Part shown: piece by piece, positions 1 through 24,000 of the stretch | Layout of the letters: every line of letters starts with the position of its first letter | Numbering within the stretch: position 1 is the stretch's first letter | NCBI GenBank assembly: GCA_035510255.1 | Contig: DATKHK010000030.1 | Location: 3,345-27,344 of the forward strand | Direction of reading: 5' to 3' | DNA: 24,000 nucleotides | DNA from: Candidatus Saccharimonadales bacterium | Lineage (GTDB): Bacteria; Patescibacteriota; Saccharimonadia; UBA4664; SCTI01 | The notes under the pieces: model-generated | What the model was told of the DNA's origin: nothing | Databases searched by the model: none | The model's input: the letters and a program-made list of their open reading frames with translations, nothing else | Translations under genes and position numbers: made by a program

Positions 1-1
1 T

Positions 2-472
2 ACCGATTTCGCCCTACAGCACGGGGCCGCTAAGGTTTACGCTGTGGATGTCGGCACCGCCCAACTGGCTTATAAACTGCGCCAAGATTCACGGGTTGCC
101 TCAATGGAGCGCACCGATATCCGCACCGCCGAGCTTCCGGAGCAGCCGGACATAGCGGTGATTGACGTCTCGTTTATCTCGCTTATCAAAATATTGCCCG
201 CGGTAGCCCGGCTACTTAAGCCGACCGCGCCAATTGTGGCCATGGCTAAGCCGCAGTTTGAAACCGATAAAGCTACCGCCGATCGCTACCGCGGAGTCAT
301 CCGCGACGAAAGCGTACGCCAGCGGATACTCCAATTATTTCACGCAAATATTAAAAAATCCTTTACTATCGTGGCCGCCGCCGATTCGGCGGTGACCGGT
401 GCCGAAGGCAACCGTGAGCGCTTCTATGTGCTGAAGCGGAACTCCACGACATCGTCGGGACGCATCACATAA
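2..472 (+). CDS. tlyA: TlyA-family rRNA 2'-O-methyltransferase (hemolysin A-like), 5'-truncated by the window edge
   Basis: The frame stays open from base 2 and reads TDFALQHGAAKVYAVDVGTAQLAYKLRQDSRV..MERTD.R... This matches the SAM-binding core typical of TlyA/FtsJ-like methyltransferases. Its 3' end overlaps the convergent ychF by 49 bp. Confidence 0.85.
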   Translation, partial: TDFALQHGAAKVYAVDVGTAQLAYKLRQDSRVASMERTDIRTAELPEQPDIAVIDVSFISLIKILPAVARLLKPTAPIVAMAKPQFETDKATADRYRGVIRDESVRQRILQLFHANIKKSFTIVAAADSAVTGAEGNRERFYVLKRNSTTSSGRIT

Positions 473-1491
473 TCCTTGCCCTCCAGTCGCGCCTTGCCGG
501 CGGCCCGGGCAGCGGGCAGCGAACCCGTGGCTACTAAGTCCTCGTAGCTCACCACCTCGGCGCGGATGAAGCCCTTTTGAAAATCGGTATGAATTACCCC
601 GGCGGCTTCGGGGGCTGTCGCGCCGGCCGGAATCGTCCAGGCTCGAACCTCCTTAGGCCCGGCGGTTAGGTATGATTGCAGCCCCAGCGTGTGCTGGCCG
701 ACCCGCACCAGTGCGTCCAGACCCGACTCATTCTGGCCCAGTTCGCGCAGCAGCTCAGCGCTTTCGGCTGGCGCCAGCTCGCTAAGCTCGGCCTCAATTT
801 TGGCGCATAAGATGATGGCCTCGGCCGGCGCCACTAGTTTAGCCAGCCGCTGTTTCAATTCGGCATTTCCTAGATCACCCTCGTCAACATTGAAGACGTA
901 AATGAAAGGCTTAACGGTTAGTAGCTGTAAATCGCCAATCAGCTCACTGTCGAATTTGGCCGCAAACAGGGTCTGTCCGCCGTCCAAAATCTGCCGGGCC
1001 TGGCTCAACGCGCTTGCAGCGGCCCTTTGCGCCGCGTCCTTGCCAATTTTACTTAGGCGCCGGTCAATCGTTTGGATGTCGGCTAGCATCAGCTCGGTGT
1101 TGATTGTCGCGATATCGTCCTCCGGATTCACCGCGCCATCAACATGCGTTACATTGGGGTCGCTAAACACCCGCACTACCTGGCAGATCGCATCACATTC
1201 GCGGATGTTGCTCAAAAACTGATTGCCAAGACCTTGGCCCTCGCTGGCACCGTGCACCAGTCCGGCAATGTCTACAAAGGTCACAGCGGCCGGTATTGTT
1301 TTAGGTGCTTTAGTGCCGTCGGCGTACAGCGCTGCCAGCTTATCCAGCCGCGCGTCGGGTACCGCCACAATACCGACGTTCGGCTCGATCGTAGCAAACG
1401 GATAGTTAGCCGCCAGCACATTTTTGCGCGTCAGCGCGTTAAACAGTGTCGATTTGCCGACGTTCGGCAGGCCAGCGATTGCGATTTTCAT
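424..1491 (-). CDS. ychF: Ribosome-binding ATPase YchF (Obg-family GTPase/ATPase)
   Basis: The N-terminus MKIAIAGLPNVGKSTLFNALT contains the G1 P-loop, followed by NYPFATIEPNVG and FVDIAGLV. The C-terminal TGS-like part reads VRAWTIPAGATAPEAAGVIHTDFQKGFIRAEV. The 355-aa length is typical. An SD-like AAGGGTGA sits before the ATG on the minus strand. Confidence 0.95.
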   Translation of the reverse strand: MKIAIAGLPNVGKSTLFNALTRKNVLAANYPFATIEPNVGIVAVPDARLDKLAALYADGTKAPKTIPAAVTFVDIAGLVHGASEGQGLGNQFLSNIRECDAICQVVRVFSDPNVTHVDGAVNPEDDIATINTELMLADIQTIDRRLSKIGKDAAQRAAASALSQARQILDGGQTLFAAKFDSELIGDLQLLTVKPFIYVFNVDEGDLGNAELKQRLAKLVAPAEAIILCAKIEAELSELAPAESAELLRELGQNESGLDALVRVGQHTLGLQSYLTAGPKEVRAWTIPAGATAPEAAGVIHTDFQKGFIRAEVVSYEDLVATGSLPAARAAGKARLEGKDYVMRPDDVVEFRFST

Positions 1492-1726
1492 TTTTTCACC
1501 CTTGTTTTAGTCGTCTTGCCTGCAATAGACATACAGGTACTCTTACAATACTACCGTACAAATTTACCCCCATCTTTATACTAGCTTTTCGCTCTTTTGA
1601 GCTCATCAGCATGAGCGCACACTCATGTAAGCTAGTAGCGAGATGCCCGCTTGCTGACCACACTTTGGTTGTGTGGCCAGCAGCAGAGCGTCCCACTACT
1701 CTTTCCTAGGAAGTTCCAAATCGCCT

Positions 1727-2761
1727 CTATGACTGCACTTTGCACAGCGTTTCGGAGCTCCCTGCGTAGGCCGCCCCAGGATTACCCCCAGTCATCGAGA
1801 TTGGTATTGTGCCGGCGGCGGAAATGCTTTCTTCGTCCGTGCCGTTACTTCCCTGTGGTTCACAGGTAATTACACGCGATCCGTACAGTGAAGCCGATGT
1901 AGCGCCACCTTCAATCTTAACAAGCGGCGGCTCCAAGACAGACTGCTGACCGATCTGTTGGGGTGAAGGATGTGGATCGTTCGGGCTAATCATTCTAGGA
2001 AGAATGACCCACGTTGTAGCATCACTTGACTGACCGGGCTGTAGGTTGCCAAATTCCACGGCAGGGTTGTCGACATCAGCTTTACAGGTTAGGGCACCAT
2101 CATGTTCAACAAGGTAGTCATTCACACCCGTCCGTGATGGCTCGAATTCAAGGCTTGCAGTCGTCTGCAGGCTGGATTCAAGGGTGGCAACCAGGTCCAG
2201 CTGCACCACAAGCTCCCTGCCGCTTACTTCTGTACATTCCCCGAGGGCTGCCTGGTCAACATCAGATTCGGCAGGCTGTAGGACTTTGCCAAACCGGCCT
2301 TCAATCCTCACTTTATCGCCCTGTTGAGTGCTTGCCTTAATCACGAATGCCGGCGAGCTATGAGGATCCGGGGCCCCGGTCGCTATGTTTGTGGTAGTTG
2401 GGGTCGTTGTCGTCTGGGTTGTGGTTGTTTCGGGCTGGGAAGATGGTTCGGAGCCAGAAAGTATCGGCACATACCCCAGCTTTTGCCTCGGTTCATCTCG
2501 ACAGATAGCTTCGGTCTCTAGTAGAGCATTTGTAGCAGCTTGCGCTGAGTCCTGGCCATGCTCGTAGAGTTGGGCAATGATATTGGCGCGAGCTGCCTCT
2601 TCGGCTTGCATGAACTGGGCGCAAGTAGAGGAGGCTGACAGAGCGCTACCACTGCCACTGCCACAGCCAGCGAACAAAATGGCCGCTATGATTGTGGCGA
2701 ATCCAACAAATCCCTTGCTGGGTGATGAATGGCCTGACATGTTACAGCTCCCTTCTTGCAA
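1727..2761 (-). CDS. Hypothetical secreted lipoprotein with a Thr-rich linker
   Basis: The N-terminus has a signal peptide ending in the lipobox-like ILFAGC followed by GSGSGS. A PETTTTQTTTTPTTT linker follows. The true start may be the internal Met at 2740 (MSGHSSPSKGF...). I recognise no family. Confidence 0.7.
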   Translation of the reverse strand: MQEGSCNMSGHSSPSKGFVGFATIIAAILFAGCGSGSGSALSASSTCAQFMQAEEAARANIIAQLYEHGQDSAQAATNALLETEAICRDEPRQKLGYVPILSGSEPSSQPETTTTQTTTTPTTTNIATGAPDPHSSPAFVIKASTQQGDKVRIEGRFGKVLQPAESDVDQAALGECTEVSGRELVVQLDLVATLESSLQTTASLEFEPSRTGVNDYLVEHDGALTCKADVDNPAVEFGNLQPGQSSDATTWVILPRMISPNDPHPSPQQIGQQSVLEPPLVKIEGGATSASLYGSRVITCEPQGSNGTDEESISAAGTIPISMTGGNPGAAYAGSSETLCKVQS

Positions 2762-2898
2762 ACCTTAGCTTGCTTTGGAGTGGATATGGAACAGTTTAGG
2801 AAAGAACGTGCAATGCACTTGTTGTATTATACCATTTTAACTATTATTTGTAAACCCGACCTGCCTGACCTAGTCGATAGATTGAACCGAAGCCCTTA

Positions 2899-2907
2899 TG
2901 ATATACT
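2899..2907 (+). promoter_or_regulatory. Extended -10 element TGATATACT upstream of the NUDIX gene
   Basis: This is a TGnTATACT match in an AT-rich divergent intergenic region. The same nonamer recurs upstream of pilD. Confidence 0.45.
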
Positions 2908-2944
2908 GTGCCGTTAGCAGGGTTGGTTTGCCACTTCATATCGA

Positions 2945-3436
2945 ATGTGGAGGGATGTGATGTTCCTACTGGGGATTGGCAGTCGCTTGTTGTACCTTGG
3001 GGTGAGTACGGTAGGGCGCGTAATCCCTACCAATAAACTCGTTGAAGGTTCCATCTGTGTGTTGAAATGTGAAGGGTATGTGCTCTTTGTACGGCATACC
3101 TATCGCGACCCCGATCACTGGGAGTTCGCCGGGGGTCGCCGCAAGAAGGGCGAAACACCGCTCGAAACCATTATTCGGGAGATATGGGAGGAGCTTAAGG
3201 TAAAGCTGGATGCCGGGTCGGTGATCGATCACGGCGAACTGCTGCTTCCAGGTCGTCGCCTATTTTTGTTTGAGGCGACGGTACCAAACCGGAAAGTCAC
3301 CCGGGAATCGCGCGAGATAGCGCACACAAAATGGTTTCCTGAACGGCGTCCGCCAGCAAGAATTGGTCCGGGTGCCCGCGAGGCCTTGCGTCGCGCGCGC
3401 CCTGCGCGTTCGAGGAAACGACCTAAAAAAACCTAA
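2945..3436 (+). CDS. NUDIX hydrolase
   Basis: The Nudix box GGRRKKGETPLETIIREIWEELKV fits GX5EX7REUXEEXGU. The likely true start is ATG 2960, five nt after GGAGGG at 2949-2954. The C-terminal tail is basic. Confidence 0.85.
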   Translation: MWRDVMFLLGIGSRLLYLGVSTVGRVIPTNKLVEGSICVLKCEGYVLFVRHTYRDPDHWEFAGGRRKKGETPLETIIREIWEELKVKLDAGSVIDHGELLLPGRRLFLFEATVPNRKVTRESREIAHTKWFPERRPPARIGPGAREALRRARPARSRKRPKKT

Positions 3437-3437
3437 T

Positions 3438-3482
3438 ATGCCCTTCGGCTCAGGTACCGTTATAGTCCTGGCCGAGGGGCAT
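3438..3482 (+). terminator. Long imperfect hairpin immediately after the NUDIX stop codon
   Basis: ATGCCCTTCGGCTCAGG (3438-3454) pairs with CCTGGCCGAGGGGCAT (3467-3482), giving about 16 bp with one bulge and one G-U pair. Only a weak T-rich tail follows. Confidence 0.45.
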
Positions 3483-3576
3483 TGTCCTTAAGGTGGCTTA
3501 CATACGCCCTCATACCTAAATTAAAATCTCTACGGTATACTGGTACTACATTAGTTGCTAATTAGCGAGGAACACA

Positions 3577-4455
3577 GTGGCCAATAAATCTCTGGAGGCC
3601 GAGGCGACGGCTCGGAAACGCGGTCAAATGCAAGCAGCCGGCTGGACGGTCGGCGTGGTGGTGGTAATTATCGTATTTATTCTGCTGGCTAAACTGGTCT
3701 CTAATGGCAGCTCCGGCGGCGGCACGGCTAGCAGCTCCGGGACTTCACCGGCGCCGGCTTCGTTGGTGGCCAAGGTCACCTCGCTAGAGGCAAGTGTGTT
3801 CGCGGCGGTTGGGCAGGGGAGCGCTACCTCGCTGCCCAAGCCGATTTCCGCACCGGCCCTGACCCAAAACGGCAAACCGCAAATTGTCTACCTTGGGGCC
3901 GAGTACTGCCCATATTGTGCCACCGAGCGCTGGCCAATGGTCATTGCGCTTTCACGCTTCGGTAGCTTCTCGAATCTTCAAACCACCCATTCCTCTTCCT
4001 CCGATGTCTACCCCAGCACCCAAACCTTCTCTTTCCATGGCGCTAGCTATAGCAGCCCATACATTGCCTTTACCGGTGTTGAGACCTACAGCAATGTACC
4101 GCAAGGTTCCGGCTACGCGCCGCTGGATACACCAACCTCGGCCGAGCAAAGCTTGCTCAATACCTACGATGCCCCGCCGTATGTTTCTTCCAGCTCCTCC
4201 GGTGCGATCCCGTTTGTCGATTTTGGCGGCAAGTACTTGATTTCCGGCGCTTCCTATAGCCCGCAGGTCTTGCAAGGTAAATCGGCTGATCAAATTGCCA
4301 GCGCGCTCAGCGATCCCTCGACCGATATCAGCAAAGGCGCTGTTGGTACCGCCAATGCCATTACGGCTGCCATCTGTAAAATGACCAACGACCAGCCCGG
4401 CAAGGTCTGCGGCACGTCGGTAATCCAAGGGCTTGAGCAAAAGCTTGGCGGGTAG
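3577..4455 (+). CDS. DUF929-type membrane-anchored thioredoxin-like protein with a CPYC active site
   Basis: GTG start preceded by GCGAGGAA. The N-terminal TM helix is [20 protein letters not shown], followed by a Ser/Gly linker. The block [33 protein letters not shown] is characteristic of DUF929. Confidence 0.8.
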
Positions 4456-4900
4456 GGAGGTGCCATTGCCGCGTTGGCTGGTGCCGGCGGCACTGGTGAT
4501 TATCGCGCTGGGTATTGGCGACACGGTCTATCTCACGATTGCCCATTACACTACTCCGGTTCTTCTCAGCTGCCCGGATACGGGGATCATTAACTGCGCC
4601 AAGGTTACGACGAGTAGTTACTCAAAAATTCTCGGCATCCCAGTGGCACTACTTGGTTTGATTTTTTTCCTGGGCAACCTGCCATTGCACCTGCCAGCCG
4701 CCTGGCGCTCGCCGAGTGTTTTAGTCCGCCGTCTGCGGCTGGCTGCCAGCGCCAGTGGTATCCTCATGGTGTTTTGGCTGTTGTATGTTGAGCTATTTCG
4801 TCTAAATGCCATCTGCTTATACTGCAGTACCGCCCACGTGCTGACGCTGCTCTTATTTATTGTGACGGTGTTTGGCACGGTTCTTACCAGCCAAGGTTAA
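4433..4900 (+). CDS. Vitamin K epoxide reductase (VKOR) family membrane oxidoreductase
   Basis: The protein has multiple TM helices. The loop Cys pair is [14 protein letters not shown] and the active-site Cxx[10 protein letters not shown], lies in the last helix region. The start is uncertain: TTG 4433, or GTG 4460 / TTG 4466 just after GGGAGG (4454-4459). The gene abuts or overlaps the DUF929 stop codon. Confidence 0.85.
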
Positions 4901-4949
4901 TGCCGATAAAAAGCTGGCTTGCAAATTTTCGAGACTGAAACGCTATTGC

Positions 4950-4978
4950 TTGAAATTTTGGAATAACACTTCTACTAT
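4950..4978 (+). promoter_or_regulatory. Sigma70-like promoter of the RiPP operon
   Basis: TTGAAA (4950-4955), a 17-nt spacer, then TACTAT (4973-4978). SD AAGGAG lies at 5011-5016, six nt before ATG 5023. Confidence 0.55.
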
Positions 4979-5022
4979 TGCGTCAGTTCGTTGACAAAAC
5001 AGATACATGAAAGGAGAAGGTC

Positions 5023-7203
5023 ATGGACCTTACAGATTTTCCGCTTGTCGTGATGTATGGCTTTCGCGCGTCTGCGGAGCGCTATACCTTTTTGGGACGC
5101 CAAGGCCATATCGATATACATGAGCATAGCGACGCCCTTGAAAAAATTCTACGTCTCTGTAGTGGATTGGCTACACTTGCGCAAGTCTGCCAAGCCAGCG
5201 AAGTTGAACAGGGTCTCTGCCTGCAGCTCATTGATGTCTTGGAGCAGAACGGTATCGTGATTGATAGCCGAAAGCTTTACCAGGTGTTTCATCAGGATTC
5301 TGCTAATCCAATGCAGTTTGGATCCGGTATTACGACTACAGGCCTGGAAAGTCTAATGAATCGGGCTGAGCAACGGGGCGTTGTTTCGATAGATGGCCGG
5401 GAGCAGGTCGACCTGCCGATCTGCTCAAATCTATTGGCTGGCGTCGATCAGCGCATCACAACCCGTGCGTTCGCAGGCCCCCTTCCGAGCCTACAAGCGA
5501 TTTCTAACGTGTTGGCTAGTGCCTACGGAATTGGAAAAGCTCATTGCGTGCCGTCGGCAGGAGGGTTATACCCGTTTAGTCTCTATTTTGTTGTCCAAGC
5601 AGTAAATCAGGTTCTGTCTCAAGGTGTTTACTGTTACAACCACCGATCACATTCACTTAGCTATTGCGGTATGCGAGATCGGTATCAAGTACAGGTTGCA
5701 CTAGATTCACTAGATATGTCTAACGGAGCGCCAATGGTAGTTTGCCTAGTTGCTTCAATGGACATAGTCGCAACTAAGTATGCCAATCGTGGATACCGCT
5801 ACGCCCTGATTGAGGCCGGACATATTGCGCAAAACATTCAACTGTTTTGCAGTTCGGAAGATTTTGGGGTTATGGAGTACGGTGGATTCGATGATAATCG
5901 GCTAAAGAAACTACTGGGGCTGGCTGGGGTTAATCAAATGCCTCTGTTGGCTCTCGGCGTTGGTAGGGTAGCGCAAGGCGAGGAGTCGCTTGATGCCGTG
6001 AAGCAAGCCGAGTATCAAGGGCTGACCGATGTTCTGGCTGGCAAGAGCAGCTTGCTGTATGGGCTAGCGCCTATTAAGGTGAAGTCAGACGATGACCTCT
6101 CCTTTTATGGGATGGTAGCTGAGTCGGCGTCGCCAGCCAGCTCGAAGAAGCCGCAATACGCGTTTGGCAGTGGGTACACTCGTCTTGATGCCGCAATTCG
6201 GGCTATGGGCGAGTGTTTTGAGCGCCATATTGGCTCCCAATTTCAGCAAGCTAGTAGCACGAAATGCAAAGCCTCCGACCTAGATGCGCCATATCTGTCT
6301 CCCAAAGATCTCACTCCATATACACCACAGCAAATCAAGAGACTGGGGGACATCTCGGCTTTTGATCCAGGGGCAGAGATGGTGTGGCTGCCGGGCTGTC
6401 AGTATCCTACAAAGACCAAGGTCTACATAGCAGCCGAGAATGTCTACTATCCAATCAGGGAGAGGGATCTAGGCCGCAAACCTTGTCACTTTGGCGACTC
6501 ATCTGGGTTGGCCTGCCACCCTGAGGCCTCGGCTGCTGTTATCGGTGGGTTGCTGGAGCTCATTGAGCGCGATGCGTTGATGGTTCATTGGTATGGCAAG
6601 AAAGTACCGCCAAAAATCCCAAACAAGGATCTGACTCATCATATTCGTTCACGTCTTGATTACTGGAAAGCTAAGGGGAAGACGGTCGAGGTGCTCGACC
6701 TGACTCTCGACAGTGTTCCAGTGGCATTGGTAGTGATTTACGGTGTTGGTTATCCTTATTTTACTGCCGGAGCAGCTGCCGAATTCAGCATGGAAGCGGC
6801 TATAGATAAGGGATTTCGTGAGGCTGAGCTCATGCTGGCTAGTTGGAGTACCGAGGCACCAACTTCCATCTCTCCAAAAGATATCTCAAGCCCAGAAGAT
6901 CATGGAGCCTATTATTTTGAGGAGGTAAATTTCTCAAAGCTTGAATGGTTGATGACCGGAGAGTATGGAGCCAGCGGGGCCAGCCAATGTAGTGCAGAGG
7001 ATCTGTTCTTGCGGTTTCAACCTGTAGTGGTAGAATTGCCTCATCAGTATCCAGTCCAACTAAAGGTGGTACGTGTTCTTTCTCAATTCCTTCTGCCTAT
7101 AAACTTCGGGTACGCCCGTGAGCTGGTAGCGCATCTGCGTTTTCAGCAACTCGGAATATCCTGGACACAGCCATACCCTGCAGTACCTCATTTTTTTTCC
7201 TGA
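5023..7203 (+). CDS. Tri-domain RiPP maturase: PqqD-like RRE, SagB-type FMN dehydrogenase and YcaO cyclodehydratase
   Basis: Residues ~10-80 (YTFLGRQGHIDIHEHSDALEKILRLCSGLATLAQVC..QLIDVLEQNGIVI) resemble a PqqD/RRE winged helix. Residues ~85-320 carry SagB/ThcOx motifs: LYQVFHQDS, TTRAF, VPSAGGLYPFSLYFVV, GVYCYNHRSHSL and NRGYRYALIEAGHIAQNIQL..GGFDD. Residues ~380-726 carry YcaO motifs: GSGYTRLDAAIRAMGECFERH and SSGLACHPEASAAVIGGLLELIERDAL. The C-terminus ends in the Pro-rich QPYPAVPHFFS. Confidence 0.9.
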   Translation: MDLTDFPLVVMYGFRASAERYTFLGRQGHIDIHEHSDALEKILRLCSGLATLAQVCQASEVEQGLCLQLIDVLEQNGIVIDSRKLYQVFHQDSANPMQFGSGITTTGLESLMNRAEQRGVVSIDGREQVDLPICSNLLAGVDQRITTRAFAGPLPSLQAISNVLASAYGIGKAHCVPSAGGLYPFSLYFVVQAVNQVLSQGVYCYNHRSHSLSYCGMRDRYQVQVALDSLDMSNGAPMVVCLVASMDIVATKYANRGYRYALIEAGHIAQNIQLFCSSEDFGVMEYGGFDDNRLKKLLGLAGVNQMPLLALGVGRVAQGEESLDAVKQAEYQGLTDVLAGKSSLLYGLAPIKVKSDDDLSFYGMVAESASPASSKKPQYAFGSGYTRLDAAIRAMGECFERHIGSQFQQASSTKCKASDLDAPYLSPKDLTPYTPQQIKRLGDISAFDPGAEMVWLPGCQYPTKTKVYIAAENVYYPIRERDLGRKPCHFGDSSGLACHPEASAAVIGGLLELIERDALMVHWYGKKVPPKIPNKDLTHHIRSRLDYWKAKGKTVEVLDLTLDSVPVALVVIYGVGYPYFTAGAAAEFSMEAAIDKGFREAELMLASWSTEAPTSISPKDISSPEDHGAYYFEEVNFSKLEWLMTGEYGASGASQCSAEDLFLRFQPVVVELPHQYPVQLKVVRVLSQFLLPINFGYARELVAHLRFQQLGISWTQPYPAVPHFFS

Positions 7204-7228
7204 CAACAAGAAAGGTAGTGCTAGTATC

Positions 7229-7408
7229 ATGCAGGCTCAAGACAGTATTAGGGTGAAGATTCGCCCATATGAGCACGCTCAACAGTCTGGCAGTGGCAGT
7301 AGCACAAGCGGCTGTGCTGGCAGCGGGAGCTGCGGCCATTCAGGTAACTCTCGAGGTGGGCCAACCACCCCTCTCGAGACAACCGATAGTGAGCATTCGG
7401 AGAGCTGA
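7229..7408 (+). CDS. Candidate azole-RiPP precursor peptide (59 aa), absent from the ORF track
   Basis: My translation is MQAQDSIRVKIRPYEHAQQSGSGSSTSGCAGSGSCGHSGNSRGGPTTPLETTDSEHSES*. The ORF starts 25 nt after the maturase stop on the same strand and sits upstream of the terminator. Residues 20-41 contain only S, G, T, C, A, H and N, with Cys29 and Cys35. The SD is weak (AAAGG, 13 nt upstream). Confidence 0.7.
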   Translation: MQAQDSIRVKIRPYEHAQQSGSGSSTSGCAGSGSCGHSGNSRGGPTTPLETTDSEHSES

Positions 7409-7492
7409 GGCAGTGGCATAAGCCGTCGCAGCAATGGGTGGTGCCAGGACTATAGATCCTATTAGGATTTGTGTTCTGGCACCATCTAATCC

Positions 7493-7526
7493 AAAAAGGT
7501 CTCGATATTCGAGGCCTTTCTTTTTT
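7493..7526. terminator. Bidirectional rho-independent terminator shared by the RiPP operon and the convergent metalloprotease gene
   Basis: AAAAA precedes the stem GGTCTCGA (7498-7505), loop TAT and stem TCGAGGCC (7509-7516). This gives 8 bp with one G-U pair. TTTCTTTTTT follows at 7517-7526. A/T tracts on both sides allow it to work in both orientations. Confidence 0.75.
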
Positions 7527-8166
7527 ACATAAAAACTTCAAGCAGCTTATCCGGCTCAATGGTAATGGAAGTCTTCAGGTCAAATTGCGGCAGGCTTTTC
7601 TTAGCGAGGGTATAGCCCAGAGAATACCCGATCCATTTACCATGCGGTCCGTTAAAAAACCATTGTGAATGATCATAGTCTTTTGAACCCCATTGCTTGC
7701 GTGCCTCATCCAGCGCCTCTACGGAAACATTCATCTCAGCCCATTTTGGTTTTGTGCCGCATCGAATCTCTTCGTAATAAGTTGCAAAACCTTCGCTTGT
7801 TAATGCTCCACCTAGCGTGCTGCCGTACCCCACAGTCTGCCACCGAGCCATGTGGTGCAGCTCGTGAGCAACCACTGCAATTAGCTCCTTTTGGGAAAGG
7901 TTTTTCCAGCTAGGGATCGCAATCATGGTTTCGGCGGGGAAGTAGGTATGGCCTCCTGGGTATTTACCCTCAATTGAAAGGGCTGGATTGTCGCGGATAT
8001 ATAGTATTTGCACGGGATTTTTAATGAAGCCTCTTAGTTTTGTAAACTCGTTTTCAACAATCCCCACCAGATCGCTGAAATCATAATCAGCTTTTTCATT
8101 ATTCAGTGCCACCAGACATAATGTCTTGCCGCTGACCTCGATTTTTCTTACAAAAAGTTTATCCAT
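7525..8166 (-). CDS. Putative Zn-metalloprotease (HExxH; DUF2268-like)
   Basis: The motif IAVVAHELHHMARW contains HELHH, with a downstream TSEGFATYYEE that could supply a third Zn ligand (Glu). No signal peptide is evident. The gene is convergent with the RiPP operon. Confidence 0.7.
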   Translation of the reverse strand: MDKLFVRKIEVSGKTLCLVALNNEKADYDFSDLVGIVENEFTKLRGFIKNPVQILYIRDNPALSIEGKYPGGHTYFPAETMIAIPSWKNLSQKELIAVVAHELHHMARWQTVGYGSTLGGALTSEGFATYYEEIRCGTKPKWAEMNVSVEALDEARKQWGSKDYDHSQWFFNGPHGKWIGYSLGYTLAKKSLPQFDLKTSITIEPDKLLEVFM

Positions 8167-8258
8167 ATCCTAAGTTTATACTGAATTCGGCTAGTCCGCA
8201 TTGTTGGCGGGTAAGACTACCCATACTTTGCGGCTTTCGTGAAAACCGGCCGAGAATA

Positions 8259-8267
8259 TGATACATT
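8259..8267 (+). promoter_or_regulatory. Extended -10-like element TGATACATT
   Basis: The element abuts ATG 8268. A second in-frame ATG at 8274 lies six nt past the hexamer, which fits a leaderless start. Confidence 0.35.
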
Positions 8268-8582
8268 ATGGTTATGTATAGAAAAGTCGCTGTAATTATG
8301 GGCAGCGTCATTGGGGCGGTAATCATTCTGGTGGCCGGCGGGACCTATGTTTTTCTAAAAACCACCTCTGGCAGCACTCCGAGTACCAGCGCCTCGGTCT
8401 CTAATCAATCGGCTAATTCGTCAGGTTCACAGGGCGGTAGCTCAACCGGTTCTTCTGGTAGTTCGACGCCGGGCTCCTCTAGCGGTGCATCTACGAGTAA
8501 CCAATCGATGTCCTCGCCCCATCCGCCACCCGCAGCGGCCACCGCATCTCATTCTCTTGCCACCCCGCTCATTAACTATTAA
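8268..8582 (+). CDS. Small membrane-anchored Ser/Gly/Thr-rich low-complexity protein
   Basis: The N-terminal TM helix is VAVIMGSVIGAVIILVAGGTYVF. About 60 aa of S/G/T-rich sequence follow, then a Pro/Ala tail. The start may be ATG 8274. I recognise no family. Confidence 0.55.
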   Translation: MVMYRKVAVIMGSVIGAVIILVAGGTYVFLKTTSGSTPSTSASVSNQSANSSGSQGGSSTGSSGSSTPGSSSGASTSNQSMSSPHPPPAAATASHSLATPLINY

Positions 8583-8770
8583 GCTAAGCGGCGATCTACA
8601 AAATAATTATATTGTAAAGTCAATAGAAAAAGTATTTACAATAATTCACAAATAGTTTATAACAAAGTTAAGCAGGCAGCGCTATAGCTAGCACTGGCTG
8701 TAGTACCCACAGGAGGCTTCGGCCTCACGACCCGGCCAGTACGCCGGCAGATGAAAGGAAGGTGAGCGCC

Positions 8771-9280
8771 ATGCGCGCGCTCAAGGATCGAGCCGGTAAA
8801 CCCGCAGAGAGGCTGGCGCTTGTTCTCTGCGGTGCTCTGGCTACGGCGCTCCTGATTGGCTTCCACGTGGAGGCCAAGACAGGCTCGCCAGTAAAGGCAG
8901 TCGCGGCTTCGGCCTCCTGCCAGTCGGACTTTCAGGGCGTTCCGTGTAAGGGGCCGATTCAGAGCCTCTACGCTTACGCCGGAGAAGGTAGTGGCGACAC
9001 CACCTATATTAAAGCTAAGGCAGGGAAGCAGAAAGTAGTTGGGGAACGGCTTGAAACCAATCCGCTCCCCAGGAACTACAGAGTGACGCAGCGTACCTTC
9101 ACCTGGCATTCACGCTCAAACATCGAAATCGTGGCTGTCTACGTGATACATAGGCCACTACGAGGCCACCCGACCTACCAAAAACTATCTACCGGCCGGC
9201 ATAGCGGCCACGCGACGTTGACGTTTGTGGGTGGCGGGACCCCGCCGCTTCTGCTCTTGCAAGGTCGGCATGGCCACTAA
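8771..9280 (+). CDS. Hypothetical small secreted protein (uncertain; the locus could instead be a structured RNA)
   Basis: ATG 8771 follows GGAAGGTGA. The N-terminus MRALKDRAGKPAERLALVLCGALATALLIGFHVEA looks like a signal peptide. The C-terminal third has odd composition and rare codons. The opposite strand is also open (8657-9109). TTTACA-17 nt-TATAAC at about 8635-8663 could be its promoter. Confidence 0.35.
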   Translation: MRALKDRAGKPAERLALVLCGALATALLIGFHVEAKTGSPVKAVAASASCQSDFQGVPCKGPIQSLYAYAGEGSGDTTYIKAKAGKQKVVGERLETNPLPRNYRVTQRTFTWHSRSNIEIVAVYVIHRPLRGHPTYQKLSTGRHSGHATLTFVGGGTPPLLLLQGRHGH

Positions 9281-9284
9281 GGTA

Positions 9285-9316
9285 GGGTGCCTCCCGCTTC
9301 CGAGCGGGAGGCACCC
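9285..9316 (+). terminator. Perfect 14-bp GC-rich hairpin after the 8771-9280 locus
   Basis: GGGTGCCTCCCGCT, loop TCCG, then AGCGGGAGGCACCC. The downstream T tract is weak (CACTTATTTCATCTC). Confidence 0.55.
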
Positions 9317-9410
9317 ATCTCCGCACTTATTTCATCTCATCGAGATGGGTCTTGCTCAATCAGCTCAAAATGGTTAAGCTTGACGTAAGTACTAACTGTG
9401 AGAAGGTTGC

Positions 9411-12400
9411 TTGCGTTTCAAAAGTATTGTTGCAATTGCTGTTGGAGTCAGCCTAGTTGTATTCGCTCCTGCTCTTCAGCGAGTGGGTTCACGGCTGCTC
9501 GCCCACGTTCCAGCCGCCTACGCGGCAAGTAAGGAAGACCCCCTGGGGGCAGGTAGCGACAGCGGCAGTGCACGTGATGACGCGGGTGGGCTGAGCGTCA
9601 CGGCAACCGACCCAAATGGCAATCCTGTGGGGGGGAGTGGTGCACCTATCTACCGAGGTGAGACGATTACTGTAACTCTGAGCTATACGGTTGCCCATCC
9701 CAGCGGCAGTACCTGGGATGCCTGGATGAACTTCGACAACCTTAGCCTCGACGGATGCTCTGACCCCACAAACGCTGGTACCTGGGGAGCGGGCTGTCTA
9801 GAGAATCAGTCAGGGTCGTCAACCTCGCAAGAGCTAGACGATGCTTTCGATACCAATGGCGGCGACAATGGGAATGTCGAGCAGAACGACAACTGCCCCT
9901 CATTTTATGACAACAGCGACTCTCCCTATGCCGATACTTCGCAGGAAACGAATGGCACAACACCTTTATTTGGCTTAGACTTCCCCTGGTCGGGAGGGTC
10001 TGGCACGGACGGCCACTCAACCTGTGGAACGGAGGGATGGGCGGCGGTATGGCATGGTGTGCATATGGATACCGTTGGCCAAAAAAACTATAGTGTAACC
10101 TACCACGTCAATCCTGACTTTGGGGCGGCGAACCAACAGCTCTGCGTCTCTGGCGATATCACACTGGGAGACGTCCAGGGTCTCTCGAACAACTCTGGCG
10201 ACCTCTACTACCGCACCAACGCCAACTCCCTTTGCCTTACCGTCAACGTACCGACAACCATCTCCGGTAACGTCCAATCCGATCCGTACGCTTCCACTGG
10301 CAAGAAATTTGGCAGCCAGACCAACATCGTTTCGGTAAGTGCCAACTGCCAGTACAATGACATTAATTCGGGTGATGGTGGCGGATATGTTTCCACTGAC
10401 GGAAGTGGAGCCTATAGCTTTGGCTGGTTCCAGGGCCAGCCGTTTTGTATAGGCCCGAACACTGAAGGTCCAAACGCGGCCAGTGCCTATACGTGGGTCT
10501 ATGACGGCACGACCTATATTAATGTCCAGCCTCCGAGTACATATTCTGGTGCTTCTGGGTTAGCCAATGATCCGCCAAACGGCAGTAATCCCAACACGTG
10601 GTCCACCTGGACCGATGCTCAGAGCTGTGGTCCCGGCGACCCCGATCCTACACACTGTGGCGGCTACAATATCTACTGGTTGGCTGGGGGTAACGCGCCC
10701 AATATAACCAAGACCGAGGTCTCACCGGGCAACGGCGCCAATCTGACACCTGGCGAAGCCGTAACCTACTCTGTCACTCTCGATAACCCCTATGACTACA
10801 ATATCAATTACGGAGGGGGCAACTCTGTGGGTATGGATGACTATGTCCCTAATAATATCGACCCCACGACGACCGGTGGGCCGAGTTATAGCATTGGTGG
10901 TAGCCCCGACCCGACCGGTAGCGTTCCGGGTGGGTGGTCGGTATCGGGTGTCATACCCTGCTACAGCATTAGTTATGGGCTTACTGGTCACCAGAACCTC
11001 GCGGGAGCTGGTTGTACCGCGCCCAATAGCGGCGTGGAAGGGGTAGCGTTTACCATATTGCCGGCTTATAGTTCCGTAACGATGACCTGGACGGGTACGG
11101 TTAAAACTGCGGCTGACATTGGGGTATACCCAGAGTATTTCCAGAGCGCTGCCGATCAAGCCCACGCCCAAGACCCTAACTGTAATGCCGCTTATGGCGA
11201 TGCGACCGGCCTCATGCCCTATTGCGAAGACTTTACCAATGGGCTGGAAGGCGTCTATAACGTGGCCGGGTATTTGGACCAAAACGGCAACTGGACGCCC
11301 TCGAATTCAACCTACAATCCGATCCCGGCAGCGGTTGATTGCCTGAGTAAGTACGCTGTTGGGCTGCAGCAGGATGACAGCGACACGGCGACCGTTAACA
11401 GCTGTAGTAGCGGCACACAGCCCCAATACTATGCCTATGTTAGTGGGCGCAATGACTATAACGGGCTAACTAATGGTGGCGCTATAGAAATCCAGGTCAC
11501 GCCCGATCCGAACCAAGGCCCCTTGTTCTACCAGCTTTACGACCAATCCTCAACGCAAGGGCTGGATCCCAACATTACCGTTCAGCCGGTATCCTCGCCG
11601 CTAATGACGAACGGAGTGACCGCCGGCTGTAGCAGCGGCTGTGGCGGCGGCGCCGGGCCGGTGGTTGGCTGGGCTGGCGGTAACGGCGAAGAGCTGTATG
11701 GGAGTGGGGCCGAGGGCAGCTATACAATCCCGATAACCTTAGCCAATAGCACCACTGCTATCGGTGGCAGAAATGAGAATACCTCTGATTTATGCATAAT
11801 TCAGTACTGGGCCAGCGGCCATCCGCTTAACTGTAATCCGGCCACCGAAGCCGGGGGCACTAGCGATCCCTCTGTGCCAATTTACTTCACCCATTACGAT
11901 GACCTGTCACCCTATCTGACGACCAGCGGCGGCGACGTCCACGCCGGCGGCTGCAACCAAGACACCACTACCGGCCAGTGTGCTACCCAGGCCAGCAGTG
12001 TCTGTCCATCTAGCGACCTCGGTAACAACGCGCCAGAGTTCGATAATACGGTCTTTAATAATAATCCCGACTCTAACACCATTGGCCAATACTTGGTGAC
12101 GGCTGGTGATAACCTCTCTGGCAATCCGTATGCCGGTACTTCGGCGGGTGTGCTGAGTGGCTCGAGTAACCTTTCGACAGCCAACGATACCGGTGTGATT
12201 ATTCGGCCCAACCTGTGTGGCGCGGCCACAGCCTACGCCGCTAAGCAGGGCGGGACGATTATCGCCGGTGCAGGTGTACTTAACGCTGGTGGCCAAAATG
12301 GGCCCAGCGGCAGCTTCCGCGACGATCCCGATATTTCCAGCGACCACTCCGGGTTGCCAGCCATGGAGTCCAGCCCCGACTCGAAGGTTATTACCGCCGA

Positions 12401-12965
12401 TCCACCGAGCGGCACCTACACGCTGGGTAGCTCGGACCCCAACAATCCAGCTACCATCGAGATCAACCATCGTTGGACGCTCTACGTTACCGGCAACCTC
12501 TACATCAACGCCAATATTAGTTATGGCTCCAACAATCCTACCGGAACCGGACTTAACGCTGAGCAGAACCATCCCTCGTTCGGGGTGATCGCCACCGGCA
12601 ACATCTATATCGGTAAAGACGTTACCAACCTTAGCGGCTTTTACACCTCGGCGGGCGTGATCAACACCTGCGCCGACGTTAACGGCAGTAGCTTGTCTTA
12701 CCAGGTTGGCGGCGGCGGCCCTGGCCCGGGCTCCGGTTCATATACGACGACCGACTGTGCTGACGAGTTGACGGTGCAAGGCATTATGTACGCCGACACC
12801 TTCCGCTTTAACCGCACCACTGGCTACAACACCACCACGCCGACCGTTTCCGAGAGCATTGACTATGACAATCGGCTATACACCGCCACGCCGCCAGCCT
12901 TCAACGACCTTGTAGGCTCCAGCCTGCTTTCTAAGTACTTAATAGAGCCTCTGCCAAGGTATTAA
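9411..12965 (+). CDS. Giant secreted Gly/Asn/Ser/Thr-rich, Cys-containing surface protein (candidate adhesin) with a DUF11-like repeat-domain segment
   Basis: TTG start after GAGAAGG. The signal peptide is MRFKSIVAIAVGVSLVVFAPAL...AAYA. The segment ITKTEVSPGNGANLTPGEAVTYSVTLDNP resembles the DUF11 'conserved repeat domain' signature. The C-terminal region has beta-helix-like periodicity (LYVTGNLYINANISYG...GVIATGNIYIGKDV). There is no LPXTG motif. Confidence 0.8.
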   Translation: MRFKSIVAIAVGVSLVVFAPALQRVGSRLLAHVPAAYAASKEDPLGAGSDSGSARDDAGGLSVTATDPNGNPVGGSGAPIYRGETITVTLSYTVAHPSGSTWDAWMNFDNLSLDGCSDPTNAGTWGAGCLENQSGSSTSQELDDAFDTNGGDNGNVEQNDNCPSFYDNSDSPYADTSQETNGTTPLFGLDFPWSGGSGTDGHSTCGTEGWAAVWHGVHMDTVGQKNYSVTYHVNPDFGAANQQLCVSGDITLGDVQGLSNNSGDLYYRTNANSLCLTVNVPTTISGNVQSDPYASTGKKFGSQTNIVSVSANCQYNDINSGDGGGYVSTDGSGAYSFGWFQGQPFCIGPNTEGPNAASAYTWVYDGTTYINVQPPSTYSGASGLANDPPNGSNPNTWSTWTDAQSCGPGDPDPTHCGGYNIYWLAGGNAPNITKTEVSPGNGANLTPGEAVTYSVTLDNPYDYNINYGGGNSVGMDDYVPNNIDPTTTGGPSYSIGGSPDPTGSVPGGWSVSGVIPCYSISYGLTGHQNLAGAGCTAPNSGVEGVAFTILPAYSSVTMTWTGTVKTAADIGVYPEYFQSAADQAHAQDPNCNAAYGDATGLMPYCEDFTNGLEGVYNVAGYLDQNGNWTPSNSTYNPIPAAVDCLSKYAVGLQQDDSDTATVNSCSSGTQPQYYAYVSGRNDYNGLTNGGAIEIQVTPDPNQGPLFYQLYDQSSTQGLDPNITVQPVSSPLMTNGVTAGCSSGCGGGAGPVVGWAGGNGEELYGSGAEGSYTIPITLANSTTAIGGRNENTSDLCIIQYWASGHPLNCNPATEAGGTSDPSVPIYFTHYDDLSPYLTTSGGDVHAGGCNQDTTTGQCATQASSVCPSSDLGNNAPEFDNTVFNNNPDSNTIGQYLVTAGDNLSGNPYAGTSAGVLSGSSNLSTANDTGVIIRPNLCGAATAYAAKQGGTIIAGAGVLNAGGQNGPSGSFRDDPDISSDHSGLPAMESSPDSKVITADPPSGTYTLGSSDPNNPATIEINHRWTLYVTGNLYINANISYGSNNPTGTGLNAEQNHPSFGVIATGNIYIGKDVTNLSGFYTSAGVINTCADVNGSSLSYQVGGGGPGPGSGSYTTTDCADELTVQGIMYADTFRFNRTTGYNTTTPTVSESIDYDNRLYTATPPAFNDLVGSSLLSKYLIEPLPRY

Positions 12966-12994
12966 TAAAAAAAACTATGCAAGCGTAAGCGGTA

Positions 12995-13003
12995 TGCTAC
13001 AAT
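12995..13003 (+). promoter_or_regulatory. Extended -10 element TGCTACAAT, 8 nt upstream of the pilM ATG
   Basis: This is a TGnTACAAT match with no SD between the box and ATG 13012. Confidence 0.45.
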
Positions 13004-13011
13004 AAGAAGCA

Positions 13012-14052
13012 ATGGGACTATTTTCAAAAGAGGTGGATTACTTTGGCGTTGATATCGGAGCCGGCACTATCCGATTGGTTCAGCTAAAGAAAGGCGCCCA
13101 AAAGCCAATACTACAAACCTATGGGTCGGTGCCGGTTGACCCGAGCTGGGTGCAAGCTGATTCGCCGGCCGATATTCCGCGTATCGCCGGTGTGCTCAAG
13201 CAGCTCGTCAAGGACACGAAGGTTTCGACCAAGTATGTCATCGCCGGACTACCTTCTTCAAAGGTTTTTTCCAGCGTGATTTCGACCCCCAAGCTCAGTC
13301 ATCAGGAGCTGGGGAAGGCGATTATGTTGCAAGCCGACCAGTACATTCCGATGGCGGTTAAGGATGTGAAGCTGGATTGGGTGGTGATTGGACCCGGTAA
13401 GACCGAAAAAGAGCAGCAGGTCCTGGTGGTGGCAGCGCCCAACACCGTGACCGAGCGCCAGGTTAGTATTTATGAACAGGCCGGTTTGGAGTTGGTAGCA
13501 CTGGAGCCAAACGCGGTAGCACTGGCCCGCGCAGTAGTGCCGCCGGGAGACCTAGCGGTGCTAGTACTTGATATTGGTAGCCTGTCGGCTGACATCACCA
13601 TTGTTCAAGGCAATATACCCAAGCTGTTGCGGTCGATTAATATCGGTGGCGTTTCATTGGTGCGGGCGGCCTCCCAAGGCCTCGGCCTTGATGAAGCCCA
13701 GGCCGACCAGTTTGTGCGCAAATTTGGCCTGACCCAAACCAAACTTGAGGGCCAGGTTTACAAAGCCCTTAAGCCGGTGCTTGACCAATTGGTTGAGGAG
13801 ATTGATAAGTCGGTAAAGTTTTTCCAGAGCCAGTACCCCACAATCAAGTTCGAGAAACTGGTACTTACTGGCGGTACAACCGGCATGCCGGAGCTGCCAA
13901 CCTACCTCTCTACGGCGGTGGGCTTACCGGTTGAGATTGCCAACGCCTGGGCCAAGGTCGGGTACGCCGCCACCCTTCAAGATTCGCTCATGGGCAATGC
14001 TACTGAGTTTGGCGTGGCTGTCGGTTTGGCGGAGCGAGACCTATTGGTATGA
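13012..14052 (+). CDS. pilM: Type IV pilus assembly protein PilM (actin-like ATPase fold)
   Basis: The N-terminus reads YFGVDIGAGTIRLVQLKK. Downstream are VLDIGSLSADITIV and the C-terminal LVLTGGTTGMPELPTYLS. Length and position before the pilN/O-like genes fit PilM. Confidence 0.9.
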   Translation: MGLFSKEVDYFGVDIGAGTIRLVQLKKGAQKPILQTYGSVPVDPSWVQADSPADIPRIAGVLKQLVKDTKVSTKYVIAGLPSSKVFSSVISTPKLSHQELGKAIMLQADQYIPMAVKDVKLDWVVIGPGKTEKEQQVLVVAAPNTVTERQVSIYEQAGLELVALEPNAVALARAVVPPGDLAVLVLDIGSLSADITIVQGNIPKLLRSINIGGVSLVRAASQGLGLDEAQADQFVRKFGLTQTKLEGQVYKALKPVLDQLVEEIDKSVKFFQSQYPTIKFEKLVLTGGTTGMPELPTYLSTAVGLPVEIANAWAKVGYAATLQDSLMGNATEFGVAVGLAERDLLV

Positions 14053-14636
14053 ACGTACGGCTCAACCTTGCCCCGGAAGTTTATCAGGCTAGCCAGCGGG
14101 CTAAGCAGCGTAAACAGCTGGCTACCAGCATTGGCGTGCTGGTGTCTGCAGTAAGCGTAGGCATAGTGGTGGTGAGCCTGATAATCCTTGGCGGCCAAAA
14201 AGTCTTACTGGCAGCTCTTAATAACTCGGTAAAACAGCGCCAAAACAAGGTATCCCAGTATGCCGAGCTAGGAACCGCCGCTACCGCCCAGCAGCACTTG
14301 CAGGCCTGGTCTCAGTTGGCTGGCACCCAGGGTCATTTCAGTAATTTCTTTCAGATTCTCCAAGATTTCGCACCGCAAGGAGTAGCTGCTACCCAGGTGA
14401 GTGTAGATAACACCAATACCATTACGATGACCGGTGACGCCAACTCATACGACCTGGTAACCAAGTTTGCCAAAGCTCTAGAGGCTAGCAATGTTCAGGT
14501 CGGTCCGTCGCACGCTGCCACCAATCAGCCATACTTTACCAATGTGCAACTCAGCAACGTGAGCAATAATGGTAGTGATGGTATTGGCTTCCAGTTAACC
14601 ACCACCATGTCGAGCGAGGTGACCAGTGGCCAGTAA
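14049..14636 (+). CDS. pilN: PilN-like type IV pilus alignment protein
   Basis: The ATG overlaps the pilM stop (ATGA). The N-terminal LNLAPE resembles the INLLP motif. A basic stretch, a single TM helix (IGVLVSAVSVGIVVVSLIIL) and a coiled region follow. Confidence 0.7.
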   Translation: MNVRLNLAPEVYQASQRAKQRKQLATSIGVLVSAVSVGIVVVSLIILGGQKVLLAALNNSVKQRQNKVSQYAELGTAATAQQHLQAWSQLAGTQGHFSNFFQILQDFAPQGVAATQVSVDNTNTITMTGDANSYDLVTKFAKALEASNVQVGPSHAATNQPYFTNVQLSNVSNNGSDGIGFQLTTTMSSEVTSGQ

Positions 14637-15318
14637 AGCTGCACCCGCGAAGAAGCCGGCTGCCACCACTCCGCCCTCTCAGGCAGTGGTGAAGCGCGAT
14701 AGTAAGGCCAATAATTACATCGCGGTGATTGCGGTCGTTACCGTACTCGTGGTGTTGGTGTGTGGGTTAGCTGCCAAATCTCTCCTAGGATCAATAATCC
14801 TTGATGGCAAGCTGATTGTGCATACCAACCAAGCTAAAACCGATTTGGATACTAAGCTACGGAACATACCTATTTTGATTAGCAACTATAACGCGTTAGG
14901 AAGCAAGCAACAGCTCATCGCCGATGCCCTGCCAAATGACCCTGATTTTCCGGCGCTGATTAGCATTGCTCAGGCCATGAGTGCCGACTCAGGGCTAACC
15001 CTCAAGTCGATCTCGCCTGATAACAGTGCTTCTAATACCGCTGTCAACCCAGGTGCCGTTGGTGCCGCTGTCACTCCGGGAGCCACTACATCTGTATCGA
15101 GCACCAAGCCAACTCCCTACTTGTTCGACGTAGAGGTGGCTGGCACCTATCCCCAAGTGGTGCACTTCTTTGATGACGTGCAGCTTTCGGCCCGGCCGAT
15201 GAAGGTAGTTAACACTGATTTTAACGGCGATGGCTCGGCGCTACAGGTCTCAATCATACTCCAGACCTATTACCAGGGCGCGGCCAATACCAATGACAAG
15301 ACGGAGACGCTCAAATGA
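14626..15318 (+). CDS. pilO: PilO-like type IV pilus alignment protein
   Basis: The GTG start overlaps the pilN end. There is a single TM helix (YIAVIAVVTVLVVLVCGLAA) and a coiled segment. LIADALPNDPDFPALISIAQAMSADSGLTLKSISP resembles the PilO core. Confidence 0.65.
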   Translation: MASKAAPAKKPAATTPPSQAVVKRDSKANNYIAVIAVVTVLVVLVCGLAAKSLLGSIILDGKLIVHTNQAKTDLDTKLRNIPILISNYNALGSKQQLIADALPNDPDFPALISIAQAMSADSGLTLKSISPDNSASNTAVNPGAVGAAVTPGATTSVSSTKPTPYLFDVEVAGTYPQVVHFFDDVQLSARPMKVVNTDFNGDGSALQVSIILQTYYQGAANTNDKTETLK

Positions 15319-15587
15319 AAAGTAAAGAAATCGTTGAGCTAGTAGTAGCAGTATTGATTCTAGCGATTGCTGGATATGTTGTGTACAAGATAGTAGTGCC
15401 ATCGTCCCCAAGCAGTTCCGGGGCTAGTCATACAGTTACCTACGTGCAGGTGACACCGGTCGATCCCAATTTTGACTCTAACAGCCTTAACGAACTAGGG
15501 GATAGCAGTAAGGTGCGTGACTTCTATAGCCCGCCAGATCTTAGTAGTGGGCTCAATAACAGTCAGCCCTTTGGCCCCCTTCAGTAG
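15315..15587 (+). CDS. Small single-pass membrane protein, pilus-cluster associated, unknown family
   Basis: The ATG overlaps the pilO stop (ATGA). The TM helix is IVELVVAVLILAIAGYVVYKIVV, followed by about 60 periplasmic or extracellular residues. Confidence 0.5.
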   Translation: MKSKEIVELVVAVLILAIAGYVVYKIVVPSSPSSSGASHTVTYVQVTPVDPNFDSNSLNELGDSSKVRDFYSPPDLSSGLNNSQPFGPLQ

Positions 15588-15615
15588 AATCAGAGCGACT
15601 ATAGCGTACCGCTTA

Positions 15616-15624
15616 TGCTAAAAT
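15616..15624 (+). promoter_or_regulatory. Extended -10-like element TGCTAAAAT upstream of pilB
   Basis: This is a TGnTAAAAT match, followed by AGAAGGAG (15632-15639) and ATG 15658. Confidence 0.4.
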
Positions 15625-15657
15625 AGGCATAAGAAGGAGTACCCTGAGACTATACCC

Positions 15658-17415
15658 ATGCTGAGCGTAGAGAGTGAAAAACAGATAGAGCAGTTGCTGC
15701 TTGAGCAAAAGATCATTCAGGTTAATCAGCTTGATGAGTTAAGGGCTCGGGCAGCTCAACAAGGTGAGCCGTTACTAAGCATTATCCAGCAAGCCGGCTT
15801 AATCGATGATGAGGCTATGGCCAAGGTTTCAGCTCAGGCTAGTGGCGTGCCGTATGCCAATCTTTCCGAGGTAACGGTGCCGCCAGAGCTGCTGGCGATG
15901 CTACCGAAAGAACTGGCCGAAAACTACCGGGCTGTCGTTTTCGGCAAGACCGGCGGCCGGATTGCGGTAGCCATGGTCGATCCCACCAATGTGCAGGCGG
16001 TGGACTTTCTGGCGCACAAGATTGATAAACCGATCGCAACCTTCATGGCCTCCCAAACTGCCATTGAGCATGTGCTCCTCCAGTACTCGGCCGAAATCGC
16101 CGCTGACATTAAGCAGGCGATCCAGAGCACTGCCGATGAGCGCACCCCCGGCGAGGCCAAAAAGGTACAGAACCTGGTACAGGATGCGCCGATCACCCGG
16201 GCTCTTAATACCATCTTGGAGTACGCTGCTAACGCACGGGCTTCCGACATCCATATCGAGCCGCGTGAAAAGGATCTGCGTATCCGTTTTCGGATTGACG
16301 GGGTACTGCTGGAGGCGATGCGTCTACCAAAATCGATTGAGCCGGCCCTGATTTCGCGGATTAAAATTCTCTCCAACCTAAAAATCGATGAACATCGCAT
16401 TCCCCAGGATGGCCAGTTTGTGGTGCGGGTGGGCAAAGCTGAGATTGACCTGCGTATCGCCATATCGCCAGTGGTCTGGGGAGAACAGGTGGTGATCCGG
16501 TTGCTTAATAAAGATAACTCGCTGTTGACCCTAGAAAAGCTCGGCTTTCATGGGCGGGCTTTCCGGGCTATCCTGGCTGGCGTCCATCGTCCGCACGGTA
16601 TGACACTGGCGACCGGCCCGACCGGTTCCGGTAAGTCCACCACGCTGTATGCACTGCTCCAGGCCATTAAGAGTGTCCAGATCAACATTGTTACTCTTGA
16701 GGATCCGGTGGAGTATAAGATGGAGGGTGTTAACCAGATCCAGGTTAACACCGACGTCGGGCTAACCTTTGCCAGCGGTTTGCGCTCGATCCTGCGTCAG
16801 GACCCCAACGTTATTATGGTTGGGGAGATCCGCGACCAGGAGACCGGTAACCTGGCCGTCCAGAGCGCGTTGACCGGCCATGTGGTGCTCTCTACCATCC
16901 ATACCAACTCGGCTGCCGGTGTTTTGCCCCGGCTCTTGGATATGCAGGTAGAGCCGTTCCTGGTGGCTTCTACGGTCAACGCTGTCATTGGCCAGCGCTT
17001 GGTCCGTCGCGTCTGTGATAACTGCAAGCAACAACGGCCGGCAACCGAGGCAGAGATCGAATCCATTCATCATACGCTGGAAGCTTTACTGCCTAAATCA
17101 GAGGGTGACATCAAGGTGAAAGAAGATTTAGGGTACGACTTCTTGCCATTAGCCGGTCAAAACGCTTATACTTTATATGAAGGCAAAGGTTGCAAGAAAT
17201 GCAAGGAGGGATACAAGGGGCGCGTGGGAATTTATGAGGTTTTTTCAATGAGCGAGGGAATGGAGCATCTTTTGAGCAAGAAGGCGACTACCTCTGAGGT
17301 GCAAACTCAAGCCCAGGGTGATGGCATGATAACCATGAAACAGGATGGATACCTAAAGGCGCTGAACGGGGTGACCACGCTCACCGAGGTAGCTCGAGTG
17401 GCGTCGGATACATAA
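15658..17415 (+). CDS. pilB: Type IV pilus extension ATPase PilB (GspE family)
   Basis: The protein has an N-terminal T2SSE_N-like domain, Walker A GPTGSGKST, Walker B/Asp box IMVGEIRD and His box GHVVLSTIHTN. The tetra-Cys Zn motif is CDNCK...CKKCKEGYKGR. Confidence 0.95.
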   Translation: MLSVESEKQIEQLLLEQKIIQVNQLDELRARAAQQGEPLLSIIQQAGLIDDEAMAKVSAQASGVPYANLSEVTVPPELLAMLPKELAENYRAVVFGKTGGRIAVAMVDPTNVQAVDFLAHKIDKPIATFMASQTAIEHVLLQYSAEIAADIKQAIQSTADERTPGEAKKVQNLVQDAPITRALNTILEYAANARASDIHIEPREKDLRIRFRIDGVLLEAMRLPKSIEPALISRIKILSNLKIDEHRIPQDGQFVVRVGKAEIDLRIAISPVVWGEQVVIRLLNKDNSLLTLEKLGFHGRAFRAILAGVHRPHGMTLATGPTGSGKSTTLYALLQAIKSVQINIVTLEDPVEYKMEGVNQIQVNTDVGLTFASGLRSILRQDPNVIMVGEIRDQETGNLAVQSALTGHVVLSTIHTNSAAGVLPRLLDMQVEPFLVASTVNAVIGQRLVRRVCDNCKQQRPATEAEIESIHHTLEALLPKSEGDIKVKEDLGYDFLPLAGQNAYTLYEGKGCKKCKEGYKGRVGIYEVFSMSEGMEHLLSKKATTSEVQTQAQGDGMITMKQDGYLKALNGVTTLTEVARVASDT

Positions 17416-17424
17416 GGAATTATT

Positions 17425-18480
17425 ATGAAAATAGAGCTAATGCTAGAAGAAGTCGTTAAAAAGGTCGCCTCAGATCTGCACATTCAGGTGGGGTTGCCGC
17501 CGATGCTGCGGGTGGATGGGGCGCTGACACCAATACGCGATGCGCCGGTACTCAAGCCCGAGGACGTGGAGCGTCTCGTGCTGTCGGTACTCGATGATGA
17601 GCAGCAAGCCATATTTGAAAAGGACAAGGAAATTGATACCTCCTTTAGCTTCGGAGAGTATGGCCGTTTTCGGGTGAACGCCTTTCATGAGCGCGGTAAC
17701 TGTGCTGCCGCCCTACGGCTGATTCCCACTAAAATCCCTTCACTCCAAGAACTCGGCCTGCCCAAGGTCGTCAGTAGCTTTGCTGATTTCCCCCGTGGGT
17801 TGGTATTGGTTACCGGCCCAACCGGTTCCGGCAAGAGTACTACTTTGGCCTCCCTGGTTGAAAAGATCAATAGTGAGCAGGCCAAGCACATTATTACCAT
17901 TGAGGATCCGATTGAGTACAGTCACCATTCTAAGAAATCAATCGTGGTTCAGCGGGAAATCCACTTTGATACCTATTCTTTCGGTAATGCCTTGCGCTCC
18001 AGTCTGCGCGAAGATCCGGATGTGGTGTTGGTGGGGGAGATGCGCGACCTGGAAACCATATCTTCGGCCATTACGTTGGCGGAGACCGGCCATCTCGTAC
18101 TGGCTACGCTTCATACCAATGGCGCCGCCCAATCCATTGATCGCATGATTGATGTCTTCCCGCCATTCCAGCAGCAACAGGTTCGGGTTCAGGTCGCCAG
18201 CATGCTGCAAGCCATCTGTTCCCAGCGGCTGGTGCCAAAGATTGCCGGCGGCCGCATTGCGGCGGCAGAGATTCTAGTGGTAACGCCGGCTGCCCGCAAC
18301 ATTATTCGTGAAGGTAAGACCCATCAGCTTGATTCGGTCATTCAAACCGGCGTTGAAGACGGTATGCAGAGCATGGACCGTACCCTGGTAAGCCTGATCC
18401 ATAACGGCACTATAACCTATGAAGAGGCCAAGAATGTGGCTATCGATATTGACGAGCTAGATCGGTTGATGCGCGCATGA
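17425..18480 (+). CDS. pilT: Type IV pilus retraction ATPase PilT
   Basis: The 351-aa protein carries SDLHIQVG.PPMLRVDG, GPTGSGKSTTLASL, IITIEDPIEY, VLVGEMRD and GHLVLATLHTNGA. It lacks an N-terminal GspE_N domain. Confidence 0.95.
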   Translation: MKIELMLEEVVKKVASDLHIQVGLPPMLRVDGALTPIRDAPVLKPEDVERLVLSVLDDEQQAIFEKDKEIDTSFSFGEYGRFRVNAFHERGNCAAALRLIPTKIPSLQELGLPKVVSSFADFPRGLVLVTGPTGSGKSTTLASLVEKINSEQAKHIITIEDPIEYSHHSKKSIVVQREIHFDTYSFGNALRSSLREDPDVVLVGEMRDLETISSAITLAETGHLVLATLHTNGAAQSIDRMIDVFPPFQQQQVRVQVASMLQAICSQRLVPKIAGGRIAAAEILVVTPAARNIIREGKTHQLDSVIQTGVEDGMQSMDRTLVSLIHNGTITYEEAKNVAIDIDELDRLMRA

Positions 18481-19739
18481 TTGATTTTGTCTATACCGCC
18501 CGGGACCTGGCTACCGACCAAATCGTTAAGGCAGAGGTTAAAGCCGAGAGTCCAGAAGCGGCCGCTAAGTTGCTGCTGGAGCGTAAGCTATTCCCAATTG
18601 AGGTCAAGCCCCGGTCTCAAGCAAATATTCTGACACGCTTTGGCATCCAGAGCGGCGTGAGCGCCAAAGACCGTGTGCTATTTACCCGTCAGCTCTCCAC
18701 GCTGATTAACGCTGGTTTGCCGCTCTCCCGGGCCCTACGTAGCGTGCAAGATCAGATTAGCCACGAACATTTTCGGGAGATTATCGAATCGGTGGTGGCG
18801 AGCGTCGAAGGCGGTTCTAGCCTTTCCCAAGCCTTTGCTCAGCATCCAAGAGTTTTTAATGAAATTTACGTTTCTCTCGTGGCGGCCGGTGAAACCTCCG
18901 GTACCCTCGATAAAACCTTACTGCGGCTGGCTGATCAGCAGGAAAAGGACGCCGCTATTGCCTCCAAGATCCGTAGCGCCATGATCTATCCGGCCATCGT
19001 GCTAGTACTTATTATTGGGGTGGTAATTCTAATGGTTGTTAGTGTGGTGCCCCAAGTATCCCAGCTATACCAAAGTTTGGGGCAGGCATTGCCGCTACCT
19101 ACCAAAATTCTCATCTGGTTGTCTCATTTCCTGACCCAGTATTGGTGGCTGAATGTCATTGCTTTAATCATTTTGGGCGTGCTGCTACGTAAGTTTACCT
19201 TTACCGAGGTCTTTCGTCGCTGGTCTGACCGCGTCAAGCTGACCGCGCCGGTTTTTGGCAAGCTTCTTAAGAAGGTTTATATGGCGCGGTTTGCTCGAAC
19301 CATGGCGGCATTATTGGGTAGCGGTATACCCATGCTGCAGGCCATGGACACCACGCGGCGGGCGCTGGCCAACCGCTGGCTCCAAGAAGATATGGATAGA
19401 GCGATTGTTTCAGTCCGCGGCGGCAAAGCGCTTTCAGAGGCGATTGCACCCAGCCATTACTTTATCCCACTGGTACCGCAGATGATCAGCATTGGCGAGG
19501 AGTCCGGGACGATCGATGAGATGATGGAGCGCGTGGCTAAGTACTATGAGGCTGAAGTTGACGAAGAGGTGGCCAATCTCTCTACCACGATTGAGCCAGT
19601 GATGATGGTAGTTCTCGGAGGGATTGTGGCGTTGGTGCTGGCAGCCGTGCTGGGTCCAATCTACAGCCTGGTGGGTTCAGGATCTATTACTAATTCGTCT
19701 AGTGGTGGCTCCTCAACTTCGAGCAGTAGCGGCCCCTAA
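18477..19739 (+). CDS. pilC: Type IV pilus platform protein PilC (GspF family)
   Basis: The start overlaps the pilT stop. Two GspF-like repeats are present (FTRQLSTLINAGLPLSRAL and FARTMAALLGSGIPMLQAM) with three TM segments. The C-terminal tail is Ser-rich. Confidence 0.95.
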   Translation: MIDFVYTARDLATDQIVKAEVKAESPEAAAKLLLERKLFPIEVKPRSQANILTRFGIQSGVSAKDRVLFTRQLSTLINAGLPLSRALRSVQDQISHEHFREIIESVVASVEGGSSLSQAFAQHPRVFNEIYVSLVAAGETSGTLDKTLLRLADQQEKDAAIASKIRSAMIYPAIVLVLIIGVVILMVVSVVPQVSQLYQSLGQALPLPTKILIWLSHFLTQYWWLNVIALIILGVLLRKFTFTEVFRRWSDRVKLTAPVFGKLLKKVYMARFARTMAALLGSGIPMLQAMDTTRRALANRWLQEDMDRAIVSVRGGKALSEAIAPSHYFIPLVPQMISIGEESGTIDEMMERVAKYYEAEVDEEVANLSTTIEPVMMVVLGGIVALVLAAVLGPIYSLVGSGSITNSSSGGSSTSSSSGP

Positions 19740-19747
19740 TAAAATGC

Positions 19748-19776
19748 TTGACAGCATAACTACTTTGCCTAATACT
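19748..19776 (+). promoter_or_regulatory. Sigma70-like promoter of the major pilin gene
   Basis: A consensus TTGACA (19748-19753) is followed by a 16-17 nt spacer and TAATACT (19770-19776). A strong SD, AAGGAGGTGA, lies at 19829-19838. Confidence 0.6.
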
Positions 19777-19845
19777 GAGAAGCAAGTAGTATATTAACTT
19801 AACAGTATCATTATTGATTTCGACAACTAAGGAGGTGAGAACCTA

Positions 19846-20268
19846 ATGTCTAGACTACGTAACAATAAAGGCTTCACGCTGATCGAATTGGTCATCGTGT
19901 TAGCGATCGCCGCGCTTATCCTAGCAGCGATTTTGCTGGCTGTTACCGGTGCCCAAAAGAGCCGACGTGACTCACAGCGTAAGACCGATCTAGGGCAGAT
20001 ATCGGCTGAGTTGGAGCAGTATGGCTCGAACAATTCTGGTAACTATCCGGCAACGCAAGCCGCATTCAATACCGCCTTTAAATCCGGTGCTTCATATAAT
20101 AATGCCAACTGGATTGATCCCTTAAGCGGCTCGGCCTATGACTTTGCGGGTGCCCAGGCGCCAACCACTGGCCAACCAGCCGGTATCGCTTATACCTTGG
20201 CTGGCCGTACCTACACCATTTGTATCAATCTTGAGGTAGGCGGTACGAACTGTATTAGCAACCAGTAG
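19846..20268 (+). CDS. pilA: Major type IV pilin
   Basis: The class III signal is MSRLRNNKG|FTLIELVIVLAIAALILAAILLAV, with Gly at -1, Phe at +1 and Glu at +5. A C-terminal Cys pair (CINLEVGGTNC) forms a D-region-like loop. The gene has its own strong promoter, SD and terminator. Confidence 0.9.
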   Translation: MSRLRNNKGFTLIELVIVLAIAALILAAILLAVTGAQKSRRDSQRKTDLGQISAELEQYGSNNSGNYPATQAAFNTAFKSGASYNNANWIDPLSGSAYDFAGAQAPTTGQPAGIAYTLAGRTYTICINLEVGGTNCISNQ

Positions 20269-20294
20269 ACGTTAGCTAACGGTCTCTGCCAAAT

Positions 20295-20317
20295 GCCGCC
20301 CTTCGGGGCGGTTTTTG
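20295..20317 (+). terminator. Rho-independent terminator after pilA
   Basis: CCGCCC, loop TTCG, then GGGCGG, followed by TTTTT (20312-20316). Confidence 0.8.
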
Positions 20318-20334
20318 GTTACCCTGATACCCTC

Positions 20335-20343
20335 TGATATACT
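20335..20343 (+). promoter_or_regulatory. Extended -10 element TGATATACT, 6 nt upstream of the pilD ATG
   Basis: The TGnTATACT match ends at 20343 and the ATG is at 20350 with no SD. This geometry fits a leaderless mRNA. Confidence 0.5.
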
Positions 20344-20349
20344 GGGGCT

Positions 20350-21150
20350 ATGCAAATTGCCATAACCATCTTCGTCGGCGCTATTGGCCTGATTGTTGGT
20401 AGTTTTCTAAATGTAGTGATACTGCGTTTACATGCTGGTAAGCAGTTCGCTAAGGGCCGGTCTGCATGTCCTCGCTGCAAGCACACACTCGGTATTTTAG
20501 AACTCATCCCGATCCTGAGCTGGATAGCCCAGCGTGGCCGCTGTCGTCATTGTGGTAAGCCGGTGAGTATTCAGTACCCGCTGGTGGAGGCGCTGACCGC
20601 CACCCTCTTTATGCTGGCCTACCTTTCGCACGTACCGGGCACCTATGGCAATCTCATTGTTCTGGGGTTGTGGTTCTATGTTATCGCTAGCTTTATCGTT
20701 CTAGCGGTCTACGACCTGCGCTGGTATCTTCTTCCAGATAAAGTGCTACTGCCAATCATTATTCCGGCAGTCGCTATCTTGATTGGTGAGGCAATGCCGC
20801 TAGCAGCACCAGCGGTCGCCTATGGGCCGGCTATAGCGGCCGTACTGGTTGGTGGCGTCTTTTATGCTCTAGCGGCCGTTTCGCGGGGGCGCTGGATGGG
20901 TGGGGGGGACATTAAGCTAGTCTTTGTCATCGGTTTGCTGCTCGGTTTGCAAAAAACCGCCGTGGCCATGTTTATCGCTTTTCTAGCCGCCGCCGCCGTG
21001 GCCATCCCTTTGGTTATTAGCAAGCGTAAATCACGCAAGGATTCGATTCCCTTTGGCCCGTTTTTGATTGCCGGCGCCCTGGTTGCTTATCTGTACGGCG
21101 CCCCGATTTTGCACTGGTATTTGGGTGCCAATGGCATCAGTTTATTCTAG
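20350..21150 (+). CDS. pilD: Prepilin peptidase / N-methyltransferase PilD (A24 family)
   Basis: The Cys motifs are CPRCKHTL and CRHCGKPVSIQYPLVE. The catalytic Asp regions are AVYDLRWYLLPD and GGGDIKL. The protein is polytopic. Confidence 0.95.
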   Translation: MQIAITIFVGAIGLIVGSFLNVVILRLHAGKQFAKGRSACPRCKHTLGILELIPILSWIAQRGRCRHCGKPVSIQYPLVEALTATLFMLAYLSHVPGTYGNLIVLGLWFYVIASFIVLAVYDLRWYLLPDKVLLPIIIPAVAILIGEAMPLAAPAVAYGPAIAAVLVGGVFYALAAVSRGRWMGGGDIKLVFVIGLLLGLQKTAVAMFIAFLAAAAVAIPLVISKRKSRKDSIPFGPFLIAGALVAYLYGAPILHWYLGANGISLF

Positions 21151-21206
21151 TTTTAGGCCACTTTTCAAAATAATCTACTAACTCCTGTTACAACAGATAC
21201 CGCTTA

Positions 21207-21215
21207 TGCTATAAT
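21207..21215 (+). promoter_or_regulatory. Extended -10 element TGCTATAAT, 9 nt upstream of the large pilin ATG
   Basis: The -10 is consensus TATAAT with an upstream TG. No SD lies before ATG 21225. Confidence 0.5.
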
Positions 21216-21224
21216 GCGGGTAAG

Positions 21225-23357
21225 ATGCGGTGGTTACAGCAAAATCGCGGGTTTACTCTAATTGAAGTGGTTATAGTACTGGCTATTTCCGCACTGTTGT
21301 TGGCTGGGGCAATAGCTGGCCGCGGTGTGCTATTCCAGAACTCGTCATTTGCCACTGCCATGGACGACGCCCAGAACACGATGCGCCAGATCCAAAATGA
21401 GGCCAACCAGGCAATTAGTCCGGGGGCAGGAGAGAGTGCCGAGGTTGTTTTCGGCCGTTTGGTTGAGCTTTCGACCTCCTTTGCTCCCCCCTCAACTATC
21501 CAAACCTGGACTTTGATTGGCACCGAGGATAATACCGGCAATGTCGTGGCGCTGGCCGCCTGCAATGAAGTTGACGGTACCTTCCAGGATGGCGTCTCCT
21601 ATAATCCAACCGGAAGCGACCCAAACGACCTGGCGCTTATCTTTACCCGCAATAATGACGTCAGCGGTACGACCGGACAGCTATTTGTAGCGCCATCAGG
21701 ATTCACTCCTGGGGTTGGCGGCGTCCTTTCTGGGAATACGGTTTCGGGAGAGCCGCCGGTTGATTGTAGTCCCGGCGCAGCTACCCCACCCCCAAGCACA
21801 CTGAATCTCTCCAATCCCTGTCCGGTCGGCACCTATGACCGGCTTACCGGCTGTATCATTCCCGCCCCCAACGCACCCACTGACCTCAAGGCTACCGATG
21901 CCGAAGACGCCACCGCTGATAGTAATGCTGCCAGCCCTGGCAATGCCATTACCACTGCAAGCCCCACCATTAATCTTACTGTTACTCTACCCCAAGCTCA
22001 GGCAGGGGCGGTGGTGACCTTATACAGCAATGGCGTGGCGCAGCCGGACGTAACCTTTGACTGTGCCGGTGGCACCGGCCCTACTTGTACGGCCAGTTAT
22101 ACACTTCCAAGCTACAATACCTTTAGCTTGACAGCGGAATGGTCTTACGACGGCAGTCCTAGCAGCACCGCCACCGCTCCGATTAGCGTCACCTATTCGA
22201 TACCGACTAGCTGTAGCACTAGCGCCGGATATGTCTGTGGGCTAACCGGTTTCTACTACTCTCCATTTAGCCCTCAACCGCTTATTACCACCATCATCGA
22301 TAAGCAAGTCGGCTGCGACCTGGACGGCCTTGGCTGCAATGACGCCGGGGATGGTCCGAGCAGGCCCAGTGATCCTAGCTCGTACAGCGACTTTACTACT
22401 ACCCTTAAGCAGCGCACCGATTCGCTGACTTCTGTTGAAAGCAGCACGGTTGACTGGAGCGGCCAGATCTACCTATCATCTGGCAGCCAGCAGGTCTGCA
22501 TTGATTCCAATAGTCCTGCCAAGCTCACGATTGGTAGCTATGCGCCGGTTGTCGGTACTGGTGGCACTACGCCGGTCTGCGGCACCTATATCGGGGCCTC
22601 TGCTGGCACCTGGGCCAATATCACAATTGCTTATACCGACACAACTACGGACACTCCATATGTCCGATTGGTTTCACCCGGTGGCACCATGTCGCAGACC
22701 GAGACATGCGCCGTTAGCCAATTTTTCGCTCCCACCGTCTGCGACACTTCACCGACCCAGTCGGATATCAATATCTGTGAGGAAGATGGTAACACGGAGG
22801 CTTACTTTGACAATCCTCCGCCGGATTTGCCCGGGGAGGAAGATATTTCGACCCAATATTATGTCTGCAGAGTTAATACCACCACCGTGCCCGGTTATAT
22901 GGACATCGCGGGATCGCGGCTACGTACTACCGCTGTGCCACCTCCTAATACGAGAACGGTGGGGTTAGCCAGTCCATCTACGCTCAGTACTAATGTTGCC
23001 TTGGCAACCGCACCGGCGCTGTCATACCACCAGCTCGTGCAAACCATCACCGCTCAGGCCAAAACTATTGTGCCACCGACACCGGTAGCTTGGGTTAATA
23101 CCGCCGCGGTCCTGCGGTCTATCGCTCGGGCGGTGGGGCCGGGGGATGCTGAAGCCGCCGGCGTAGCGGCCTGCGATAATAACATTCTTAACCCGGTTAA
23201 CTACCTGAATGCCACCTGCACCGACTTCACCAACGGCGGCAGCGCCTACCAGATTCCGATAAGTATCCCGGGTAACAATCCCAGCGCAACCACTCAGCAG
23301 GGCAACCTTATCATCAACTTCGACTCGAACACCATTAACTGGAGTTCCGGTCCGTGA
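21225..23357 (+). CDS. Large (710 aa) modular type IV pilin-like protein (candidate tip or adhesive pilin)
   Basis: The class III signal is MRWLQQNRG|FTLIEVVIVLAISALLLAG. About 650 aa of Cys-, Thr-, Pro- and Gly-rich sequence follow, including an Ig-like-looking segment (INLTVTLPQAQAGAVVTLYSNGVAQPDVTFDC...). Confidence 0.85.
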   Translation: MRWLQQNRGFTLIEVVIVLAISALLLAGAIAGRGVLFQNSSFATAMDDAQNTMRQIQNEANQAISPGAGESAEVVFGRLVELSTSFAPPSTIQTWTLIGTEDNTGNVVALAACNEVDGTFQDGVSYNPTGSDPNDLALIFTRNNDVSGTTGQLFVAPSGFTPGVGGVLSGNTVSGEPPVDCSPGAATPPPSTLNLSNPCPVGTYDRLTGCIIPAPNAPTDLKATDAEDATADSNAASPGNAITTASPTINLTVTLPQAQAGAVVTLYSNGVAQPDVTFDCAGGTGPTCTASYTLPSYNTFSLTAEWSYDGSPSSTATAPISVTYSIPTSCSTSAGYVCGLTGFYYSPFSPQPLITTIIDKQVGCDLDGLGCNDAGDGPSRPSDPSSYSDFTTTLKQRTDSLTSVESSTVDWSGQIYLSSGSQQVCIDSNSPAKLTIGSYAPVVGTGGTTPVCGTYIGASAGTWANITIAYTDTTTDTPYVRLVSPGGTMSQTETCAVSQFFAPTVCDTSPTQSDINICEEDGNTEAYFDNPPPDLPGEEDISTQYYVCRVNTTTVPGYMDIAGSRLRTTAVPPPNTRTVGLASPSTLSTNVALATAPALSYHQLVQTITAQAKTIVPPTPVAWVNTAAVLRSIARAVGPGDAEAAGVAACDNNILNPVNYLNATCTDFTNGGSAYQIPISIPGNNPSATTQQGNLIINFDSNTINWSSGP

Positions 23358-23887
23358 TCAACTTACAGCAAACCCGCGGCGATACGCTGGTTGAGGTGGT
23401 CATTGCCCTGGCGATTCTAGCGGTTACCTTTGCGGTGGCCTACAATTCTGCCAACCTCTCCTATCAGACTAGCGTCCAGGCTAGAGAGGGCACGGTGGCC
23501 GCCCAACTCTTAGAAGACCAAGCTGAAAAGTTGAGAGTCTACCGTGACCAGCAGGTCGCCGCCAATCTCGGTGGTACCAATGATATTTTTAGCGCCTTTG
23601 CCAGCGGGGGAGTCTATTACATGAACGCCAACGATCAGGTTACGCCAGGCCCATCCACCACCTGTACCGGGCTACCTTCCCAGAGCCAGTGCAGCGTAGC
23701 CATTGACATTACCAAGACCAGCTACGCAACCCAGCCATATCTCAATGAGATTCAGGCTCATATCATTGTGCAGTGGGACAGCCTGATTGGCGGTCTTCCT
23801 AACACCTCCGACCTAACCTATTACCTGACCGATACGCGGCCGGTGCCAACCATTTGTGATAACAGTTTGGCGGGGCAATGTCAGTGA
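23354..23887 (+). CDS. Minor pilin-like protein with an atypical Asp at position +1
   Basis: The GTG start overlaps the upstream stop (GTGA). The N-terminus is MINLQQTRG|DTLVEVVIALAILAVTFAVA, with Glu retained at +5 but Asp at +1. Four Cys lie in the globular part. Confidence 0.75.
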   Translation: MINLQQTRGDTLVEVVIALAILAVTFAVAYNSANLSYQTSVQAREGTVAAQLLEDQAEKLRVYRDQQVAANLGGTNDIFSAFASGGVYYMNANDQVTPGPSTTCTGLPSQSQCSVAIDITKTSYATQPYLNEIQAHIIVQWDSLIGGLPNTSDLTYYLTDTRPVPTICDNSLAGQCQ

Positions 23888-24000
23888 TTAGAGGGCGCCA
23901 GCAAGGTTTCACGATCGTTGAGTTGATTCTTGCTATGGCTATTTTTAGCTTTATGTCGCTGATTTTGGCAACCGGCGTGATTCGGCTGTATCAAATTTAT
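23884..24000 (+). CDS. Pilin-like protein, 3'-truncated by the window edge
   Basis: The GTG start overlaps the upstream stop (GTGA). My translation is VIRGRQQG|FTIVELILAMAIFSFMSLILATGVIRLYQIY, which runs open to the window end. Confidence 0.75.
   Translation, partial: MIRGRQQGFTIVELILAMAIFSFMSLILATGVIRLYQIY

Follow-up and report, generated by a model that had tools for sequence, protein, structure and literature searches.

Azoline-forming YcaO enzymes are thought to need an E1-like or Ocin-ThiF partner for both leader binding and activation. The microcin B17 enzymes of E. coli, McbBCD, bring together a YcaO cyclodehydratase, a SagB-type FMN dehydrogenase with a catalytic pair of Lys and Tyr, and an RRE on which the leader is bound as an additional beta-strand, and their substrate has a Gly/Ser/Cys-rich core (PMC6395948). 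The three proteins form a B4C2D2 octamer, in which the RRE is carried by the E1-like McbB that also activates McbD, and the leader is removed by TldD/E. The cyanobactin C-D fusions LynD and TruD have an RRE at the N-terminus and a YcaO domain at the C-terminus of one chain, with an E1-like domain between them and no dehydrogenase. The oxidases ThcOx (cyanobactin) and BmdC (bacillamide NRPS) consist of an RRE-like domain, a linker, and a nitroreductase fold. These oxidases stand alone or, in other pathways, are fused to PatG, and neither carries a YcaO domain. In curacozole biosynthesis, CzlBC is a fusion of the azole dehydrogenase with the E1-like cyclodehydratase partner, and the YcaO protein CzlD is separate (PMC11575548). 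A survey of TOMM pathways in 2015 included only C-D and PatG-oxidase fusions.

Clusters for linear azole-containing peptides (LAPs) are also known from Patescibacteria, where a YcaO, a nitroreductase, a peptidase, and a short Ser/Cys-rich precursor were reported from 94 CPR genomes, comprising the authors' own MAG and 93 public ones (Sharrar et al. 2020; PMC7298704). The enzymes of these clusters are encoded by separate genes, a C protein is not mentioned, and the phyla named are Microgenomates, Parcubacteria, Peregrinibacteria, and Katanobacteria, leaving Saccharibacteria outside the list (PMC7298704). A RiPP pathway in a reduced-genome lineage, which the earlier prediction held to be unusual, is therefore not without precedent.

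The locus considered here lies in a 24-kb window (the whole stretch of DNA that was analysed) from a Candidatus Saccharimonadales MAG. Its central gene (5023..7203, plus strand) has an ATG start and encodes a 726-aa maturase in which an RRE-like domain, a SagB-type dehydrogenase, and a YcaO domain are fused. A ribosome-binding site read from the sequence, AAAGGAG (5010..5016, plus strand), precedes the ATG by 6 nt. The maturase matches NCBI record HUC86888.1 exactly, where it is named 'YcaO-like family protein'. A 59-aa precursor gene (7229..7408, plus strand) follows. Both ORFs were found where the original prediction had placed them, and every maturase motif that it quoted (TTRAF, VPSAGGLYPFSLYFVV, YRYALIEAGHIAQN, GGFDD, GSGYT..AAIRAMGECFERH, and SSGLACHPE..LLELIERDAL) occurs in the translation. 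The same prediction called the protein tri-domain while describing only the dehydrogenase and YcaO parts. These two yield significant HMM matches, and the third domain, which had been left unspecified, corresponds to the N-terminal RRE-like region.

The resemblance to McbBCD extends to the YcaO domain, the SagB-type dehydrogenase with its Lys-Tyr pair, the predicted RRE-like domain, and the Gly/Ser/Cys-rich core, and McbB, McbC, and McbD all appear among the structural or sequence matches, but the window enzyme is a single chain that lacks an E1-like domain. Its precursor core contains two Cys, far fewer sites for heterocyclisation than are present in microcin B17, and its candidate for leader removal is a DUF2268 protein instead of TldD/E. 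As in LynD and TruD, a YcaO domain ends the chain, and its N-terminus is predicted to fold like an RRE, but a SagB dehydrogenase sits in the middle, and the cyanobactin proteases PatA and PatG are absent from the window. The N-terminal half of the maturase matches the domain order of ThcOx and BmdC. Compared with CzlBC, the window enzyme is a B-D fusion with no C. No account of a B-D fusion that has been characterised was found in the literature, in agreement with the earlier view that none lacking a C protein was known. Relative to the CPR LAP clusters, the window differs in having fused enzymes and a Saccharimonadales host, and it adds a predicted N-terminal RRE-like domain and a peptidase specified as DUF2268. 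Two loci with split forms, in which the two genes are adjacent (L024 and L025), resemble the CPR type.

The best explanation for these features, with a probability of roughly 75%, is a compact cassette for a linear azole-containing peptide of the LAP/TOMM type that has built-in leader recognition and a DUF2268 protein as its probable leader peptidase. In the proposed sequence of events, the N-terminal RRE-like domain of the maturase would bind the precursor through its strand-like leader, IRVKIRPYE. The YcaO domain would then use ATP to convert Cys29 and Cys35 of the Gly/Ser-rich core, and probably certain Ser/Thr residues near them, to azolines, which the central SagB-type FMN domain would oxidise to thiazoles and oxazoles. 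The convergently encoded HExxH protein of the DUF2268 family would probably then remove the leader, and the product is probably an antibiotic-like modified peptide. One fused enzyme would cover work that normally needs three proteins. Because the nitroreductase and YcaO folds are both dimeric in known structures, the maturase is most likely a homodimer.

The RRE-like assignment concerns residues 8-81 (5044..5265, plus strand) and was made with AF2 models and Foldseek. An RRE is defined here by a three-stranded sheet at the N-terminus and, after it, a winged-helix bundle of three helices, with the leader binding as an extra strand. Both AF2 models show this topology in the N-terminal domain, with four strands and then three helices (domain pLDDT 86.3), and the model of the entire enzyme has a mean pLDDT of 82.9 and a pTM of 0.75. 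LynD and TruD are the best Foldseek matches both to the full model, where they are joined by MusD, McrA-YcaOs, and McbD, and to the isolated domain. For the latter, 10 of the 12 best matches in the PDB belong to RiPP enzymes that carry a leader-binding or RRE-like domain, and the remaining two are BmdC and PKMT1. These 12 matches span TM values of 0.55-0.62 with weak E-values, the best being 4.5e-3 for TruD (TM 0.60, rmsd 2.7 Å), and the others include TigE, McbB, ThcOx, lasso B1, MccB, and MadB. Sequence-only searches with this region are marginal (PqqD Pfam E 0.15; PDB 5sxy E 2). Every homologue keeps the domain, as do the split forms, with P7, C46, G48, and F89 invariant. The predicted RRE plausibly substitutes for the missing E1-like "C" protein, and leader recognition that is built in by this route is the likely reason why the maturase would need no separate one.

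The absence of a C protein was noted in the original prediction, and searches of the window bear this out. There is no E1-like C protein (TIGR03603 / TIGR03882) or Ocin-ThiF in the fusion or in the ORFs of at least 110 aa in the 24-kb window, TfuA matches none of the window ORFs scanned, and neither peptidase S8 nor PatG domains occur in the window. It is unlikely, though still worth weighing, that azoles are made while the RRE-like domain is vestigial, such that an unlinked E1-like or Ocin-ThiF protein is needed or the enzyme is leader-independent. Dehydrogenases of cyanobactin, LAP, and thiopeptide pathways carry RRE-like domains that have been described as possibly vestigial (PMC7470986), and ThcOx has two of them (PMC6395948), copies that are regarded as non-binding. 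The Foldseek E-values noted above suit this alternative as well, and, as the window covers only 24 kb, the rest of the genome could hold a gene for a C or F protein. However, neither protein occurs within 4 kb on each side of the fusion gene in the approximately 20 fusion loci inspected, and the small size of patescibacterial genomes also speaks against an unlinked partner. Furthermore, the domain is retained with its invariant residues in every homologue, and the strand-forming N-terminal motif that precursors keep across phyla implies that something recognises it.

The central domain is identified as a SagB-type FMN dehydrogenase of the nitroreductase fold (residues ~136-340; 5428..6042, plus strand). 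Pfam Nitroreductase matches residues 142-315 (E 5e-16), and the NCBIfam SagB dehydrogenase model TIGR03605 gives 98.6 bits and so clears its cutoff of 78.4. Azoline oxidation is the only job known for a domain of this type. Profile searches of the PDB return 3eo7, BmdC (E 3e-26 over positions 50-310), McbC, and ThcOx (E 1e-11). Among 14 homologues with 27-32% identity, the invariant dehydrogenase residues are R148, P177-S178-x-G180, K252-Y253, R256, R259, E264, and G266. In an alignment with BmdC, the K252-Y253 pair corresponds to the KY of that oxidase, and the catalytic dyad of McbC likewise consists of Lys and Tyr (PMC6395948).

The YcaO domain (residues ~345-726; 6055..7200, plus strand), assigned by Pfam and Foldseek, ends in the Pro-rich tail PYPAVPHFFS. 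Pfam YcaO (PF02624) covers residues 382-644 with an E-value of 2.7e-38 and 132.6 bits, compared with a cutoff of 25.7. In the same 14 homologues, E397/E400/R401, S493-x-G495, E512/E515/R516, and P722-H723 are invariant, which amounts to two ExxER motifs, an S-x-G turn, and a Pro-His C-terminal tail. Matching roles are assigned in McbC and McbD by the McbBCD structure paper (PMC6395948). The canonical C-terminus of azoline-forming YcaOs is cited as PxPxP (PMC12338566), and the tail of the maturase is a variant that approximates this pattern without following it strictly. Relatives end in PHPFA, PHPFP, or PHPLA.

Alternatively, the YcaO domain could carry out a different amide activation on the adjacent peptide, such as thioamide or amidine formation or ATP-dependent cleavage like that by MusD, and the nitroreductase-fold domain could then perform some other redox step. 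This alternative is quite unlikely. The azoline-forming SagD model of NCBIfam (TIGR03604) tops the YcaO models at 124 bits (E 6e-36), compared with 57 for McrA thioamidation and 37 for the generic model, although its score falls well below the cutoff of 219. A profile-to-PDB search gives some weight to the other side, with the McrA-thioamidating, thioamide-forming MJ1094 (E 2.8e-25) as the closest solved YcaO and the peptidase-type MusD as the second. Bottromycin-type standalone YcaOs likewise have no E1-like partner (PMC4603692), and three relatives (L005, L007, and L011) have cores with a single Cys. In general, however, the family cores are Gly-Cys/Gly-Ser-rich like those of azole peptides, and two (L014 and L030) are poly-Gly/Cys/Ser. 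In addition, the fused domain is specifically SagB-type by its above-cutoff score and invariant Lys-Tyr pair, and the lack of TfuA noted above argues against thioamide formation. The model TIGR03266 reaches 57 bits on the maturase, against a cutoff of 365.

The substrate of the putative azole-forming cassette is best sought in the 59-aa ORF, in which S, G, C, T, and N make up 51% of the residues. The leader probably spans about residues 1-19 and includes the strand motif IRVKIRPYE, with only an approximate boundary to a putative core at about residues 20-40, SGSGSSTSGCAGSGSCGHSGN, whose two Cys are Cys29 and Cys35. Residues 41-59 form an acidic tail. The exact peptide is absent among about 15 billion proteins, and the consecutive NCBI accessions of the flanking genes indicate that the ORF was left unannotated. 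Antisense ORFs overlap it.

Conservation across loci provides the main support for this gene. A jackknife HMM was built from 10 small ORFs, all from other loci, and it matches the 59-aa ORF with an E-value of 2.3e-8. The HMM matches none of the other ORFs when all 351 that are 20 aa or longer in the window are scanned, the next best value being 0.32, and the remaining Ser/Gly-rich ones go without a score. Applied to 7,869 small ORFs from 90 loci, the precursor HMM gave no false positives. As the original prediction required, homologous fusion loci carry a conserved short Cys/Ser/Gly-rich ORF, which flanks or trails the enzyme gene in nearly every full-length locus examined. Such an ORF adjoins the enzyme gene in the window and in L001, L003, L005, L007-L016, L018-L023, L030, L044, and L052, loci that come from Patescibacteria, Mycolicibacterium, and Proteobacteria. 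The encoded peptides share a strand-like leader with alternating hydrophobic residues (RVKIRPY, KVxVK, or FSWxV) and a Cys/Ser/Gly core. It is highly improbable that the ORF is a chance low-complexity frame and that the enzyme acts on another, unlinked protein, a notion that could draw on the missing annotation, the overlapping antisense frames, and the Ser/Gly-rich stretches of other window proteins, but that conflicts with the unique HMM match, with the conservation of position and motif (RVKIRPYE / KVRIKPYD; C..GHSG) where enzymes are only about 30% identical, and with the lack of HMM matches in small ORFs of approximately 50 unrelated YcaO-only or SagB-only loci.

The surrounding genes require one revision of the original prediction, which had described a self-contained unit of two ORFs. 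That description is incomplete, as a convergent gene (7525..8166, minus strand; HUC86889.1) shares the terminator and encodes a 213-aa DUF2268 protein (Pfam E 5.7e-19) with an HExxH motif (HELHH ... SEG). By a local HMM, a DUF2268 homologue adjoins the enzyme gene on either strand in 17 distinct loci, one of which, from Bdellovibrionales (L021), was confirmed by Pfam. The protein is probably a Zn-dependent leader peptidase, although its family is uncharacterised. A near-identical DUF2268 gene is present without the enzyme on another contig (L089), and thus its tie to the cassette is not a strict one. The order VKOR - fusion - DUF2268 is the same in an independent assembly (L090). No transporter or immunity gene was found near the cassette, which, like the presence of only two Cys in the core, counts against the azole-peptide reading. 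Elsewhere in the window, the proteins encoded at 3577-4455 and 8268-8582 have Ser/Gly-rich low-complexity stretches.

Candidate expression signals are also present. The VKOR gene stops at 4900, and the 122-nt gap before the fusion start contains a sigma-70-like promoter candidate, TTGAAA-17 nt-TACTAT (4950..4978, plus strand). The sequence proposed earlier as the promoter is therefore present, but its function is unproven, since it has 9/12 consensus matches and sites of this grade are not enriched in the region (6 found versus 4.8 expected from shuffles). A second promoter-like site, CTGACA-16 nt-(TG)TAGTAT (7200..7227, plus strand), was found by the consensus scan directly 5' of the precursor gene and could permit separate, higher expression of the precursor. 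The proposed terminator was located as an intrinsic-terminator hairpin at 7495..7519 with an 11-bp stem (-17 kcal/mol, z -3.9). An A-run on its 5' side and a T-run on its 3' side give each strand a T-run, and the hairpin, which the precursor gene shares with its convergent DUF2268 neighbour, is plausibly bidirectional.

The RRE-SagB-YcaO fusion is no rarity. End-to-end matches to the maturase (E < 1e-136) number more than 150 when clustered at 50% identity, mostly from Patescibacteria and also from Mycolicibacterium, Cupriavidus, and Reyranella. The odds appear even that the maturase represents a large family of self-sufficient, single-chain azole synthetases, the first azoline-forming YcaOs to work without an E1-like or Ocin-ThiF partner, because leader binding would fall to an RRE borne by the dehydrogenase. 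If so, no smaller complete azole synthetase would be known, one gene plus a substrate gene being sufficient, and it would make a convenient tool for placing thiazoles and oxazoles into designed peptides. The RRE-like domains that SagB-type dehydrogenases carry, and that are often written off as vestigial, would be capable of function.

The family as a whole would constitute a large uncharacterised group of RiPPs with conserved 'hxVxV' leaders and with DUF2268 as the dedicated leader peptidase, whose products range from GHSG-type cores to poly-Gly/Cys/Ser cores like that of microcin B17. Its precursor genes have been systematically missed by gene callers and can now be found by position and leader motif. 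Saccharibacteria and other Patescibacteria have minimal metabolism and an epibiotic lifestyle, and the cassette would be their main azole-peptide system. For such ultra-small cells, it would offer a widespread and cheap route to modified peptides, which might target the bacterial hosts or competitors of these epibionts and could thereby shape their interactions with either.

The three-gene cassette described here, a probable azole-peptide pathway, is real, coherent and well conserved. In the best reading, which we propose with a probability of about 0.75, the predicted RiPP recognition element (RRE) of the fusion enzyme would bind the precursor leader, the YcaO domain would cyclodehydrate Cys29, Cys35 and some Ser/Thr residues at the expense of ATP, the SagB domain would oxidise the azolines to azoles, and the DUF2268 protein would remove the leader. 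The core of the original prediction, an enzyme joining SagB-type dehydrogenase and YcaO domains beside a small precursor, stands, and it requires amendment for a third domain, a third gene and prior reports from the candidate phyla radiation (CPR).

The enzyme gene (5023-7203, forward strand) starts with ATG, 6 nt after an AAAGGAG ribosome-binding site, and encodes a 726-aa protein identical to NCBI HUC86888.1, which is named 'YcaO-like family protein' and comes from a MAG of Candidatus Saccharimonadales. The positions predicted for this ORF and for the precursor ORF (7229-7408) agree exactly with a reading of the sequence, and every enzyme motif that had been quoted is present in the translation. 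The AlphaFold2 model (mean pLDDT 82.9, pTM 0.75) places a nitroreductase fold at residues ~137-340 and a YcaO fold at ~345-726, with a disordered linker at 93-134. Ahead of the linker, residues 8-81 form four strands and then three helices in the model, and this domain reaches a pLDDT of 86.3 when modelled by itself.

Of the 12 best PDB matches of the N-terminal model, ten are RiPP enzymes that carry a leader-binding or RRE-like domain, and the remaining two are BmdC and the methyltransferase PKMT1. TruD is matched with an E-value of 4.5e-3 (TM 0.60, rmsd 2.7 Å over 81 columns), and the structural E-values for this domain are weak; other matches include LynD, TigE, McbB, ThcOx, BmdC, a lasso-peptide B1 protein, MccB and MadB. 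Against PDB and Pfam, a sequence profile made from 12 N-terminal domains matched winged-helix and PqqD entries only marginally; the RRE assignment of residues 8-81, though well supported, is therefore a prediction from modelled structure. No E1-like domain was found in the fusion enzyme, and no C (E1-like), F (Ocin-ThiF-like) or TfuA protein is encoded in the 24-kb window or near homologues. RRE-like domains on dehydrogenases have already been described and termed possibly vestigial (PMC7470986), and it is conceivable, if unlikely, that the domain is vestigial here and that an unlinked partner takes part. In McbB and LynD, the leader joins the RRE sheet as an added strand (PMC6395948). The strand-like conserved leader motif of the precursors is what an RRE-type domain would bind.

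Both domain assignments of the original prediction were borne out by profile searches. Pfam Nitroreductase covers residues 142-315 (E 5e-16) and Pfam YcaO residues 382-644 (E 2.7e-38), and the NCBIfam SagB dehydrogenase model TIGR03605 passes its curated cutoff of 78.4 bits with a score of 98.6. The top YcaO model is TIGR03604 (SagD-type cyclodehydratase) with 124 bits, under the strict cutoff of 219, and a McrA-thioamidation model reaches only 57 bits. Another YcaO chemistry, whose main support is that MJ1094 is the closest solved YcaO, is quite unlikely. In 14 of 14 homologues (27-32% identity), the dehydrogenase residues R148, P177-S178-x-G180, K252-Y253, R256, R259, E264 and G266 are invariant, as are E397/E400/R401, S493-x-G495, E512/E515/R516 and P722-H723 of the YcaO domain. 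K252-Y253 lines up with the KY pair in the oxidase BmdC, and the Lys-Tyr pair of McbC is the proposed catalytic dyad (PMC6395948). Conserved elements of McbD include Mg-binding Glu residues, a Ser/Thr turn and the C-terminal tail (PMC6395948). The C-terminus of the fusion enzyme, PYPAVPHFFS, only approximates the canonical PxPxP, and its relatives end in PHPFA or PHPFP.

The precursor ORF (7229-7408, forward strand; 59 aa, MQAQDSIRVKIRPYEHAQQSGSGSSTSGCAGSGSCGHSGNSRGGPTTPLETTDSEHSES) is unannotated, its flanking genes carrying consecutive NCBI accessions, and its exact sequence has no match among about 15 billion proteins. When short ORFs were scanned around homologous enzymes 28-36% identical to the fusion enzyme, nearly every full-length locus was found to carry an ORF of 32-75 aa located 10-90 nt downstream of the enzyme gene; in a few loci it lies just upstream of the enzyme gene or beyond the next gene. 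Examples include the peptides of loci L003 (MKKIKVRIKPYDKSISVSSTASNQSSNGCTGSGHSGGK), L001 (MKKEFKVSVKRTPHEQFKVQCSSNCQSANGCQSSCGHSGK) and L005 (MKTKALTVKVTKKAVMGSAARSNGSCSSGNSSNGSSHASTPRS), those given in part from L019 (...SANGCASSCGHSGSHIPPAPPRK), L014 (...GGGSHCGGGSGGGNCGSGGSGCAGGSCGSGCGGGSCGSGCSK) and the betaproteobacterial L022 (...SLSWKVSVKPRRAGRSAVPMGCSCCGGK), and that of the Mycolicibacterium locus L015 (MDDLSTLDVVIETRTQ...GGGGGGCHIRTED). Common to these are alternating hydrophobic residues near the N-terminus (RVKIRPYE, KVRIKPYD, FSWTVTA, FEWRVTV) and a Cys/Ser/Gly-rich region toward the C-terminus, and the C..GHSG of the window precursor recurs in L001, L003, L009 and L019. L014 and L030 have poly-Gly/Cys/Ser cores reminiscent of microcin B17 (McbA sequence), and this resemblance serves as a lead only.

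An HMM built from ten short ORFs of other loci, with the window ORF left out, matched only 7229-7408 (E 2.3e-8) among the 351 ORFs of 20 aa or more in the window; the next best reached 0.32, and other Ser/Gly-rich ORFs in the window did not score. On this unique match, low-complexity noise was rejected as a reading, and a spurious small ORF is a highly improbable explanation. We regard the precursor ORF as a genuine gene that is conserved and unannotated. When 7,869 short ORFs from 90 loci were searched in a second round, no match fell away from enzyme-adjacent positions, and a second precursor gene came to light in L010, making two in that locus (7184-7435). This CPR-type HMM misses proteobacterial and poly-Gly precursors, which were assigned by position and composition alone.

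The cassette had been described as a two-gene operon, and the convergent DUF2268 gene (7525-8166, reverse strand) adds a third member. It encodes a 213-aa 'predicted Zn-dependent protease' (E 5.7e-19) with a HELHH motif followed by a SEG motif. With an HMM built locally from this protein and five relatives, a DUF2268 homologue was found directly adjoining the enzyme gene, on either strand, in 17 distinct loci, including a Pfam-confirmed case in a Bdellovibrionales MAG; therefore, the cassette comprises three genes. This putative protease is a natural candidate for leader removal, and no characterised DUF2268 member was found in the literature searched. The linkage is not universal in the family. 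In the proteobacterial loci L016 (5431-6423) and L018 (5951-6928), a YheC/D-like ATP-grasp gene directly follows the precursor in place of DUF2268, and L022, also proteobacterial, carries an HlyD exporter instead. A Cupriavidus locus (L052, 5660-7927) has a tandem second fusion paralogue, and L001 (3926-6501) has an extra M16 peptidase and a radical-SAM/SPASM enzyme.

The predicted promoter motif, TTGAAA-17-TACTAT, is present at 4950-4978, but such sites are no commoner than in shuffled sequence. The hairpin at 7495-7519 (11 bp, -17 kcal/mol, z -3.9) is a good candidate for the proposed bidirectional terminator, serving both strands. A second sigma-70-like site (CTGACA-16 nt-TG-TAGTAT, 7200-7227) lies across the 3' end of the enzyme gene, directly ahead of the precursor gene, and might provide extra precursor transcription. 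No RNA family was detected in an Rfam scan of the window, and no tRNAs are present in it.

Upstream, at 3577-4900, two genes overlap by 23 nt, one for a membrane-anchored DUF929 protein (292 aa, CPYC motif) and one for a VKOR-family protein (155 aa). These proteins likely form a disulfide-bond-forming pair, which was rejected as part of the cassette given its absence beside the enzyme in the other-organism loci with called genes listed. Downstream lie a 104-aa ORF (8268-8582) whose product has a single transmembrane helix and an extended Ser/Gly/Thr tail, a 620-nt stretch (8657-9280) in which both strands hold long ORFs and which matched neither proteins nor Rfam families, a perfect 14-bp hairpin (9285-9316), and a 1184-aa ORF (9411-12965) with no Pfam or NCBIfam match. 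A complete type IV pilus gene set follows at 13012-23887 (PilM, PilN, PilO, PilB-like and PilT-like ATPases, PilC and prepilin peptidase), with three N-methyl-motif pilins, one of 710 aa.

The window has a GC content of about 53%, which, like the type IV pilus operon and VKOR, is consistent with its assignment to Candidatus Saccharimonadales. Positions 7438-9639 match 4526-6728 of a 306-kb contig (L089) over 2.2 kb at 99.6% identity, spanning the terminator, the DUF2268 gene, the 104-aa membrane ORF, the unassigned region and 229 nt at the start of the 1184-aa ORF. Identity ends 30 nt past the precursor stop codon, and no fusion enzyme is encoded on L089. The shared segment has a GC content of about 51%, like the window; the L089 flanks are 60-69% GC, and the proteins encoded there group with those of Solirubrobacteraceae (Actinomycetota). 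The same junction proteins are present on another contig, of 9.7 kb. The segment either moved very recently from a Saccharimonadales epibiont into the genome of an actinobacterium, possibly its host, or is an assembly chimera. Chimerism of the window contig at 7438 was rejected, given the same gene order in L090, an independent assembly of another run.

The original prediction regarded a RiPP pathway in a reduced-genome lineage as unusual. Sharrar et al. 2020 reported, from a Microgenomates MAG, a LAP cluster (YcaO, nitroreductase, peptidase and 84-aa precursor), and they counted 110 clusters like it in 93 more CPR genomes (PMC7298704), and therefore such a pathway is not new to this radiation. 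Saccharibacteria are not among the phyla that they list with LAP clusters, and their paper describes neither a fused enzyme nor an RRE, and does not identify the peptidase as DUF2268 (PMC7298704). In the 2015 TOMM survey, possession of a C protein was what defined a cluster, and the only fusions listed are C-D and PatG-oxidase (PMC4603692), and CzlBC is a known B-C fusion (PMC11575548). As had been suspected, no description of a fusion between dehydrogenase (B) and YcaO (D) was found in the literature searched; an earlier mention elsewhere is possible.

A profile search over 1.84 billion cluster representatives recovered at least 150 proteins at E <1e-136, most of them 690-790 aa and matching end to end. 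Species representatives in GTDB that encode the full-length protein as one ORF include Saccharibacteria (Microsaccharimonas and Nanosyncoccus among them), Magasanikiibacteriota and other Patescibacteria, Mycolicibacterium sp. 120266, Cupriavidus sp. H19C3, Reyranella and Bdellovibrionales; further examples come from Beta- and Gammaproteobacteria-type MAGs. Split forms, in which an RRE-SagB gene of about 325 aa precedes a separate YcaO gene, occur in Yanofskybacteria (L024, 158-2908), where the 323-aa RRE-SagB overlaps a 504-aa YcaO gene by 4 nt and the precursor comes after, and in Saccharibacteria (L025, 3778-7652), where a 618-aa YcaO gene starts about 20 nt downstream of RRE-SagB and a DUF2268-like gene is present. 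Thus, the fusion is one form taken by a B + D system that lacks C, and the split and fused forms point to repeated gene fusion or fission.

Follow-up and report, generated by a model that had tools for sequence, protein, structure and literature searches.

The textbook view of azoline-forming YcaO proteins is one of two-component enzymes: a partner, either E1-like or Ocin-ThiF, provides the RiPP recognition element (RRE) and raises YcaO catalysis by orders of magnitude (PMC4603692). The stretch of DNA analyzed here (24,000 nt, hereafter the window) raises the question of whether this partner is always needed. One of its ORFs encodes a fusion of an oxidase and a YcaO protein, and the sole RRE of the enzyme family sits on the oxidase half. 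We consider it likely that the product of this ORF is an azole synthetase in a single polypeptide, acting in a linear azol(in)e-containing peptide (LAP) pathway. It would work on a leader bound by its own RRE, without an E1-like partner, and its product would lose the leader to a DUF2268 protease.

The ORF was present on the forward strand and its translation comprised 726 residues, containing YTFLGRQGHIDIHEHSDALEKILRLCSGLATLAQVCQASEVEQGLCLQLIDVLEQNGIVI in the N-terminal part and ending in QPYPAVPHFFS. The following features were assigned to the gene, which is referred to here as the maturase gene.

5010..5020, forward strand: Shine-Dalgarno sequence AAAGGAGAAGG, read from the sequence
5023..7203, forward strand: maturase gene (RRE, SagB-type dehydrogenase, and YcaO fusion)
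5041..5265, forward strand: RRE, residues 7-81
5263..5292, forward strand: conserved segment after the RRE, D81-S-R-x-L-Y-x-x-F-H90
5299..5427, forward strand: linker, residues 93-135
5428..5982, forward strand: SagB-type FMN-dependent azoline dehydrogenase, residues 136-320
5776..5781, forward strand: catalytic Lys-Tyr pair, K252-Y253
6157..7200, forward strand: YcaO cyclodehydratase, residues ~379-726
7186..7200, forward strand: C-terminal tail, P722-H723-F724-F725-S726

An earlier reading of the sequence (the preliminary description) had proposed this order of RRE, dehydrogenase, and YcaO domains in one ORF, and it was confirmed by the domain models (PF00881, PF02624, TIGR03605, and TIGR03604), by full-length homologues, and, for the N-terminus, by AlphaFold2 and Foldseek. 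The Pfam and NCBIfam models placed the nitroreductase/SagB domain at residues 142-315 and the YcaO domain at residues 382-644. The AlphaFold2 model of the full-length protein had a pLDDT of 82.9, and its top Foldseek matches were the LynD, TruD, and PatD heterocyclases (E 5e-23). In the family alignments, mean pairwise identity was 33-34% in the catalytic domains and 23% in the RRE, the lowest of the folded domains. The linker was modeled at low confidence (pLDDT 35-61) and was poorly conserved (20%). Per-position conservation picked out the segment between the RRE and the linker (D81 in 86%, F89 in 79%, and H90 in 88% of the family), which is possibly a hinge toward the dehydrogenase domain.

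Residues 1-135 of the window's own protein matched no Pfam or NCBIfam model in a single-sequence scan (Pfam to E<=1), and the N-terminal domain was resolved only by family-level scans and structure prediction, not by single-sequence scans of residues 1-100. Residues 7-81, modeled in isolation, formed a winged-helix fold with a pLDDT of 95.4, consisting of strands at residues 7-9, 12-17, 20-25, and 28-33, helices at 36-43, 52-59, and 63-75, and a wing strand at 79-81. Nearly all of the top 20 Foldseek matches of the isolated domain were RREs (TM 0.5-0.69, rmsd 2.1-4.4 A), and those of TruD, PbtF, LynD, ThcOx, TigE, McbB, TbiB1, MccB, and CteB were among those matched. The profile of the domain aligned in register with the RRE segments of LynD, MusD, TruD, PqqD, PbtF, and PaaA; the E-values were marginal (0.005 for LynD and 0.054 for PqqD) while the register was consistent. 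Pfam scans of 75 family members retrieved PqqD in 11 (best 5.9e-4) and HTH_47 in 21, and Lant_dehydr_N matches also occurred. The turn ILxxCNG was conserved throughout the family, with G48 present in 98%. The proposal that residues ~10-80 are an RRE, made from a pattern of strands followed by helices, was therefore upheld by the predicted fold, which reproduced that order and could be superimposed on solved RREs, and by the Foldseek and in-register profile matches. Chance cannot account for the architecture, since the N-terminal domain recurs in 144 of the 159 family representatives. SagB-only homologues that were retrieved gave no match to the RRE profile of the family. The domain is predicted to bind a leader peptide.

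The central domain scored 98.6 bits with TIGR03605, above the cutoff of 78.4, and matched PF00881 at 5e-16. By sequence, it matched 3eo7, BmdC, and McbC in the PDB, and ThcOx was among its Foldseek and PDB sequence matches. The motifs R144-x-T-x-R148 and PSAGGLYP were identified, and R148, P177, S178, and G180 were invariant in the family alignment. The pair K252-Y253 was also invariant and aligned by BLASTP with K201-Y202 of McbC, for which a catalytic role has been reported (PMC6395948).

The C-terminal half was assigned to YcaO from PF02624 (2.7e-38), TIGR03604, Foldseek matches (LynD, TruD, MusD, archaeal YcaOs, and McbD), and the invariant ATP/Mg-type motifs E397-x-x-E400-R401, S493-x-G495, and E512-x-x-E515-R516-D517. 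TIGR03604, the model of the SagD family, gave 124 bits on the maturase, far under its cutoff of 219 bits, and it was the best YcaO model in all 14 members scanned (best E 3.8e-45, compared with 9.1e-22 for the thioamidation model). By sequence, the YcaO half is thus closest to the azoline-forming SagD model. Placement by score against solved structures was indecisive; the family profile scored highest with the thioamide-forming MJ1094 of M. jannaschii (91.8 bits), above MusD, LynD, and McbD, and for this reason sequence affinity alone cannot fix the chemistry of the YcaO half. The assignment to azoline formation consequently rests on the HMM family scores, the fused oxidase, and the precursor cores described below.

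Azoline-forming YcaOs are described with a Pro-rich PxPxP end (defined in PMC6395948 and PMC12338566), and the preliminary description had seen such a motif in PYPAVP. That there is a related C-terminal motif was borne out, but it lies in the last five residues; YPAV, upstream of them, was shared by only about half of the members. The family logo reads P at -5 (96%), H at -4 (~100%), then F/Y, F/L, and a terminal A/S carboxylate. The tail is in register with the canonical PHPFP and retains only its first Pro, its His, and its Phe; the second and third Pro are replaced (Pro in 5% of the family at -3 and 9% at -1). The last 16 residues were modeled with a pLDDT of 85-91. Because no solved YcaO was retrieved by sequence with a profile built on the last ~65 residues, the tail was compared instead with YcaO ORFs of the fetched loci and with McbD. 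A PHPFP-type end was present in 18 of the 32 other YcaOs, and McbD ends in VPFP. As seven of the 32 had no PxPxP motif, this end is common and not universal; the two of those seven that were scanned (L049 and L061) had an E1-like domain. The carboxylate of the terminal Pro of McbD is the proposed general base, and that Pro is missing in the maturase tail.

The claim that the protein has no E1-like partner domain held for the maturase, for its relatives, and for the neighborhoods of the homologues examined. None of the 14 full-length members scanned matched an E1-like model (TIGR03882, TIGR03603, or ThiF), while canonical CD fusions used as positive controls matched TIGR03882 in equivalent scans. 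The preliminary description had also called for a search for a stand-alone ThiF-like or TfuA gene. Run on the 24-kb window and on homologue flanks of 6-8 kb, this search returned no ThiF/E1-like, Ocin-ThiF, or TfuA gene in the window, no such domain within 6-8 kb of about 27 homologous loci, and no ThiF/E1 or TfuA gene in seven Pfam-annotated homologue contexts. When the RRE profile of the family was compared with the flanking ORFs of homologues, no second RRE protein was retrieved, except for a paralogous enzyme in one locus (L050). That the RRE serves the YcaO in cis, making a partner unnecessary, is plausible.

The genes downstream of the maturase supply candidates for its substrate and for a leader peptidase.

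7229..7408, forward strand: precursor peptide gene, 59 aa, MQAQDSIRVKIRPYEHAQQSGSGSSTSGCAGSGSCGHSGNSRGGPTTPLETTDSEHSES
7247..7270, forward strand: candidate leader recognition motif, I7-R-V-K-I-R-P-Y14
7286..7351, forward strand: predicted core, residues 20-41, SGSGSSTSGCAGSGSCGHSGNS (inferred boundaries)
7495..7529, between the precursor gene and the convergent protease gene: terminator-like hairpin with an 11-bp stem and a T-run (pattern scan, consensus match only)
7525..8166, reverse strand: DUF2268 zinc metalloprotease with an HELHH motif (PF10026, 5.7e-19)

The precursor ORF begins 25 nt past the maturase stop codon, and equivalent small ORFs were found in homologous loci. Its leader motif alternates hydrophobic and basic residues in the manner of a beta-strand, and counterparts were IKVRIKPY (L005), AKVRIRPY (L007), LKVTTKPH (L004), and FKVTRKPY (L023), with similar patterns in other loci. 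From this pattern, the motif IRVKIRPY would be the part of the leader bound by the maturase RRE. The core, predicted from composition, is rich in Gly, Ser, and Cys, offers two Cys and many Ser/Thr as candidate heterocyclization sites, and resembles the core of McbA, as do the cores of homologues. Precursor-like ORFs were enriched 6.5-fold beside the enzyme and were recognized in about 18 of 23 loci by eye and in 15 by a strict filter; the filter is a crude one based on composition, and eight of the 23 loci had no same-strand match at the chosen threshold. Of the neighboring gene families, DUF2268 alone was co-conserved with the enzyme (BLAST matches in 13 of 23 loci; annotated in five of the seven Pfam-annotated contexts), and no other modifying enzyme was co-conserved across the 23 loci. 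The family is thus characterized by a conserved trio of the enzyme, a short precursor with a beta-strand leader motif and a microcin-B17-like core, and the DUF2268 protease, which we regard as a candidate leader peptidase. At the gene level, the locus has the make-up that defines a LAP cluster, namely a precursor, a YcaO, and a dehydrogenase, with no macrocyclase. Further downstream, an ORF-poor stretch at 8.6-9.3 kb was considered as a structured RNA and rejected, with no Rfam match and a plausible ORF present; this ORF has a Shine-Dalgarno sequence, a signal-peptide-like N-terminus, and a terminator.

A word-indexed homologue search retrieved 13 full-length relatives, and a second round with the alignment brought no more. 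The idea that the family is very rare was dropped because an exhaustive profile search uncovered far more members; at 50% identity, the representatives that keep the RRE number at least 144. The hosts, judged from the labels of the relatives named in the genome scan, are mostly Patescibacteria/Saccharibacteria. The window is partially syntenic with one homologous locus (L001), and from this and the labels of the relatives its own host is tentatively assigned to the Patescibacteria/Saccharibacteria. A YchF search retrieved metagenome relatives at ~80% identity.

These features can be assembled into a proposed pathway. The RRE (residues 7-81) would bind the beta-strand motif in the leader of the 59-aa peptide, taking over in cis the leader-binding role of the absent E1-like/Ocin-ThiF partner. 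With the core tethered in this way, the C-terminal YcaO domain would cyclodehydrate its Cys, Ser, and Thr residues to azolines in an ATP-dependent reaction, the central FMN dehydrogenase (K252-Y253) would oxidize the azolines to thiazoles and oxazoles, and the protease encoded by the convergent gene would then cut off the leader. Nitroreductase folds are obligate dimers, and the dehydrogenase domain therefore probably fills the scaffolding role of the partner. A more far-reaching version is that the enzyme is a self-sufficient synthetase in which the RRE on the dimeric SagB domain stands in for the partner in leader binding as well as in YcaO activation, the variant tail PH[FY][FL][AS] serves the active site through its terminal Ala/Ser carboxylate, and the products are microcin-B17-like azole peptides, mainly of Saccharibacteria and other Patescibacteria. 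For this version, belief and doubt are evenly balanced in our judgment.

One alternative is that the RRE is vestigial or serves only oxidation, and that the YcaO half needs an E1-like, Ocin-ThiF-like, or other RRE protein encoded elsewhere. In cyanobactin, LAP, and thiopeptide clusters, dehydrogenases that carry a fused RRE have been proposed to retain it as a vestige (PMC7470986). The low conservation of the maturase RRE fits that view, whereas its retention in 144 of the 159 representatives and its confidently predicted fold speak against it. As for a distant partner, the genes surveyed span the 24-kb window and 6-8 kb on each side of the homologues, which leaves room for one beyond. Against it, neither the window nor the seven annotated contexts contain a ThiF, E1, or Ocin-ThiF gene, the 23 loci yield no second co-conserved gene family, and the only other RRE-profile ORF in the flanks belongs to the paralogous enzyme mentioned above. 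Moreover, the named hosts are mostly Patescibacteria, a group with small genomes. We consider this alternative unlikely.

The YcaO half might instead form thioamides or amidines or act as a MusD-like peptidase, with the nitroreductase domain in another role. The top score of MJ1094, the sub-cutoff TIGR03604 score, and the loss of two of the three canonical Pro residues from the tail would agree with this, and we nevertheless give it little credence: the fused SagB-type dehydrogenase has an intact Lys-Tyr pair, Cys/Ser-rich microcin-B17-like cores adjoin the enzyme in most loci, the window and the seven annotated contexts contain no TfuA gene, TIGR03604 outscores the thioamidation model in every member scanned, and the tail retains P-H-x-F in the PHPFP register. 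A substrate other than the product of the small downstream ORF, such as a protein or a peptide encoded elsewhere, with the Gly/Ser/Cys-rich neighbors arising by chance, is scarcely to be expected. The crudeness of the filter and the eight loci without a match would allow it, but chance does not readily account for the enrichment beside the enzyme, for a leader motif common to distant loci, or for the place of the window's ORF close behind the enzyme stop and ahead of the terminator-like hairpin.

The family offers a direct test of whether RREs on oxidases are functional and of whether the E1-like domain is dispensable, because its only RRE is on the oxidase half. Should the enzyme prove self-sufficient, a single protein of 726 aa would combine binding of a short leader, cyclization, and oxidation, and would be convenient for introducing thiazoles and oxazoles into peptides. 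The concentration of the family in Patescibacteria points to an investment by these bacteria in an azole peptide, which may act as an antibiotic or as a host-interaction factor.

The preliminary description had called the protein a mechanistically interesting all-in-one variant. The compact fusion stands, and our literature search returned nothing on SagB-YcaO-type fusions or on YcaO with DUF2268. The variant is less unprecedented than was implied there, since the literature already contains both LAP clusters of candidate phyla and SagB-type dehydrogenases with RREs. The clusters of the candidate phyla radiation (Sharrar et al. 2020, mBio, PMC7298704) likewise combine a YcaO, a nitroreductase, a peptidase, and an adjacent precursor; the passages of that paper describing them give the YcaO and the nitroreductase as neighboring genes and do not discuss an RRE, a fusion, or a missing E1-like partner, and the likeness is one of gene content. 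Stand-alone YcaOs of the bottromycin BotC/BotCD type work without an E1-like, ThiF-like, TfuA, or any other partner (PMC7136475). The maturase resembles them in having no E1-like, ThiF-like, or TfuA partner nearby, and differs in its same-chain RRE and fused oxidase.

ThcOx, a cyanobactin oxidase, and TfxB/TfxC, of trifolitoxin/tiarins, resemble the maturase in carrying an N-terminal RRE on a SagB-type dehydrogenase (PMC6395948). ThcOx systems also possess a canonical RRE-E1-YcaO heterocyclase, and the RREs of ThcOx are considered possibly vestigial (PMC7470986). In the trifolitoxin tfx cluster, RREs occur only on TfxB/TfxC, and the YcaO protein TfxE has no E1/ThiF partner (bioRxiv 10.64898/2025.12.02.691738; PMC4603692). 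TfxE is a separate protein, whereas the YcaO of the maturase is fused, with no other RRE in the cluster.

Microcin B17 synthetase of E. coli, McbBCD, shares with the maturase the predicted chemistry, a very similar Gly/Ser/Cys-rich core, the Lys-Tyr pair of the SagB-type domain, a YcaO (McbD), and an RRE of the same fold for the leader (McbB domain 1). McbBCD consists of three proteins forming a B4C2D2 octamer, with the RRE on the E1-like McbB (PMC6395948). The maturase, in contrast, is one polypeptide without an E1-like domain, has its RRE attached to the dehydrogenase, ends in PHFFS rather than VPFP, and is encoded in a cluster that includes the putative leader protease. LynD, TruD, and PatD share with the maturase an N-terminal RRE and a C-terminal YcaO in one chain, and they were the best Foldseek matches for the RRE alone as well. 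Their middle domain is E1-like; that of the maturase is a SagB-type FMN dehydrogenase, and the maturase should therefore also oxidize the azolines that it is predicted to form.

The maturase, a 726-aa fusion of an N-terminal RiPP recognition element (RRE), a SagB-type dehydrogenase, and a YcaO protein, formed a conserved trio with a predicted precursor and a DUF2268 protease, arranged as follows.

Maturase gene and adjoining features
5023-7203, forward strand: maturase ORF, 726 aa, starting MDLTDFPLVV... and ending ...WTQPYPAVPHFFS
7229-7408: predicted precursor ORF of 59 aa, MQAQDSIRVKIRPYEHAQQSGSGSSTSGCAGSGSCGHSGNSRGGPTTPLETTDSEHSES, beginning 25 nt past the maturase stop
7495-7519: terminator-like 11-bp hairpin, 3' of the 59-aa ORF
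7525-8166, reverse strand: convergent gene for a DUF2268 zinc protease (PF10026, 5.7e-19)

A strong Shine-Dalgarno sequence (AAAGGAGAAGG) was located 3 nt 5' of the maturase ATG, and the translation contained the N-terminal stretch quoted in the preliminary description. Pfam assigned residues 142-315 to Nitroreductase (5e-16) and residues 382-644 to YcaO (2.7e-38). Among the NCBIfam models, the SagB family dehydrogenase (TIGR03605) scored 98.6 bits, above its cutoff of 78.4, and the SagD-type cyclodehydratase (TIGR03604) scored 124 bits, below its cutoff of 219. No Pfam or NCBIfam model matched residues 1-135 in this single-sequence scan.

Elsewhere, the window contained genes for FtsJ, YchF, NUDIX, and DUF929/VKOR, one for a 1184-aa protein without a domain match, and a type IV pilus operon. 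In the window (44-1491), as in the homologous locus L001 (15423-18178), FtsJ-like methyltransferase and YchF genes flanked the maturase region. The nearest relatives of the window YchF (approximately 80% identity) were on metagenome contigs, and the assignment of the host to a Patescibacteria/Saccharibacteria-like lineage is tentative. Just 5' of the maturase gene, the DUF929 (thioredoxin-like; 3577-4455, forward) and VKOR (4433-4900, forward) genes overlapped by 23 nt and presumably encode a disulfide-bond-forming pair, which showed no co-conservation with the maturase in other loci. An ORF-poor, GC-rich stretch (8771-9322, forward) matched no Rfam family or tRNA and is best explained as encoding a hypothetical secreted protein. 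Its reading frame began with the ATG at 8771, had a Shine-Dalgarno sequence (GAAAGGAAGG) and a hydrophobic N-terminus, and was followed by a strong hairpin (9283-9322). The 1184-aa ORF (9411-12965, forward; TTG start), which was Gly/Ser/Thr/Asn-rich with a signal-like N-terminus and matched no Pfam family, may encode a surface or pilus-associated protein. It lay directly 5' of the pilus operon, which opened with pilM at 13012 and comprised a complete set (13012-23887, forward) of PilM, PilN, PilO, PilB-like and PilT-like ATPases, PilC, pilin, and prepilin peptidase, together with a further pilin-like gene and one for a 710-aa protein in which a prepilin N-methylation motif was present.

The N-terminus had been described as a PqqD-like RRE. 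The full-length AlphaFold2 model, built with 14 homologues (mean pLDDT of 82.9), was confident over residues 10-80 and showed a linker of low confidence at residues 93-135. Modeled by itself with a 75-sequence alignment, the domain (residues 1-92) reached a pLDDT of 95.4 and consisted of strands 7-9, 12-17, 20-25, and 28-33, helices 36-43, 52-59, and 63-75, and strand 79-81. When it was searched against the PDB using Foldseek, the first 20 places were taken almost exclusively by RREs, including TruD (E 1.4e-3), the peptide-bound PbtF RRE (TM 0.69, rmsd 2.3 A), LynD, ThcOx, TigE, McbB domain 1, TbiB1, MccB, and CteB. The domain sequence profile matched the RRE segments of LynD (39-82, E 0.005), MusD, TruD, PqqD (0.054), PbtF, and PaaA at equivalent positions; these E-values were marginal individually and consistent together. 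When 75 family members were scanned one by one with Pfam, HTH_47 was detected in 21, PqqD in 11, TrmB in 11, and the LanB N-terminus in two, with no match for the RRE sequence of the window itself. The reading of this domain as a PqqD-type RRE was therefore correct. It was the least conserved folded domain, with a mean pairwise identity of 23% versus 33-34% for the catalytic domains, which fits co-evolution with variable leaders and is no proof of function.

The absence of an E1-like partner, also proposed earlier, held both within the protein and locally. None of the 14 full-length members matched TIGR03882, TIGR03603, or any ThiF/MoeB model, and canonical CD fusions (E1-like partner with YcaO; L033, L037, L048, L049, and L061) matched E1-like models in the same scan. 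No ThiF/E1-like or TfuA gene was present in the 24-kb window or within 7-8 kb in seven Pfam-annotated homologue contexts, five of which contained DUF2268. When ORFs of 110 aa or more located no more than 6 kb from the enzyme in 23 loci were compared all-against-all by BLAST, the sole co-conserved neighbor family was DUF2268 (13/23), followed by an ABC exporter (4/23). The RRE profile detected no separate RRE protein in the flanks of these 23 loci, except for a paralogous second enzyme in Cupriavidus sp. H19C3 (L050). On chromosome 2 of this strain, two RRE-bearing maturase-like ORFs adjoined (4538-6628 and 7660-9927), the second encoding 755 aa with an N-terminal RRE-profile match (E 1.8e-9), which points to tandem duplication of the enzyme in this cultured proteobacterium.

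For the dehydrogenase half, BLASTP against McbC from the E. coli microcin B17 plasmid paired TKYANRGYRYALIEAGHIAQN of the window with FKYRYRGYRMALMETGSMYQN of McbC, placing K252-Y253 on the catalytic K201-Y202 (PMC6395948). In the 14-sequence alignment, K252, Y253, R148, P177, S178, and G180 were invariant, as were E397, E400, R401, S493, G495, E512, E515, and R516 of the YcaO half, which fall in ExxER and ELxERD motifs, both present in McbD. Both catalytic halves look competent. The best Foldseek matches of the full model were, in order, LynD/TruD (E ~1e-22), MusD, archaeal thioamide YcaOs, McbD, and E. coli YcaO. TIGR03604 (SagD family) was the best YcaO model for all 14 full-length members (best E 3.8e-45), and the McrA-thioamidation model reached 9.1e-22. 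The family profile, however, scored M. jannaschii YcaO (91.8 bits) above MusD (74.7), LynD (72.1), and McbD (18.8), and therefore, sequence affinity alone leaves the chemistry unsettled. Most of the support for azoline chemistry comes from the azoline oxidase in the fusion and from the cores of the substrates.

The C-terminal tail pattern was counted over 126 family representatives, except for the His at position -4, which was counted over 133 full-length representatives.

Residues at the C-terminal tail positions of the maturase family
-9: Y or F
-8: P (48%)
-7: S or A
-6: variable
-5: P (96%)
-4: H (126/133)
-3: F/Y (80%), P (5%)
-2: F/L (94%)
-1: A/S (87%), P (9%)

Among the other YcaO ORFs in the fetched loci, 18 of 32 ended in ...PHP(F/I/M)x, typically PHPFP, and McbD ended in ...KMVPFP, in which P394 and the terminal P396 are the residues of demonstrated importance, with the terminal carboxylate proposed as the general base (PMC6395948). 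Thus, PHFFS of the window is the register equivalent of PHPFP, retaining the first Pro, His, and Phe and lacking the second and third prolines. PYPAVP, singled out in the preliminary description, was not the conserved element. The tail was modeled confidently (pLDDT of 85-91). Seven of the 32 control ORFs ended in an NPxxMFL-like sequence, and therefore, the PHPFP-type motif is common and not defining; the two scanned among these seven (L049 and L061) both carried the E1-like docking domain TIGR03882. More divergent SagB-YcaO fusions with the same RRE were found in Reyranella sp. (L016, 5452-7770) and a Betaproteobacteria MAG (L020, 2869-5496), ending in FPHPFG/FPHPFA, between the canonical PHPFP and the PHFFA of the maturase family.

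An indexed homologue search retrieved only 13 full-length relatives (approximately 30% identity), and a profile search run exhaustively over 1.84 billion representatives yielded at least 150 matches; among the matches listed, nearly all were 650-780 aa and aligned end-to-end. The N-terminal RRE was detected by hmmsearch in 144 of 159 representatives, and the remaining 15, nearly all short sequences, are probably fragments. With one genome per species, full-length matches were mostly from Patescibacteria (Saccharibacteria/Saccharimonadales, Nanosyncoccus, Yanofskybacteria, and Magasanikiibacteriota), with scattered matches in Mycolicibacterium, Cupriavidus, Bdellovibrionales, and others.

The leaders of small ORFs beside the enzyme shared a pattern in which hydrophobic and charged residues alternate.

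Leader patterns
First set: IRVKIRPY (window), IKVRIKPY, AKVRIRPY
Second set: LKVTTKPH, FKVTRKPY
Third set: LTVKVKKR, LKVTVSEY, LQIRVTERR, LKIRVQSES

Their predicted cores were Gly/Ser/Cys-rich, some extremely so (e.g., GGGSGGGGSCGGASCGSGCGGGCGGGGGSCGGGSGCNGGGGGGCGGGC), and the density of ORFs passing a strict filter was 0.49 per kb next to the enzyme, compared with 0.076 per kb in the remainder of these loci. Two Saccharibacteria precursors (L012, 8082-8276; L028, 3675-3902) had extremely Gly/Cys-rich cores (e.g., GGGSHCGGGSGGGNCGSGGSGCAGGSCGSGCGGGSCGSGCSK), nearer to those of microcin B17 or heterocycloanthracin than the window core is. After its Gly/Ser/Cys core, the window precursor carried an 18-residue acidic, Thr/Ser/Pro-rich C-terminal extension (residues 42-59; 7351-7408; RGGPTTPLETTDSEHSES), a possible follower sequence or second element for recognition or cleavage. 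Most homologous precursors stop only a few residues past the core. In L005 (10341-11039) and L007, whose enzymes and leaders were closest to those of the window, the adjoining protease gave no DUF2268 detection; homologous ORFs encoded a different protein of approximately 230 aa with an HExxH-like motif (IIHELCHNF), possibly a leader peptidase that has diverged or been replaced.

The analysis established the identities of the domains, their catalytic motifs, the conserved gene trio, and the lack of a nearby partner; the following mechanism is proposed. By analogy with the LynD and McbB complexes, the RRE would bind the leader strand alongside beta3, and the YcaO domain would cyclodehydrate Cys/Ser/Thr of the tethered core. 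The azolines would then be oxidized by the SagB domain, and the DUF2268 protease would remove the leader. As nitroreductase folds are dimers, the SagB domain is probably dimeric and could serve as the scaffold in place of an E1-like domain, comparable to the McbC dimer at the center of McbBCD. The original observation was confirmed, and its interpretation was partly supported: the RRE was confirmed, neither an E1-like domain nor a local partner was found, the reading of the tail needs correction, and partner-independence is a proposal. This abundant family offers a clean test of whether an RRE carried on a dehydrogenase functions and whether the E1-like domain can be dispensed with, and the maturase is a potentially useful one-enzyme azole installer.

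Precedents exist for the components, cluster type, and hosts. ThcOx carries two RREs on a SagB-type oxidase (PMC6395948), and RRE-Finder listed 14 cases of SagB-type-oxidase-fused RREs in MIBiG, deemed possibly vestigial (PMC7470986). In the trifolitoxin cluster, TfxB/TfxC are the only RRE proteins, and the YcaO protein TfxE has no partner (bioRxiv 10.64898/2025.12.02.691738; PMC4603692). In 93 candidate-phyla genomes, Sharrar et al. (2020; PMC7298704) reported linear azol(in)e-containing peptide (LAP) clusters comprising YcaO, nitroreductase, peptidase, and a precursor. No description of an RRE-SagB-YcaO fusion, or of YcaO linked with DUF2268, was found in the literature, which was covered incompletely. 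From these precedents and this search, the maturase was therefore classed as a LAP azole synthetase in which the dehydrogenase (B) carries the RRE and is fused to the cyclodehydratase (D), with the E1-like or Ocin-ThiF-like protein (C/F) missing; it shares with ThcOx and TfxB/TfxC the fusion of an RRE to a SagB-type oxidase.

What the first reader, a model, noticed from the sequence alone, without database searches (positions are those of the whole stretch)
7229..7408. Unannotated 59-aa ORF with a microcin B17-like Ser/Gly/Cys core and an acidic C-terminal tail
The supplied ORF track has no entry for this ORF; its shortest entries are 60 aa. I translate it as MQAQDSIRVKIRPYEHAQQ-SGSGSSTSGCAGSGSCGHSGNS-RGGPTTPLETTDSEHSES.

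- **Core:** residues 20-41 contain only S, G, T, C, A, H and N. The contexts SGC (residues 27-29) and GSC (33-35) match the Gly-Ser-Cys / Gly-Cys contexts that are heterocyclised in microcin B17.
- **Flanks:** a 19-residue charged N-terminal segment could be the leader. The acidic tail (E50, D53, E55, E58) could be a follower or recognition element.
- **Position:** it lies 25 nt after the maturase stop on the same strand.
- **RNA structure:** the ORF contains an interrupted hairpin built from two CTCGAG palindromes (7349-7355 pairing with 7373-7379) enclosing GTGG/CCAC. This might affect mRNA stability or the precursor:enzyme expression ratio.

The weak point is the poor SD (AAAGG at 13-nt spacing).
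Basis: seen in the sequence. Interest (0 to 1): 0.8.

Follow-up and report, generated by a model that had tools for sequence, protein, structure and literature searches.

The report
Unannotated azole-peptide precursor gene in Saccharibacteria
The 59-codon ORF is very probably a real, unannotated precursor of a ribosomal azole-containing peptide, made by a compact three-gene cluster in an ultra-small Saccharibacteria genome; clusters of this kind have already been reported bioinformatically in related candidate-phyla bacteria.

Summary
ORF 7229-7408 (+) exists as described, 25 nt after a 726-aa gene. It holds the longest S/G/T/C/A/H/N-only run in the window.

The upstream protein is a single-chain RRE + SagB-type FMN dehydrogenase + YcaO cyclodehydratase, from a Candidatus Saccharimonadales MAG. 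It has no E1-like domain.

About 30 distant relatives of this enzyme (28-36% identity), in Patescibacteria and other phyla, have a small ORF beside them. These ORFs share the same build:
- a short leader with a beta-strand motif (window IRVKIRPYE);
- a Gly/Ser/Cys-rich core;
- usually a strong Shine-Dalgarno site.

Cys29 and Cys35 of the window peptide align with conserved Cys. The motif GCA..SCGHSG is kept in three loci through synonymous codon changes. No alternative frame is consistently open.

A DUF2268 HExxH protease (7525-8166, -) sits beside the enzyme in 10 of the 20 related genome loci compared, as it does in the window. It is the likely leader peptidase.

The ORF is therefore best read as a linear azol(in)e peptide (LAP) precursor. 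'Microcin B17-like' holds for composition only: McbA homology, McbB and McbEFG are absent.

The acidic tail is not conserved. The in-ORF hairpin is only modestly significant. Stronger hairpins and a terminator lie downstream.

Novelty: new member of a known kind. CPR LAP clusters were reported in 2020.

The parts
4950..4978 (+). Promoter-like site (TTGAAA-17-TACTAT) in the 122-nt gap between the VKOR gene and the maturase gene. It is a possible operon promoter.
   Evidence: Consensus scan only. The number of sites found in the region equals chance expectation, so this is a weak inference.
5023..7203 (+). 726-aa tri-domain azole synthetase (NCBI HUC86888.1, 'YcaO-like family protein', Candidatus Saccharimonadales bacterium).
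   Evidence: Pfam and NCBIfam; identity and name; AF2 model with pLDDT 82.9, best PDB matches LynD and TruD.
5023..5307 (+). N-terminal RiPP recognition element (RRE; aa 1-95): four beta-strands, then three helices and a wing. It is the predicted leader-binding domain.
   Evidence: AF2 model with pLDDT >90 for most of aa 10-90. The best Foldseek PDB hits are the RRE domains of TruD, LynD, McbB, TigE, MccB, lasso B1 and MadB, at modest E-values (best 6e-3). Weak profile hits fall on the PqqD, LynD, MusD and PbtF RRE regions.
5446..5967 (+). SagB-type FMN dehydrogenase domain (aa 142-315), with the invariant Lys252-Tyr253 motif.
   Evidence: PF00881 at 5e-16; TIGR03605 at 98.6 bits, above its 78.4 cutoff. 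K252/Y253 are invariant in 14 homologues. PDB profile hits include McbC, BmdC and ThcOx/CyaGox.
6166..7200 (+). YcaO cyclodehydratase domain (aa 382-726).
   Evidence: PF02624 at 2.7e-38; best NCBIfam model TIGR03604 (SagD), below its cutoff. E397/E400/R401, E512/E515/R516 and E600 are invariant, as is the C-terminal P722-H723.
7210..7215 (+). Weak Shine-Dalgarno-like GAAAGG, 13 nt upstream of the ATG.
   Evidence: Sequence. Duplex with the anti-SD is -5.6 kcal/mol, mid-range for genes in this window.
7229..7285 (+). Leader of the precursor (aa 1-19, MQAQDSIRVKIRPYEHAQQ), with the family beta-strand motif IRVKIRPY.
   Evidence: A leader-only HMM built from relatives ranks this ORF first of 564 window segments. 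V9 is invariant and RPY recurs in the alignment.
7286..7351 (+). Core (aa 20-41, SGSGSSTSGCAGSGSCGHSGNS). Cys29 and Cys35, and probably some Ser, are the predicted sites of thiazole/oxazole formation.
   Evidence: Composition run. C29 and S34 are at least 90% conserved, and the consensus is GC...GSCGHSG. The motif is kept through synonymous codon changes.
7352..7408 (+). Non-conserved acidic C-terminal extension (aa 42-59, RGGPTTPLETTDSEHSES) plus the stop codon.
   Evidence: No relative has it.
7349..7379 (+). Imperfect hairpin inside the tail-coding part of the ORF.
   Evidence: -18.7 kcal/mol, z = -2.5.
7435..7488 (+). Long near-perfect hairpin in the 3' UTR. It is a possible 3'-end stabiliser.
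   Evidence: the 7405-7535 region has z = -7.6. It is single-copy in the window and matches no Rfam family.
7495..7527 (.). Bidirectional intrinsic terminator: an 11-bp stem flanked by an A-run and a T-run. It lies between the convergent precursor and protease genes.
7525..8166 (-). DUF2268 family Zn-metalloprotease (213 aa, HELHH motif). It is the candidate leader peptidase.
   Evidence: PF10026 at 5.7e-19; sequence. Homologues sit beside the maturase in 10 of the 20 related genome loci compared, besides the window itself. HExxH is conserved.

Best explanation
ORF 7229-7408 encodes the precursor (A peptide) of a linear azol(in)e-containing peptide. It is the last gene of a two-gene operon, maturase then precursor. 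A convergent DUF2268 protease gene completes a three-gene cluster.

**Proposed mechanism (inferred from family knowledge):**
1. The leader forms a beta-strand around IRVKIRPY. It docks onto the beta-sheet of the N-terminal RRE of the 726-aa enzyme.
2. The YcaO domain uses ATP to cyclodehydrate Cys29 and Cys35, and possibly neighbouring Ser/Thr, to azolines.
3. The SagB-type FMN domain of the same polypeptide oxidises the azolines to thiazoles/oxazoles.
4. The DUF2268 Zn-protease then removes the leader.

No E1-like (C) or Ocin-ThiF (F) partner is involved. The RRE sits on the dehydrogenase end of the fusion, as in the curacozole CzlBC/CzlD pair.

**Shown here:** the domain content of the enzyme, the RRE fold, the conserved catalytic motifs, the recurrence of a leader+core small ORF and of the protease in related loci, and protein-level conservation of this frame.

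**Inferred, not shown:** translation of the ORF, the modification chemistry and sites, the cleavage step, and any bioactivity.
For: - **Enzyme identity.** Pfam and NCBIfam assign the domains. PDB profile hits include McbC, McbD, LynD, TruD, MusD, ThcOx and BmdC. The full-length model is closest to LynD at E 5e-23.
- **RRE.**
- **Catalytic motifs.** K252-Y253 and the ExxER pairs are invariant.
- **Recurrence.** 17 of 20 related genome loci and at least 13 metagenome loci have a maturase-adjacent small ORF with a leader plus a G/S/C core. In 11 of the 17 it lies 9-100 nt downstream on the same strand, as in the window. Most have GGAGG-type SD sites.
- **Family HMM test.** An HMM built without the window ranks this ORF first of 564 window segments (E 2.5e-5, with HMMER's composition filter switched off; with it on there is no hit). 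The leader-only HMM also ranks it first (E 0.039).
- **Independent cross-check.** 8 of the top 11 leader-HMM hits among 8181 six-frame segments of the metagenome loci are maturase-adjacent Cys-rich small ORFs.
- **BLAST.** With composition correction switched off, the top six hits of the window peptide among 25,030 segments are small ORFs lying beside a maturase gene.
- **Conserved residues.** Cys29 and Ser34 are conserved and V9 is invariant.
- **Synonymous codon turnover.** The conserved residues are encoded by different codons, including AGY<->TCN serine switches.
- **Alternative frames.** They are not conserved.
- **Protease.** Conserved in position and motif.
- **Precedents.** CPR LAP clusters with YcaO, nitroreductase, peptidase and an adjacent precursor (PMC7298704). 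An RRE-dehydrogenase fusion that recruits substrate for an RRE-less YcaO (PMC11575548).
Against: - **No close relative.** The best maturase identity is about 35%, so there is no true ortholog comparison and no formal dN/dS.
- **Weak pairwise similarity.** Peptide similarities are weak one by one (E 0.03-0.25) and partly driven by composition. With composition correction they fall to E >= 0.6. The full-peptide HMM gives no hit when HMMER's bias filter is on.
- **Weak SD.** It is weak and 13 nt from the ATG, whereas most relatives have strong, well-spaced SDs.
- **Atypical tail.** No relative has the 18-aa acidic tail.
- **Frameshifted closest relative.** In the closest maturase relatives (L082/L083), the leader and the Cys-rich core are in different frames. 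Precursors in this family can therefore be broken.
- **No export or immunity gene.** None is recognisable in the window.
- **YcaO score.** The domain scores below the TIGR03604 cutoff, and its best PDB sequence match among YcaO domains is a thioamide-forming archaeal enzyme.
- **No expression or mass-spectrometry data.**
Confidence: 0.8

Rival explanations
1. The ORF is a chance open frame in the 3' untranslated region of the maturase mRNA. Its low-complexity composition has no coding meaning.
For: - The SD is weak.
- The ORF is not called by gene finders and is absent from protein collections.
- Peptide similarities to relatives are weak and sensitive to composition correction.
Against: - The same leader+core architecture recurs next to about 30 distant homologues of the enzyme.
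- The leader motif is detected independently of core composition.
- Cys positions are conserved.
- Synonymous codons turn over beneath conserved residues.
- The ORF holds the longest S/G/T/C/A/H/N run in the window.
Confidence: 0.06
2. The precursor is genuine in origin, but this copy is decaying or its product differs from a classic azole peptide. Two versions are possible:
- The C-terminal extension comes from stop-codon loss or a small insertion, and the peptide is poorly processed.
- The YcaO domain performs other chemistry (thioamide, amidine or azoline only).
For: - The tail is unique and contains a palindrome.
- The SD is weak, unlike in relatives.
- The precursor of the closest relatives is frameshifted.
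- The YcaO domain is below the SagD cutoff, and its best PDB sequence hit among YcaO domains is the thioamidation enzyme MJ1094.
Against: - The maturase ORF is intact, with all invariant catalytic residues.
- A fused SagB dehydrogenase with the Lys-Tyr motif has no role without azolines.
- The core Cys residues align with the family.
- By structure, the full-length model is closest to the azoline-forming LynD and TruD.
Confidence: 0.1
3. The real gene is on the opposite strand: the 80-aa ORF 7097..7339 (-), which one gene caller picked, or the 103-aa ORF 7248..7559 (-).
For: - A gene caller chose the 80-aa antisense ORF in an independent assembly.
- Antisense frames of GGC/AGC-rich DNA tend to stay open.
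Against: - Neither antisense ORF hits any family.
- The 80-aa ORF overlaps 107 nt of the maturase 3' end.
- The 103-aa ORF would run through the terminator and the long hairpin, and it starts inside the protease gene.
- Across 31 family loci, each antisense frame is open in only 4-10. In the window each has at least one stop across the peptide ORF.
- The six-frame HMM searches hit only the sense frame.
Confidence: 0.02
4. The in-ORF hairpin (7349-7379) is a functional RNA element that sets the precursor-to-enzyme ratio or the mRNA 3' ends. This adds to the coding reading and does not replace it.
For: - The hairpin exists and persists in the fold of the whole transcript region.
- The 3' part of the transcript is highly structured (z = -7.2 to -7.6).
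Against: - The hairpin is only modestly unusual: z = -2.5, and 5 of 200 shuffles fold as well.
- It lies inside a translated region, in the non-conserved tail.
- The precursor is the last gene of the operon, so no attenuation of downstream enzyme genes is needed.
- The much stronger 7435-7488 hairpin and the 7495-7527 terminator are sufficient to define and protect the 3' end.
Confidence: 0.1

Closest known systems
LAP clusters of candidate-phyla-radiation bacteria (Sharrar et al. 2020, mBio, PMC7298704)
   Same: - The host is a CPR/Patescibacteria genome.
- The cluster consists of a YcaO, a nitroreductase-type dehydrogenase, a peptidase and a short adjacent precursor with Ser/Cys in the core.
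- Two relatives found here, L016 (Yanofskybacteria) and L017 (Saccharibacteria), have the split RRE-SagB + YcaO gene pair with the same kind of peptide.
   Different: - Here the dehydrogenase and YcaO are one polypeptide.
- The host is a Saccharimonadales MAG, a lineage not among the CPR groups that paper lists as carrying LAP clusters.
- That paper gives no leader motif, RRE or protease family, and its clusters are also uncharacterised experimentally.
Microcin B17 system (McbA + McbBCD synthetase, E. coli; PMC6395948)
   Same: - The core is rich in Gly/Ser/Cys, with Gly-Ser-Cys and Ser-Gly-Cys contexts.
- Both pathways pair a YcaO cyclodehydratase with an FMN dehydrogenase. McbC and McbD are detectable homologues.
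- The leader is bound through an RRE; the McbB RRE is among the structural matches.
   Different: - There is no detectable sequence homology to McbA.
- There is no E1-like McbB scaffold. The RRE is fused to the dehydrogenase-YcaO chain.
- There is no McbEF exporter and no McbG immunity protein in the window.
- The leader protease is a DUF2268 enzyme instead of TldD/E. The TldD/E role is from my own knowledge.
- The core has only two Cys and far fewer Gly.
Curacozole CzlBC/CzlD and the cyanobactin oxidase ThcOx (PMC11575548; PDB 5LQ4)
   Same: - A leader-binding RRE/E1-like domain is fused N-terminally to the FMN dehydrogenase.
- In curacozole, the YcaO (CzlD) lacks its own peptide-binding domain and depends on CzlBC to act.
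- ThcOx/CyaGox is a detectable homologue of the dehydrogenase part.
   Different: - Here the YcaO is covalently fused to the RRE-dehydrogenase.
- The product is predicted to be linear, not macrocyclic.
- The precursors are unrelated.
Cyanobactin heterocyclases LynD/TruD/PatD
   Same: - They are the best structural matches of both the N-terminal RRE and the full-length model.
- They are also single-chain enzymes with an RRE at the N-terminus and a YcaO at the C-terminus.
   Different: In LynD and TruD the middle domain is the E1-like remnant. Here that position holds a SagB-type FMN dehydrogenase, so one chain would do both cyclodehydration and oxidation.

Membership tests
Linear azol(in)e-containing peptide (LAP/TOMM) biosynthetic cluster | A YcaO-family cyclodehydratase is encoded next to the precursor. 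| tested here: met
   PF02624 at 2.7e-38 on aa 382-644 of the gene that ends 25 nt upstream. By structure it is closest to LynD and TruD.
Linear azol(in)e-containing peptide (LAP/TOMM) biosynthetic cluster | The YcaO scores as an azoline-forming SagD-type enzyme (TIGR03604) above the curated cutoff. | tested here: not met
   TIGR03604 is the best NCBIfam model, but it scores 124 bits against a cutoff of 219. The enzyme is a divergent member.
Linear azol(in)e-containing peptide (LAP/TOMM) biosynthetic cluster | The ATP/Mg2+-binding acidic motifs of YcaO are intact. | tested here: met
   E397/E400/R401, E512/E515/R516 and E600 are invariant in 14 homologues. Their assignment to the ATP/Mg site rests on my own knowledge of YcaO structures.
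Linear azol(in)e-containing peptide (LAP/TOMM) biosynthetic cluster | A SagB-type FMN dehydrogenase with the Lys-Tyr motif. | tested here: met
   TIGR03605 scores 98.6 bits, above its 78.4 cutoff. K252-Y253 are invariant.
Linear azol(in)e-containing peptide (LAP/TOMM) biosynthetic cluster | An E1-like (C) or Ocin-ThiF-like (F) partner for leader recognition. | tested here: not met
   No ThiF/E1 or TIGR03603/TIGR03882 hit on any ORF of the window, and no such gene recurs in related loci. A stand-alone RRE fold at the N-terminus takes that role.
Linear azol(in)e-containing peptide (LAP/TOMM) biosynthetic cluster | A short precursor with an N-terminal leader and a Cys/Ser/Thr-rich core. | tested here: met
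Linear azol(in)e-containing peptide (LAP/TOMM) biosynthetic cluster | Azole or azoline rings in the mature product. | not testable with these tools
   This needs expression and mass spectrometry.
Microcin B17 family | The precursor is homologous to McbA. | tested here: not met
   A profile of the peptide family finds no McbA chain among PDB sequences at E <= 10. The resemblance is compositional.
Microcin B17 family | A McbB (E1-like) scaffold in a BCD synthetase complex. | tested here: not met
   There is no E1-like domain. Only the RRE subdomain resembles McbB.
Microcin B17 family | McbEF export pump and McbG pentapeptide-repeat immunity protein. | tested here: not met
   No ABC transporter or pentapeptide-repeat hit among the window ORFs.
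CPR LAP clusters (PMC7298704) | YcaO + nitroreductase + peptidase + adjacent short precursor in a CPR genome. | tested here: met
   All four elements are present in a Saccharimonadales MAG. The peptidase is conserved in 10 of the 20 related genome loci compared. Here the YcaO and nitroreductase are fused.
RRE-dehydrogenase fusions (ThcOx / CzlBC type) | An N-terminal leader-binding RRE fused to an FMN azoline oxidase. | tested here: met
   The RRE fold is followed by a SagB domain. ThcOx/CyaGox are detected as homologues. Leader binding itself was not tested.

The most novel reading that the evidence does not exclude
The cluster is a fully self-contained, E1-less, three-gene azole-peptide pathway of about 3.1 kb. 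One polypeptide (RRE-dehydrogenase-YcaO) recognises, cyclises and oxidises the precursor, and a DUF2268 protease matures it. An ultra-small epibiotic Saccharibacterium would use the product, a microcin-B17-like thiazole/oxazole peptide, as a toxin or signal against its actinobacterial host or its competitors. This would be the first RiPP with a defined role in CPR-host biology, and the simplest known azole synthetase.
Probability: 0.15. Interest if true: 0.7.

Novelty: new member of a known kind. Interest (0 to 1): 0.45.

Why it matters
- **CPR biology.** Biosynthetic gene clusters are rare in CPR/Patescibacteria, and their roles are unknown (PMC9765116; PMC7298704). This locus gives a concrete, compact and testable example in Saccharibacteria, the CPR group with cultivated epibionts and genetic tools.
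- **Family definition.** The analysis defines a leader motif (h-x-V-x-[VI]-x-P-Y-like strand), an RRE, a single-chain dehydrogenase-YcaO enzyme and a DUF2268 protease. These are shared by about 30 loci across several phyla.
- **Annotation.** Gene callers miss these precursor genes, or call the wrong strand.
- **Enzymology.** A one-protein azole synthetase would be a convenient tool for peptide engineering. This is a genome-mining lead, not a new principle.

Tried and rejected
- **Exact look-up of the peptide** in the 15-billion-protein collection: not present.
- **Closer relatives.** A back-translated leader pattern (IRVKIRPYE) found nothing in the metagenome contigs. The nearest maturase homologues are only 32-36% identical. 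A formal dN/dS test was therefore impossible. I used synonymous-codon inspection of shared motifs instead.
- **Pfam and NCBIfam on the peptide:** no family.
- **Pfam on the N-terminal domain:** only weak winged-helix hits and no PqqD hit. The RRE assignment rests on the structure model.
- **The C-terminal 199 aa of the maturase** alone finds nothing in the PDB by sequence. Comparing its C-terminal P-x-x-P-H motif with the canonical PxPxP motif therefore remains inconclusive.
- **Rfam:** no match anywhere in the window. No tRNA or tmRNA.
- **Literature.** Searches for a described dehydrogenase-YcaO fusion, or a YcaO/DUF2268 link, found nothing. One of these searches was wasted on the ambiguous term 'BD fusion'. 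The Chem Rev 2017 YcaO review was not held.
- **Second precursor.** ORF 8268-8582 is also Ser/Gly-rich. I rejected it because it has an N-terminal transmembrane segment, no Cys and no leader motif.
- **Internal promoter-like site 7200-7227**. I rejected it as the precursor's promoter. Its -10 ends 1 nt before the ATG, so a transcript would start inside the ORF. The number of promoter-like sites in the region equals chance expectation.
- **DUF929 and VKOR genes upstream.** I rejected them as cluster members because they do not recur in related loci.
Full report
**1. Observation**

The ORF is exactly as described. It runs from 7229 to 7408 on the + strand, starts with ATG and encodes 59 aa: MQAQDSIRVKIRPYEHAQQSGSGSSTSGCAGSGSCGHSGNSRGGPTTPLETTDSEHSES.
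- Residues 20-41 use only S, G, T, C, A, H and N.
- SGC is at residues 27-29 and GSC at 33-35.
- The acidic tail residues, the 25-nt gap after the upstream stop (7203) and the GAAAGG 13 nt before the ATG are all correct.
- The 22-residue compositional run is the longest among all 564 six-frame segments of at least 25 aa in the window. The next longest is 16.
- The hairpin (arms 7349-7360 and 7368-7379) exists. It is only modestly unusual: -18.7 kcal/mol, z = -2.5, with 5 of 200 shuffles folding as well.
- The peptide is not in a 15-billion-protein collection.
- In an independent assembly of the same organism, a gene caller called the antisense 80-aa ORF instead.

**2. The neighbour**

Gene 5023-7203 encodes a 726-aa protein. 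It is identical to NCBI HUC86888.1, 'YcaO-like family protein', from a Candidatus Saccharimonadales MAG. It has three parts.
- **Dehydrogenase.** A SagB-type nitroreductase/FMN dehydrogenase domain spans aa 142-315. TIGR03605 scores above its cutoff.
- **Cyclodehydratase.** A YcaO domain begins at aa 382. PF02624 scores 2.7e-38. The best NCBIfam model is the SagD cyclodehydratase model, though below its cutoff.
- **RRE.** The first ~95 residues match no Pfam family convincingly. An AlphaFold model (pLDDT >90 for most of aa 10-90) shows four beta-strands followed by a three-helix winged bundle. Its best PDB matches are the RiPP recognition elements of TruD, LynD, McbB, TigE, MccB, a lasso-peptide B1 protein and MadB. 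These matches are modest (best E 6e-3, about 80 aligned columns at 2.5-3 A rmsd).

Other points about the enzyme:
- The full-length model (pLDDT 82.9) is closest to LynD and TruD. MusD, archaeal YcaOs, BmdC, McbD and ThcOx follow.
- In an alignment of 14 homologues, several residues are invariant: the dehydrogenase Lys-Tyr pair (K252-Y253), the YcaO acidic motifs (E397/E400/R401, E512/E515/R516, E600) and a C-terminal P722-H723.
- No room or signal exists for an E1-like domain. No ThiF/E1 gene is found in the window.

The enzyme is therefore an RRE-dehydrogenase-YcaO single chain.

**3. Comparative evidence for the small ORF**

The nearest homologues of the enzyme are only 28-36% identical. 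No true ortholog is available, but the family is wide. It includes Saccharimonadales, other Patescibacteria, a Mycolicibacterium, several Proteobacteria and a Bdellovibrionales MAG.

*Recurrence and position*
- In 17 of 20 related genome loci I found a small ORF beside the enzyme gene. Each has a short leader with an alternating beta-strand-like motif, about 10-15 linker residues, and then a Gly/Ser/Cys-rich core. Leader examples are KVRIRPYK, VAVTITPYE, LKVTVSEY, LKIRVQSE, FEWRVTVEPRR and FKVTRKPY, against window IRVKIRPYE.
- In 11 of these 17 loci the ORF lies 9-100 nt downstream on the same strand, as in the window.
- Nearly all have a GGAGG-type SD directly before the leader ATG.
- A second, independent set of metagenome loci gave at least 13 more such ORFs. 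L084 has ...VKVKVRPYKG...GGACSGGGTC. L085 has a core, NGCATSCGHSGSD, that closely matches L011 (NGCASSCGHSGSH) and the window (SGCAGSGSCGHSGNS).

*Statistical checks*
- An HMM built from the relatives' peptides, without the window, ranks the window ORF first of 564 six-frame segments (20 bits, E 2.5e-5; next best 9 bits). This holds only with the composition filter off. With it on, there is no hit.
- A leader-only HMM, which is independent of core composition, also ranks the ORF first (E 0.039).
- The same leader HMM was applied to 8181 six-frame segments of the independent metagenome loci. Maturase-adjacent Cys-rich ORFs take 8 of its top 11 hits.
- The window peptide was run by BLAST against 25,030 segments from all 160 loci. 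With composition correction switched off, the top six hits are all small ORFs lying beside a maturase gene (E 0.03-0.25). With correction, only two remain among the top hits, at E >= 0.6.

*Conservation in this frame*
- In the subfamily alignment, V9 is invariant. C29 and S34 are at least 90% conserved. The consensus reads ..V..RPY.G...GC...GSCGHSG. One of the ten aligned sequences is my frameshift-corrected reconstruction of the L082/L083 precursor.
- The shared residues are encoded by different codons in different loci. Cys is TGT or TGC, His is CAT or CAC, Gly is GGC, GGA or GGT, and Ser switches between AGY and TCN. The leader's R-P-Y behaves the same way. This is the pattern expected for selection on the protein in this frame.
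- Across 31 family ORFs, each of the five alternative frames is open in only 3-10. In the window all five carry at least one stop.

*One caveat.* In the closest maturase relatives (L082/L083, 35% identity), the leader (MSASRKKAGKLSIRVTFRPYRG...) and a Cys-rich core (..LCDDCSDDCGGSCQYSGRRLPK*) lie in different frames around an A-run. That copy may be a pseudogene, an assembly error or a programmed frameshift.

**4. The cluster**

- A DUF2268 family protein (7525-8166, - strand, 213 aa, HELHH motif) converges on the precursor gene.
- Its homologues sit beside the enzyme gene in 10 of the 20 related genome loci compared, as in the window, in either orientation. The HExxH motif is conserved. It is the obvious candidate leader peptidase.
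- Nothing else recurs. The upstream DUF929 and VKOR genes and the downstream type IV pilus genes are ordinary Saccharibacteria genome context.
- No exporter or immunity gene is recognisable.

**5. RNA features**

- Downstream of the stop codon lie a 54-nt near-perfect hairpin (7435-7488) and a bidirectional intrinsic terminator (7495-7527). The terminator is shared with the convergent protease gene. The region folds with z = -7.6.
- These structures, more than the in-ORF hairpin, are the likely determinants of the mRNA 3' end and its stability.
- The in-ORF hairpin lies in the tail-coding segment, which no relative shares.
- A promoter-like site at 4950-4978 sits in the gap before the maturase gene. 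This is a consensus match only.
- The SD of the precursor (-5.6 kcal/mol) is weak compared with relatives, but about the median for genes in this window. The 25-nt gap after the maturase stop would also allow re-initiation; this is inference.

**6. Mechanism (best explanation, about 0.8)**

The ORF is the precursor of a linear azol(in)e peptide.
1. The leader strand docks on the RRE sheet.
2. The YcaO domain cyclodehydrates Cys29 and Cys35, and perhaps adjacent Ser/Thr.
3. The fused SagB domain oxidises the azolines to azoles.
4. The DUF2268 protease removes the leader.

Domain content, fold, motifs and comparative conservation are shown. Translation, chemistry, cleavage and activity are inferred.

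There is an experimental precedent for the logic of placing the RRE on the dehydrogenase. In the curacozole pathway the YcaO CzlD lacks a peptide-binding domain. It works only together with the E1-like/dehydrogenase fusion CzlBC (PMC11575548).

**7. Comparison with known systems**

- **CPR LAP clusters** are the closest described kind (Sharrar et al. 2020). They consist of a YcaO, a nitroreductase, a peptidase and an adjacent precursor. They were found in Microgenomates, Parcubacteria and other CPR groups, and none has been characterised. The present locus has the same set of components, with the two enzymes fused, in a Saccharimonadales genome. Split versions occur among the relatives (L016, L017).
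- **Microcin B17.** The resemblance is in core composition and general enzymology only. It does not extend to precursor homology, the E1-like scaffold, the exporter or the immunity protein.
- **Earlier surveys.** Large LAP surveys required an E1-like or ThiF-like partner and set aside stand-alone YcaOs (PMC7136475). That may be why this architecture has received little attention. I found no paper describing a dehydrogenase-YcaO fusion or a YcaO-DUF2268 association. The library is incomplete, however.

**8. Verdict**

- It is a new member of a known kind, not a new kind. Unannotated RiPP precursors next to YcaO enzymes are a familiar situation, and CPR LAP clusters are already on record.
- The value lies in three things: a clear and testable minimal pathway in Saccharibacteria, the definition of a leader motif / RRE / protease family, and the single-chain enzyme.
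- Interest is 0.45.
- The acidic tail as a 'follower' and the in-ORF hairpin as a regulator remain unsupported.

Noticed in passing
L083 2599-2760 (same in L082 2770-2930): In the closest maturase relatives (35% identity, two metagenome samples), the precursor appears frameshifted. The leader MSASRKKAGKLSIRVTFRPYRGTDPVKTW.. is in one frame. The Cys-rich core MGLCDDCSDDCGGSCQYSGRRLPK* is in the -1 frame. The shift is needed near GTCAAAACATGGGG. This could be a pseudogene, an A-run assembly error or a programmed frameshift.
   Followed up: partly
window 7435-7488: A 54-nt near-perfect hairpin lies between the precursor stop and the terminator. With the terminator, the region folds at z = -7.6. 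It is single-copy in the window and matches no Rfam family. It may stabilise the mRNA 3' end.
   Followed up: partly
window 7097-7339 (-): An automatic gene caller, run on an independent assembly of the same organism (Logan SRR8676597), called an 80-aa antisense ORF here. It overlaps the maturase 3' end and the first half of the precursor ORF. It is probably a spurious call that masks the real gene.
   Followed up: yes
window 7200-7227: A promoter-like site (CTGACA-16-TAGTAT with a TG extension) ends 1 nt before the precursor ATG. A transcript from it would start inside the ORF. It is probably a chance match, since the number of sites in the region equals expectation.
   Followed up: partly
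window 8268-8582 (+): A 104-aa ORF has an N-terminal transmembrane segment followed by a long Ser/Gly/Thr-rich low-complexity region and a Pro-rich end, with no Cys. It looks like a membrane-anchored surface protein and not a second precursor.
   Followed up: partly
window 8583-9410: This stretch of about 830 bp contains only ORFs with no family hit (8657-9109 on the - strand, 8762-9280 on the + strand). It has no tRNA and no Rfam match. Its content is unexplained.
   Followed up: no
window 9411-12965 (+) and 13012-23887: A 1184-aa protein with no Pfam hit directly precedes a complete type IV pilus locus: PilM/N/O, PilB-like and PilT-like ATPases, PilC, prepilin peptidase and three N-methyl-motif pilins. 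This is typical of Saccharibacteria. The large protein may be pilus-associated.
   Followed up: no
window 3577-4900 (+): A DUF929 (DsbA-like) gene and a VKOR gene overlap by 23 nt just upstream of the cluster. They form a disulfide-bond formation pair. They do not recur next to the maturase in related loci.
   Followed up: partly
L007 3605-3757 (-), Mycolicibacterium sp. 120266: A cultured actinobacterium carries a homologous fused enzyme (28% identity). A divergently oriented candidate precursor, MDDLSTLDVVIETRTQASAVANSGSGGNCGNSGSSSNGGGGGGCHIRTED, lies beside it. This could be a tractable host for studying the enzyme family.
   Followed up: no
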